A stretch of DNA of 64,000 bases from Alphaproteobacteria bacterium (lineage in GTDB: Bacteria; Pseudomonadota; Alphaproteobacteria; GM7ARS4; G965262615), in contig OZ253545.1 in NCBI GenBank assembly GCA_965262615.1, forward strand, positions 992,001 through 1,056,000, written 5' to 3'. The position numbers and the translations under genes were made by a program. Numbering within the stretch: the first letter of the stretch is position 1; each line of letters opens with the position of its first letter. Under the pieces are notes generated by a model. It was not told where the DNA came from. It saw nothing but the letters and a program-made list of their open reading frames with translations, and ran no database searches. This document shows positions 1 through 64,000 of this stretch, one piece after another.

Positions 1-1079
1 GGCGTGCGCTCAAACAAATGGGAAAAATGACGATAGGCGGCGATTTTATCATCAAGATAGCGATAGGCAATCCAACCAGTCATCCACACTCCCTCATCAA
101 AACCGCCGGGCCATAGCTGCGTGTGAGCTGAGGCAAGCGTGTAGGCATCGCTGTATTTTTTGTCATGAAGCAGTTGCTGAATGCGTTCTTCAAAATGATC
201 CCACAGGGCGCGCGGGGCGAGCTTTTCGTAAGAATCGGTCTCGTGAATGAGTCGGCTATCCATGGCGATGTCGCCGAAGAGAATGCCCCACGGATTTTTA
301 CGCAGCGCGTGACTCTCTTCCAGCAGGGCGCGCGGCAGGGTTCCTTCGCGCGGTTTGGTGAGTTTTTTCTCACGCCATGTGGTGGGGACGATGTGATGCT
401 GGTCATCTTGTTTCAGGATGGCGGCGATTTGTGCAAAGTCTCCCTCGCGAAACAAACGCTCAAGGCGGGCGGCGGTGTCTTGGGGGGTGATGAGATGTCC
501 GAATTGATCAAGAAATTGACGGCGCGTGGTGTCATCCATGTAGCTCTCGCGCCACAATTGACGAGACCCCCCCGTCACGCGGCGTTCGTTGCCTTGAGCA
601 ATAAGAGCTTGCAAAAAGCGCGTGTGGGCGGCAAGGGTGATGGGCGGATAGGAATCAAACCAATCCACCACTTCTTGAGGTGAGGCGGAATCGGGCAGTT
701 GCAGCTCGGTGGCAATGAGAAGCGTTTGGCGGTGAGGAAAGTATGTGCGCCGTTCAATGAAATCGCGCAACACACTGAACTGTCCCTTGTCTTCGTTGCG
801 ATGGCGCACAAATCGCCACCAAGTGACATAATCGGACAGCAGTTGAAATCCCAGCACATTGGCTTCTTCTTGGGCGAGCGTGCCGTTGCCGTTGGTGAGG
901 GCGGTGAGGATGCGTTTGAGAGATGCCTCATCCACACCGCGCACGGTGACACCATCTTTGGTGGTGAGGCTATAGAATGCGGGATTGGATTCGGGCGGGC
1001 GTTCAACGGGCAGAGGCGAAGGCGCGCGACTGATGGCATCAGGCGACCAAAGGAACAAAAGTAATAAAAAAATAGGCAT
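1..1079 (-). CDS. Soluble lytic transglycosylase (Slt-like), N-terminal part; runs off window start
   Basis: Manual translation from ATG 1079: MPIFLLLLFLW signal-like start, then ...LRDFIERRTYFP...VVDWFDSYPPIT...WMTGWIAYRYLDDKIAAYRHF, typical of the alphaproteobacterial Slt superhelical region; divergent from dapA as usual. Not in the ORF track, presumably because no stop lies in the window. Confidence 0.75.
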   Translation of the reverse strand, partial: MPIFLLLLFLWSPDAISRAPSPLPVERPPESNPAFYSLTTKDGVTVRGVDEASLKRILTALTNGNGTLAQEEANVLGFQLLSDYVTWWRFVRHRNEDKGQFSVLRDFIERRTYFPHRQTLLIATELQLPDSASPQEVVDWFDSYPPITLAAHTRFLQALIAQGNERRVTGGSRQLWRESYMDDTTRRQFLDQFGHLITPQDTAARLERLFREGDFAQIAAILKQDDQHHIVPTTWREKKLTKPREGTLPRALLEESHALRKNPWGILFGDIAMDSRLIHETDSYEKLAPRALWDHFEERIQQLLHDKKYSDAYTLASAHTQLWPGGFDEGVWMTGWIAYRYLDDKIAAYRHFSHLFERT

Positions 1080-1090
1080 GGATCGCGGTC

Positions 1091-1119
1091 TTGCCGATGA
1101 AGTCTCTCTTGCATAGAAT
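1091..1119 (+). promoter_or_regulatory. Putative sigma70 promoter of dapA-smpB
   Basis: TTGCCG-N17-TAGAAT upstream of ATG 1135. Confidence 0.5.
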
Positions 1120-1134
1120 AGGAAAATAATTGCC

Positions 1135-2052
1135 ATGACGCAACCACTTGCACCACCTCACAATATTAAGGGAGCTTGCACGGCTTTGGTCACGCCGATG
1201 AATGATGACGGCGTGGATGAGGCGGCGTTTGTGGCTCTGGTGCGCTGGCAGATTGATGAGGGCATTCATGGACTTGTGCCGTGTGGCACGACGGGAGAAT
1301 CGCCCACCTTGTCGCACGATGAGCATCGCCGTGTGATTGAGCTGTGTGTGAGGGAGGTGGCGGGGCGTGTGCCAGTCATTGCGGGGTGTGGTTCTAACAG
1401 CACCGATGAGGCAATTGATTTGGTGCGTCATGCCGAAAAAGTGGGAGCGGATGCGGCTCTGGTGGTGACTCCTTACTACAACAAGCCAAGCCAACGGGGG
1501 CTTTATGAGCATTTTGCGGCGGTGGCGCGAGCATCGTCCCTGCCGCTGATTATTTACAACATTCCCGGGCGGTGCGTGGTGGATATGTCCGTTGCCACCA
1601 TGATGCGGCTGGCGACTGATTTTCCCACAATTGTCGGGGTGAAGGATTCCAGTTGTGACCTCATGCGTCCGCTCTTGTATCGCGCGCATAATTCAGCTCA
1701 GGGCGAGCATGATTTCATTCAGCTGTCCGGTGAGGATGGCACGGCTTTGGCGTTTATGGCTCAGGGGGGTGTGGGATGTATTTCGGTGGCATCCAATGTT
1801 GCGCCGTCTTTGTGTGCCGAGATGTTTGAGCTGTGGTGGGCGGGAGATGTGCGCGAAGCGATGCTTCTCAATGAGCATCTGTGTGTCTTGTATGAGGCGT
1901 TGTTTTTAGAGGGCAATCCCGCACCCACCAAGTATGCCTTGCATCTGATGGGCAAATGTGAGAACACATTGCGGCTGCCTCTGGTGTCCGTCAGCGAGGA
2001 GACGGAACAAAAAATCGCCGTGGTGTTGCAGTCCTTGCAATTGTTTCCATGA
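1135..2052 (+). CDS. dapA: 4-hydroxy-tetrahydrodipicolinate synthase
   Basis: [26 protein letters not shown] motifs. Confidence 0.97.
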
Positions 2053-2062
2053 AACAGCGAGC

Positions 2063-2545
2063 ATGAAACAGAGAATTGGGCGCGATGTGACGGTGACGGT
2101 CAATCGCAAAGCCCGTCATGACTATGCCATTGAGGAGCAGGTTCAGGCGGGTTTGGTGTTGCTGGGCACGGAGGTGAAATCGTTGCGGGCGGGCAGAGTC
2201 AATTTGAGCGATTCCTACGCGGCAATGCGCGGCAAACAGATGGTGCTGATGAATGCCCACATTGCCCCCTATGACCATGCGTCAAGAGAGCACAACCATG
2301 CGCCGCGGCGCATTCGGGCGTTGCTGCTCACCAAACGGGAGATGAAGCGTCTGGCGGGCGCGGTGACCCAAAAGGGCTTGACTCTGATTCCGCTGTCCAT
2401 TCGCTTTGATGCGAACGGCATCGCTAAGTTGTTGCTGGGCTTGGGCAAGGGACGCAAAAAAGGCGACAAGCGAGAGGCAATCAAACAAAAAGAATGGAAA
2501 CGAAAACAAGGACAGCTTCTGCGCCGCAAAGAGAGGGGAGATTAA
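2063..2545 (+). CDS. smpB: SsrA-binding protein
   Basis: NRKARHDY, GLVLLGTEVKSLR, GKGRKKGDKRE; start reassigned to ATG 2063. Confidence 0.96.
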   Translation: MKQRIGRDVTVTVNRKARHDYAIEEQVQAGLVLLGTEVKSLRAGRVNLSDSYAAMRGKQMVLMNAHIAPYDHASREHNHAPRRIRALLLTKREMKRLAGAVTQKGLTLIPLSIRFDANGIAKLLLGLGKGRKKGDKREAIKQKEWKRKQGQLLRRKERGD

Positions 2546-3939
2546 CGGCACAGCAATTGTTGTGCTTCTGATTTATTTTCGATTCTGTCATTGTATTCCA
2601 ATAAATCGCAAGGTGTGTCACCAGCTTTGTCTTTGGCATGAATATCTGCTCCTGCGTTGATGAAGTCTTTGATGTCTACTCCATATACGGCATTTGATGC
2701 AGCAAAATGAAGTGGTGTTTCCTCATTGTTGTTTTTGGCATTAATCTCTGCTCCTGCACTGATGAGATTATTGATGATTCCTCCATGTACGGCATTATTT
2801 GATGCAGCATAATGAAGTGGTGTTTCACCACTGTTGTTTTTGGCATTGATATCTGCTCCTGCCTTGATGAGCTCTCTGATGCGCTCAGTATTGTCAGCGT
2901 CAAGATAGATGGGGGGGTCGGATTCAAGGACAAAGTCGTAGTTATGGGATTCAACAGAGATATGAAGTGGTGTTTTCCCATATTCGTCTTTGGCATTGAT
3001 ATCTGCTCCTGCCTTGAGGAGTTCTTTGATGACTCCAACGCTACCATTGTCTGCAGCAGCCTTATGAAGTGGTGTTTCACCATCGTTGTTTTTGGCATGA
3101 ATGTCTGCTCCTGCACCGATGAGTTCTTTGATGATTTGAATATTGCCTTTAGCAGCAAAATGAAGTGGTGTTTCACCATCGTTGTTTTTGGCATTAACAT
3201 CTGCTCCTGCGTTGATGAATTCTTTGATGACCTGAACATTATCATTGTCTTCAGCGTCATGAAGTGGTGTTTCACCATCGTTGTTTTTGGCATTAACATC
3301 TGCTCCTGCGTTGATGAGTTCTTTGATGACATCAGCATTGTCATTGTGTTCAGCAGCTAGGTGAAGTGGTGTTTCACCATCGTTGTTTTTGGCATTAACA
3401 TCCGCTCCTGCGTTGATGAGTTCTTTGATGACATCAGCATTGTCGCTGTTTTCAGCAGCCTCATGAAGTGGTGTTTCACCATCGTTGTTTTTGGCATTAA
3501 CATCTGCTCCTGCCTTGATAAGTTCTTTGATGACTTGAGCATTGTCACTGAATACAGTAGCCAAAGCAAGTGGTGTCCTACCCCATTTGTTTTTGGCATG
3601 AATGTTTGCTCCTGCTTTGATGAGTTCTTTGATGACCTGAGCATTATCGTTCAATGTAGAAGCATAATGAAGAGCTGTCCAGCCATCATCATCTTTGGCA
3701 TTGACATCCACACCCGCCGCTATAAATTCTCGCAATCGCGAAGGCGTTAAATCAGCCCATTGATTTTTAACATAATTCCAGTCACCTTTGATTAAGCGTT
3801 GCCAATGACCTCTGGCGTAGGCATTATCCCAGTCACCTTCAACCATGCGTTGCCATTTTTGAGAGGGAGAGTCGCCGCCACTGATGGCGGGGGTGGTGGC
3901 GATGGTCAAAACAAGGGCAATAAAAATCCACGGCTTCAT
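2542..3939 (-). CDS. Secreted ankyrin-repeat protein (class I, ~10 repeats plus Cys-containing C-cap)
   Basis: Signal peptide MKPWIFIALVLTIATTPAISG; 34-aa TPLH..A...VIKELI.AGAD.NAK repeats; TPCDLL...LCR end. Confidence 0.93.
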   Translation of the reverse strand: MKPWIFIALVLTIATTPAISGGDSPSQKWQRMVEGDWDNAYARGHWQRLIKGDWNYVKNQWADLTPSRLREFIAAGVDVNAKDDDGWTALHYASTLNDNAQVIKELIKAGANIHAKNKWGRTPLALATVFSDNAQVIKELIKAGADVNAKNNDGETPLHEAAENSDNADVIKELINAGADVNAKNNDGETPLHLAAEHNDNADVIKELINAGADVNAKNNDGETPLHDAEDNDNVQVIKEFINAGADVNAKNNDGETPLHFAAKGNIQIIKELIGAGADIHAKNNDGETPLHKAAADNGSVGVIKELLKAGADINAKDEYGKTPLHISVESHNYDFVLESDPPIYLDADNTERIRELIKAGADINAKNNSGETPLHYAASNNAVHGGIINNLISAGAEINAKNNNEETPLHFAASNAVYGVDIKDFINAGADIHAKDKAGDTPCDLLEYNDRIENKSEAQQLLCR

Positions 3940-3942
3940 TTT

Positions 3943-4008
3943 TCAATCCTTCATGGGATGCTTGGCATGGACTTTACCATCCAATCGGCTATGAGGTCAA
4001 TATCAAGC
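3943..4008 (-). repeat. Degenerate copy of the MFS transporter 3' end (LIADWMV..VHAKHPMKD*) serving as leader/RBS of the ankyrin gene
   Basis: Colinear with 11505-11570; same TGA-AAA-ATG junction. Confidence 0.75.
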
Positions 4009-4013
4009 TGTGC

Positions 4014-4117
4014 TGGGCAAGGGACGCAAAAAAGGCGACAAGCGAGAGGCAATCAAACAAAAAGAATGGAAACGAAAACAAGGACAGCTTTTGCGCCGCC
4101 GTGAAAGAGGCGACTAA
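4014..4117 (+). repeat. Duplicated 3' end of smpB (GKGRKKGDKREAIKQKEWKRKQGQLLRRRERGD*)
   Basis: 4014-4090 identical to 2442-2518 (77 nt); last 9 codons recoded. Confidence 0.95.
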
Positions 4118-5628
4118 GGGCAGAGCAATCTCTGTGCTTCTGGGTTATCTTGGAGTTGGTCATTGAATAACAATAAATCGCAAGGTGTGTCACCAGCTTT
4201 GTCTTTGGCATGAATATCTGCTCCTGCGTTGATGAGATTATTGATGATTCCTCCATGTACGGCATTATTTGATGCAGCATAATGAAGTGGTGTTTCACCA
4301 CTGTTGTTTTTGGCATTCATGTCTGCTCCTGCCTTGATGAACTCTCTGATGAGAGAAGCTTTGTCCTTGTCAACATAGATGGGGGGATTGGTGTAATATT
4401 CAAAGTTGAAGTCATGGGATTTAACAGCGAGATGAAGTGGCGTTTCCCCAATTTTGTTTTTGGCATGAATGTCAGCCCCTGCGTTGATGAGTTCTTTGAC
4501 GACATTGACGATAGCTGGATTGTTTTCGAATCCGATGCACGCCGTCTCGTCCCAATTTTCCTCGCACCAATTTTCATTTCTTGTCGTATCATGAAGTGGT
4601 GTGTCACCATCGTTGTTTTTGGCATTCATGTCTGCTCCTGCCTTGATGAGTTCTTTGATGATATGAGGATTGTCATTGTTTGAAGCAGCAAAATGAAGTG
4701 GTGTGCCACCAACGATGTTTTTGGCATGGATGTTTGCTCCTGCGTTGATGAGTTCTTTGATGACCTGAGCATTGCCATTGTATGAAGCGGCAGAATGAAG
4801 TAGTGTCCAGTCATCATCAGCTTTGGCATTGACATCTGCTCCTGCCTTGATGAGTTCTTTGGTGACCTGAGCATTGCCATTTAATTTAGCAGCTCGATAA
4901 AGTGGTGTGAAGCCATCGTTGTTTTTGGCATGAATGTCTGCTCCTGCTTTGATGAGTTCTGTGATGACCTGAGGATTGTCATTGTTTCCAGCAGCAAAAT
5001 GAAGTGGTATGTTCCCATATTCGTCTTTGGCACGAATGTCTGCTCCAGCCTTGATGAGTTCTTTGATGATTTCAACATTTTTATTCCGTTCAGCAGCATA
5101 ATGAAGTGGTGTTTCATCATCGCTGTCTCTGGCATGAATGTCTGCCCCTGCCTTGATGAGTTCTCTGATCACCTCAATGCTTGTATTCCACCGTGCAGCT
5201 AGATGAAGTGGTGTTTCACCCCAGTTGTTTTTGGCATTCATGTCTGCTCCTGCACCGATGAGTTCTTTGATGACCTGAGCATTGCCATTGTCTGCAGCAG
5301 CAAAATGAAGCGGTGTCCTGCCCACTCTGTTTTTGTCATGAATGTTTGCTCCTGCCTTGATGAGTTCTTTGATGACATCGGCATTGTCATTGTGTATAGC
5401 AGCTTTATGAAGTGGTGTGTCCCAAAAGTGGTCTTTGGCATTGACATTGATACCTGCCGCTATAAAGTTCCGCAACTGCTCTATCGTTAAATCAGTCCAT
5501 TGGTTTCTAACATCATCCCAGTCACTTTCAATCATGTGCTGCCATTTTTGAGAGGGAGAGTCGCCACCACTGATGGCGGGGGTGGTGGCGATGGTCAAAA
5601 CAAGGGCAATAAAAATCCACTTCTTCAT
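4114..5628 (-). CDS. Secreted ankyrin-repeat protein (class I, ~11 repeats, inserted Cys loop)
   Basis: MKKWIFIALVLTIATTPAISG signal; ANK repeats; WCEENWDETAC insert; TPCDLL...LCP. Confidence 0.93.
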   Translation of the reverse strand: MKKWIFIALVLTIATTPAISGGDSPSQKWQHMIESDWDDVRNQWTDLTIEQLRNFIAAGINVNAKDHFWDTPLHKAAIHNDNADVIKELIKAGANIHDKNRVGRTPLHFAAADNGNAQVIKELIGAGADMNAKNNWGETPLHLAARWNTSIEVIRELIKAGADIHARDSDDETPLHYAAERNKNVEIIKELIKAGADIRAKDEYGNIPLHFAAGNNDNPQVITELIKAGADIHAKNNDGFTPLYRAAKLNGNAQVTKELIKAGADVNAKADDDWTLLHSAASYNGNAQVIKELINAGANIHAKNIVGGTPLHFAASNNDNPHIIKELIKAGADMNAKNNDGDTPLHDTTRNENWCEENWDETACIGFENNPAIVNVVKELINAGADIHAKNKIGETPLHLAVKSHDFNFEYYTNPPIYVDKDKASLIREFIKAGADMNAKNNSGETPLHYAASNNAVHGGIINNLINAGADIHAKDKAGDTPCDLLLFNDQLQDNPEAQRLLCP

Positions 5629-5742
5629 TTTTCAATTCCTCAAGAGGCTTTGGCAAGCGCGGGTATTATAACACAATTAGATATCAAAGTAATGTCCCGT
5701 TGTGAGGCACGAGACGATTTCGCGCGCACGAATTACGAATTA
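5629..5742 (-). promoter_or_regulatory. Conserved inter-cassette spacer with extended -10 (TGtTATAAT) and GAGG RBS
   Basis: TATAAT at 5665-5670; homologous to spacers 7592-7711, 9020-9105, 10682-10794. Confidence 0.65.
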
Positions 5743-6942
5743 ACGGCACAACAATTTCTTTGCTTCTGAATTATCTTGGAGTTCGTCATTGTATAACAAT
5801 AAATCGCAAGGTGTGTCACCATCGTTGTCTTTTGCATGAATGTTTGCTCCTGCATTGGTGAGTTCTTTGATGAGATTGACGAGATTGACGACAGCTGGAT
5901 TGGGAATTTCAAATGGAATGCAAAAACCTTCCTCGTAACTCGCGCACAACTTGTCATCTCTTGCAGCAGCTCGATGAAGTGGTGTTTTACCCTCATTGTC
6001 TTTTGCATGAATGTTTGCTCCTGCATTGATGAGTTCTTTGATGACATGAGCATTGTCATTATTTGTAGCAGCAGCATGAAGTGGTGTGTTATCATAGTCG
6101 TCTTTGGCATGGATGTCTGCTCCTGCATTGATGAGTTCTTTGATGATATGAGGATTATCATTTAAAAAAGCAGCCTCATGAAGTGGTGTGTCACCCCCGT
6201 TGTCTTTGGCATGAATGTCTGCTTCGGCATTGATGAGTTCTTTGATGACCTGAGGATTGCCATTGTTTGAAGCAGCCTCATGAAGTGGTGTGCTACCGTA
6301 GCTTTCTTTGGCATGAATGTCTGCTCCCGCTTTGATGAGTTCTTGGATGACATAAAAACTGTCATCTCTTGCAGCAGCTCGATGAAGTGGTGTTTCATCC
6401 TCATTGTTTTTGGCATGAATGTCTGCTCCCATTTTGATGAGTTCCCTGATGACCTGAACATTGTCATTGGATGCAGCAGCGTCATGAAGTGGTGTTTGAC
6501 CAAAATAATTTTTGGCATGAATGTCTGCTCCTGCCTTGATGAGCTCCTTGATTACCTCAACGCTTTCATTATTGCGTACAGCAGCATGAAGTGGTGTGGT
6601 ATCCCAGATGCCTTTGGCATGAATATCTGCTCCTGCCTTGATGAATTCTTTGATGACCTGAGCATTGCCATTGTACTCAGCAGCGTGATGAAGTGCTGTC
6701 CAACCATTGTCTTCGGCATTGATATTGACACCCGCCGCTATAAATTGTCGCAATCGCGAAGGTGTTAAAGTAGCCCATCGGCTTTCAACAACATACCAGT
6801 CACCTTCAACCATGTGCTGCCACTGCTTTCTGGCGTAGGCATCTTGTAGTTGTTGGTCTTCTTGTTGCTGAGAAAAAGAGTCACCACTGGCGATGGTCAA
6901 AGCAAGAGCAATAAAAATCCAATGTTTTGTTTGCAATATCAT
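5740..6942 (-). CDS. Secreted ankyrin-repeat protein (class I, ~8 repeats, inserted Cys loop)
   Basis: KHWIFIALALTIASG signal; LCASYEEGFC insert; TPCDLL...LCR. Confidence 0.92.
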   Translation of the reverse strand: MILQTKHWIFIALALTIASGDSFSQQQEDQQLQDAYARKQWQHMVEGDWYVVESRWATLTPSRLRQFIAAGVNINAEDNGWTALHHAAEYNGNAQVIKEFIKAGADIHAKGIWDTTPLHAAVRNNESVEVIKELIKAGADIHAKNYFGQTPLHDAAASNDNVQVIRELIKMGADIHAKNNEDETPLHRAAARDDSFYVIQELIKAGADIHAKESYGSTPLHEAASNNGNPQVIKELINAEADIHAKDNGGDTPLHEAAFLNDNPHIIKELINAGADIHAKDDYDNTPLHAAATNNDNAHVIKELINAGANIHAKDNEGKTPLHRAAARDDKLCASYEEGFCIPFEIPNPAVVNLVNLIKELTNAGANIHAKDNDGDTPCDLLLYNDELQDNSEAKKLLCR

Positions 6943-6981
6943 AATTCAATCCTATAATAATTCGGACGGAGGAAAAAGACA

Positions 6982-7560
6982 ATGAGTGGACAAAACAAAG
7001 CTGCATCTTCAGTTTTACGGCATATTCTAGTATGGCTTTTGATTATCAGTTCAATTGTTGGAATTATTTTGCTGGTGGATTTTCTTCTTACTTCAAAGCA
7101 GGATCTTTTTGTTGGCTTATTGGCAGGGCTTGTGCCAACTGTCGTAACCATTTGGCAGTATAAACAACAAACTAAACGGGAGCATGAACAGTGGTTGCTT
7201 CGAAACCGTGATGCTTTTATGATTGAAATTATCAATATTTTTGTCTCTATGTTGGATAGAAAAGACAAAACTGATTCTGAACAAGAACAAAAGGAACTTT
7301 TAGAAAGAGTTAGAGCTTTGCGACCCGCTCTTCTCGCTCATGCACCCCCCTCAACATTAAAGGCGTATACAGCATTGCAGGATTTATCAGGGAAGAACGT
7401 TATGAGGGAGGGTGAGCGATTTTTTAGAGCAATTCGCAGTGATTTGGGTCATGATGATAGCCAATTAAGACCTGGTGAGGTATGGGGCACTCTTCTTGAT
7501 GAGGAAGGCAGAAAAGAAATTTTGCGAGCCTGCAGGGGCGAAAAATACGATGACTTATAA
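6982..7560 (+). CDS. Hypothetical protein with two N-terminal TM helices, inserted antisense in the ankyrin array
   Basis: GGAGG RBS; two hydrophobic segments; AT-rich. Confidence 0.75.
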   Translation: MSGQNKAASSVLRHILVWLLIISSIVGIILLVDFLLTSKQDLFVGLLAGLVPTVVTIWQYKQQTKREHEQWLLRNRDAFMIEIINIFVSMLDRKDKTDSEQEQKELLERVRALRPALLAHAPPSTLKAYTALQDLSGKNVMREGERFFRAIRSDLGHDDSQLRPGEVWGTLLDEEGRKEILRACRGEKYDDL

Positions 7561-7591
7561 AAAGTAAGCAAATCATCGTCTGTTCATCTCA

Positions 7592-7657
7592 TCAATCCTT
7601 CATGTGATGCTTGGCATGAACGGATTCTACCATCCAATTGGCTATCAAAGCAATGCC
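7592..7657 (-). repeat. In-frame copy of the MFS 3' end (GIALIANWMVESVHAKHHMKD*) containing a TTGCTT...TAGAAT promoter
   Basis: Gap-free alignment to the MFS C-terminus AIAFISNWLIKPVHSKHHMKE* (11505-11570). Confidence 0.85.
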
Positions 7658-7708
7658 CCGTTGTGAGGCATGAGACGATTGCGCGCGCCCGCGTCGCGCG
7701 GCAACAAA

Positions 7709-9019
7709 TTAACGGCATAGCATTTTCTTTGCTTTTGATTTATTTTTGAGGTCGTCATTGTGTTCCAATAAATCGCAAGGTGTGAGTCCATTGTCGGTTC
7801 TGGCATGAATGTTTGCTCCTGCATTGATGAGTTCCTTGATGGTATGAGCATTGCCATTGAGTAATGCAGCAACATGAAGCGGTGTGTAGCCACCGTTGTT
7901 TTTGGCATGAAGATTTGCTCCTGCTTTGGCGATTTCCCTGATTGCCTCAACGCTTTCATCAACGAGTGCGGCGATATGAAGTGGTGTGCCGCCCTTGTTG
8001 TCTTTGGCATTGAGGTCTGTTCCCGCTCTGATGAGTTCCCTGATCATTTCAATTTTGTTATTATTGTTGAGTGCAACAGCGATATGAAGCGGTGTGTAAC
8101 CGGTGTTCTCTTTGGCATTAAGATTTGCTCCTGCTTTGGTGAGTTCCCTGATCATCTCAATGTTGTTGTTATTGTTGAGTGCAACAGCAATATGAAGCGG
8201 TGTGTAACCGGTGTTATCTATGGCATGAACATTTGCTCCTGCTTTGGTGAGCTCTCTGATCAACTCGCTTTTGTTAGTGGATGCAACAGCATGAAGCGGT
8301 GTGAAACCTCTGATGTTTTTGGCATGCACATCTGCTTTTGCGTTGATCAGTTCCCTGATTACCTCAATGCTTTCATTAATAAATATCGCGACATGAAGTG
8401 GTGAGTCATCATTGTTGTCTTCGGCATGAATATTTGCTCCTGCCTTGATGAGTTCCTTGATGACATGAGGATTGTTATTGCTCGCGGCGGCAATATGAAG
8501 TGGTGTGAAACCACTGTCGCTTTTGGCATGAATATCCGCTCCTGCCCCGATGAGTTCCTTGATGGCATGGGGATTGTCATTGAGTAATGCCGCAATATGA
8601 AGAGGTGTGAAACCGTTGTCATTGACGGCACAAACATCCGCTCCTGCATTGATGAGTTCCTTGAAGGCATGGGCATGACCATTTTTTATAGCAACATGAT
8701 GAAGCGGTGTGTTGCCAATGTTATTTTGGGCATTGATATCTGCGCCCGCTTTGATGAGCTCCTTGATGACATGAGCATGGACATTAAATGCAACAGTGAC
8801 ATGAAGTGGCGTGTTGCCCTCTTTATCTCTCATGTTGATATTCACGCCTGCTGCTGTAAATTGTCGCAATCGCGACGGTGTTAAATCACGCCACTGATTT
8901 TTAACATAATTCCAGTCACTTTTGACCATGAGCCGCCAATGAGTTCTCCGAGACAAAGACCTGCCAACGCGCATGGCAGTGGCGGTCAAAGCAAGAGCAC
9001 TACGAATCCACCTCTTCAT
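7709..9019 (-). CDS. Ankyrin-repeat protein (class I, ~10 repeats, degenerate signal peptide)
   Basis: MKRWIRSALALTATAMRVGR start; ANK repeats; TPCDLL...LCR. Confidence 0.92.
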   Translation of the reverse strand: MKRWIRSALALTATAMRVGRSLSRRTHWRLMVKSDWNYVKNQWRDLTPSRLRQFTAAGVNINMRDKEGNTPLHVTVAFNVHAHVIKELIKAGADINAQNNIGNTPLHHVAIKNGHAHAFKELINAGADVCAVNDNGFTPLHIAALLNDNPHAIKELIGAGADIHAKSDSGFTPLHIAAASNNNPHVIKELIKAGANIHAEDNNDDSPLHVAIFINESIEVIRELINAKADVHAKNIRGFTPLHAVASTNKSELIRELTKAGANVHAIDNTGYTPLHIAVALNNNNNIEMIRELTKAGANLNAKENTGYTPLHIAVALNNNNKIEMIRELIRAGTDLNAKDNKGGTPLHIAALVDESVEAIREIAKAGANLHAKNNGGYTPLHVAALLNGNAHTIKELINAGANIHARTDNGLTPCDLLEHNDDLKNKSKAKKMLCR

Positions 9020-9054
9020 TTTTCAATCCTCAAGAGGTTTTGGAAAGAATGAAC

Positions 9055-9083
9055 ATTATCACACAATTGAGATATCAAAGCAA
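9055..9083 (-). promoter_or_regulatory. Putative sigma70 promoter in the conserved spacer
   Basis: TTGCTT-N17-GATAAT; spacer near-identical to 10682-10765. Confidence 0.6.
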
Positions 9084-9129
9084 TGGAAAGGCACGAGACG
9101 ATTGCGCGGCATCTATGAACACTCAATTC

Positions 9130-9735
9130 TCAATTTTCCAGTATTAGATTTTCGGCTTCGCGGCTGTTTCTGAGGGCATTGTTTTGCAACAAGAATTCAT
9201 AGACTCTTTTTCCGTTGTTGTCTCGGGCGTAGGTGCGTGCGCCGGCGAGGATGAGGGTGCGTAGCACCGCCACATTGCTGTTGGAACGAGCGGCGACATG
9301 AAGAGGCGTTCTGCCCCATCCCGTGCGAGCGCGAACGCTTGCTCCCGCCGCAATGAGGCGTTTGGTGACATTGACATCAGAATTCATCGCCGCCGCCCAA
9401 TGCAAGGGCGTGTAGCCACTACCGTCTGTGCGTGTGAGAGATGCCCCCGCCTTGAGAAGCGCATCTATGGTTTTCACATCGCCATAGCCGGCAGCCCAAT
9501 GGATGGCGGCGGAGCGATCCTCACGGTAGATGGTGTGAATATCCGCACCGTCTTGAATAAGTCTTTTCGTCCAGTTGGTTGTGCCTTTGCGGATGGATTC
9601 ATGCAGCGGCGGCACGACATCCACCCCAATGTATCTATTTTTGAGACGCTCCATGAACTGAGCACAGCCGGTAAGAGTCACCGCCGCCATAAAAACAAAA
9701 ACAAAGCGAAAGAGATGAGTCAAGCGGTAATTCAT
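9130..9735 (-). CDS. Ankyrin-repeat lipoprotein (divergent repeat type)
   Basis: Start reassigned to ATG 9735; hydrophobic leader plus lipobox LTGC; TPLHWAA, TPLHVAA repeats. Confidence 0.85.
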   Translation of the reverse strand: MNYRLTHLFRFVFVFMAAVTLTGCAQFMERLKNRYIGVDVVPPLHESIRKGTTNWTKRLIQDGADIHTIYREDRSAAIHWAAGYGDVKTIDALLKAGASLTRTDGSGYTPLHWAAAMNSDVNVTKRLIAAGASVRARTGWGRTPLHVAARSNSNVAVLRTLILAGARTYARDNNGKRVYEFLLQNNALRNSREAENLILEN

Positions 9736-9826
9736 TGGTTCAATTCCTTGTAGAATGGTTACCTTTAGGCAAGGTGAATGACAAAAGGAAGAGGTGAGCG
9801 TTCTCGCGCCGCCGTGAAAGAGGCGA

Positions 9827-17436: not shown

Positions 17437-18780
17437 TCAATCGGTGCAATGGCAGGGGAGATCATCGGTGGCATCGCTGTGTGCTATGTCGGAGGATTTG
17501 TCTTTGATGTGCGTGTAGCTGGAGCCCGAATTCACGCCAAAAAAACCGATGCTCACCTTTTTGCCCCGATTTTCTTGTGAGAAACCATCCGCTTGTCTGC
17601 GGTAACGCTCTTCCATTTGTATCCACCAGTTGATATCGGATGGCGTGCCCGGGATAATGTCAATGCCACTGGATGAATCGTCGTCCAACCGCTTCATGGT
17701 GTTATGGATACCCGCCAGAGCATGAGTGCCTTTCATGAAGCAATACACACAATTGGATAGTTTCAACTCCACAGGAAGTTCTAAATCAAATGCGAAGCTG
17801 TTCCAAAACTCGGTGACTTCTTTTTGATTCACATGGCAATCCACAAGGGGCATATAGACACATTCGTTGGTTTCATTTTCTTCTCGGGAGCGGTGCATGA
17901 TTTTTGCGAAACGGAGCGGCTCGTCCCCTCTGATGCCTAACAGTGAAATATAGCCTACGGCATCATCACCCACCATAGAGGCGATGGCAAACGGTTTTTC
18001 TCGGCGATTGGTGCTTTGCAAAAAGGGCGTGACACCAACGCTGGAAAAATCATCAAACAACTGTGAGGGTCGCCGCAAAGCGCATCGGCGCACATAAGCC
18101 TTTCTTTTGAGAAAGACTTCTTTTGAACTTTTGCCTTTGGCTTTCACATATTGCTCGTATAAATCATCATCGTTGATTTGCTGCTCATCGGCAAAATGAC
18201 CAAACGACGCAGTGGCTTCTTTGTGAGCAAACCATTCGGAAAGAAATGCTTGAGTGGTGAAAATCTTCAGCTGGGATGTGCAAATGCGGATTTGCCGACT
18301 GGGCAGAAAATTGTGATGACTGATTAATTCGTGAAACACCTCGCCACGCCACCTGTATCCATCAGGATTGTCATCACTGTAAGGCTCAGGCTTGACCATC
18401 CTAAAAGAAGAATACCTTTTCCATGTGCCTCTGTAAGCGTCTTCGTAGGTTTGAAATTCAATCCAATAAAAAGGTATTCCATAGGTCTGTTCGCAAATGT
18501 GGGTGCATTGTTTCACGAATTTATAGGTGAGTGGATGCTCGGCGGAGGTGTTATTGAAAATCACGACATCGCCTCTGGCGGCATTGAGTGAGCCACTTTG
18601 CAAAAGAGACATCAAAAGCATCCCACTGGAACGCCCGCCTGAAAATCTGACAATGTGAGGAAAATTCTCGTGGCTTTTATCCGTGTATGCAATGGAAATG
18701 GCTGTCACGATAATTCCTTTGTGAAAATTGATAGAATCTCTGGCGGCAGCAGAATGAAAGGTGGTTGTAATGGGCATCAC
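17437..18780 (-). CDS. PAPS-reductase-like PP-loop (adenine nucleotide alpha hydrolase) protein, mobile-element type
   Basis: FSGGRSSG, NTSAEH, RICTSQLK, GIRGDE, NCVYCF, terminal CHCTD. Confidence 0.8.
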   Translation of the reverse strand: MMPITTTFHSAAARDSINFHKGIIVTAISIAYTDKSHENFPHIVRFSGGRSSGMLLMSLLQSGSLNAARGDVVIFNNTSAEHPLTYKFVKQCTHICEQTYGIPFYWIEFQTYEDAYRGTWKRYSSFRMVKPEPYSDDNPDGYRWRGEVFHELISHHNFLPSRQIRICTSQLKIFTTQAFLSEWFAHKEATASFGHFADEQQINDDDLYEQYVKAKGKSSKEVFLKRKAYVRRCALRRPSQLFDDFSSVGVTPFLQSTNRREKPFAIASMVGDDAVGYISLLGIRGDEPLRFAKIMHRSREENETNECVYMPLVDCHVNQKEVTEFWNSFAFDLELPVELKLSNCVYCFMKGTHALAGIHNTMKRLDDDSSSGIDIIPGTPSDINWWIQMEERYRRQADGFSQENRGKKVSIGFFGVNSGSSYTHIKDKSSDIAHSDATDDLPCHCTD

Positions 18781-19277
18781 TTTTTTGCTTCATCACCAAT
18801 AATTTTGATGACTACATTTATTATTATCTTCATGTAAAAAATGTTTAGTGCAGTCATTGCGAAAATGAACGAGCTCGGCAACAATTTCAAATCAATTGTT
18901 ACTTCAATCCAAGGTAAAATAAATGATGGTAAAAAATTAATGCTCAAAACACCGCCACTATCACTTGTTGCCAGCACCATAAAAATGATAACAAAGCTGA
19001 TAGACGATATTAAGCAAGTGTTAATCCGTTCAAGATACTCCTTGAGGATGTATATCCCTCTTATTTTTCTTTTTTCATCAACGAATTTGTACAGCTCTTT
19101 TGTATAGGAAGAACCATGCAATATAGCCAATGATGCTATGTAAAAACCAAAAAAAATGGAAGAAAATGTCACCAAACTCTGTGCTATGGTGTTAGTCATT
19201 TTCCATTTTAGGCAATAAGCAATCAATAAGACGAGGAAGAATATTAACCTAGATGCTATTTTATGTTCTTCACGCAT
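18777..19277 (-). CDS. Hypothetical membrane protein (~4 TM)
   Basis: Hydrophobic segments; ATG 19277 overlaps the upstream gene end; stop overlaps the next start. Confidence 0.75.
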   Translation of the reverse strand: MREEHKIASRLIFFLVLLIAYCLKWKMTNTIAQSLVTFSSIFFGFYIASLAILHGSSYTKELYKFVDEKRKIRGIYILKEYLERINTCLISSISFVIIFMVLATSDSGGVLSINFLPSFILPWIEVTIDLKLLPSSFIFAMTALNIFYMKIIINVVIKIIGDEAKK

Positions 19278-20115
19278 CCTTCTTTCCTTCGATTTTTGTG
19301 ATGAGAGAGTCTTTGATTTGCTCATGGCTATACATGCCTTGTGCATCTTTTTCTGCCAAAATATCAATTTTTTGGCTGAAACCGTCGCTATTGAAAATAG
19401 CTAATTCATTTTGGTCATCCTTGCCGACACATACTAGAGCATCAATTTCACCGTCAATTTTTGCATTTCTTGCTCCGAAAAAGAAATCAAAGAACTTTTC
19501 CGTGACACTTGCTCGATCAAATTTCACCTCTAAGGTGTAACGAGTTCCTACCTTGTCCAAACCAAAAGGATCTCTTTCCACTGCAAAAATATCCAATATT
19601 TTTTTAGACTTGTTGAAAATATCCTCTGTGAAAGAAACTTTCACTTTATTTATTTCTCTTATTATTTCAGCAAATTCCTCTGCGGTTTTGAAGAAATGCT
19701 TGATAAAAACCCTTCTTTTTAGTTGATGTTTTAAACATTCTTCAAGGAATTTTTTTGCACCAGTAGATATGTAGAGGATGGCAATACCTTGATTTTCGGC
19801 ACAGAGGACGAATAACTGCTTGTTTGTTTCTATCTGTTCTCTTGTTCTCGGGTTATCTTCTTGCTTTTTGCTTGCCGTGTTGAGAACTGTTTGACTATAG
19901 GGAGTAGATGTTCCGTGTTGGGCGTAGAGCCAAAAATACCTATCATCAATGATTTCCTTGTGAATGATGTAGGCAGAGTTTCGGAGCGGAAAATTTTCTG
20001 GGATGTTACTAAAAGCATCAATCAAGTCCTGCACTGAGGCAACCTCATCGCCAAAGGCAAATTTATCCTCAATAACGATATACACTTTGGAAAATCCAAT
20101 ACTCATTTGATGCAT
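19270..20115 (-). CDS. Hypothetical soluble protein, first gene of a three-gene operon
   Basis: 281-aa AT-rich ORF coupled to the TM gene. Confidence 0.75.
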   Translation of the reverse strand: MHQMSIGFSKVYIVIEDKFAFGDEVASVQDLIDAFSNIPENFPLRNSAYIIHKEIIDDRYFWLYAQHGTSTPYSQTVLNTASKKQEDNPRTREQIETNKQLFVLCAENQGIAILYISTGAKKFLEECLKHQLKRRVFIKHFFKTAEEFAEIIREINKVKVSFTEDIFNKSKKILDIFAVERDPFGLDKVGTRYTLEVKFDRASVTEKFFDFFFGARNAKIDGEIDALVCVGKDDQNELAIFNSDGFSQKIDILAEKDAQGMYSHEQIKDSLITKIEGKKDA

Positions 20116-20185
20116 TTAACACCATTACCTGATAATTTGCAATCCCACTAAGAGTTAAAATTTCTTATGCAGCTTTTTCAGAAAT

Positions 20186-20280
20186 TGGCGGATGGGGCGA
20201 GATTCGAGCCATCGGCACTGTTTCCTGCATACACGCTTTCCAAGTGTGCTCCCACCAAAGATGCTAGACGCGCCAACGCC
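20186..20280 (-). pseudogene. Decayed tRNA-Ser(GGA) remnant
   Basis: Minus strand GCACAC-TTGGAAA-GCGTGT anticodon arm, long variable arm, mutated T-loop CTCGAAT, ...ATCC-G-CCA end; 5' half does not pair. Confidence 0.7.
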
Positions 20281-20348
20281 CCCTTATGTCAATGGATGGA
20301 CGCGAGGGAGTTTCCGTTATCAAATTACAATACCACTCATAGTGGTGG

Positions 20349-21338
20349 TCATCCCCATTTTTGTTTGTCGGGGATGACACCGCGCACACCACCTGTGGGG
20401 TCGGTCATATCATCAATGCGGCGGGGGATGAGATGAATGTGGCAGTGGCGAATGGTCTGTCCCGCGCAATCGCCATTGTTGACACCGATATTGAAGCCAT
20501 CTACCAATTTATCCATTTTTTCAATATCCGCTTTGACCTCGTGCAACAGCGATTGAATCCCATTGATTTCGGGCTGATACAATTCAAAATAACTATCAAT
20601 GTGCCGCTTGGGAATAATCAAAGAGTGAAGCCGCGTCACAGGATACTCATCCCGCACGGCGTAGCACATTTCGTTTTGCCGCACAATGCGATCCGAATTG
20701 ATGTCACAAAAGGCGCACCCTTTGACGCGCACTTTGTAGCTCTCAAGCATTTTTCTAAAGTCGGTGGTGTCTCTGTTGCTCTTTGAGGTGTTGCAGCTTT
20801 CACAGAGTGCTTGAAAGTTGGATATGTCATCCGAGCCACCTTTGCTTTTGGGAAGGATGTGGTCGACATGAGCGGGGCTTTCAGTAAAGGGGATGAAACA
20901 AAGCTCACAGTGTCCTTTGGCTCTGGCAATAACGCGATATCTAAAGGCGGGGTCAATAAAACCTTTGCTTGTTGAGGCTTGGGCATTTTTAGGGTTTGAC
21001 AGGTATTTTTCCAATTTATGGTCGCACAGAGCAATGAGGCGGGTCACTTCATCTTGCGACAAGTCACCGAACCCCTTGAGGATGTATGTGTTGCTGTGCT
21101 TTTCGGTGATGCCATGGTTGTCGGTCAGCACTTTGCCCACCATTTTTTTTGTGTTTTTTTCGTATTCTTTAATTTGCTCTGTGTCATTACAGACGATGGC
21201 ACGGGCGATGTCGGTGACGGAAGCCTCGCCCCCTTGTTGCAACAATGTCTTGAGCATGACGGGCTGATAGATATGTTGCATCATCATTTTTTTCGTGATG
21301 AAATGCTCAAGGCGTTGGTAGCTATCAGAGCTGGTCAT
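20349..21338 (-). CDS. HNH endonuclease - HIT hydrolase fusion with N-terminal helical domain
   Basis: CELC...HVDHILPKSKGG...NFQALCESCN (HNH); CAFC, HSLIIPKRH, GQTIRHCHIHLIPR (HIT). Confidence 0.9.
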   Translation of the reverse strand: MTSSDSYQRLEHFITKKMMMQHIYQPVMLKTLLQQGGEASVTDIARAIVCNDTEQIKEYEKNTKKMVGKVLTDNHGITEKHSNTYILKGFGDLSQDEVTRLIALCDHKLEKYLSNPKNAQASTSKGFIDPAFRYRVIARAKGHCELCFIPFTESPAHVDHILPKSKGGSDDISNFQALCESCNTSKSNRDTTDFRKMLESYKVRVKGCAFCDINSDRIVRQNEMCYAVRDEYPVTRLHSLIIPKRHIDSYFELYQPEINGIQSLLHEVKADIEKMDKLVDGFNIGVNNGDCAGQTIRHCHIHLIPRRIDDMTDPTGGVRGVIPDKQKWG

Positions 21339-21360
21339 AGGAATCTCTTGTCAAAGGTTT

Positions 21361-21427
21361 GACGCAAAGATTAACTTTGCATCCTTATCCATGCCTTTAT
21401 AATACCGCAAAAAAGAATTCCGTTCAA
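21361..21427 (-). promoter_or_regulatory. Promoter of the HNH-HIT gene with a palindrome in the 5' UTR
   Basis: TTGAAC-N17-TATTAT (21427-21399); gacgcaaag-attaa-ctttgcatc at 21361-21383. Confidence 0.5.
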
Positions 21428-21711
21428 GAATTTTACTCACCGTCCACCGCTCCGTCCATCGTCATTCGCGACAATTATTTTTCATATCTTGACGCGAACA
21501 GCTTGACAATCATCGTCTCAAAGGTCTACAACAAGGACATATAAGCAGTGAGATAATTACACTTCGGCATTTGCGCGCGCTGATTTTTGTCAGATGATGA
21601 AAGGCGGGCGGGGAAGGTGCATTATCTCATTTGCGCGCGCCATCAGCCACAAAAAACGGGTAGGAACAGAACAATGGGATATCGGGCAACACATCAACCA
21701 ACAGACAAATC

Positions 21712-21797
21712 GGTGGGGTGGCCGAGCGGTCAAAGGCAGCAGACTGTAAATCTGCCGACATTTGTCTACGTAGGTTCGAATCCTACCCCCACCACCA
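21712..21797 (+). tRNA. tRNA-Tyr(GTA)
   Basis: Cloverleaf, CTGTAAA loop, GTTCGAAT, encoded CCA. Confidence 0.96.
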
Positions 21798-21832
21798 CCC
21801 TCAGCACCATGAGTCACACGAGCCTTTCGCGC

Positions 21833-21903
21833 GCGGGTGTAGCTTAATGGTAAAGCCCCAGCCTTCCAAGCTGGTTACGTGGGTTCGATTCCCATCACCC
21901 GCT
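21833..21903 (+). tRNA. tRNA-Gly(TCC)
   Basis: GCGGGTG/CACCCGC stem, CTTCCAA loop. Confidence 0.95.
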
Positions 21904-21940
21904 CACCAAATCCAACAAGCCAATAGCAAGGAGAACCACA

Positions 21941-23131
<1,191 letters not shown>

Positions 23132-23133
23132 CT

Positions 23134-23181
23134 CGCGTTCTATGCCGCGTTCTGTGCCACTTTCTATGCCAAGTCCTATGA
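23134..23181. repeat. Degenerate 12-bp tandem repeat x4 between tuf and tRNA-Trp
   Basis: cgcgttctatgc/cgcgttctgtgc/cactttctatgc/caagtcctatga. Confidence 0.7.
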
Positions 23182-23254
23182 AGGAGTGTAGCTCAATTGG
23201 TAGAGCACCGGTCTCCAAAACCGGGGGTTGTAGGTTCGAGTCCTATCGCTCCTG
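23182..23254 (+). tRNA. tRNA-Trp(CCA)
   Basis: CTCCAAA loop, GTTCGAGT; 3' CCA not encoded. Confidence 0.95.
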
Positions 23255-23272
23255 CGCGAGAGGGATGATGTC

Positions 23273-23467
23273 ATGCAGGTAGGAATTTTCATGCGAGAGG
23301 TGCGCCAAGAACTGGCAAAAGTCATTTGGCCCAAAAGGGGTGAAATCATCGCCATGACCATCACCGTCTTGGTGTTTGTCACCATTATTGCCCTGTTCTT
23401 TGTGCTGATTGATAGCATTATTTCTGATGTCATTGAAACCATCATTGTGTGGGGGCGTTCGCTATGA
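23273..23467 (+). CDS. secE: Preprotein translocase SecE
   Basis: EVRQELAKVIWP plus TM. Confidence 0.93.
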   Translation: MQVGIFMREVRQELAKVIWPKRGEIIAMTITVLVFVTIIALFFVLIDSIISDVIETIIVWGRSL

Positions 23468-24021
23468 GTGAAGCCGCACACAAAACTGATACGATGGCGT
23501 GGTACATCATTCAAGGACAATCGGGATTTGAGAAGAAGATTGTCGCCGCCATTGAGGAGCAGGCGAAGGTCAAGGGACTGATGTCGTTGATTGGGAAAAT
23601 TGAAACACCTTCTGAAGAAGTGGTGGAGGTGCGCAAGGGGGCGCGCAAAACCAGTCAGCGTAAGTTATTTCCGGGTTATATTCTCATCCATGCGGTGATG
23701 AATGACGAGATTCGTCATATGATTTTGCAAGTTCCCAAAGTGATTGATATCTTGGGCGGCGGCAAGGGTGAGGCTCTGCCTATGGAAGAAGACGAGATGG
23801 AGCGAGTCAATCAGCGGGTGCATGAGGGCAGCACGCGCCTCAAGACGCTGGTCAGCTTTGAGGTGGGCGAGCAGGTGCGGGTGTGTGATGGTCCTTTTGC
23901 CTCTTTTAACGGGCTGGTGGAGTCGGTGGATGAGGAAAAGGCGCGTCTCAAGGTCAGCATTTCCATTTTCGGACGCGCCACACCGGTCAATTTGGATTAT
24001 GCTCAAGTGGAAAAGGTGTGA
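23464..24021 (+). CDS. nusG: Transcription factor NusG
   Basis: [25 protein letters not shown]. Confidence 0.96.
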
Positions 24022-24025
24022 TGTG

Positions 24026-24472
24026 ATGGCAAAAAAGCAAGGCAAGGGTAAAGAAATTACCGGCTATATCAAGTTGCAGATTCCTGCGGCGGGCGCGTCA
24101 CCGTCACCGCCGGTGGGGTCGGCGTTGGGACAAAAAGGACTGAACATCATGGAGTTTTGCAAAGCCTTTAATGACCAAACCAAAGACTTGGATAAGGATA
24201 TGATTATCCCCGTGCTCATCACGGTTTATGGTGACAAGAGCTTCACCTTTGTGGTGAAGAAGCCGCCGATGTCATACTTTATCAAGAAGGAGGCGGGTTT
24301 GGAGAAAGCCTCTGGCACGGCGGGACGCGAAGTGGTGGCTCAGTTGTCGCGAGAGTCTGTGCGGCGTATTGCCGATGAGAAGATGGTGGATATGGGTGCG
24401 GCATCTGTGGAGGCGGCGATGCGCTCGGTGGCTGGCTCGGCGCGCTCTATGGGAATCACGGTGGAGGAATAG
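24026..24472 (+). CDS. rplK: 50S ribosomal protein L11
   Basis: [21 protein letters not shown]. Confidence 0.97.
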
Positions 24473-24473
24473 C

Positions 24474-25190
24474 ATGGCGCGGCGATTGGGAAAAAAACTA
24501 CAAAAAGCCTATGAGGCGCGTGAGGCAACGCCTTATGATCTGAGCAAGGCGGTGGCATTGGTGCGTTCATCGTCCTATGCGAATTTTGATGAGACGGTGG
24601 ATGTTGCCATCGGCTTGGGCATTGATTCCAAACGCTCAGATCAGACGGTGCGCGGTGCTGTGGTGTTGCCTCATGGCACCGGCAAGACGGTGCGGGTGGC
24701 GGTTTTTGCCAAAGGGGGCAAAGCCGATGAGGCTCGCAGCGCAGGAGCTGATGTGGTGGGTGACGATGATCTTGCCGAATTGGTCAAAAAGGGGCAGATG
24801 GATTTTGAACGTTGCATTGCCACGCCCGACATGATGGCACTGGTGGGGCAACTGGGACGCATTTTGGGACCTCGTGGCATGATGCCCAATCCCAAGCTGG
24901 GAACGGTCACCGATGATGTCACTGCTGCGGTCTCGGCGGCAAAGGGCGGACAGATTACCTTTCGCAATGACAAGGCGGGCATCATTCATGCCCCTGTGGG
25001 GCGGGTGAGCTTTGCCGCAGACAAACTGGTGGAGAACATTCGTGCCTTGCTTGATGCCTTGGAGCGCGCGAAGCCACAAGGGGTCAAGGGAATTTATCTG
25101 CGTTCCATGGCGGTGACCTCAACGATGGGCATTGGTGTCATGGTGGACATGAGGTCGGCAATGGGGCGCACGGCAACGGGAGGCGGCTGA
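24474..25190 (+). CDS. rplA: 50S ribosomal protein L1
   Basis: [15 protein letters not shown]. Confidence 0.97.
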
Positions 25191-25191
25191 T

Positions 25192-25707
25192 ATGTTGCGA
25201 GCACAAAAAGTGGCGTGGAGCGGGGTCATCAAAGAGGCGGTGAGCGATAGCACACTGGTGATTGTGGTGCACTGGAATAAACTGACGGTCGCGGAAGTCA
25301 ATGGCTTGCGTCATGACTTGCGCGCTGCCAACGGTTCTTTTCGCGTGGTGAAGAATAATCTGTTGCCCTTTGCTTTGGGGGATGGTGAGTGGTCTGAGTT
25401 GCATTCGCTGCTTGAGGGCAGTTCGGCACTGGCGTGTGCCTATGGTGATATTGTGGCGGCATCCAAAGTGGTGGTGGATTTTGCCAAAGAGACCGAAAAA
25501 ATTGATATACGCGGCGGCATGATGGATGGCAAATTGCTGGCTGCCAATGATATTCATCAGTTGGCGTCATTGCCGCCGTTGGATGTGTTACGGGCGCGTC
25601 TTATTGGGGCACTGACGGCACCGCAATCGCAACTGGTATCTCTACTGACGGCACCGTCTTCATCGGTGGCGCGGGTGATTTCAGCCTTTGCGACTAAGGG
25701 AGGATGA
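25192..25707 (+). CDS. rplJ: 50S ribosomal protein L10
   Basis: VVKNNL, LASLPP; operon position. Confidence 0.92.
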   Translation: MLRAQKVAWSGVIKEAVSDSTLVIVVHWNKLTVAEVNGLRHDLRAANGSFRVVKNNLLPFALGDGEWSELHSLLEGSSALACAYGDIVAASKVVVDFAKETEKIDIRGGMMDGKLLAANDIHQLASLPPLDVLRARLIGALTAPQSQLVSLLTAPSSSVARVISAFATKGG

Positions 25708-25751
25708 GATGGTTTTTTGTCTGTCAATCATAACAAAAAGGGAGGCTGATC

Positions 25752-26135
25752 ATGACGGATCTTAAGAAAGTGGTGGATCAATTATCAAAATTGACGGTCA
25801 TGGAGGCTGCCGAGCTGGCAAAGATGCTGGAAGACGAATGGGGCGTGTCGGCTGCTGCGCCTGTGGCGGTGGCGGCGGCACCTGCGGCGGCGGGAGATGC
25901 CGCGGCAGGCGATGATGACGAACCTGACACGGTCACCATCGTGCTGACTGGTGCTGGTGGCAAGAAAATCAATGTCATCAAAGAGGTGCGCGCCATTACC
26001 GAATTGGGACTCAAAGAAGCCAAAGAACTGGTGGAATCTGCTCCCAAGCCCCTCAAAGAAGATGTCAAAAAGGAGGAAGCCGCAGAGATCAAAAAACGCT
26101 TGGAAGAAGCCGGCGCAACGGTGGAACTCAAGTAA
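25752..26135 (+). CDS. rplL: 50S ribosomal protein L7/L12
   Basis: [20 protein letters not shown]. Confidence 0.97.
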
Positions 26136-26217
26136 TGGTCTTTTTTCCTTCGGTTTCGCGGCTGGTTATTCACGCCGGCTGTTCCTTCTTGCACCCTTTT
26201 AACTGTAAAGGAAATGG

Positions 26218-29200
26218 ATGATGGCGCAATCGTTTAGTCGGCGGCGATTTTTTGGCAAGGGGCATCGTCCTGCAGCCATGCCCAATCTTATTGATGTGCA
26301 GCGCAATTCCTATGAGGAATTTTTGCAGCGCGATGTGCCTCATGAGAAGCGGTTGGATAAAGGATTGCAGGGAGCGTTTCAATCGGTCTTTCCCATTAAG
26401 GACTATGCCGGGCTCGCGGAGCTGAACTTTATCTCCTATGAGCTGGAAGAGCCGCAATTTGATTTTCGCGAATGCCAAAGACGCAGCATGACATACGCAC
26501 TGCTGCTGAAACTGACGCTGGAATTGCGTATCTGGGATATTGACCCCGACACCCAGCAACGCCAATTTCGTGAGGGAAAAAAACAGACCGTGTATATGGG
26601 CGAAGTCCCCATGATGACCGATGACGGCACATTTGTCATCAATGGCACGACGCGCGTGGTGGTGTCACAGATGCATCGCAGTCCGGGGGTGTTTTTTGAC
26701 CATGATCGCGGCAAGTCTCATTCATCCGGCAAGATTTTGCATTCGGCTCGTGTTATTCCGTATCGGGGGTCGTGGATTGATTTTGAGTTTGACAACAAGG
26801 AGTTGCTCTATGTGCGCATTGACAGAAAACGCAAAATTTTACTGACCACCTTGCTGATGGCTCTGCCGCTCGCGGGCGATGAGGGGGCGAAGGTGCGGCG
26901 CGATCGCTCACGGGATGAACCCTTTAAGGTGGCGGACGGCATGAGTCGTGAGGATATTTTGGATTATTTTTACCAAACCCATGACTGGCGTTATGACGGA
27001 CATTTCTGGCGGGTGGCGTATGTGCCTGAAATGTGGAGTGGCGTGACACTGCCCTACGAATTGCGTTATGATAAAGACGGGCTGTGGGAAGCCAACAAGC
27101 GCATCACCAAGCGTCAGGCGATGCGCTTTGCCGAGCAAGGTGTCAAGGAATTGCGTCTGCCGGATGAGGCTCTGCTGGGACGCTATGTCGCGCGCTCGCT
27201 GCACAATGGCGAAGAGGTGGTGATGAGAGCCGGTGAGGAAATCACCGACGATGTTCTGGCTTATGTGAAGGAGGCGAAGTCACTGCAATTGTTGGTGATT
27301 GAGGGCTCTAAGGGCAGTACTTATATGCGTCAGACACTGGTGGCGGATAAAAACGAGACGCGTCAACAGGCACTGTATGATATTTATCATGTGATTCGCC
27401 CTGGTGAGCCTCCCACCGATGAGTCGGCGGATTTATTGTTGCGTCACATGTTTTTTGACAGCGAACGCTACGATCTCTCTTCGGTGGGACGGGTGAAAAT
27501 GAACGCCCGCTTGGAGATGGACTGCGGTGACGATGTGCGGGTGCTGCGGCAAGAGGATATTTTTAGAGTGGTGGAGACTCTCATCAATGTGCGCGATGAG
27601 AAAGACTCGGTGGATGATATTGATCATTTGAGCAATCGCCGCATTCGCTCGGTGGGCGAATTGATGGAAAATCAGTATCGTCTTGGTTTGTTGCGAATGG
27701 AGCGTTCCATTCGTGAGCGCATGAGTTCTGCGGAAATTCAAAAGATGCGTCCGCAGGAACTCATCAATGCCAAGCCTGTGGTGGCGGCGATGCGGGAGTT
27801 TTTTGGCTCATCGCAGTTGTCGCAGTTTATGGATCAGATTAACCCTCTGTCGGGGGTGACTCATAAGCGTCGCTTGTCGGCGTTGGGACCGGGCGGCTTG
27901 ACGCGCGAGCGCGCCGGATTTGAAGTGCGGGATGTTCATACCAGTCATTACGGACGCATTTGTCCCATTGAAACGCCGGAGGGTCCTAACATTGGCTTGA
28001 TTAATTCCCTTGCCACCTATGCTCGCATCAATCGCTATGGCTTTATTGAAACGCCTTATTACAAGGTGAAGGATGGCGTGATTAGCAAGGAGGTGACATA
28101 TCTCTCGGCGGTGGAAGAAGACCGCTACGCCATTGCTCAAGCCAATGAGGCGGTGGATGACAAGGGGCGGTTGCTCTCGGACATCATTACCTGTCGCAAG
28201 GGGGGGGCGTTTGTGCTCAATGCCCCTGATGGGGTGGATTATATTGATGTGTCGCCTAAGCAATTGGTGTCGGTGGCGACTGCGCTCATTCCCTTTTTGG
28301 AAAATGACGATGCCAATCGCGCTCTGATGGGCTCTAACATGCAACGCCAAGCGGTGCCGCTCATTTCCAGTGATTCTCCCATTGTGGGCACTGGCATGGA
28401 GTCGGTGGTGGCGCGAGATTCGGGCGCGGCGGTGGTGGCGCGGCGCGCAGGGATTGTGGATCAGGTGGATTCGTCCCGCATCGTGGTGCGCGTCAGCACC
28501 CAATCCAGCAAGAAAAGTGAGGGGGTCGGGGTGGATATTTACAATCTGATGAAATTTCAACGCTCCAACCAAAGCACCTGTATCAATCAGCGACCTTTGG
28601 TGCATCGCGGTGATGCGGTGGATGAGGGTGACATCATTGCCGATGGTCCCGCCACCGATCACGGCGAACTGGCTTTGGGACGCAATGTGCTGGTCGCCTT
28701 CATGCCTTGGAATGGCTATAATTTTGAGGATTCCATCCTCATTTCCGAACGACTGGTGGCGGATGATGTCTTTACTTCCATTCACATTGAGGAATTTGAA
28801 TTGACCGCCCGTGACACCAAACTGGGGAATGAAGAAATCACGCGCGATCTGCCCAATGTGAGTGAGGAGTCTCTTGGCAAGCTGGACGAGGTGGGCATTG
28901 TTCATGTGGGAGCGGAGGTGGATCCTGGTGACATCTTGGTGGGCAAGGTGACACCAAAGGGCGAATCTCCCATGACCCCTGAAGAAAAACTGCTGCGGGC
29001 GATTTTTGGCGAAAAAGCCGCGGATGTGCGAGACACATCACTGCGGATGCCGTCGGGAGCTTCGGGAACGGTGATTGAGGTGCGGGTCTTTTCCCGTCGC
29101 GGCGTGGAGAAAGACGGACGGCTGTTGCAAAATGAGCGCGAGGAAAAAGAACGGGTGCTCAAAGATTACAATGACGAAAAAGCCATCTATGAGCGCGATT

Positions 29201-30420
29201 TTAACAGACGTTTGGAGGAACTGCTGCTCAATCAGAAGGTGGCATCGGACTCTGTGGGAGTGAAAAGAGGTGAGGTGTTGACGGCGGAGCGATTGTCATC
29301 ACTGAAAAGTGGTGAGCTGCGTAGGATTTCTGTCAAAGACAGTGAGGTGATGGCAACCATCAAGACATTGCAACAGAGTTTGCAGGTGCAGACCGAGCGT
29401 TTGAAGAGCTCCCTTGATGATGCCGAGGAGCGTATTCAAGCGGGTGATGAATTGCCTCCCAGTGTGCTCAAGGTGGTGAAGGTTTTTGTGGCGGTGAAGC
29501 GCAAGATTCAATCGGGCGATAAGATGGCGGGTCGACACGGCAACAAGGGCGTTATTTCCAAAATTGTGCCTGTGGAGGACATGCCCTACACCGAAGAGGG
29601 AACGCCTGTGGATATTGTGCTCAATCCGCTGGGTGTGCCGTCACGGATGAATGTGGGACAGATTTTGGAGACTCACTTAGGATGGGCGGCGATGGGACTG
29701 GGGCGTCAAGTGGGGGCAATGGCGGCGGCGGTGTGCCGCAAGGAAGCCAGCGTGGAGGATTTGAAAAACCATGTCGTTGACCTCTATGATGATGAAGACA
29801 GTAAAAAACATATCAAAGCCATGAAGGGCGATGATCTGGTGGCATGGGGTGATGCGCTTGCCGAGCATGGACTCAAGTGTGCCACCCCTGTGTTTGAGGG
29901 CGCGCGCGAATCTGATGTCAGTGACTGGCTGAAAAAGGCTGGATTGCACACCAGTGGGCAGGCGCGGCTCATTGATGGCTTGACCGGTGAATTTTTTGAT
30001 CGCGATGTGACGGTGGGATACATCTACATGCTGAAGCTGAATCACTTGGTGGATGACAAAATTCACGCTCGTTCAATTGGTCCTTACAGTCTTTTGACGC
30101 AGCAGCCTTTGGGTGGCAAGGCGCAATCTGGCGGACAGCGTTTTGGCGAGATGGAAGTGTGGGCACTGGAGGCATACGGCGCGGCTTATACACTGCAAGA
30201 AATGCTGACCATTAAATCCGATGATGTCGCCGGCAGAACCCGCACTTATGAATCCATTGTCAAGGGTGAGGAGACCTTTGAGTCGGGCGTGCCTGAATCA
30301 TTCAATGTGCTGGTGATGGAGCTGAAATCATTGGGACTCAATGTGGAACTGACCGAAAACAGCGAGAAAAAAATGCTGGCACAAGCCGCCATTGATCACA
30401 AAGAGAGGGTGTTTCCATGA
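26218..30420 (+). CDS. rpoB: RNA polymerase beta subunit
   Basis: [18 protein letters not shown]. Confidence 0.99.
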
Positions 30421-33400
30421 GCATGATGCGTTATTTTTATGACAAGCAAGAGGTTGCTAAATTTGATTCCATTCGCATTGGCATTGCGTCTCCGGATGAG
30501 ATTCTCTCGTGGTCGCAAGGCGAGGTGAAAAAGCCAGAGACGATCAATTACCGCACCTTCAAGCCTGAACGGGGGGGATTGTTTTGTGCGCGTATTTTTG
30601 GTCCTGTGCGCGATTATGAGTGTTTGTGCGGTAAATATCGCCGCATGAAGCACAAGGGGATTGTGTGCGAGAAATGTGGCGTGGAGGTGACCCTTGCCAA
30701 AGTGCGGCGCGAGCGCATGGGACACATCTCGCTGGCGGCACCGGTGGCACATATATGGTTTTTGCGCTCGCTTCCCAGTCGCATTGGCTTGCTGCTTGAT
30801 ATGACCTTGCGCAATTTGGAAAGCGTTTTGTATTTTGACAATTATGTGGTGGTGACCAGTGGCAACACGCCTCTCCCGCCGGGAGAGCTGTTGTCGGATG
30901 AGCAGTATCAGGATGCGTTGCGGGAGTTTGGTCACGGCAATTTTGAGGCGATGATTGGCGCGCGAGCGGTGCATCACTTGCTGACAGAGGTGGACTTAGA
31001 AGAGGAAGCCGCATTTTTGCGCGAGGATATCAAGGAAGTGACCTCTGATACCAAGCAAAAGAAAATGGTGAAAAAATTGAAGTTGGTGGAGCAGTTCATT
31101 CATTCGGGGGCGCGTCCTGAGTGGATGATTTTGCATGAATTGCCTGTGATTCCTCCTGATTTGCGTCCTCTTGTGCCGTTGGATGGCGGACGCTTTGCCA
31201 CCTCTGATTTGAATGATTTGTATCGGCGCATCATCAATCGCAACAATCGCTTGAAGCGGCTGATTGACCTCAAAGCGCCTGATTTGATCATTCGCAATGA
31301 GACGCGTATGCTGCAAGAATCCGTTGATGCGCTGTTTGATAACGGACGCTTGGGACGGGCGATTACGGGTTCTAATAAGCGTCCGTTGAAATCGCTGTCG
31401 GACATGCTCAAGGGCAAGCAGGGACGCTTTCGTCAGAATTTGCTGGGCAAGAGGGTGGATTATTCGGGACGCTCGGTGATTGTGGTGGGGCCTGATTTGA
31501 AATTGCATCAATGTGGGTTGCCCAAAAAGATGGCGTTGGAATTGTTCAAGCCGTTTGTGCTGGCAAAGCTGGAGAGTTATGACCATGCCCTGTCGCTGAA
31601 GGCGGCGAAGAAATTGGTGGAGCGGGAACGCTCAGAGGTATGGGATATTTTGGAACAGGTGATTCGCGAGCATCCTGTTCTTTTGAATCGCGCCCCCACA
31701 TTGCATCGCTTGGGCATTCAGGCATTTGAGCCTGTGCTGGTGGAGGGCAAAGCCATTCAGCTGCATCCGTTGGTGTGTACGGCGTTTAACGCTGATTTTG
31801 ATGGTGACCAGATGGCGGTGCATGTTCCCATGTCGCTGGAGGCGCAGCTGGAAGCGCGAGTGTTGATGATTTCCACCAACAACATTCTCTCTCCAGCCAG
31901 TGGCAAGCCCATTATTGTTCCCAGTCAGGATATTGTGTTGGGCTTGTATTATTTGAGTTTGCAACGGGTGTCGGCGCGCGGCGAGGGCATGGTTTTTTCC
32001 TCTGTGGAGGAGCTGGAACACGCCTTGAGTCGGGGTGTGTTGGATTTGCAGGCGAGCATTCAATTGCGGATGAATTATGTCACCGATGAGGGCAAGACGG
32101 TGTATGGCAGAGTGCAGACCACGGCGGGGCGCGTGAAGATTGCCGAATTTTTGCCTCTTCATGAGAATGTTCCGTTTTCCTTGATTAATCGTGTTTTGAC
32201 CAAGAAGGATATTAGTCATGCGATGGATGTGGTGTATCGTCACTGCGGACAAAAGGAGACGGTTCTTTTTGCGGATCGCTTGATGCGTCTTGGCTTTCGG
32301 GAGGCGTGTCGTGCGGGGGTGTCCATCGGCAAGGATGATTTGATTATTCCGCGCAGCAAAAATAACTTGGTGCAAGAAGCCAATCAAAAAGCCAAGGATT
32401 TCGAACAGCAGTACTTGGATGGCTTGATCACCCAAGGCGAGAAATACAATAAGGTGGTGGATTTATGGACCAATTGCACCGATGCGGTTGCCGATGAAAT
32501 GATGGGCGAGATTACCCCTCAGGATGAGGGCAAACGGGGCTTTAATTCGGTGTATATGATGGCGCACTCGGGAGCTCGCAGTTCGCGCGATCAGCTCAAG
32601 CAGTTGGCGGGGATGCGGGGTCCGATGGCTCGTCCTTCGGGCGAGATTATTGAGACACCGATTATTTCGAATTTCAAGGAGGGATTGTCGGTTTTGGAGT
32701 ATTTCAATTCCACGCATGGAGCTCGCAAGGGCTTGGCGGATACGGCACTGAAGACGGCGAATTCGGGTTATTTGACGCGTCGCTTGGTGGATGTGGCACA
32801 AGATTGCATCATCACGGAGGAAGACTGCGGCACACGCAAGGGCATTGCCATTGAGGCGGTGATTGAGGGCGGCGAGACCATCTCATCTCTTTATGATCGC
32901 ATTTTGGGACGCTGTGCGGCGGAGGATATTGTTTCTGTGCGAGATGGCAAGGTTCTGGCATCGGCGGGGACACTGATTGATGAAAAAATCGCCCGCGCCA
33001 TTGAAGACGATGGCGTGACCCGTGTCTTATTGCGTTCGGTTTTGACCTGTGAAAGCCGCTCTGGCTGTTGTGCTCGGTGTTACGGGCGAGACTTGGCTCG
33101 GGGGGTTTTGGTGAACATCGGCGAGGCGGTGGGTGTGATTGCGGCTCAATCCATTGGCGAGCCGGGGACTCAATTGACCATGCGCACCTTTCACATTGGT
33201 GGGGCGGCACAGCGCGGGGCTGAGGAATCATCCTTGAAGGCGTTGTGTGACGGAACTCTGCGTTTGAACAAAGCCGATTGGGTTGAGAACGCCGATGGTC
33301 GCTTGGTGGCATTATCGCGCTATGTGGAGCTGGTGCTGGAGGAAAACGGCAAGGAGCGGGCGCGTCACCGTCTTCCTGTGGGGACGATTGTGCCATGCAA

Positions 33401-34604
33401 GAACAACGCTCAGGTGAAGGCGGGGGATTTGTTGGCGGAGTGGGATCCCTACAATGTCCCCATCATCGCCAAAGAGGATGGCACGGTGAGCTACGAGGAC
33501 ATCACACCGGGTTTGTCTATGCGCCAAGAAACCGATGAAACCACAGGCATCGTCAATAACATTATCACCGACTGGCGACAGCGCAAAGGCAGTGAGCTCA
33601 AACCAGCCGTGGTCGTCACCAATGAAAAGGGCACAGAGCATTACCACTTGATGGTGGATATGATTTTGTCGGTGGATGATAAGCAAAAGGTGAAAAAAGG
33701 CGATATTTTGGCTCGCTCGCCGCGTGAATTCTCCAAAACCCGAGACATCACGGGAGGCTTGCCTCGCGTTGCGGAATTGTTTGAGGCGCGCAAACCCAAA
33801 GATGTGGCGGTGCTGGCGGCAATTGAGGGCGTGGTGGAGATGGGAAAAGACTTCAAGGGCAAACGGCGCGTTGCCATCATTCCCGATGAGGGCGAGGAAG
33901 GCAGGCAGGAATATCTCATCGGCAAAGATAAGCATTTGCTGGTGCGCGAGGGCGATCGCGTCAGCCGCGGTGATTTGCTGGTGGAGGGCGACCCCTTGCT
34001 ACAGGATATTTTGGACATATCCGGCGTGGAAGCCATGGCGCATTTTTTGACCAAAGAAATCCAAGATGTCTATCGTCTGCAAGGCGTGAAGATTGATGAT
34101 AAACATGTGGAAGTCATCATGCGCCAGATGATGCGTAAAGTGGAAATTGTGGACGCAGGAGATTCTCACTATCTGGAAAGCGAACAGCTGGATGTGGAGA
34201 CCATGCGCGATCTGGAAGACCAACTGCGAACGGAAGGCAAAACGCCCCCCCGCTATAAGCGCATTTTGCTCGGCATCACCAAGGCGGCATTGAACACCCG
34301 CTCGTTCATATCGGCAGCATCGTTTCAAGAAACCACACGAGTTTTAACCGAAGCGGCAGTGTCCGGCAAGGAAGATGTCCTGGCAGGGCTCAAGGAAAAT
34401 GTCATCGTGGGACGACTCATTCCCGCCGGCACAGGATGCTACATGAATCAATTGCTCCATGAAGCACTGGAGCGAGATCGCAAATCATTGGCAGAACGAC
34501 AAAAAGAAGTGACGAGCAAAGGAACGGAATCTCTTCCCGCCACAGAAGGTGCTCAGGAGAGTGTTCAGCCTCCTCATCACGAAAAAGCCTTTGTGCAACA
34601 ATAA
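30417..34604 (+). CDS. rpoC: RNA polymerase beta' subunit
   Basis: NADFDGD. Confidence 0.99.
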
Positions 34605-34622
34605 ACATCCACGCCAAAACCT

Positions 34623-34651
34623 TTGAATTACCTTATTGTGTGTGATAAAAT
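34623..34651 (+). promoter_or_regulatory. sigma70 promoter, probably leaderless
   Basis: TTGAAT-N17-TAAAAT with TG extension; ATG follows after 6 nt; no SD. Confidence 0.65.
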
Positions 34652-34657
34652 GCCACA

Positions 34658-36418
34658 ATGAGCGACAAAGAAAAACTAATTGCCGAATGGCGAAGCGAGA
34701 TTGAACAAGGTCGTTGGAATGAGAATTTTTGGAAAAATCTCACTCCTGCGCGGTTACAGGAATTCATTGACGCGGATGCAGAAATCAATGCTCCAGACAG
34801 TTGGGGGTTCAGTCCAATTCATCGGATTGCTGAAAACAACGAAAATCCTGCTGTTATCAAAAAACTGACTGGTGCAGGAGCAGATATTCACAGCAAAGCA
34901 TATGGCTCGCCCCCTCTTCTTTATGCCGCCCAAAGTAATAGAGAGCCTGCCATCATTAAGGCACTCGTAGAGGCGGGAGCTAAAATCCATGAAGCAACCG
35001 AAAAATGCGGGAAAAACCAATCTTTTGTTGGAAACACCGCACTGCATTGGGCGGCTAGTTCAAATAAAAATGTTGCCGTTATCAAAGAGCTCATTGATGC
35101 AGGAGCAAATATCTATGAAAAAAATGCGGGTGGCTATACGGCTCATGATTTACTACTATCAAGGAATAGCGCGCTCAAAGACAATACAGAGGCTCAAGAG
35201 TTGTTGCGCGGCAAAACCACTAACAAAACCAGTCGTGATGACAATGATGAATATGCAACATCCATTCGCAATGATGAGTATGAGATGCCTCCTCGCAATG
35301 GATTGGAGGATGACAAGGAATATGCAAAAAAGGTCATAGAAGACTGGCTCACAAAGCCCACCCCTCAGATAGCGCGCCTATGGGGTCACGCAGGAACAGG
35401 CAAGACAACCTTTCTCCGTTCATTGGATTTTGGCAACATCAAACCTAGTTACTGTGCTTTCACAGGCAAAGCGGCAAGCGTCATGCGAAAAAAAGGAATG
35501 AAAAAAGCATCAACAATCCATAAGCTGATTTACATGCCCTATTACGGAAACTTGAACAAACCTAAACTCCGTCACTTTACAAGTAAATTAAACCTTATCA
35601 TCGTTGATGAGTGTAGCATGGTAAGTGAAAAAATGGGATTGGACTTATTGTCTGTTACTAAAAAAATTCTCGTTCTTGGCGATAAATATCAGCTTCCGCC
35701 AATGGAAGGAAAAGGTTTTTTCAATGGTGATGAATGTAATGCCATTGACCTTGAATTGAAAAAAATACATCGCCAAAAAGAGGATTCGCCAATAATAAAA
35801 TTTGCCACCCTCGCCAGAAATGGACAGGAAATACCGTTATCTAACAACACGATTTGCACGGTAGAAGATACTTCTATGCCTAATACCACCGAATCATTGC
35901 ACGAAAAGGGTGACATAATTATCTGTGCGCGAAATGACACAAGACACAAAATCAACGAAGAAGCTCTAACAAGGCAAGGTTTGACAAAAGATTGGCTGAT
36001 GGAAGGGATGCAAATTGTGTGCTTAAAAAACAACTATCGTCTTGAATTGTTCAATGGAACAATATGGATAGTAAAAGAAATCAGGGAAATCAAAGAACAT
36101 ACTGATGGTAAAAAGCAAAAGAGCTATTTAACCGCGGAATGTGTCTTGATGGATGATGAAGGAAATAGGAAAGAAGCTCATGTCATCAACTCTTCTTTCG
36201 GTGAAGATAATTACGATGAGTCACACATCAATAAAAATACCCACGCTGCTTTTGACTATGGCTATGCCATCACTTGTCACAAAGCACAAGGCTCTCAATG
36301 GGAGCGGGTGTCAATCTATGTAGAAATGCCGCGCTCATATGATGATTATAATCAATGGCTCTATACGGCTGCTACACGGGCGCAAAAAAGTCTCTATGTT
36401 TTATTTGCCAACGACTAA
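34658..36418 (+). CDS. Ankyrin-repeat :: SF1B (RecD2/Dda-like) helicase fusion
   Basis: Class II N-cap plus ~3 ANK repeats; GHAGTGKTT, DECSM, GDKYQLPP, IHRQ, TCHKAQGSQW, LYTAATRA. Confidence 0.9.
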   Translation: MSDKEKLIAEWRSEIEQGRWNENFWKNLTPARLQEFIDADAEINAPDSWGFSPIHRIAENNENPAVIKKLTGAGADIHSKAYGSPPLLYAAQSNREPAIIKALVEAGAKIHEATEKCGKNQSFVGNTALHWAASSNKNVAVIKELIDAGANIYEKNAGGYTAHDLLLSRNSALKDNTEAQELLRGKTTNKTSRDDNDEYATSIRNDEYEMPPRNGLEDDKEYAKKVIEDWLTKPTPQIARLWGHAGTGKTTFLRSLDFGNIKPSYCAFTGKAASVMRKKGMKKASTIHKLIYMPYYGNLNKPKLRHFTSKLNLIIVDECSMVSEKMGLDLLSVTKKILVLGDKYQLPPMEGKGFFNGDECNAIDLELKKIHRQKEDSPIIKFATLARNGQEIPLSNNTICTVEDTSMPNTTESLHEKGDIIICARNDTRHKINEEALTRQGLTKDWLMEGMQIVCLKNNYRLELFNGTIWIVKEIREIKEHTDGKKQKSYLTAECVLMDDEGNRKEAHVINSSFGEDNYDESHINKNTHAAFDYGYAITCHKAQGSQWERVSIYVEMPRSYDDYNQWLYTAATRAQKSLYVLFAND

Positions 36419-36541
36419 TTGAGCATCAACTTTCTCTTGTCTCTATTGACGAAACACGGTGAATTGGTGTAGAAGGTTTCTGTGCTGCCTTATTGGCGGC
36501 ACATTACTTATGGAAACGATCTATGATGCAGATGAGGGACA

Positions 36542-36913
36542 ATGCCTACTGTCAATCAATTGGTGCGCCAGCCGCGCAAGTCGGTGGTCAAGCGCAAGAA
36601 GGTTCCCGCCTTGCAATCCTGTCCGCAGAGACGGGGTGTCTGCACACGCGTTTATACCACGACACCTAAGAAGCCCAATTCGGCGTTACGGAAGGTGGCT
36701 CGGGTGCGTCTTTCCAATGGCTTTGAGGTGACCAGTTACATTCCCGGCGAGGGACATAATTTGCAGGAGCACTCATCGGTGTTGATTCGTGGCGGGCGGG
36801 TGAAGGATTTGCCTGGCGTTCGCTATCATATCATCAGGGGTGCATTGGATACCGAGGGCGTGAAGGATCGCCGCCAGCGGCGGTCGCTCTATGGCGTGAA
36901 GCGTCCCAAGTAA
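36542..36913 (+). CDS. rpsL: 30S ribosomal protein S12
   Basis: [17 protein letters not shown]. Confidence 0.99.
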
Positions 36914-36929
36914 CTGTGGAGAATTTGTG

Positions 36930-37400
36930 ATGTCACGGCGTCATTCAGCCAACAAGCGAGAGGTTTTACCTGATGTTCGTTATGGGGATGTGTCTTTGGC
37001 GCGTTTTGTCAATCAGGTGATGGTGTCTGGCAAAAAATCGGTTGCGGAGCGCATTGTGTATGCGGCGTTGGACTATGTGGGGGAACAGACAAAACGCCCT
37101 CCCATTGAGGTTTTTCGTGCGGCGATGGACCATGTGCGCCCAGGGGTTGAGGTGCGTTCTCGCCGCGTGGGCGGTGCGACCTATCAGATTCCGATGGAGG
37201 TGCGTGCCAGTCGAGCCGAGACGCTGGCGATGCGCTGGCTGATTGGCTCGGCGCGCAAGCGCAACGAGAAACGCATGGCAGACCGCTTGGCGCGTGAATT
37301 GCTGGAAGCCGCCGATGGCAGAGGCAGTGCCGTCAAAAAGCGTGAAGACACCCACAAAATGGCGGAAGCCAACCGCACCTACGCTCACTATCGCTGGTAA
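36930..37400 (+). CDS. rpsG: 30S ribosomal protein S7
   Basis: RRVGGATYQ. Confidence 0.98.
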
Positions 37401-37415
37401 CAGGAGTGCAGAATT

Positions 37416-39494
37416 ATGGCTGAACGGCATCCTATTGAACGGTATCGCAACATTGGCATCATGGCGCACATTGATGCCGGCAAGACCACCACCACTGAGC
37501 GCGTTTTGTATTATACCGGACGCACTCACAAGATTGGTGAGGTGCATGAGGGCGCGGCGGTGATGGATTGGATGGAACAAGAACAAGAGCGCGGCATTAC
37601 CATCACATCGGCGGCGACCACATGTTTTTGGAAGGAGCACCGCATTAACATTATTGACACCCCCGGGCATGTGGATTTCACCATTGAGGTGGAGCGGTCG
37701 TTGCGCGTTTTGGATGGTGCGGTGTGTGTGTTTGACGGTGTGGCGGGCGTGGAGCCGCAATCGGAGACGGTGTGGCGGCAGGCGGATCGCTATCGGGTGC
37801 CGCGTTTGTGTTTTGTCAACAAGCTGGATCGCACGGGGGCGGATTTTGATCGGTGCGTCACCATGATTCAGAATCGCTTGGGTGCAGAGCCACTATTACT
37901 TCAACTGCCCTATGGACTGGAGAGCGACCTCAAGGGGCTGATTGATTTGGTCACCATGAAGGCGGTGGTGTGGAAGGACGAAACCCTTGGCAGTGAATAC
38001 GAAGAGGTTGATATTCCTGCCGCTATGCAATCAGAGGTGCAAAAGGCGCGTGAAGCTCTGGTGGAGCGGGCGGTGGAGATGGATGACAGCGTCATGGAAG
38101 CTTACCTTGAAGGCACAGAGCCCGATGTGGAGGCTTTGCGGGGCTGTATTCGTAAGGGATGTTTGGCGTTTTCGTTTGTGCCTGTGTTGTGTGGCTCGGC
38201 GTTTAAGAATAAGGGCGTTCAGCCGTTGTTGGATGCCATTATTCATTATTTGCCGTCACCGTTGGACATTGGCTCGGTGAAGGGCACGGATGTCTCTGGC
38301 GAGAACGAAATGACGCGCGAGGCAAAAGATTCAGAACCATGTGCGGCACTGGCATTTAAGGTTGCGACCGACCCGTTTGTGGGCTCATTGACTTTTTGCC
38401 GCGTGTATTCGGGCACTGTTGAGACGGGGATGTCCTTGCTCAATGTGGTGAAGGATAAAAAAGAGCGGGTGGGGCGCATGATGATGATGCATGCCAATCA
38501 CAGAGAGGATATCAAGAAGGCTCATGCGGGGGATATCATTGCCATTGCGGGACTCAAAAACACCGTGACGGGCGACACACTGAGTTTGTCGGACAAGCCG
38601 ATTTTGCTGGAGAGCATGGATTTTCCTGACCCCGTGATTGAGGTGGCGGTTGAGCCTGAAAGCAAGGCGGATCAAGAAAAAATGAGCTTGGCGTTGGGAC
38701 GCTTGGCGGCGGAAGACCCGTCATTTCGAGTGAGCAGTGATGAAGAGAGCGGACAGACGGTCATCAAGGGCATGGGCGAGCTGCATCTGGAGATTATTGT
38801 GGATCGTATGAAGCGAGAGTTCAATGTGAATGCGTCTGTGGGCGAGCCACAGGTGGCGTATCGGGAGACCATCACCAAGGGCAGTGATGTGGATTATACC
38901 CATAAGAAGCAAACGGGGGGTGCGGGTCAGTTTGCGCGTGTGATTATGTCGTTTGAGCCGTTGTCTGCGGGCGAGGGTTTTGTGTTTGAGTCTAAGGTTG
39001 TGGGGGGGCGCGTTCCCAAAGAGTATATTCCGGGTGTTGAGAAGGGTTTGCGTCAATCCATTGAGGCGGGCATTGTGGCGGGGTTTCCTGTGATTGATTT
39101 CAAGGCGGTCTTGAAAGATGGTGCGTTTCACGATGTGGATTCCAGCGTTCTTGCCTTTGAGGTGGCGGCACGAGCGGCGTTTCGTGAGGCTATTGGCAAG
39201 GCATCTCCTGTGTTGCTGGAGCCGGTGATGCGTGTGGAGGTGGTGACGCCTGAGGAATACATGGGGGATATTATTGGTGATTTGAATTCACGGCGGGGTC
39301 AGGTGTCCGGCATGGAGGCGCGCGGCAATGCGCAGGTGGTGGGGGCGATGGTGCCTTTGGCGTCCATGTTTGGCTATGTCAATGACTTGCGGTCAATGAG
39401 TCAGGGGCGCGCCAGCTATTCCATGCACTTTGATCACTATGAACCCGTGCCTTCCCATGTGGCGGAGAGCATCAAGGAGCGGTACGCCGCTTAA
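37416..39494 (+). CDS. fusA: Elongation factor G
   Basis: [17 protein letters not shown]. Confidence 0.99.
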
Positions 39495-39513
39495 ACCATG
39501 AGGAGATAAGACA

Positions 39514-40704
39514 ATGGCAAAGGCTACTTTTGAACGCACCAAGCCTCACTGCAATGTGGGAACAATCGGACATGTGGATCACGGCAAAACCACACTCACC
39601 GCCGCCATCACCAAAGTGCTGGCGGAGAAAGGCGGCGCAGAATTTCAAGCCTATGATTCAATTGATAAAGCTCCCGAGGAAAAAGAACGCGGCATCACCA
39701 TCGCCACATCCCATGTGGAGTATGAGACCGACAAACGCCACTATGCCCATGTTGACTGCCCCGGACACGCCGACTATGTGAAAAACATGATCACGGGGGC
39801 GGCGCAAATGGATGGCGCAATTCTCGTGGTGTCGGCATCGGACGGTGCCATGCCGCAGACAAGAGAGCACATTCTGCTCGCCCGTCAGGTGGGCGTTCCC
39901 GCCATTGTTGTGTATCTCAACAAGGTCGACCAAGTGGATGACCCCGAACTGCTGGAACTGGTGGAACTGGAACTGCGCGAACTGCTGAGCTCTTACGAAT
40001 TCCCCGGTGACGACATTCCCATCATCAAAGGCTCGGCTCTGGCGGCGGTGGAAGGCAAGGATAATGAGACGGGAGCAAAATCAATTGAGGGCTTGATGAC
40101 GGCGATTGATGACTACATTCCTCAGCCCGACCGTCCCAAAGACCAGCCGTTTTTGATGCCCATTGAGGATGTGTTTTCCATCTCGGGGCGCGGCACTGTG
40201 GTGACGGGGCGCGTGGAGCGGGGCATTGTGTCTGTGAATGACGAGATTGAGATTGTGGGCATCAAGGACACCGCCAAGACCGTCTGCACGGGGGTTGAGA
40301 TGTTTCGCAAGTTGCTGGATCAAGGCGAAGCTGGCGATAATGTGGGCGTTTTGCTTCGTGGCACAAAGCGTGAAGAGATTCAGCGCGGTCAGGTGCTGGC
40401 GGCACCAGGGAGCATCACGCCGCACAAAAAGTTCAAGGCAGAAGCGTATGTGCTGAAGAAAGAGGAAGGGGGTCGTCACACGCCGTTTCAGAGCAACTAT
40501 CGCCCGCAATTTTATTTTCGCACCACCGATGTGACGGGAACGATTGAGTTGCCGTCTGGTGTTGAGATGGTGATGCCGGGGGACAATGTGACGATGATTG
40601 TGAACTTGCTGACTCCCATTGCCATGGACAAGGGCTTGCGTTTTGCCATTCGCGAAGGCGGTCGCACTGTGGGCGCGGGCGTTGTTGCCGAGATTTTGGA
40701 GTAG
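39514..40704 (+). CDS. tuf: Elongation factor Tu (copy 2)
   Basis: Protein identical to copy 1 except GKDAETG/GKDNETG. Confidence 0.99.
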
Positions 40705-40709
40705 TGTGA

Positions 40710-41018
40710 GTGGCAAAAGGACGGAACATTAGAATCAAATTGCGGGCGTTTGACCATCGGGTGTTGGATCGCTCGGTGGGCGAGATTGTGCGCACCGCTC
40801 AGCGCACGGGCGCGCGCACTTGCTGCGTTCCTCTGCCCACGCGCATTGAACGATTCACTTTGCTGCGTTCGCCTCATGTGGATAAGAATTCACGCGATCA
40901 GTTGGAAATTCGCACTCACAAACGCCTCATTGATATTGCCGACCCCACGCCACAAACAATGGATGACCTCATGAAGCTGGATTTGACTTCGGGTGTCAAT
41001 GTGGAGATTGACACATGA
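40710..41018 (+). CDS. rpsJ: 30S ribosomal protein S10
   Basis: [15 protein letters not shown]. Confidence 0.97.
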
Positions 41019-41752
41019 CTGAGACACGGCGCAATGGTTTGTGGATGAAGAAAGTGGGCATGAGTCGTGCCTTCACCCCTGATGGTGCGCACATTCCTGT
41101 GACGCTGTTGCATCTTGAATCGTGTCATGTGGTGTCGCTGCTCTCTGAGGACAAGGCGGGCTATGAGGGGGTGCGTCTGGCTTTTGGTATGAAAAAAGAG
41201 AAAAATGTGAGCAAATCGGTGCGCGGCGTGTATCAAAAAGCCATGCAGCAGAACAAAGAGATGGCGATGCCGGCGTTCAGCAGAGAATTTCGCACATCAG
41301 GAATTGATGGGTTGCAGGTGGGTGATGCCATCACGGTGGGACATTTCATTGTGGGTCAGAAGGTGGATGTGCGGGCGCGCTCTAAGGGGCGCGGGTTCAG
41401 TGGGGTCATCAAGCGTCATAATTTTGGCGGACTGGCGGCATCTCACGGGGTTTCTATTTCTCATCGCTCCCATGGTTCAACGGGTCACTCGCAAGATCCG
41501 GGGCGCGTGTTTAAGGGCAAGAAAATGGCGGGACAATACGGCAATCGCTGGTGTCGTGTGCAGAATTTGGAGGTGATGGCGGTGGATGAGGACAATGGCA
41601 TTATTTGTCTGCGCGGCGGTGTGCCCGGGGCGATTGGAGGCTATGTGCAGGTGACCGATGCCATAAAACAGCCAACGCCACAAGTTGTTAAACAGTCAGA
41701 GTCTCATCAAGATAAGGCTCAAGAATTAGAAACACAAAAGGCTTCATCATGA
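41015..41752 (+). CDS. rplC: 50S ribosomal protein L3
   Basis: [22 protein letters not shown]. Confidence 0.97.
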
Positions 41753-42369
41753 AGTTACCTTTGTATCATCTTTTACAATCATCGGTGTCATCCATTGATG
41801 TGACCGATGCGTTGTTTGTCGCCAAGCCTCATCGTGATGTGTTGGAGCGTGTGGTGCGTTGGCAGTTGGCAAAGCGTCAGAGTGGACATCATTCGGTGCT
41901 GGGCATGGGGGAGGTGCGCGGCAGCACGGCTAAACCATGGCGGCAGAAAAAGACTGGACGCGCCCGACAAGGCTCGCGTCATGGTCCTCATTTTCGTGGT
42001 GGCGGTGTGGTGTTTGGTCCTGTGGTGCGCTCTCATGCGCATCAATTGCCCAAGCGTGTGCGTCAGTTGGCTCTTAAGAGTGCGTTGTCGGTCAAGCGCG
42101 ATGCGCAATCGCTGTTTGTTGTGGAATCCATGCATTTGCAAGAAGGCAAGACGAAAATCATGGCACAAGCTCTTGCCATGATGAATGTGCGCTCTGCCAT
42201 GTTGGTAACGGGTGAGACGCTGGATGAGCCTTTGCGCCGCGCCACTCGCAATCTGCCTCATGTGATGGCGGTGAGTCAGGCGGGCATCAATGCCTATGAT
42301 ATTTTGCGTCATGATCATTTGTTGGTGAGCAAAGATGCCCTGCCCTATTTGGAGGTGCGCCTCTCATGA
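41749..42369 (+). CDS. rplD: 50S ribosomal protein L4
   Basis: [15 protein letters not shown]. Confidence 0.97.
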
Positions 42370-42725
42370 GCAAAAAAATGACCAAAACGGCTAGAACAGC
42401 CAATAAAATGGAACGCAGCAGCGATGTGGTGGCGCACGACTGCTCGCTGTTGCTCTCGCCTGTGGTGACGGAAAAAGCCGTTGGCTGCAGTGAGCACAAT
42501 CAGGTGGTGTTCAAAGTGCGATTGGACGCTGACAAAAAATCTGTCGCCCGTGCGGTTCAGGAATTGTTCGGCGTGACGGTGCTGAAAGTCAATACAATTC
42601 GGCAAAAGGGCAAAGTGAAGCGATTCAGAGGCATCAAGGGCGTGCGCAGTGATTATAAAAAGGCAATTCTTACACTAAAAAAAGGACAGCAAATTGACCT
42701 GTCCGAAGGTGTCAAGGAGAATTAG
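42366..42725 (+). CDS. rplW: 50S ribosomal protein L23
   Basis: PVVTEK, KKAILTL. Confidence 0.95.
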
Positions 42726-42726
42726 A

Positions 42727-43566
42727 ATGGCTCTCAAGACGCACATGCCCACAACGCCCGGCAGACGCTTTTTGATCAGCATTGATCGGCGTGGTCTGTG
42801 GAAGGGCTCGCCCGTGCCTTCTTTGACGAAGGGACTCTCCAAAACGGGCGGACGCAACAACAAGGGACGCATCACCGCCTATCATCGCGGCGGCGGACAC
42901 AAACGGCGGTATCGCATCATTGATTTCAAACGCGCCAAACGAGATATGGAAGCCAGCGTGGTGCGGCTGGAATATGATCCCAATCGCAGTGGGTTCATCG
43001 CCTTGTTGGAATACAAGGACGAGACATTGTCTTACATTCTTGCCCCGCAGGATTTGAACACGGGCGACAAGGTGATGGCGAGCGAAGAATCCGATATCAA
43101 GGTGGGATGTGCGTTGCCTCTGTGGCGCATTCCTGTGGGGACGGTGGTTCACAATGTGGAGTTGAAACCGGGCAAAGGCGGACAGCTGGCACGGTCGGCG
43201 GGGACTTCGGTGCAGATTATCGGACGAGATGCCGGCTATGTGCAGTTGCGTCTGACATCGGGCGAGTTGCGCTCGGTATTGGGACAGTGCTGGGCGACCG
43301 TTGGCATGGTGTCTAATCCTGATCAAAAAAATCGCCGTTTGGGCAAGGCGGGACGCAATCGCTGGCTGGGACGGCGTCCTGTGGTGCGCGGCTCGGCGAT
43401 GAATCCTGTGGATCATCCGCACGGCGGCGGTGAGGGCAAATCTAAAGGCGGACGGCATCCTGTCACGCCGTGGGGCGTGGCAACCAAGGGCAAGCGCACC
43501 CGTCATAATCCTGCCACCGATCGCTTTATCATTCGCCGCAGACCGCAAAAACGCAAAAAACGGTAA
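42727..43566 (+). CDS. rplB: 50S ribosomal protein L2
   Basis: [13 protein letters not shown]. Confidence 0.98.
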
Positions 43567-43571
43567 TCATC

Positions 43572-43850
43572 ATGACGCGATCTGTATGGAAAGGACCCTT
43601 TGTGGATGCGGTGCTGCTCAAAAAAGCCGAGCAGGCTCACAGTTCTGGGCGGCGCGATGCCATCAAGACATGGTCGCGCCGCTCCACCATTTTGCCCAAT
43701 TTTGTGGGTTTGACATTTGCCGTTCACAATGGACGAAAACATATTCCCGTGTTTGTCACGGAGAACATGGTGGGGCATAAGCTGGGTGAGTTTGCTCCGA
43801 CGCGCACCTATCACGGTCATGGTGGCGATAAAAAGGCAAAACGAGGATAA
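43572..43850 (+). CDS. rpsS: 30S ribosomal protein S19
   Basis: [11 protein letters not shown]. Confidence 0.98.
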
Positions 43851-43852
43851 TT

Positions 43853-44239
43853 ATGACAGGCAAGAGAGTCAGAGAAGCAAAAACGGCTGAGGCGCGCCTC
43901 AAGGCTTTGCGGGTGAGTCCGCAGAAGCTGGGCTTGGTGGCACAGCTCATTCGCGGGCGGCGGGTGGATGAGGCATTGCGTGTTTTGGCTTTTTCTAAAA
44001 AGCGCATTTCGTCTGATGTGGGACGAGTCTTGGAATCGGCCGTGGCGAATGCTGAGAATAATCACTCGTTGGATATAGACAATTTGCATGTGAGTCGTGT
44101 AGAAGTGGGTAAATCCGTGACGATGAAGCGATGGCGACCGCGAGCGCGTGGGCGGCTCGGGCGTTATCGTAAGTTTTTCTCTAACCTCGTGATTGTGGTC
44201 AAAGAGGGCGCGCCGCCTCGTCACAAAAAGGAATCGTGA
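43853..44239 (+). CDS. rplV: 50S ribosomal protein L22
   Basis: [15 protein letters not shown]. Confidence 0.97.
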
Positions 44240-44242
44240 CCT

Positions 44243-44944
44243 ATGGGACAAAAGACCAATCCAATCGGTTTTCGGGTGGGATATCACCGCAATTGGGACT
44301 CTCGTTGGTTTGCCCTCAAGCGTGACTACGGAGAGATTTTGCGCGAGGACATCACCATTCGCCGTTTTTTGATGAAGCGTCTGGAGTCGGCGGGCATTGC
44401 GCGGGTGGTGATTGAGCGTCCTGCCGGCAAGGTGTATGTGACTCTGTATGCGGCGCGCCCTGGCGTGATTATCGGCAAGAAGGGCGGGGATATTGAAAAA
44501 TTGCGGCGCGCTCTCAATGATATGTCTCGCAATGAGGTGATGCTCAACATCATGGATATTCGCAAACCCGAGATTGAGGCGCGCTTGGTGGCTGATAACA
44601 TTGCCCGCCAGTTAGAAAAGCGGGTGTCGTTTCGGCGGGCTTTGAAGCGGGCGATTGCGTCTGCGACACGCTTAGGTGCGAGGGGAATTCGCGTCAATGT
44701 GGGCGGACGCTTAGGCGGAGCAGAGATTGCTCGCATGGAATGGCAGCGAGAAGGGCAAGTGCCTCTGCACAAATTGCGGGCGAACATTGATTATGGCACG
44801 GCAACGGCGTTTACCACTTATGGCACATGTGGTGTCAAGGTTTGGATTTACAAAGGGGATGTGCACAGCTCTGCTTTGGAGGATGAAAAGCCTGCCAAAG
44901 ACAAGGGCGATGAATCATCGGCTGCCACCGAGAAACAAGGATAA
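44243..44944 (+). CDS. rpsC: 30S ribosomal protein S3
   Basis: [21 protein letters not shown]. Confidence 0.98.
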
Positions 44945-44949
44945 CCACG

Positions 44950-45363
44950 ATGCTTTCTCCCAAACGCACCAAATTCAGAAAAGCTCACAAGGGACGCATT
45001 CACGGCACGGCGACTCGCGGCTCGTCGGTGGTTTTCGGCGCGTATGGCATGAAGGCTGTTGCGCCTGCTCGGGTGACGGCTCGTCAAATTGAGGCATCTC
45101 GGCGCGCCATGACGCGCTGCTTGCGCCGCGCTGGCAAAATTTGGATTCGCGTTTTTCCTGATGTTCCCGTCACGCAAAAAGCGGCTGAGTCTCGTCAGGG
45201 CAAGGGCAAGGGGACGGTGGAATATTGGGTGTGTCGCGTGCGTCCTGGTCGCATTTTATTTGAAATTGATGGCGTGCCGCAACACATGGCAAAACTCGCT
45301 TTTTCATTGGCGGCGGCGAAATTGCCGATGGATGTCCGCTTTGTGGAACGGAAATCATTGTGA
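44950..45363 (+). CDS. rplP: 50S ribosomal protein L16
   Basis: [15 protein letters not shown]. Confidence 0.98.
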
Positions 45364-45617
45364 TGAGCCTCAAACCTTCCGACATCAGAGCCATGACCGA
45401 TGATGAGATGGAGACATCTCTCAAGAAAATGGCGCGTGAGCGACTCAATGTGCGTTTTCGTCATGCGGCATCCGAAATGGAGGATACCTCTTCCATACGC
45501 AAGATGCGCCGCGATTATGCCCGTCTTTTGACCATTCGCTCTGAGCGGGCGCGCCAAGAAGCAAAATCAGAGACGCCAAAAACAGAGACGCCAAAACTAG
45601 AGAAGAATGATGCCTAA
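45363..45617 (+). CDS. rpmC: 50S ribosomal protein L29
   Basis: RRDYARLLT; operon position. Confidence 0.92.
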
Positions 45618-45846
45618 ACGAATGATGGAAGGAATTGTGGTGAGTGACAAGGCGGATAAAACCGTCCTTGTGCTGGTGGAGCGGTTTATTTTGCATCCTC
45701 TTTACAAGAAGTATATTCGCCGCCGCAAGAAGTATGCCGCTCATGATGAGAGCAATCGCTACAAAATGGGCGATCGGGTTGTCATTGAAGAGAGTCCACC
45801 GTTCTCCAAGCGTAAGTCTTGGAGAGTCATCAGGAAGCAGTCATGA
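45610..45846 (+). CDS. rpsQ: 30S ribosomal protein S17
   Basis: [15 protein letters not shown]. Confidence 0.96.
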
Positions 45847-46211
45847 TTCAGATGGGAAGCCAGTTGCGGGTGGCGGATAATTCGGGCGCGCGCCTTGTGG
45901 AATGCATCAAGGTTCTGGGCGGTTCAAAACGCCGTTTTGCCTTTATTGGCGATGTGATTGTGGTGTCGGTCAAGGTTGCCATTCCGCGCTCGCGGGTGCA
46001 AAAGGGACAGGTTCATAAAGCGGTGATTGTGCGCACCGCTAAGGCTCTCAATCGGGTTGATGGCTCTGCAATTCGCTTTGATCAAAATGCCGCGGTGCTC
46101 ATCAATGAGACCGGTGAGCCTTTGGGAACGCGTATTTTTGGTCCTGTCACGCGAGAGCTGCGCGCCAAGCGGTATATGAAAATCATCTCGCTGGCACCTG
46201 AGGTCTTGTGA
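45843..46211 (+). CDS. rplN: 50S ribosomal protein L14
   Basis: VADNSGA, SLAPEVL. Confidence 0.98.
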
Positions 46212-46555
46212 TGGCGCGCCCGCTGACACGGCATCATGGCATGAAGTGGAAGATTCGCCGCGGCGATCGCGTGCAGGTCATCTGTGGGCGCGACAAGGGC
46301 AAGCGAGGAGACATTTTGGCGGTGGATAAAAAACGCGAGCGGGTTCTTGTGCAGGGAGTGCAGATGGTGAAGCGTCATCAAAAGCAGTCGGTGCAATCTC
46401 AGGGGGGCATTGAGGAAAAGGAGTCTTACATCCATGTATCCAATGTGGCTTTGATTGACCCCAAAGAAGACAAGCCCACCCGCACAGGGGTGCGCTTTTT
46501 GCAAGACGGCGGCAAAAAACGCTTTGCTCGCAAATCAGGGGAGATTATTGACTGA
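46208..46555 (+). CDS. rplX: 50S ribosomal protein L24
   Basis: [14 protein letters not shown]. Confidence 0.96.
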
Positions 46556-46557
46556 CC

Positions 46558-47097
46558 ATGACGCGCCTGCAAGAGACATACAACAAAGAGATTCGCACCG
46601 CATTGCAGAAGGAATTGCAATTGCCTAATGTCATGCAGGTGCCGCGTCTTGAGAAGGTGGTGCTCAGCATGGGGGTGGGCATGGCGCGCGATGACAAAAA
46701 ACATCTCAGTGCCGCCATCAACGATTTGACCAAAATCTCTGGACAAAAACCCATGACCACCACAGCGCGCAAATCCATTGCCACCTTCAAATTACGCAAA
46801 GGCATGGCGATTGGATGCAAGGTGACGCTGCGGCATCATCGGATGTATGAGTTTATGGATCGCTTGGTGAACATTGCCTTGCCGCGGGTGCGAGATTTTC
46901 ACGGCTTGTCTCCTAAGGGATTTGATGGCAGAGGCAATTTTTCCTTTGGCATTAAGGAGCAGCTGGTGTTTCCTGAAATTGATTACGATTCCATCGATCG
47001 CGTGCGCGGCTTTAATGTGGTGATTGTCACCAGTGCCTCTGATAATGACAGTGCACAAGCGTTGTTGCGTTATTTTCATATACCCTTTATGAGTTAG
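46558..47097 (+). CDS. rplE: 50S ribosomal protein L5
   Basis: LPRVRDF, FPEIDYD. Confidence 0.98.
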
Positions 47098-47107
47098 GAG
47101 TTGGATT

Positions 47108-47413
47108 ATGGCGCGCAAGGGGATTATTGAACGAAATGAAAAACGTCGGCGTTTGTGTCGGCGTTATGAGGCGCGCCGCGCGTCTTTGAAAAAGCAGATT
47201 TACGATAAGAACTTGAGCGATGAGGAGCGATTTCGTCTGGCATTGCGTTTGTCATTATTGCCTCGTGATTCCTCTCGGGTGCGTTTGCGCCGCCGCTGTG
47301 CCATGACGGGACGCGGGCGTGGCACTTATCGCCGTTTTGGCTTATCTCGCCTTGTGTTGCGGGAGATGGCATCGTTCGGTCAAGTTCCCGGTGTGGTGCG
47401 CTCCAGTTGGTGA
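47108..47413 (+). CDS. rpsN: 30S ribosomal protein S14 (long, non-zinc form)
   Basis: LPRDSS, PGVVRSSW. Confidence 0.96.
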   Translation: MARKGIIERNEKRRRLCRRYEARRASLKKQIYDKNLSDEERFRLALRLSLLPRDSSRVRLRRRCAMTGRGRGTYRRFGLSRLVLREMASFGQVPGVVRSSW

Positions 47414-47417
47414 TGCC

Positions 47418-47816
47418 ATGACAATGACCGATCCACTCGCTGATATGCTGACGCGCATTCGCAATGGGCAAGATGCTCATAAGGAGACGGTGCGCTGTTC
47501 TTTTTCGCGTCTGCGCATGGAGGTGCTGCGGGTGCTCAAGGAAGAGGGATACATCACCGATTATCGCCAAGAAAAAGATGACAGAGGCATCGCGTTTTTA
47601 GAAATCACGCTGAAGTATTATGAAGGGGCGGGCGTGATTCAGGAGATTGCCCGAGTGTCTCGTCCGGGCAGGCGGGTTTATTGTGATGTTTCGTCTTTGC
47701 CGCATGTTTATTCGGGGTTGGGGACGGCGATTTTATCCACCTCCAGTGGCGTGATGTCGGATGCTCACGCCCGTGAGCAATCGGTGGGCGGCGAATTTTT
47801 GTGTCGGGTGTTTTGA
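47418..47816 (+). CDS. rpsH: 30S ribosomal protein S8
   Basis: DPLADMLTRIRN. Confidence 0.97.
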   Translation: MTMTDPLADMLTRIRNGQDAHKETVRCSFSRLRMEVLRVLKEEGYITDYRQEKDDRGIAFLEITLKYYEGAGVIQEIARVSRPGRRVYCDVSSLPHVYSGLGTAILSTSSGVMSDAHAREQSVGGEFLCRVF

Positions 47817-47818
47817 TT

Positions 47819-48352
47819 ATGTCGCGTGTGGGAAAGACAATCATTGCCATTCCTCAAGGCACACAGGTGACCCTTGCAGGACAGCAAGTGACGGCTGCCG
47901 GCAAGCTGGGCTCACTCACCTATCGCTTGCCTCATGACATTGAATTGAATCGGGAGGGTGAATCATTGCAATTGGTGCCGCGTCATCTCAGTCGGCGCAG
48001 CCGCTCGCTGTGGGGGACGGCTCGCGCGAGGGTGGCAAACATTGTGGAAGGCGTGAGCAATGGCTTTCGGCTTTTCATTGTGGTGGAGGGCGTTGGCTAT
48101 CGCGCGCAAAAAAAGGGCAATGATTTGGTTATTCAGGCGGGCTACAGCCATGATGTGGTGATGACGCCTCCCGAAGGCGTGACGGTGGAGTGTCCCTCTG
48201 CCAATGAGATTGAGGTTTTTGGCAGTGACAAGCAGCTGGTGGGACAATTTGCCGCTCTCATCTGTAAGGTGCGTCCGCCTGAACCCTACAAAGGCAAGGG
48301 AATCCGATTGAAAGAGCGGGTGATTGTGCGTAAAGAAGGAAAGAAGAAGTAA
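47819..48352 (+). CDS. rplF: 50S ribosomal protein L6
   Basis: PEPYKGKGI. Confidence 0.97.
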
Positions 48353-48353
48353 C

Positions 48354-48719
48354 ATGGATGTGCGGGAACTTCAGAGACGACATCGCCGCCGCGCTCGGGT
48401 GCGCTACCGCTTGTTGCGTCATAACAACGGCTTGCCGCGTCTCAGTGTTCATCGCAGTCATCGTCACATGTATGCTCAGATTATTGATGATGCCAAAGGC
48501 GAGACTCTTGTTGCGGCATCAACGCTGGAGAAAGATGTGCGCGCGGCGTTTGCCCGTGGCAGCAACAAAGAGGCGGCATCACACATTGGCACATTGATTG
48601 CTCAGCGCGCTGTTGAGAAAAAAATCACAAAGGTGATTTTTGACAGAGGATTATACCGCTATCATGGACGAGTGCGCGCCGTGGCGGAAGCCTCTCGTGC
48701 CGCCGGATTACAGTGTTAG
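48354..48719 (+). CDS. rplR: 50S ribosomal protein L18
   Basis: [12 protein letters not shown]. Confidence 0.97.
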
Positions 48720-48725
48720 GATGAG

Positions 48726-49472
48726 ATGATGAACGAAACAGAGATGCCAACAAAAGAAAAGTCTGAACAAAAGACCGTTTCTCCCAATGCCGCGTCAGCT
48801 CCTCCCCCCAAAGGGAGGGATGATTCTGCTCGCGGCAAGCGTGGTCGTGGCGGACGCGGTCAATCTCGTGATGAGGATGATGGTTTGTTGGATCGGTTGG
48901 TTTCGGTCAATCGTGTGGCGAAGGTTGTCAAAGGCGGTCGGCGTTTTGGTTTTGCGGCACTGGTGGTGGTGGGAGACGGCAATGGCAAAGTGGGGCATGG
49001 CAATGGCAAGGCAAAGGAAATATCTGAAGCCATTCGCAAAGCCACCGAAAAGGCAAAACACATGATGATGCGTGTTCCTCTGCGACAGGGACGCACCTTG
49101 CACTATGACATGAAAGGACGCTATGGCGCGGGCAAGGTGGTGTTGCGTGCTGCGCCACCGGGCACGGGAATCATTGCGGGCGGTCCCATGCGGGCGATTT
49201 TTGAGGTGTTGGGGGTTGAGGATGTGGTCACCAAATCAATTGGCACATCCAATCCTCACAACATGATTCGTGCCACCTTTGCGGCGTTTCGTTCGGTGCG
49301 TGCACCCCGTGTGATTGCCGCCAAGCGCGGCATCACCATGAAAGAACTCGCCACACGGCGCGATGACTTGATGAAGCAGGTCAAAGCACCTGTCACCAAA
49401 GAAGAAAAGAAAAAAGCCAAACCCCCTGCCAAAAAAACGCCTCAAAGTGCTAAGCCAGCGAAGAAATCATGA
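48726..49472 (+). CDS. rpsE: 30S ribosomal protein S5
   Basis: [17 protein letters not shown]. Confidence 0.97.
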
Positions 49473-49663
49473 CCAAGCCGTGGATTATCAAACAGGTGAA
49501 AAGCAGTCACGGACGCATGCGCCGCCAGCGTGCCAGCCTGGTGGGATTGGGATTGGGACGCATCGGCAAAGTCAGCACGCGCCAAGATTCCGCCGCCATT
49601 CGCGGCATGATTGCAAAAGTGCGTCATCTCATCGCCATTGAACAAGAGGGAGGTGAGTCATGA
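49469..49663 (+). CDS. rpmD: 50S ribosomal protein L30
   Basis: GMIAKVRHL. Confidence 0.94.
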
Positions 49664-50151
49664 TCAAGCTCAATCAGCTGCGCGAACAAAACGGTGCCCG
49701 TCCCACCAGCAAACGACTGGGGCGAGGGCATGGCTCCGGCAAGGGCAAGACATCAGGGCGAGGACATAAAGGATACAAGTCGCGAGCGGGCTCTGCCGTC
49801 AAGGGATTTGAGGGCGGACAAATGCCACTTCACATGCGGTTGCCCAAAAGAGGATTTCGCAACATTTTCGCCAAACGACTCACTGAAGTCACCATGAGTC
49901 GTCTCAATCAGGCATTGGCAAAGGGAGTCATCAAAGCGGGGGAGGCACTGGACGAGGCGGCGTTATTGGAACGCACAATTGTGCGCCGCACGCGAGACGG
50001 CATTCGCCTCATTGGCAATGATGAAGTGACGGCTTCATTGCAATTGACGGTCTCTCAAGCATCATCGGGTGCGGTGGCGGCAATTGAAAAAGCGGGCGGC
50101 AGTGTCACGGTGACAGACCCAAAGACTGACAACACAGAGGAGAATTCCTAA
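49660..50151 (+). CDS. rplO: 50S ribosomal protein L15
   Basis: GFEGGQMPL. Confidence 0.97.
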   Translation: MIKLNQLREQNGARPTSKRLGRGHGSGKGKTSGRGHKGYKSRAGSAVKGFEGGQMPLHMRLPKRGFRNIFAKRLTEVTMSRLNQALAKGVIKAGEALDEAALLERTIVRRTRDGIRLIGNDEVTASLQLTVSQASSGAVAAIEKAGGSVTVTDPKTDNTEENS

Positions 50152-51494
50152 TGGCGACTCTTGCCGAAAAAATGGCAGCCAATCTCAATCTGTCGGTGCT
50201 TGCTAAAGCGGAGACTTTGAAAAGGCGTCTGTGGTTCACTTTGGGGGCTTTGGTGATTTATCGCTTTGGCTCTTATGTGCCCATCCCCGGCATTGACCCA
50301 GCCGCCCTTGAGCAGATTTTTGAACAGAACGCCGGCGGTATTTTGGGCATGTTTGATATGTTCGCTGGCGGCGCACTGGGACGCATGACCATCTTTGCCC
50401 TTAATATCATTCCTTACATTTCTGCGTCTATTATCATGCAGCTGATGATGGCGGCATCGCCTCAGTTGGGTCAGTTGAAAAAAGAGGGGGAGAGCGGACG
50501 CAAAAAAATCAATCAATACACTCGTTACGGCACGGTGTTTTTGGCATCATTTCAGTCTTTGGGCATTGCCATTGGCTTGGAGAATCTGCCCGGTCCTTTG
50601 GGCTATGCGGTGATTGATCCGGGTGTGTTTTTTCGCATCTCCACAGTGATTACCCTTGTGGGAGGGACGATGTTTCTGGTGTGGCTGGGTGAGCAAATCA
50701 CGCAGCGTGGTGTTGGCAACGGCATTTCTTTGATTATTTTTGCGGGCATTGTCGCCAATCTGCCATCTGCCTTGTTGGGAACGCTGGAATTGGGACGCAC
50801 CGGAGCGTTCTCTATGGCTTTTTTGCTGGGATTTTTTCTGATGGCATTGCTGGTGATTGGCTTCATCATTTTTATGGAGCGAGGACAAAGACGCTTGCTG
50901 GTGCAGTATCCCAAGCGTCAGGTGGGCAATCGCATGATGGGAGGGGATAACACCCATTTGCCCCTCAAATTGAACAGCTCCGGTGTGATTCCGCCGATTT
51001 TTGCCAGTTCTTTGTTGCTATTGCCGGCATCGGTGGCGGGATTTCAAGCGGCGGGCGGTCCCGATTGGCTTTATGATTTTTCCACCATTTTGAGCCCGGG
51101 GCAGCCTGTGTATATGTCTCTTTATGTTGCCTTGATTATTTTCTTTGCCTTCTTTTACACGGCGATTGTGGTCAATCCTGAGGACACGGCAGAGAATTTG
51201 CGCAAGAATGGCGGCTATATTCCGGGCATTCGCCCTGGAGCGGGGACGGCGGATTATTTGGATCGCATTTTGACTCGTCTGACGGTGGTGGGGTCAATTT
51301 ATTTGGCATTGGTGTGTTTGTTGCCCGAGATGCTGATTGCTCGCTATTCTGTTCCATTTTATTTTGGCGGCACATCGTTGCTCATTATTGTGACGGTGAC
51401 CATGGACACGGTGGCTCAGGTTCAGTCTCATTTGATTGCTCATCAATATGAGGGCTTGCTGCGCAAATCACGCTTGCGAGGCGCGCGACGGTGA
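50151..51494 (+). CDS. secY: Preprotein translocase SecY
   Basis: PYISASII, GVIPPIFASS, IPGIRPG. Confidence 0.98.
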   Translation: MATLAEKMAANLNLSVLAKAETLKRRLWFTLGALVIYRFGSYVPIPGIDPAALEQIFEQNAGGILGMFDMFAGGALGRMTIFALNIIPYISASIIMQLMMAASPQLGQLKKEGESGRKKINQYTRYGTVFLASFQSLGIAIGLENLPGPLGYAVIDPGVFFRISTVITLVGGTMFLVWLGEQITQRGVGNGISLIIFAGIVANLPSALLGTLELGRTGAFSMAFLLGFFLMALLVIGFIIFMERGQRRLLVQYPKRQVGNRMMGGDNTHLPLKLNSSGVIPPIFASSLLLLPASVAGFQAAGGPDWLYDFSTILSPGQPVYMSLYVALIIFFAFFYTAIVVNPEDTAENLRKNGGYIPGIRPGAGTADYLDRILTRLTVVGSIYLALVCLLPEMLIARYSVPFYFGGTSLLIIVTVTMDTVAQVQSHLIAHQYEGLLRKSRLRGARR

Positions 51495-52045
51495 ATATTG
51501 TCTTGATGGGCGCGCCCGGTGCCGGCAAAGGAACGCAAGCCACGGCTTTGGTGAGCCGTTATCATTTGCAGTCACTGGCAACGGGTGATTTGTTGCGCTC
51601 TGCGGTGGATGAAGGAACGCCTTTGGGATTGCAAATCGCCGCCACTTTGGAAGCCGGAGATTTGGTGAATGATGACACCGTCATTCAATTGATTGCCTCT
51701 CGTGTGCAAGGGGGCAACGGCAATTTTTTGTTTGACGGGTTTCCCCGCACATTGGGGCAGGCTCAAGCATTGAATCAATTGCTTGAAGAACACGGTCTGG
51801 CTTTGCAGGCGGTGATTTTTTTGCAGGTGTCGGATTCTCTTGTGGTGGAGCGTTTGTTGGCCCGTGGACGCAATGATGATGAAGAGGAGGTGATTCGTCA
51901 TCGCCTCCACACCTATTATGAGAAAACCGCACCCTTGCGTGACTATTACGAAGCGAAAAATCTTGCTGTCACCATTGACGGTGAGGGCAGTGTGGAGGCT
52001 GTGGGCACGCGTCTTTATGAATTTGTTGATGGTTTGGGTGATTGA
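51491..52045 (+). CDS. adk: Adenylate kinase (short-LID type)
   Basis: GAPGAGKGTQ, DGFPRT. Confidence 0.96.
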   Translation: MNIVLMGAPGAGKGTQATALVSRYHLQSLATGDLLRSAVDEGTPLGLQIAATLEAGDLVNDDTVIQLIASRVQGGNGNFLFDGFPRTLGQAQALNQLLEEHGLALQAVIFLQVSDSLVVERLLARGRNDDEEEVIRHRLHTYYEKTAPLRDYYEAKNLAVTIDGEGSVEAVGTRLYEFVDGLGD

Positions 52046-52102
52046 CTTTGAGGAAAGTTTTTTGCATATCATATCTATTCTTTGTTTTTATGGAGGTGCA
52101 TG

Positions 52103-52474
52103 GTGGCACGGATAGCGGGAATTAACATTCCAACGCAAAAGCGTTTGGTTGTGGCTTTGACCTATATTCATGGAATTGGGTCAAAGCGCAGTGCCGATGT
52201 GTGTGTGGCGGCGGGACTTGACGGCTCGACGCGCGTGAGCCAGCTGGGTGAAGAACAGGTGATAAAGCTGCGGGAGATTATTGAAAAAGATCAGATGGTG
52301 GAAGGAGATCTCCGCAGAGAGACCGCAATGAATTTGAAGCGCATGATGGATATTGGTTGCTATAGAGGTTTGCGTCATCGCAAGGGTTTGCCTGTGCGTG
52401 GACAGCGCACGCACACCAATGCCCGCACCCGCAGAGGACGAGCCGTGCCCATTGCCGGCAAGAAGAAGGCATAA
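52103..52474 (+). CDS. rpsM: 30S ribosomal protein S13
   Basis: [12 protein letters not shown]. Confidence 0.98.
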
Positions 52475-52477
52475 TCC

Positions 52478-52849
52478 ATGGCAGTCAAGAAGAAAATCAA
52501 TACGGGACCCGCTGCGATCGCTCATATTCGCGCGAGCTTCAATAACACCATTGTCACCATTACCGATTCCAAAGGACAGACCCTCACATGGGCATCCGCG
52601 GGCACGCAAGGATACAAGGGAGCTCGTAAATCCACTCCCTATGCCGCTCAGATGGCGGCTGAAGAGGCGGGGAGAAAAGCCATGGACATGGGGGTCAAAT
52701 ACCTTGATGTCATGATCAATGGCCCGGGCGCAGGCAGGGAATCGGCTTTGCGTGTTCTCAACGCTATTGGGCTCTCCATTAAAACCATTCGCGATGTGAC
52801 ACCCATTCCTCATAATGGGTGTCGTCCCCCCAAACGGCGGCGCGTCTGA
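52478..52849 (+). CDS. rpsK: 30S ribosomal protein S11
   Basis: [13 protein letters not shown]. Confidence 0.98.
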
Positions 52850-52870
52850 TTCATCACACGAAGGAACACC

Positions 52871-53920
52871 ATGGAGCAACATCACGATATTTTGCAAAAG
52901 AATTGGACTGAACTGATCAAGCCCAAAAAGATAGGGGTGAAGAATTTGCTTGGCAAAGAGGTCAGTCACGGAGCGCAATTGGTTATTCAACCGTTGGAGC
53001 GGGGATTTGGTCATACTTTGGGCAATGCGTTGCGTCGGGTTTTGTTGTCATCGTTACAGGGGGCGGCGATCACCAGCGTCAAGATTGACAAGGTGCAGCA
53101 CGAATTCTCAAACATTGAGGGTGTCCATGAGGATGTCACCGATATCATTCTCAATTTGAAAACACTGCCTTTGAAGATGAACAGTGACCAGGTCGTCAAG
53201 GTGATGCTCTCTGCCAAGAAAGCAGGAGCGGTCACCGCCGCCGCCATTGAGGAGAAATCCCAATTGCAAATTCTCAATAAGAAGCATCACATTTGCACGC
53301 TGGATCGCAATATTGATTTGTCTATGGAGCTCACGGTGGAGATGGGAAAGGGATATGTGTCGGCACAGAGCGTGCCACGCGATGAGAACATGCCCATTGG
53401 TGTTATTATGGTGGATGCGTTGTTTTCTCCTGTGCGTCGGGTGCGCTATCATGTGGAGAATGCCCGTGTGGGACAGATGACCGATTATGACAAGCTCATC
53501 ATGGAGGTGGATACCGATGGCACGGTGTCTCCTGAGGATGCCATTGGGCTCGCGGCTCGTATTTTGCAAGAACAGCTTCAATTGCTGGTGAATTTTGATG
53601 ATCCCGCCGTCAAAAGTGAAGAAGCCAGCGATCGCGGTTTGGGCTTTGATAAGTGGCTGTTGCGCACGGTGGATGACTTGGAGCTATCGGTGCGAGCCTA
53701 TAATTGTCTCAAACATGAGGGGATTTTCTACATTGGCGACTTGGTGCGAAAAACCGAGCTTGCCATGCTGCAAACGCCGAATTTTGGACGCAAATCTCTC
53801 AATGAAATCAAGGATAAACTCAAAGAGCGGGGCTTGTTTTTGGGCATGGAAGTGGAAGAATGGCCTCCTGAGAATTTAGAAGAGCTGGCTCGTAAGATTA
53901 AGATTGAGGAGACTTATTGA
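52871..53920 (+). CDS. rpoA: RNA polymerase alpha subunit
   Basis: [18 protein letters not shown]. Confidence 0.98.
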
Positions 53921-54456
53921 TGCGCCATCGTCTTCGGCAAGTAAAGTTGAATCGGACGAAGTCTCATCGGGATGCGATGTTTGCCAATATGGCGGTGTCT
54001 TTGATTATCCATGAGCAGATTAAAACCACTGTGGCGAAGGCGAAGGCTTTGCGCCCACAGGTGGAGCGTTTGGTGACGGCGGCAAAGAAGGGGCGTCTTC
54101 ACGATCGCAGGCGGGCAACGGCGTTTTTGCAAGATGATGCGTGTGTGCGCAAACTGATGGATGTGTTGGCGGAGCGTTATCGTCAGCGAGCGGGCGGCTA
54201 TCTTCGCATTATGCGCGCAGGGCATCGGTATGGTGATTATGCACCGATGGCTTATATTGAATTTGTCGACCGAGATGGAGAGGCGAAAGGCGCGGCGGAT
54301 TTGGCGAGAGTTCAAGAAAGCGGCAAGGAATCATCCGGCGGTGAGGAGCGCGCTTCTTCGGAAACAGAAAACAAATCAACGCCACAAAAGAAGAAGAGTG
54401 GATTATTCAATTTCATGCGTGGCTCAGACGATGACAAGAAGCCCTCATCGACATGA
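53920..54456 (+). CDS. rplQ: 50S ribosomal protein L17
   Basis: MRHR, TTVAKAK, GGYLRI. Confidence 0.96.

Positions 54457-64000: not shown

What the first reader, a model, noticed from the sequence alone, without database searches (positions are those of the whole stretch)
2519..4117. Two synonymously recoded versions of the SmpB C-terminal tail
Seen: after 77 identical nt, active smpB ends CTG CGC CGC AAA GAG AGG GGA GAT TAA (LRRKERGD*) while the copy ends TTG CGC CGC CGT GAA AGA GGC GAC TAA (LRRRERGD*). That is five synonymous changes and one K/R change in 9 codons. The distal remnants at ~9806-9830 and ~10770-10794 resemble the copy, not the active gene. Neutral decay of a duplicate would be neither this synonymous nor this clustered. 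Inference: both tails were once under selection as SmpB, so the proximal ankyrin cassette arrived with a replacement tail from a diverged lineage (target-gene-restoring insertion), and new units are added at the smpB-proximal end.
Basis: partly seen in the sequence, partly recalled or inferred. Interest (0 to 1): 0.75.

Follow-up and report, generated by a model that had tools for sequence, protein, structure and literature searches.

The report
Recoded smpB tail in ankyrin array
A leftover copy of the last 104 bases of the ribosome-rescue gene smpB sits between two ankyrin genes, and it spells almost the same protein end with different codons. This most likely results from ordinary duplication and recombination in a fast-changing gene array, not from a new kind of mobile cassette.

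Summary
Bases 2442-2518 equal 4014-4090 (77 of 77). The next 27 bases differ at 8 places yet read LRRKERGD* and LRRRERGD* (P about 2e-4 to 1e-3 for random changes).

Context changes the reading. smpB is followed by six tandem, secreted ankyrin genes and then an MFS gene. Several unit boundaries carry remnants of the 3' ends of both flanking genes, which is the mark of tandem duplication. The two tails lie in an 80-base island (2519-2598, 23 differences) between perfect tracts of 77 and 147 bases. That pattern is a recombination mosaic, not decay.

- The R-type tail looks older: it is shared by two distal remnants and by 2 of 2 outgroup proteins.
- The K-type tail is in 5 of 5 near relatives.
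- Contigs of another strain show a third silent version, next to a different ankyrin gene end.
- The genome has only two tyrosine recombinases, both far away. The junction sequences occur nowhere else in it.

Best reading: homologous exchange, with crossovers in the conserved smpB block and the last ankyrin repeats, swaps the junction segment. SmpB function then filters which tails persist. Interest is moderate to low.

The parts
2063..2545 (+). smpB, 160 aa, intact
   Evidence: Translation. Pfam PF01668 E 7.8e-51.
2442..2518 (+). 77-base block of smpB that codes the conserved KGRKK..DKR..W part of the tail; repeated exactly at 4014-4090
   Evidence: Conserved tail motifs are named in PMC4151336 (passages read).
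2519..2545 (+). Active tail (K-type), LRRKERGD*
   Evidence: The same residues occur in 5 of 5 near relatives.
2519..2598 (.). 80-base island of divergence between units 1 and 2. It covers the SmpB tail, the hairpin and the last 18 ankyrin codons.
   Evidence: 23 of 80 bases differ, against 0 of 142 in the adjacent tracts. 10 of 19 ankyrin residues differ.
2547..2566 (+). Terminator-like hairpin after the smpB stop, inside the ank1 coding end
   Evidence: 8 pairs followed by a T-rich run. The fold z-score of -1.7 is not significant.
2542..3939 (-). ank1, 465 aa, signal-peptide-like N-terminus; its stop overlaps the smpB stop
   Evidence: Ank E 1.4e-84.
3937..4013 (.). Decayed remnant of the MFS gene's 3' end, upstream of ank1
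   Evidence: 31/36 identity to 11499-11534. BLAST E 2.5e-5.
4014..4117 (+). Non-functional copy of the last 104 bases of smpB: block copy 4014-4090 plus R-type tail 4091-4117, LRRRERGD*
4114..5628 (-). ank2, 504 aa
   Evidence: Perfect tracts shared with ank1: 4171-4317 and 5567-5620.
5740..6942 (-). ank3, 400 aa
7592..7655 (.). MFS 3' remnant upstream of unit 3
   Evidence: 47/64 identity to 11505-11568 (D20, 32, 42).
7709..9019 (-). ank4, 436 aa
9797..9830 (+). Old smpB tail remnant, R-type
   Evidence: 26/34 identity to smpB 2514-2545. 25/27 identity to the copy's tail.
9827..10681 (-). ank5, 284 aa
10770..10794 (+). Old smpB tail remnant, R-type
   Evidence: (23/27 identity to the copy's tail).
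10791..11501 (-). ank6, 236 aa
11505..13244 (-). MFS transporter gene, the distal flank of the array
   Evidence: MFS_1 E 2.2e-22.

Best explanation
The segment 4014-4117 is a dead copy of the end of smpB. It lies at the joint between units 1 and 2 of a six-unit tandem array of secreted ankyrin-repeat genes, wedged between smpB and an MFS gene.

The array arose by tandem duplication of a stretch that began inside the smpB 3' end and ended inside the MFS 3' end. This is why unit boundaries carry remnants of both genes.

The array is then reshaped by homologous exchange, either between units or between sister strains' arrays. One such exchange had crossovers in the conserved 77-base smpB block and in the last ankyrin repeats. 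It swapped the 80-base junction segment, which holds SmpB's last 9 codons, the shared hairpin and the ankyrin C-terminus.

The R-type tail is the older version and survives in the internal joints. The K-type is the version now in use.

The versions differ silently because a segment that sits next to smpB must encode a working, positively charged SmpB tail, whereas the ankyrin side of the same island is free to change.

Shown: the array anatomy, the mosaic, the silent bias, the lack of an integrase nearby. Inferred: that exchange rather than mutation made the island, and its direction.
For: - Mosaic: 0 differences in 77 bases, then 23 in 80, then 0 in 65 plus 88 bases apart from one 96-base repeat-unit indel.
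- ank1 and ank2 are otherwise only about 70-85% alike, yet they share four perfect tracts of 54-88 bases at their ends. Short exchange between these two units is therefore frequent.
- MFS 3' remnants lie upstream of ank1 (31/36) and of unit 3 (47/64).
- smpB remnants lie at 4014-4117, 9797-9830 and 10770-10794.
- The junction sequences occur only in this array.
- No donor for either tail exists elsewhere in the genome.
- There are only two PF00589 recombinases, at genome positions 22457 and 409253, against the array near 994000.
- The K-type tail is in 5 of 5 near relatives. R occupies that column in 2 of 2 outgroups at 69-73% identity.
- Run X1 has a joint 4099 to 5739 bridged by 13 letters. 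Together with window 5739 onward they read K E R G D stop with other codons for R and G, followed by a unit-3-type ankyrin end.
- The SmpB side of the island is silent or conservative. The ankyrin side changes 10 of 19 residues.
- The array has 42-45% G+C against 55-58% in the flanks.
- Earlier agents found other slots in this genome swapped by homologous recombination.
Against: - No full-length sister array could be fetched, so no exchange event is seen directly.
- Neither island has an exact donor in this genome. The best match is 83%.
- It is not known which of the X1 tails is attached to X1's intact smpB, because the contigs break in the repeat.
- The identity tract runs exactly to the left end of homology at 4014. 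A fresh illegitimate joint predicts this more simply than gene conversion does.
- The two distal remnants may descend from one older remnant, so they are not independent witnesses for the older state.
Confidence: 0.5

Rival explanations
1. A single-gene ankyrin cassette, carrying its own replacement smpB end, inserted into the smpB 3' end. Insertion was either site-specific or by single crossover of a circular unit within the block. It displaced the resident R-type tail distally, and new units join at the smpB-proximal end.
For: - Unit 1 is flanked by perfect 77-base direct repeats, and the active gene is restored.
- The displaced tail is the older type.
- The newest joint has fresh smpB sequence but an old MFS remnant.
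- X1 shows another tail version beside another ankyrin end.
Against: - There is no integrase in or near the array. The genome has only two tyrosine recombinases, both far away.
- The unit and its ends occur nowhere else in the genome.
- A donor diverged enough to differ at 8 of 27 tail bases should also differ in the 77-base block, and it does not.
- The K-type tail is in 5 of 5 near relatives.
- Decay is not ordered by position.
Confidence: 0.15
2. Divergence in place. The copy is a frozen snapshot of the ancestral tail. The active tail then changed by ordinary substitutions under purifying selection, and the 77-base block and the ankyrin end were later made identical again by short gene conversion.
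For: - Polarised by the distal remnants, 6 of the 8 changes lie on the active branch, where silent or conservative change is expected.
- Short perfect tracts between units 1 and 2 show that conversion happens.
- The X1 version is partly intermediate. It shares AAA GAG with the active tail and GGC with the copy.
Against: - Six changes in 12 adjacent bases imply near-saturation, while the unselected copy shows only 2 private changes in 27 bases.
- Identity reaches exactly to the joint at 4014, which conversion does not predict.
- The window and X1 differ at 3 of 6 bases in two tail codons, against about 3.5% in dapA-smpB (44 of 1272).
Confidence: 0.2
3. Coincidence of low-complexity sequence. 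The tail is purine-rich, so slippage or a paired 4-base deletion and insertion could give similar K/R/E/G residues without selection.
For: A local aligner prefers an alignment with a 4-base gap (j2). Purine-only codons code only K, R, E and G (established code).
Against: - Both tails have the same length and frame.
- Four of the five single changes are at third codon positions.
- A third version in X1 again keeps the residues.
Confidence: 0.05
4. Assembly chimera or collapsed repeat.
For: The region is highly repetitive, and short-read contigs break in it.
Against: - The genome is a single 1.54-Mb contig.
- X10 has a contig across the joint, 3902-4099, with 1 difference.
- X1 contigs carry both the copy-type tail and a block repeat boundary at 2471.
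Confidence: 0.02

Closest known systems
Gene-turnover hotspots without mobile elements, flanked by core genes that recombine (Oliveira et al. 2017, PMC5635113; abstract read)
   Same: Variable, A+T-richer content sits between conserved core genes. No mobility genes are present. A recombination breakpoint lies inside the flanking core gene.
   Different: Here the content is one tandemly amplified gene family. The crossover zone lies inside the coding end of smpB, so each unit carries its own version of the last codons. Strain-to-strain turnover is seen only in fragmentary contigs.
Integrative islands and prophages that insert into the 3' end of tRNA, tmRNA or protein genes and bring a replacement end (recalled knowledge; no call)
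   Same: There is a direct repeat of the target's 3' end on both sides of the inserted unit. The target gene stays intact, and the displaced end lies distal.
   Different: There is no integrase. The unit is a single ankyrin gene and has no copies elsewhere. The target is smpB itself, not the tmRNA gene, which lies about 870 kb away.
Tandem gene amplification through an illegitimate joint, followed by unequal crossing-over and array homogenisation (general knowledge, recalled; a poxvirus example, PMC6115191, was seen in a search listing only)
   Same: Units are head to tail. Joints are made of the two end sequences. Perfect short tracts occur between otherwise diverged copies.
   Different: At least two joint classes exist, with about 104 bases of smpB against roughly 25-45 bases. 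Units are old and diverged, at about 75% identity, not a recent amplification.
Expanded ankyrin-repeat proteins of sponge-associated bacteria (papers seen in search listings only, e.g. PMC6372511)
   Same: Many secreted ankyrin genes occur in a small genome whose relatives turn up in runs labelled sponge metagenome.
   Different: Those listings give no sign of an array tied to smpB. My searches found no paper on it.

Membership tests
SmpB (Pfam PF01668) | Match to the family model above its cut-off, full length | tested here: met
   E 7.8e-51, 172 bits against a cut-off of 27, residues 12-153.
SmpB (Pfam PF01668) | Basic C-terminal tail with the KGKK-like and DKR motifs and a Trp | tested here: met
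   KGRKK, DKR and W are present. The motifs are named in PMC4151336.
Integrase-driven island with a target-restoring att site | Tyrosine or serine recombinase encoded in or beside the inserted unit | tested here: not met
   PF00589 matches only at genome positions 22457 and 409253. Pfam on the array genes gives only Ank and MFS. Serine recombinases were not searched.
Integrase-driven island with a target-restoring att site | Direct repeats of the target end flanking the unit, with the target gene left intact | tested here: met
   77 of 77 bases at 2442-2518 and 4014-4090. smpB is intact.
Integrase-driven island with a target-restoring att site | The same element at other sites or in other genomes, or an empty site in relatives | tested here: inconclusive
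   No other copy in this genome. Relatives' contigs are too short to show empty sites.
Tandem amplification via illegitimate joint | Head-to-tail units whose joints combine the two end sequences of the duplicated stretch | tested here: met
   An MFS 3' remnant is joined to an smpB 3' remnant at 3937-4117. Related joints lie at the other unit boundaries.
Tandem amplification via illegitimate joint | One and the same joint in every unit | tested here: not met
   The joint at 4013/4014 keeps 104 bases of smpB. The others keep about 25-45 bases and belong to another joint family. More than one event is implied.
MGE-free recombination hotspot | Content differs between close strains while the flanking core genes are kept | tested here: inconclusive
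   X1 and X3 contigs show other sequence right after the smpB stop, and X1 shows other unit orders. No contig spans the array.
Integron | intI integrase with attI at the promoter-proximal end, and attC sites | tested here: not met
   No integrase. The promoter-proximal end of the array is the MFS gene. No Rfam or other structured element was found.

The most novel reading that the evidence does not exclude
The end of smpB works as an integrase-free docking handle. Each ankyrin cassette carries a private, silently recoded copy of SmpB's last codons plus the conserved 77-base block. Cassettes can then be captured, stacked and swapped at the smpB 3' end by plain homologous recombination between strains. 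SmpB function polices every version, so the tail lineages are as old as the cassette lineages.
Probability: 0.15. Interest if true: 0.65.

Novelty: new member of a known kind. Interest (0 to 1): 0.35.

Why it matters
It is a clean small example of how a fast-changing effector-like gene array can pull the coding end of a housekeeping gene into its recombining unit. It also shows how purifying selection leaves a silent-only signature on one side of a recombination island, while the other side (the ankyrin C-terminus) changes freely.

The internal joints act as fossils of earlier smpB tails. With long-read sister genomes they could be used to order the array's history.

It does not reveal a new mobility mechanism.

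Tried and rejected
**Close relatives with DNA**
- SmpB against 40 relatives of the genome collection gave at best 56% identity.
- Genome contigs gave at best 57% and metagenome contigs at best 56%. The 80 best loci were kept from each, and none is close.
- Near relatives exist only as proteins.
- Contigs of four runs (4 of the 11 listed) were laid on 1200-6200. They are fragmentary and the difference table was cut (436 rows not shown). The tail of the roughly 9%-diverged X3 relative therefore could not be read.

**Other searches that led nowhere**
- A donor elsewhere in the genome for either tail: only chance words of 10-12 bases.
- The tmRNA gene next to smpB as an island target: it is at genome position 125475, far away.
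- Known RNA families in 1-15000: none.
- smpB remnants as ankyrin terminators: terminator-like sites lie behind ank1, ank2, ank3 and ank6. However, folding energies are within the range of shuffles (z -0.3 to -1.7), so this stays a guess.
- An ankyrin gene near smpB in distant relatives: 0 of 189 loci.
- Earlier notes of this scan near the place, in look-alike windows and by words: nothing.
- Papers on an smpB-linked ankyrin array: none found in two searches.

Supplements of papers were not opened.

Full report
**What is there**

smpB occupies 2063-2545 on the + strand. It is 160 aa and matches Pfam SmpB at E 7.8e-51.

Six ankyrin-repeat genes converge on it from the - strand:
- 2542-3939
- 4114-5628
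- 5740-6942
- 7709-9019
- 9827-10681
- 10791-11501

All have a similar hydrophobic N-terminus. An MFS transporter gene follows at 11505-13244. The stop codon of ank1 overlaps the stop codon of smpB.

The window is part of a single 1.54-Mb contig. The array has 42-45% G+C against 55-58% in dapA-smpB and in the MFS gene.

At an offset of 1572 bases, 2442-2518 equals 4014-4090 at 77 of 77 positions.

The next 27 bases differ at 8 positions. Five codons carry one silent change each, and one codon reads AAA against CGT. The two ends read LRRKERGD* and LRRRERGD*.

Chance tests:
- Eight random substitutions leave one or fewer residue changes in 0.024% of 200,000 trials.
- Five random single changes are all silent in 0.067% of trials, or 0.12% with a transition bias.

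The two distal remnants resemble the copy. Identity is 25/27 and 23/27 to the copy, against 20/26 and 20/24 to the active tail. A 15-base word of the copy's tail recurs only at 9809 and 10773 in the whole genome.

1. **The array is a product of tandem duplication.**
   - Upstream of ank1 (3937-3972, 31/36) and of unit 3 (7592-7655, 47/64) lie decayed remnants of the MFS gene's 3' end.
   - The other upstream regions are related to these (families D13, D16, D19, D20).
   - At the 4013/4014 boundary an MFS 3' remnant is joined to an smpB 3' remnant. That is the expected joint when a stretch running from inside smpB to inside the MFS gene is duplicated head to tail.
   - Direct similarity to smpB is clear for 4014-4117 (97/104 with gaps), 9797-9830 (26/34) and 10770-10794 (19/24).
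   - Units 3 and 4 are linked only through their similarity to unit 6's joint (59/70 and 53/65).
   - The joint at 4013/4014 keeps 104 bases of smpB and the others far fewer, so there was more than one event.
   - The newest joint pairs fresh smpB sequence with an old MFS remnant, so it involved the smpB end of the array.

2. **The two tails are not the end of a decaying copy.**
   - They sit in an island of divergence. Bases 2519-2598 differ at 23 of 80 positions.
   - On the far side, 2599-2663 equals 4171-4235 (65 bases) and 2760-2847 equals 4230-4317 (88 bases). Unit 1 has one extra 96-base repeat unit in between.
   - Fisher's test of flanks against island gives about 1e-10, computed conservatively with one mismatch allowed in the flanks.
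   - ank1 and ank2 are otherwise about 70-85% alike. They share one more near-perfect tract at the N-terminus (3851-3931, 80 of 81).
   - The pattern is therefore a recombination mosaic. Point mutation cannot place 23 changes in 80 bases and none in 224.

3. **Inside the island the two strands behave differently.** The SmpB side has one conservative residue change in 8. The ankyrin side changes 10 of 19 residues.

**Which tail is older**

- The R-type codons CGT GAA AGA GG(C/G) are shared by the copy and both distal remnants.
- The two outgroup SmpB proteins at 73% and 69% identity have R in that column.
- The five other near-identical SmpB sequences in the large protein collection (95-99% identity) all end in LLRRKERGD.
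- The R-type is therefore the older form and the K-type is the form now used by the whole close clade.

Polarised this way, six of the eight differences fall on the active tail's branch and two on the copy's.
- One of the copy's two changes (GAT to GAC) is the only change that keeps a stop codon for ank2 on the other strand.
- Selection on the copy as SmpB is therefore not demonstrated.
- The two distal remnants may share one ancestor, so they are not independent.

**Evidence from other strains**

Contigs of four public runs were laid on 1200-6200 (4 of the 11 runs listed). They are short because of the repeats.

- **X10** is about 2.7% diverged in dapA-smpB (30 of 1109). It has a contig across the joint, 3902-4099, with one difference.
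- **X1** is about 3.5% diverged (44 of 1272).
  - One contig ends at 2471, which fits a repeat that starts at 2442 there too (my inference).
  - One contig carries the copy-type tail (4036-4240, 5 differences) and then continues into unit-1-type repeats.
  - One contig runs from 4099 through 13 other letters (AAAGAGCGCGGCG) into 5739 onward. It reads K E R G D stop with different codons for R and G, followed by a unit-3-type ankyrin end.
  - That is a third silent version of the tail beside a different neighbour.
  - It differs from the window's active tail at 3 of 6 bases in two codons, far above the background.
  - I cannot tell which X1 tail belongs to X1's intact smpB.
- **X3** comes from a run labelled sponge metagenome. 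It has a colinear 541-base match across 2077-2617 with 50 differences. The printed table was cut, so its tail could not be read.

**Mobility**

- The genome has only two PF00589 recombinases, at positions 22457 and 409253, whereas the array is near 994000.
- The tmRNA gene is at 125475.
- The junction sequences, the ankyrin C-terminal segment and the upstream remnants occur only in this array.
- No Rfam family matches.
- None of 189 loci around distant smpB genes has an ankyrin gene like ank1.

**Reading**

The best-supported account has three steps.
1. Tandem duplication built the array and put the end of smpB inside the repeating unit.
2. Homologous exchange between units, or between sister strains' arrays, swaps the junction segment. 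Its crossovers lie in the conserved 77-base block and in the last ankyrin repeats.
3. Only segments that encode a basic, helix-compatible SmpB end persist next to smpB.

Passages read in PMC4151336 state the following:
- Residues 142-160 of the E. coli tail form a helix in the mRNA channel.
- Positively charged residues there matter.

This account explains the sharp boundaries, the silent bias, the free change on the ankyrin side, the older tail in internal joints, the third version in X1 and the lack of mobility genes.

It matches what earlier agents reported for other slots of this genome. It also matches the general picture of hotspots without mobile elements (abstract of PMC5635113).

I give it 0.5. 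Three things limit the confidence:
- No exchange is seen directly.
- No exact donor exists in this genome.
- The identity tract reaches exactly to the joint.

**Rivals**

- **Cassette insertion with a restoring end, 0.15.** It has the right geometry. However, it has no recombinase and no other copies, and it predicts differences in the 77-base block that are not there.
- **Divergence in place with later conversion of the flanks, 0.2.** It explains why most changes lie on the active branch. However, it needs near-saturation in 12 bases while the unselected copy barely changed.
- **Low-complexity coincidence, 0.05,** and **assembly error, 0.02,** are unlikely.

**Novelty**

The parts are known: tandem amplification joints, concerted evolution, recombination hotspots flanked by core genes, and purifying selection. 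What is unusual is only that the last codons of a housekeeping gene belong to the swapped segment, so that several silent versions coexist.

Two literature searches found nothing on an smpB-linked ankyrin array. Supplements were not opened.

Noticed in passing
window 6982-7560 (+): A 192-aa ORF on the opposite strand sits inside the array, between the start of ank3 and the MFS remnant. It has no Pfam match, and its N-terminal part looks hydrophobic.
   Followed up: partly
window 9130-9759 (-): A seventh ankyrin gene of a different lineage (209 aa) lies in a more G+C-rich stretch, with a lipoprotein-like N-terminus by eye. It is inserted between units 4 and 5 and splits an older joint.
   Followed up: partly
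window 3160-3513: Inside ank1, four neighbouring 102-base ankyrin repeats share exact tracts of 41-59 bases. This points to recent repeat expansion within the gene.
   Followed up: partly
window 2546-2600, 4118-4172, 5744-5800, 7713-7770, 9831-9890: The array's ankyrin proteins end in a conserved non-repeat tail with a Cys next to the last residue (..LLCR or ..LLCP). Its middle part is highly variable between units and, from contig variants at 2572-2585, between strains.
   Followed up: partly
window 13308-13841, 13911-14594 and genome about 205 kb before the window: Further ankyrin genes lie beyond the MFS gene and in a second cluster. They share only generic repeat similarity, not the junction sequences.
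   Followed up: no
genome C1:125475-125777: The only tmRNA gene is of the permuted (two-piece) type and lies about 870 kb from smpB.
   Followed up: no
window 2512-2527, 4083-4100, 5694-5715, 10752-10774 (- strand): Terminator-like hairpins with T runs lie just behind the stops of ank1, ank2, ank3 and ank6, inside the smpB sequence or its remnants. The remnants may be kept because they end the ankyrin transcripts. Folding energies are not significant.
   Followed up: partly

Follow-up and report, generated by a model that had tools for sequence, protein, structure and literature searches.

An ankyrin module fused in frame to a Dda/RecD-type helicase at the rpoC–rpsL junction of an alphaproteobacterial genome

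Why should an ankyrin module and a Dda-type helicase share one reading frame between rpoC and rpsL, and what might the product do? Work on Dda/RecD-type helicases has mostly concerned replication and repair, or multi-domain defence proteins in which they supply the motor. The gene discussed here lies in a 64-kb stretch of DNA, referred to below as the window, taken from a reduced genome of 1.54 Mb (single contig, 98.3% complete). The source is an uncultured marine bacterium, probably associated with sponges; small shares of the window are contained in runs labelled sponge metagenome, and close relatives of the locus occur in one of these runs, X6. The features on which the argument draws are as follows.

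13308-13841, 13911-14594, 14663-15265 and 16622-17320, minus strand: stand-alone ankyrin paralogs without a signal peptide, within 13308..17320
30417..34604, plus strand: rpoC, the upstream core flank; 53 nt lie between its stop codon and the ATG of the fusion
34623..34651, plus strand: promoter-like site TTGAAT-17-TAAAAT with TG, a consensus match only
34658..36418, plus strand: fusion gene, 586 codons and a stop codon
34658..35212, plus strand: ankyrin module, residues 1-185, with N-cap helices 3-27 and 30-38, three repeats and a C-cap
35213..35311, plus strand: acidic linker, residues 186-218, predicted to be disordered
35312..36415, plus strand: predicted Dda-type SF1B helicase core, residues 219-586, with RecA-like domains 1A and 2A and, at about 445-520, a 2B insert that is SH3-like and rich in beta structure
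35384-35407, plus strand: Walker A motif within the helicase core
36481..36503, plus strand: GC-rich hairpin, followed by a weak T tail, in the interval from the fusion stop codon to rpsL, a consensus match only
36542..36913, plus strand: rpsL, the downstream core flank, starting 123 nt past the fusion stop codon

The in-frame fusion of ankyrin repeats to a RecD2/Dda-like helicase described in the initial annotation is borne out by a single frame of 586 aa in the rpoC–rpsL slot and by its Pfam and PHROG matches. Its start had been placed at 34623, which is the first base of the promoter-like site; the frame stands, but opens at 34658. The gene is A+T-rich, as had been stated, with a GC content of 0.416 and a GC3 of 0.39 against 0.60-0.67 in rpoB, rpoC, rpsL, rpsG and fusA, and its composition is foreign. 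An insertion of a mobile element with flanking repeats was ruled out, as 34300-36700 contains neither target-site nor terminal repeats, nor any mobility genes. The surroundings had also been called pure core synteny. This holds for the rpoC and rpsL flanks but not for the junction, an operon boundary that is often home to unrelated accessory genes: such genes fill a gap of more than 780 nt in 33 of 48 other, mostly alphaproteobacterial, loci, so that position alone means little.

Is the fusion genuine? The ankyrin–helicase join, for which spanning reads had been proposed as a check, is covered without any difference in run X4, by contigs at 35063-35313 and 35284-35873, and in run X5, by one unbroken contig spanning 33000-35307. 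Further, seven homologs, all metagenomic and 54-69% identical, have the same architecture and the same join; clustering at 50% identity divides them into two groups. Of the seven, P0001 alone has a known genomic context, as an independent X5 contig of 11,098 nt puts it in the same rpoC–rpsL slot; for one further allele (X6) the context is known in part. As seven homologs have this architecture and an independent contig places it in the same slot, the fusion is not a misassembly; together with the X4 and X5 contigs, the homologs likewise rule out a stop at the join. When the seven full-length sequences (P0001-P0006 and the protein of the window) are aligned, 194 of the 586 positions do not vary; all SF1 motifs and the linker motif are among them. 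This conservation, with the architecture common to seven homologs, argues for a genuine fusion maintained by selection. The remaining homolog, P0007, has 362 aa and ends just past motif III despite a contig of 127,691 nt, so that some copies may be broken.

The N-terminal half matches Pfam Ank_2 at residues 55-155 (3.1e-21, 76.2 bits versus a cut-off of 27.3) and Ank (52.8 versus 21.1 bits), and the AF2 model places helix pairs across 53-184 with a pLDDT of about 90 for most of the module. With repeats above the gathering score and a capped solenoid in the model, it is an ankyrin domain. The fusion protein has no signal peptide. Its N-terminus and C-cap had been likened to class II ankyrins nearby, and they do match the minus-strand genes 13308-13841, 13911-14594 and 16622-17320. 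Residues 1-161 are 41.6% identical to the product of 13911-14594, with which they have in common the start M-D-D-K-E-K-L-L-A-E-W and the cap L-K-N/D-N...L-L. Judged by sequence, the module derives from this local signal-peptide-less family. The ankyrin array of the genome extends over 15 kb and holds at least 12 ankyrin genes, one class of which is exported by means of a signal peptide. The ankyrin halves of P0004-P0006 are closer to the stand-alone ankyrin genes of this genome (41-58% identity) than to its fusion gene. Sponge symbionts have expanded sets of ankyrin 'eukaryote-like proteins', and ankyrins are also carried by phages; as far as is known these proteins are ankyrin-only, many with signal peptides. 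The local expansion resembles that of the sponge symbionts, while the fusion differs by its attached enzyme and absent signal peptide. The NCBIfam models of the Dot/Icm ankyrin effectors AnkY, AnkH, AnkG and AnkX scored only 14-23 bits against cut-offs of 500-1400, which places the module outside these families.

The linker is acidic, as had been described, with 11 D/E against 6 K/R at residues 186-222, and its pLDDT falls below 50 at residues 187-204. A motif S-x-D-D-N-D-E (residues 192-198, nt 35231-35251) as well as R213, G215 and L216 are invariant. The idea that the linker mimics an SSB tail was dropped, because the Dda-binding part of gp32 is helix 248-270 and not the acidic tip (PMC11551737).

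The C-terminal half matches Pfam AAA_30 at residues 237-391 (4.4e-19, 69.4 bits versus a cut-off of 27) and UvrD_C_2 at 534-581 (2.2e-15, 56.7 versus 27.4 bits), and PHROG 325, 'Dda-like helicase', across residues 165-581 (1e-82). The SF1 motifs had been called intact; all are present and every one is invariant in the seven full-length sequences. They comprise G-x-A-G-T-G-K-T at 243-250 (G-H-A-G-T-G-K-T in the window), D-E-C-S at 317-320 and G-D-x-x-Q-L-P-P at 341-348, followed by H-R-Q at 371-373, T-C-H-K-A-Q-G-S at 539-546 and Y-T-A-A-T-R-A at 569-575. Motif I (G-x-x-G-x-G-K-T) and D-E of motif II (317-318) are invariant in a 147-row alignment as well. Motifs I-VI thus mark this half as a probable SF1B Dda-like helicase, and its complete motif set suggests a catalytically intact motor. 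The AF2 model built on the 147-row alignment has a pLDDT of 88.3 and beta strands at 452-510; it was used instead of a model from an 8-sequence alignment, in which the helicase half was unreliable (58.4). Although Pfam SH3_13 stays below its cut-off (24.5 versus 41 bits), the model predicts two RecA-like domains, of which 2A carries an SH3-like 2B insert. A complex prediction of the ankyrin half against the helicase half scored 0.00 and was counted neither way, and the ESM Atlas returned no informative neighbour (top score 0.75, a RecB cluster).

Which known helicases does this half resemble? Foldseek matches include DSH9 (8jx6, 5.9e-21), T4 Dda (3upu, 2.0e-20) and RecD2 (3gpl, 4.2e-19). The fold is that of T4 Dda (3upu, 8s9i, 8gme), with a TM-score of 0.65 normalised to Dda length and 442 Foldseek columns aligned between the AF2 model of the fusion and the 439 aa of Dda. 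The SF1B motifs, the compact size of about 370 aa and the SH3-like 2B insert are common to the helicase half and T4 Dda/PHROG 325. However, T4 Dda lacks an N-terminal domain, whereas the fusion carries an ankyrin module in cis via the acidic linker; Dda-like phage helicases belong to the phage replication module, whereas the fusion gene is chromosomal and solitary. Dda is instead recruited in trans, a gp32 helix contacting its 2A domain (PMC11551737). The RecD2 of Deinococcus radiodurans (3e1s, 3gp8, 3gpl; TIGR01448) has a similar SF1B core (sequence E 2.7e-15) but an N-terminal domain of its own where the fusion has ankyrin repeats. As TIGR01448 reached 118.5 bits against a cut-off of 500, over model positions 322-507 only, and the N-terminus is ankyrin, the fusion is not a RecD2 ortholog. 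The models of RecD of RecBCD also fell short (TIGR01447, 67.8 versus 310.15 bits; NF008127, 37.8 versus 671), as did that of the Ti-type relaxase TraA (TIGR02768, 66.2 versus 590.45), which matched the helicase part alone. Nearest, at 36-42% identity, are stand-alone proteins of 360-430 aa named 'ATP-dependent RecD-like DNA helicase' from Alphaproteobacteria and their phages, such as S. meliloti UIJ96650.1 and Rhizobium phage RHph_I65 QIG74988.1. In the tree they are sister groups of the fusion clade, which is monophyletic by its helicase halves and set off by a long stem (1.31 substitutions per site). The PHROG match and 843 phage records matching this half, all below 60% identity and 33-37% identical in the 25 listed, point to a phage-type ancestry. 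It is unique in the genome, as the sole helicase of its family there, and 40 related genomes contain no close stand-alone ortholog; it therefore does not belong to the housekeeping genes that these relatives have in common.

Other N-terminal partners of such helicases offer a further comparison. P0192 (730 aa) and P0227 (707 aa) join a cpYpsA (SLOG) domain to the same helicase subfamily. The single-gene PADLOC families PDC-S53 and PDC-S68 have a design like that of the fusion, with a C-terminal RecD/Dda-type helicase behind a variable N-terminal part. The matches to PADLOC are fragmentary (PDC-M16A, 1.1e-39 in three stretches; PDC-S53, 3.5e-19 at residues 186-427). PDC-M16, PDC-S53, PDC-S68 and type IV CRISPR RecD gave no full-length match, the hits covering a generic helicase core or ankyrin only, and no partner genes of the multi-gene candidate PDC-M16 adjoin the fusion, whose neighbours are rpoC and rpsL. 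The PDC families are candidates awaiting testing (Payne et al., bioRxiv 10.1101/2024.01.29.577857).

The initial annotation knew of no ankyrin-fused form and took the gene for a lineage-specific chimera. Searches of phages, plasmids, genomes, metagenomes and the literature agree, and the fused form is confined to a small clade of seven homologs on the long stem described above. Neither the 843 phage records nor 270 plasmid records include a single one that covers both halves, and the architecture is absent from the 40 related genomes. Fused relatives were found neither among the matches listed from contigs of GTDB species genomes, where a junction-only alignment gave 23 pattern matches and 0 related sequences, nor in JGI metagenome contigs and IMG/VR. 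The best 150 matches from 1.84 billion cluster representatives show the fused form in its own clade only. An ankyrin Pfam family occurs in none of 27 matched proteins of 1027-2930 aa, and ankyrin repeats in none of the 208 helicase-only proteins collected. A check of domain architecture, as had been suggested, confirmed ANK plus AAA_30 plus UvrD_C_2, and this combination was not found outside the clade. Among the matches listed, the literature (sponge-symbiont and AAA_30 papers by title and abstract) contained no ankyrin-fused RecD/Dda/SF1 helicase. As far as these searches reach, an ankyrin-tethered Dda/RecD-type helicase is apparently undescribed.

What sets the locus apart is its variation. 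The X5 contig is colinear with the window through rpoC, the fusion, rpsL, rpsG and fusA. To the left 116 differences fall in 2,308 nt and to the right 77 in 1,750 nt, the flanks compared (rpoC, rpsL) being among the slowest-evolving genes, but across nt 35307-35982, the middle of the helicase, the two are less than 80% alike. The N-terminus encoded by the contig equals that of P0001 at 27/27 residues, and of these 27 codons 11 differ with a change of amino acid and 1 by a synonymous change alone. The same second allele is found in X1 (depth 5.4 of 14.4) and X4 (9.0 of 21.2), so two alleles coexist within single runs. The window and P0001 are 84% identical in the ankyrin part and 55% in the helicase middle, P0004 and P0006 49% and 93%, and between alleles the ankyrin modules can be as low as 42-49% identical. 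Separate phylogenies of the halves, a further check that had been proposed, gave a divided outcome: unlinked branch lengths fit far better than proportional ones (2dlnL 313, df 10, p 3e-61), but the topologies of the two halves show no significant conflict (AU p 0.31), and a second split put to this test was already contained in the best tree. Recombination is therefore argued from the ratios of branch lengths, and strong shifts of rate, specific to domains and lineages, could give rise to such ratios as well. On these comparisons the two halves appear to have unlinked histories and the alleles to be mosaic. In one fixed rpoC–rpsL slot the population thus keeps a set of coexisting alleles that recombine and are deeply divergent. 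Every strain compared has the fusion, and neither an empty site nor any other presence/absence variant was seen among them; an X5 joint skipping 33816-37656 has just 21 letters on one of its sides and was disregarded as evidence of an empty site. What is new is the combination of near-identical flanks around strongly divergent helicase middles, coexisting alleles and unlinked histories of the halves, which makes this locus an arms-race candidate in an uncultured symbiont.

How might such a protein act? The fusion would be a cytoplasmic single chain in which a four-unit ankyrin solenoid, serving as protein-recognition module, is connected to a Dda-type SF1B helicase through some 33 residues of flexible acidic linker. 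By analogy with T4 Dda and RecD2, the motor would be monomeric and ATP-driven, moving 5'->3' on single-stranded DNA, unwinding duplex and stripping proteins. The ankyrin module may set the place and timing of the motor, whether through contact with a partner protein or by keeping the motor inactive until such a partner arrives. Against phages or mobile DNA, the ankyrin sensor could steer the helicase to the invader's replication and recombination intermediates and so dismantle them. Of the three functions first suggested (sensor-effector defence, translocated effector, array remodelling), sensor-effector defence fits best with hypervariable, mosaic, coexisting alleles in a fixed A+T-rich slot. 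Accepted tentatively, then, is a single-gene conflict or anti-phage protein with a swappable ankyrin module that targets the helicase. Phage-type ancestry, foreign composition and the fixed slot with its hypervariable alleles count in favour, as do the SLOG fusions of the same helicase subfamily and the generic matches to PADLOC candidates. In known defence systems that contain a helicase, the motor comes together with a nuclease or with partner genes. The fusion protein contains no nuclease, toxin or other effector or killing domain; this and its neighbours, rpoC and rpsL, count against defence, as do the failure to match any curated PADLOC defence family and the lack of an empty-site variant, unlike many defence islets. 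In its fullest form the proposal is doubtful: a new type of immunity, conferred by a single protein free of nuclease and toxin, in which an exchangeable ankyrin reads a protein of a phage or mobile element and the Dda-type motor dismantles the invader's intermediates, maintained as a balanced, recombining polymorphism in a fixed core slot of a marine-animal symbiont whose co-resident strains differ in recognition. If the ankyrin module does set target specificity, the fusion would be a natural modular case of helicase retargeting by repeat-domain swap, and its partners could reveal what these bacteria fight or talk to.

Rather unlikely, yet deserving weight, is a role in DNA maintenance, with a captured phage-type Dda domesticated for fork clearance, recombination or repair and tethered by its ankyrins to a bacterial partner such as RNA polymerase or SSB, the position after rpoC providing co-expression. 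Dda helps forks past RNA polymerase. The protein is the only helicase of its family in a reduced genome and is present in every strain compared; its gene follows rpoC closely, with no terminator-like site in the interval; stand-alone relatives are solitary and chromosomal in other Alphaproteobacteria, for example on S. meliloti pSymB; and the gp32 contact with Dda 2A (PMC11551737) sets a precedent for recruitment through protein contacts. However, a conserved partner such as RNA polymerase or SSB requires neither swapped ankyrin modules nor ones so dissimilar, the helicase surfaces are far more divergent than the near-identical flanks, and three genomes of the same order have no ortholog, rpoC and rpsL being adjacent in two of them. 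As a housekeeping adaptor, the fusion would be merely a lineage-specific curiosity. Divergence and mosaicism would equally suit a host-interaction gene, and modulation of host phagocytosis has been proposed for the ankyrin proteins that sponge symbionts, and the phages of these symbionts, carry. An exported, eukaryote-like effector acting on host-cell proteins or DNA would accord with these hypervariable alleles, the ankyrin array and the relatives in sponge-metagenome run X6, and one TolC-type outer-membrane ORF keeps type I secretion possible. It is nevertheless improbable, as the protein lacks the signal peptide of the array's exported class, ends in helicase motif VI and a conserved tail with no secretion signal, and scores far below the cut-offs of the Dot/Icm models. 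The T4SS/T6SS markers VirB4, VirD4 and TssC were not found in the 98.3%-complete genome, which weakens the case for translocation; a single FHIPEP gene may just be part of the flagellar exporter, and SF1B helicases are not known to be secreted.

Foreign composition, a phage-like helicase, solitary occurrence and the truncated P0007 would all be expected if a phage or mobile element had left a remnant stranded in a tolerant intergenic slot, where it persists without selected function. Against this, six full-length homologs at 54-69% identity keep the frame and every catalytic motif, flanking repeats and mobility genes are absent, and IMG/VR and phage records hold no fusion relatives, making a remnant more improbable still. 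It is very hard to credit that the helicase was recruited through its ankyrin domain to recombine or remodel the arrays of ankyrin genes. Although the ankyrin modules of fusion alleles look exchanged with the stand-alone pool, homologous recombination between paralogs accounts for this, ankyrin domains bind proteins and not ankyrin-coding DNA, and nothing ties the protein to arrays at least 17 kb away. Exchange of the module is an outcome of recombination and not a demonstrated activity of the fusion protein. Weighed together, these points leave anti-phage or conflict function as the reading that is tentatively retained.

The non-coding flanks add a few details. Known RNA families gave one chance-level match in 34400-36700 (E 0.067, 23.6 bits versus a gathering score of 90). 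The hairpin upstream of rpsL may be a terminator or a piece of the rpsL leader. The gene had been credited with its own promoter; a promoter-like site is there, but as a consensus match only, and the runs listed as containing the window include no RNA run. Its predicted -10 box ends 6 nt before the ATG and a Shine-Dalgarno sequence is absent, so the arrangement is of leaderless type. The motif t-t-g-t-g-t-g-a-t-a-a is similar to sequence found upstream of three ankyrin genes with a signal peptide, those at 5628, 9019 and 10681.

The gene lies between rpoC and rpsL and encodes a protein in which an ankyrin module precedes a helicase. The features discussed here are as follows.

34658..36418 (+), fusion ORF of 586 aa, between rpoC and rpsL
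30417..34604, rpoC, the upstream flank of the fusion gene
36542..36913, rpsL, the downstream flank of the fusion gene
2542-17320 (- strand), ankyrin array of at least 12 genes
17437-21338 (-), ORFs adjoining the ankyrin array, just before tRNA-Tyr and tRNA-Gly genes

Pfam assigns residues 55-155 to Ank_2 (3.1e-21), 237-391 to AAA_30 (4.4e-19) and 534-581 to UvrD_C_2 (2.2e-15), and residues 165-581 match phrog_325, 'Dda-like helicase', in PHROGs (1e-82). In an AlphaFold2 model built from a 147-row alignment (mean pLDDT 88.3, pTM 0.68), residues 1-185 form two N-cap helices, three ankyrin repeats and a C-cap, while the helicase half consists of two RecA domains and, at about 452-510, a beta-rich insert. 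The linker between them (186-222) is acidic, as the initial annotation had described it, with 11 acidic versus 6 basic residues, and pLDDT falls below 50 at residues 187-204. The closest PDB structures found by Foldseek were the deep-sea Dda-like helicase 8jx6 (5.9e-21) and T4 Dda 3upu (2.0e-20), followed by RecD2 3gpl (4.2e-19). The protein is an SF1B Dda-like helicase bearing a new N-terminal module. Assignment to RecD2 was rejected at 118.5 bits against a curated NCBIfam cut-off of 500, as were RecD and TraA, with scores far under their cut-offs.

The fusion itself was confirmed by homologs. Among the 120 matches listed from a clustered-protein search (5.8 billion proteins, 8000 candidates scored, 1451 at E <= 0.001), seven proteins, P0001-P0007, have Pfam families of both kinds, ankyrin and helicase, at 54-69% identity; all come from metagenome assemblies and none is named. 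P0007 has 362 aa and stops just past motif III on a contig of 127,691 nt, and may be a disrupted copy or allele or reflect a frameshift in its assembly. When the window protein was aligned with P0001-P0006, 194 of 586 positions were invariant across the seven full-length sequences. These include all SF1 motifs, whose intactness had been claimed, the linker motif S-x-D-D-N-D-E (192-198), R213, G215 and L216. The ankyrin repeat count varies, with one extra in P0004 and P0005 and one less in P0006. The fusion has an intact Dda-type motor tethered to a cytoplasmic-class ankyrin module, and both are under selection. Since the seven helicase halves form one clade (support 1.0) among 140 stand-alone relatives, on a long stem of 1.31 substitutions per site, they point to a single origin of the fusion.

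In a cluster-representative library of 1.84 billion entries, only P0001 and P0007 matched across both halves among the best 150 of 53,573 matches, and the 262 proteins collected split into those matching both halves (seven), the helicase half alone (208) and the ankyrin half alone (47). Matches covering 80% of the fusion were found in none of 843 phage and 270 plasmid records. None of 40 related genomes holds a full-length match, the best outside the fusion's own genome being ankyrin-only (6.7e-22). Pattern scans of GTDB species genomes, JGI metagenome contigs and IMG/VR returned no fused relative, none of 27 longer proteins (1027-2930 aa) containing this helicase has an ankyrin family, and no description of an ankyrin-Dda/RecD-type helicase fusion was found in the literature. 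Separately arisen fusions of ankyrin repeats to a more distant SF1B helicase could lie among lower-ranked matches. Within reach of the searches made, the architecture is restricted to a single small clade and has no earlier description, in agreement with the lineage-specific chimera proposed earlier. Two relatives of its helicase, P0192 and P0227, carry an N-terminal circularly permuted YpsA (cpYpsA) SLOG domain (PF12694; 3.4e-37 and 6.2e-44) in place of the ankyrin module.

The array at 2.5-17.3 kb contains two classes of ankyrin gene. Class 1 has signal-peptide-like N-termini (M-K-x-W-I-F-I-A-L..., ending L-L-C-R); class 2 is without a signal peptide and starts M-D-D/N-K-E-K-L-L-A-E-W. The N-terminus and C-cap assign the fusion to the latter, and its residues 1-161 share 41.6% identity with the stand-alone gene at 13911-14594 (- strand), which bears out the suggested kinship to nearby ankyrins, and 44% with another at genome position 787 kb. 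No second copy of the helicase half was found in its own 1.54-Mb single-contig genome. The fusion gene is AT-rich, as had been noted (GC 0.416, GC3 0.39 versus 0.60-0.67 in its flanks); GC3 of the ankyrin genes is 0.37-0.44, with one outlier at 0.57. The proposed promoter of its own corresponds to a promoter-like consensus match, TTGAAT-17-TAAAAT with TG, that stops 6 nt 5' of the ATG and resembles the upstream regions of signal-peptide ankyrin genes. No Shine-Dalgarno sequence is visible before this ATG, so that the promoter-like site has the geometry of a leaderless type; purine-rich leaders are present at the stand-alone paralogs without a signal peptide. The array is broken up by an MFS transporter gene (11505-13244) and two coiled-coil ORFs (15465-16567). 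The adjoining ORFs at 17437-21338 may be a small defence-type islet: a 447-aa ORF has a weak SspD/BrxP-like (PAPS-reductase-type) PADLOC match (1e-9), a 329-aa HNH + HIT fusion has a ThsC-like match (1.6e-10), and two ORFs are without any family.

The closest EF-G proteins (72% identity) belong to MAGs labelled Alphaproteobacteria and Rhodospirillaceae, and EF-G puts the bacterium among deep-branching Alphaproteobacteria. Across 48 other loci with both genes, mostly alphaproteobacterial, rpsL lies 191 to 6803 nt beyond RpoC residue 1340 (2106 nt in the window). For 33 of these loci the interval is longer than 780 nt, so that the claim of pure core synteny needs qualifying. Assorted ORFs, none related to the fusion gene, fill the 27 widest gaps examined; the gene therefore occupies an operon boundary where accessory genes are often inserted. 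Of three genomes from the same order, two have rpsL directly next to rpoC, and the remaining one has a spacing of about 630 nt. A search for repeats or mobility genes flanking the fusion found none. In many Alphaproteobacteria the gap holds 1-6 kb of unrelated genes, and in Bradyrhizobium (loci L094, L098, L099, L103) it spans 5.4-6.8 kb, including two ORFs of about 680 aa. At the same-order locus L152 (G001:C13:7000-16500), RpoC matches in several pieces, with residues 16-1188 at 1351-4824 and 977-1382 at 6076-7335, about 1.2 kb apart, which suggests a large insertion or split in rpoC.

At least 1/20 of the window's sampled words occurred in each of 11 public sequencing runs, and contigs of four were compared at 33000-38000; runs X1-X4 come from a single study, and the source sample may be among them. 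The contig from X5, labelled marine metagenome, is 11,098 nt long, the length on record for the contig of P0001, and is colinear with the window over rpoB/rpoC, the fusion, rpsL, rpsG and fusA. It differs from the window at 116 positions in 33000-35307 and 77 in 36251-38000, while most of 35307-36251 is less than 80% alike and only 35982-36165 reaches 80%; the unaligned stretch opposite 35307-35982 is of near-equal length (693 versus 675 nt). Its 19 listed differences in codons 1-27 reproduce the P0001 N-terminus at 27/27 residues, with 11 of these codons changed in amino acid and one synonymously only. This second allele accompanies the window allele at a depth of 5.4 of 14.4 in X1 and of 9.0 of 21.2 in X4. 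In X6, labelled sponge metagenome, flanks are 93-97% alike to the window and helicase pieces 79-87%, and on one contig yet another distinct allele runs from its 3' end into rpsL and on through fusA. No reliable empty-site joint was seen in the four runs. As the divergence greatly exceeds that of the flanks, at synonymous sites too, relaxed constraint since the strain split was rejected as its source; either the alleles predate the strains or recombination imported them. A contig in X6 skips 96 nt at the rpoC 3' end (window 34515-34612) and the X5 contig has a 5-nt insertion after 34612, so strains differ in the length of the RpoC C-terminal tail and of the spacer that precedes the fusion.

The two halves of the fusion differ in how they diverge between alleles.

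Identity between fusion proteins (ankyrin half; helicase middle; helicase C-terminus)
Window and P0001: 84%; 55%; 70%
P0004 and P0006: 49%; 93%; 95%
P0002 and window group: 67-78%; 57-61%; 70-81%
P0002 and P0004-P0006: 38-51%; 72-80%; 82-85%

In a partition model, separate branch lengths for the halves beat proportional ones (2dlnL 313, df 10, p 3e-61; BIC 10692 versus 10942). The conflict between their topologies is not significant (AU p 0.31), and strong domain-specific rate shifts thus remain an alternative to recombination for the unlinked halves. The ankyrin halves of P0004-P0006 are closer to this genome's stand-alone ankyrin genes (41-58%) than to its fusion, which may come partly from more consensus-like repeats. 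The slot is fixed and its fusion alleles are divergent, coexisting and mosaic, a pattern that makes the fusion a reasonable candidate for experimental follow-up.

By family, the helicase half would use ATP to move 5'->3' on ssDNA, unwind duplexes and displace proteins, and the ankyrin repeats would bind proteins. The favoured, though tentative, reading is a single-gene conflict protein whose ankyrin module would provide target recognition. The main weakness of this reading is that the fusion has no nuclease or toxin domain; its PADLOC matches are also generic, the PDC families matched being candidate defence families (bioRxiv 10.1101/2024.01.29.577857). That the fusion is a helicase domesticated for maintenance and fitted with an adaptor is somewhat unlikely and a functionless remnant quite unlikely, while the initial annotation's idea that the helicase remodels the ankyrin arrays is highly improbable. 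That annotation's interpretation holds in part: its lineage-specific chimera stands, and its translocated effector is weakened. A host-directed role is unlikely, as no VirB4, VirD4 or TssC was found in the 98.3%-complete genome, although it does have a single FHIPEP gene and a TolC-type ORF.
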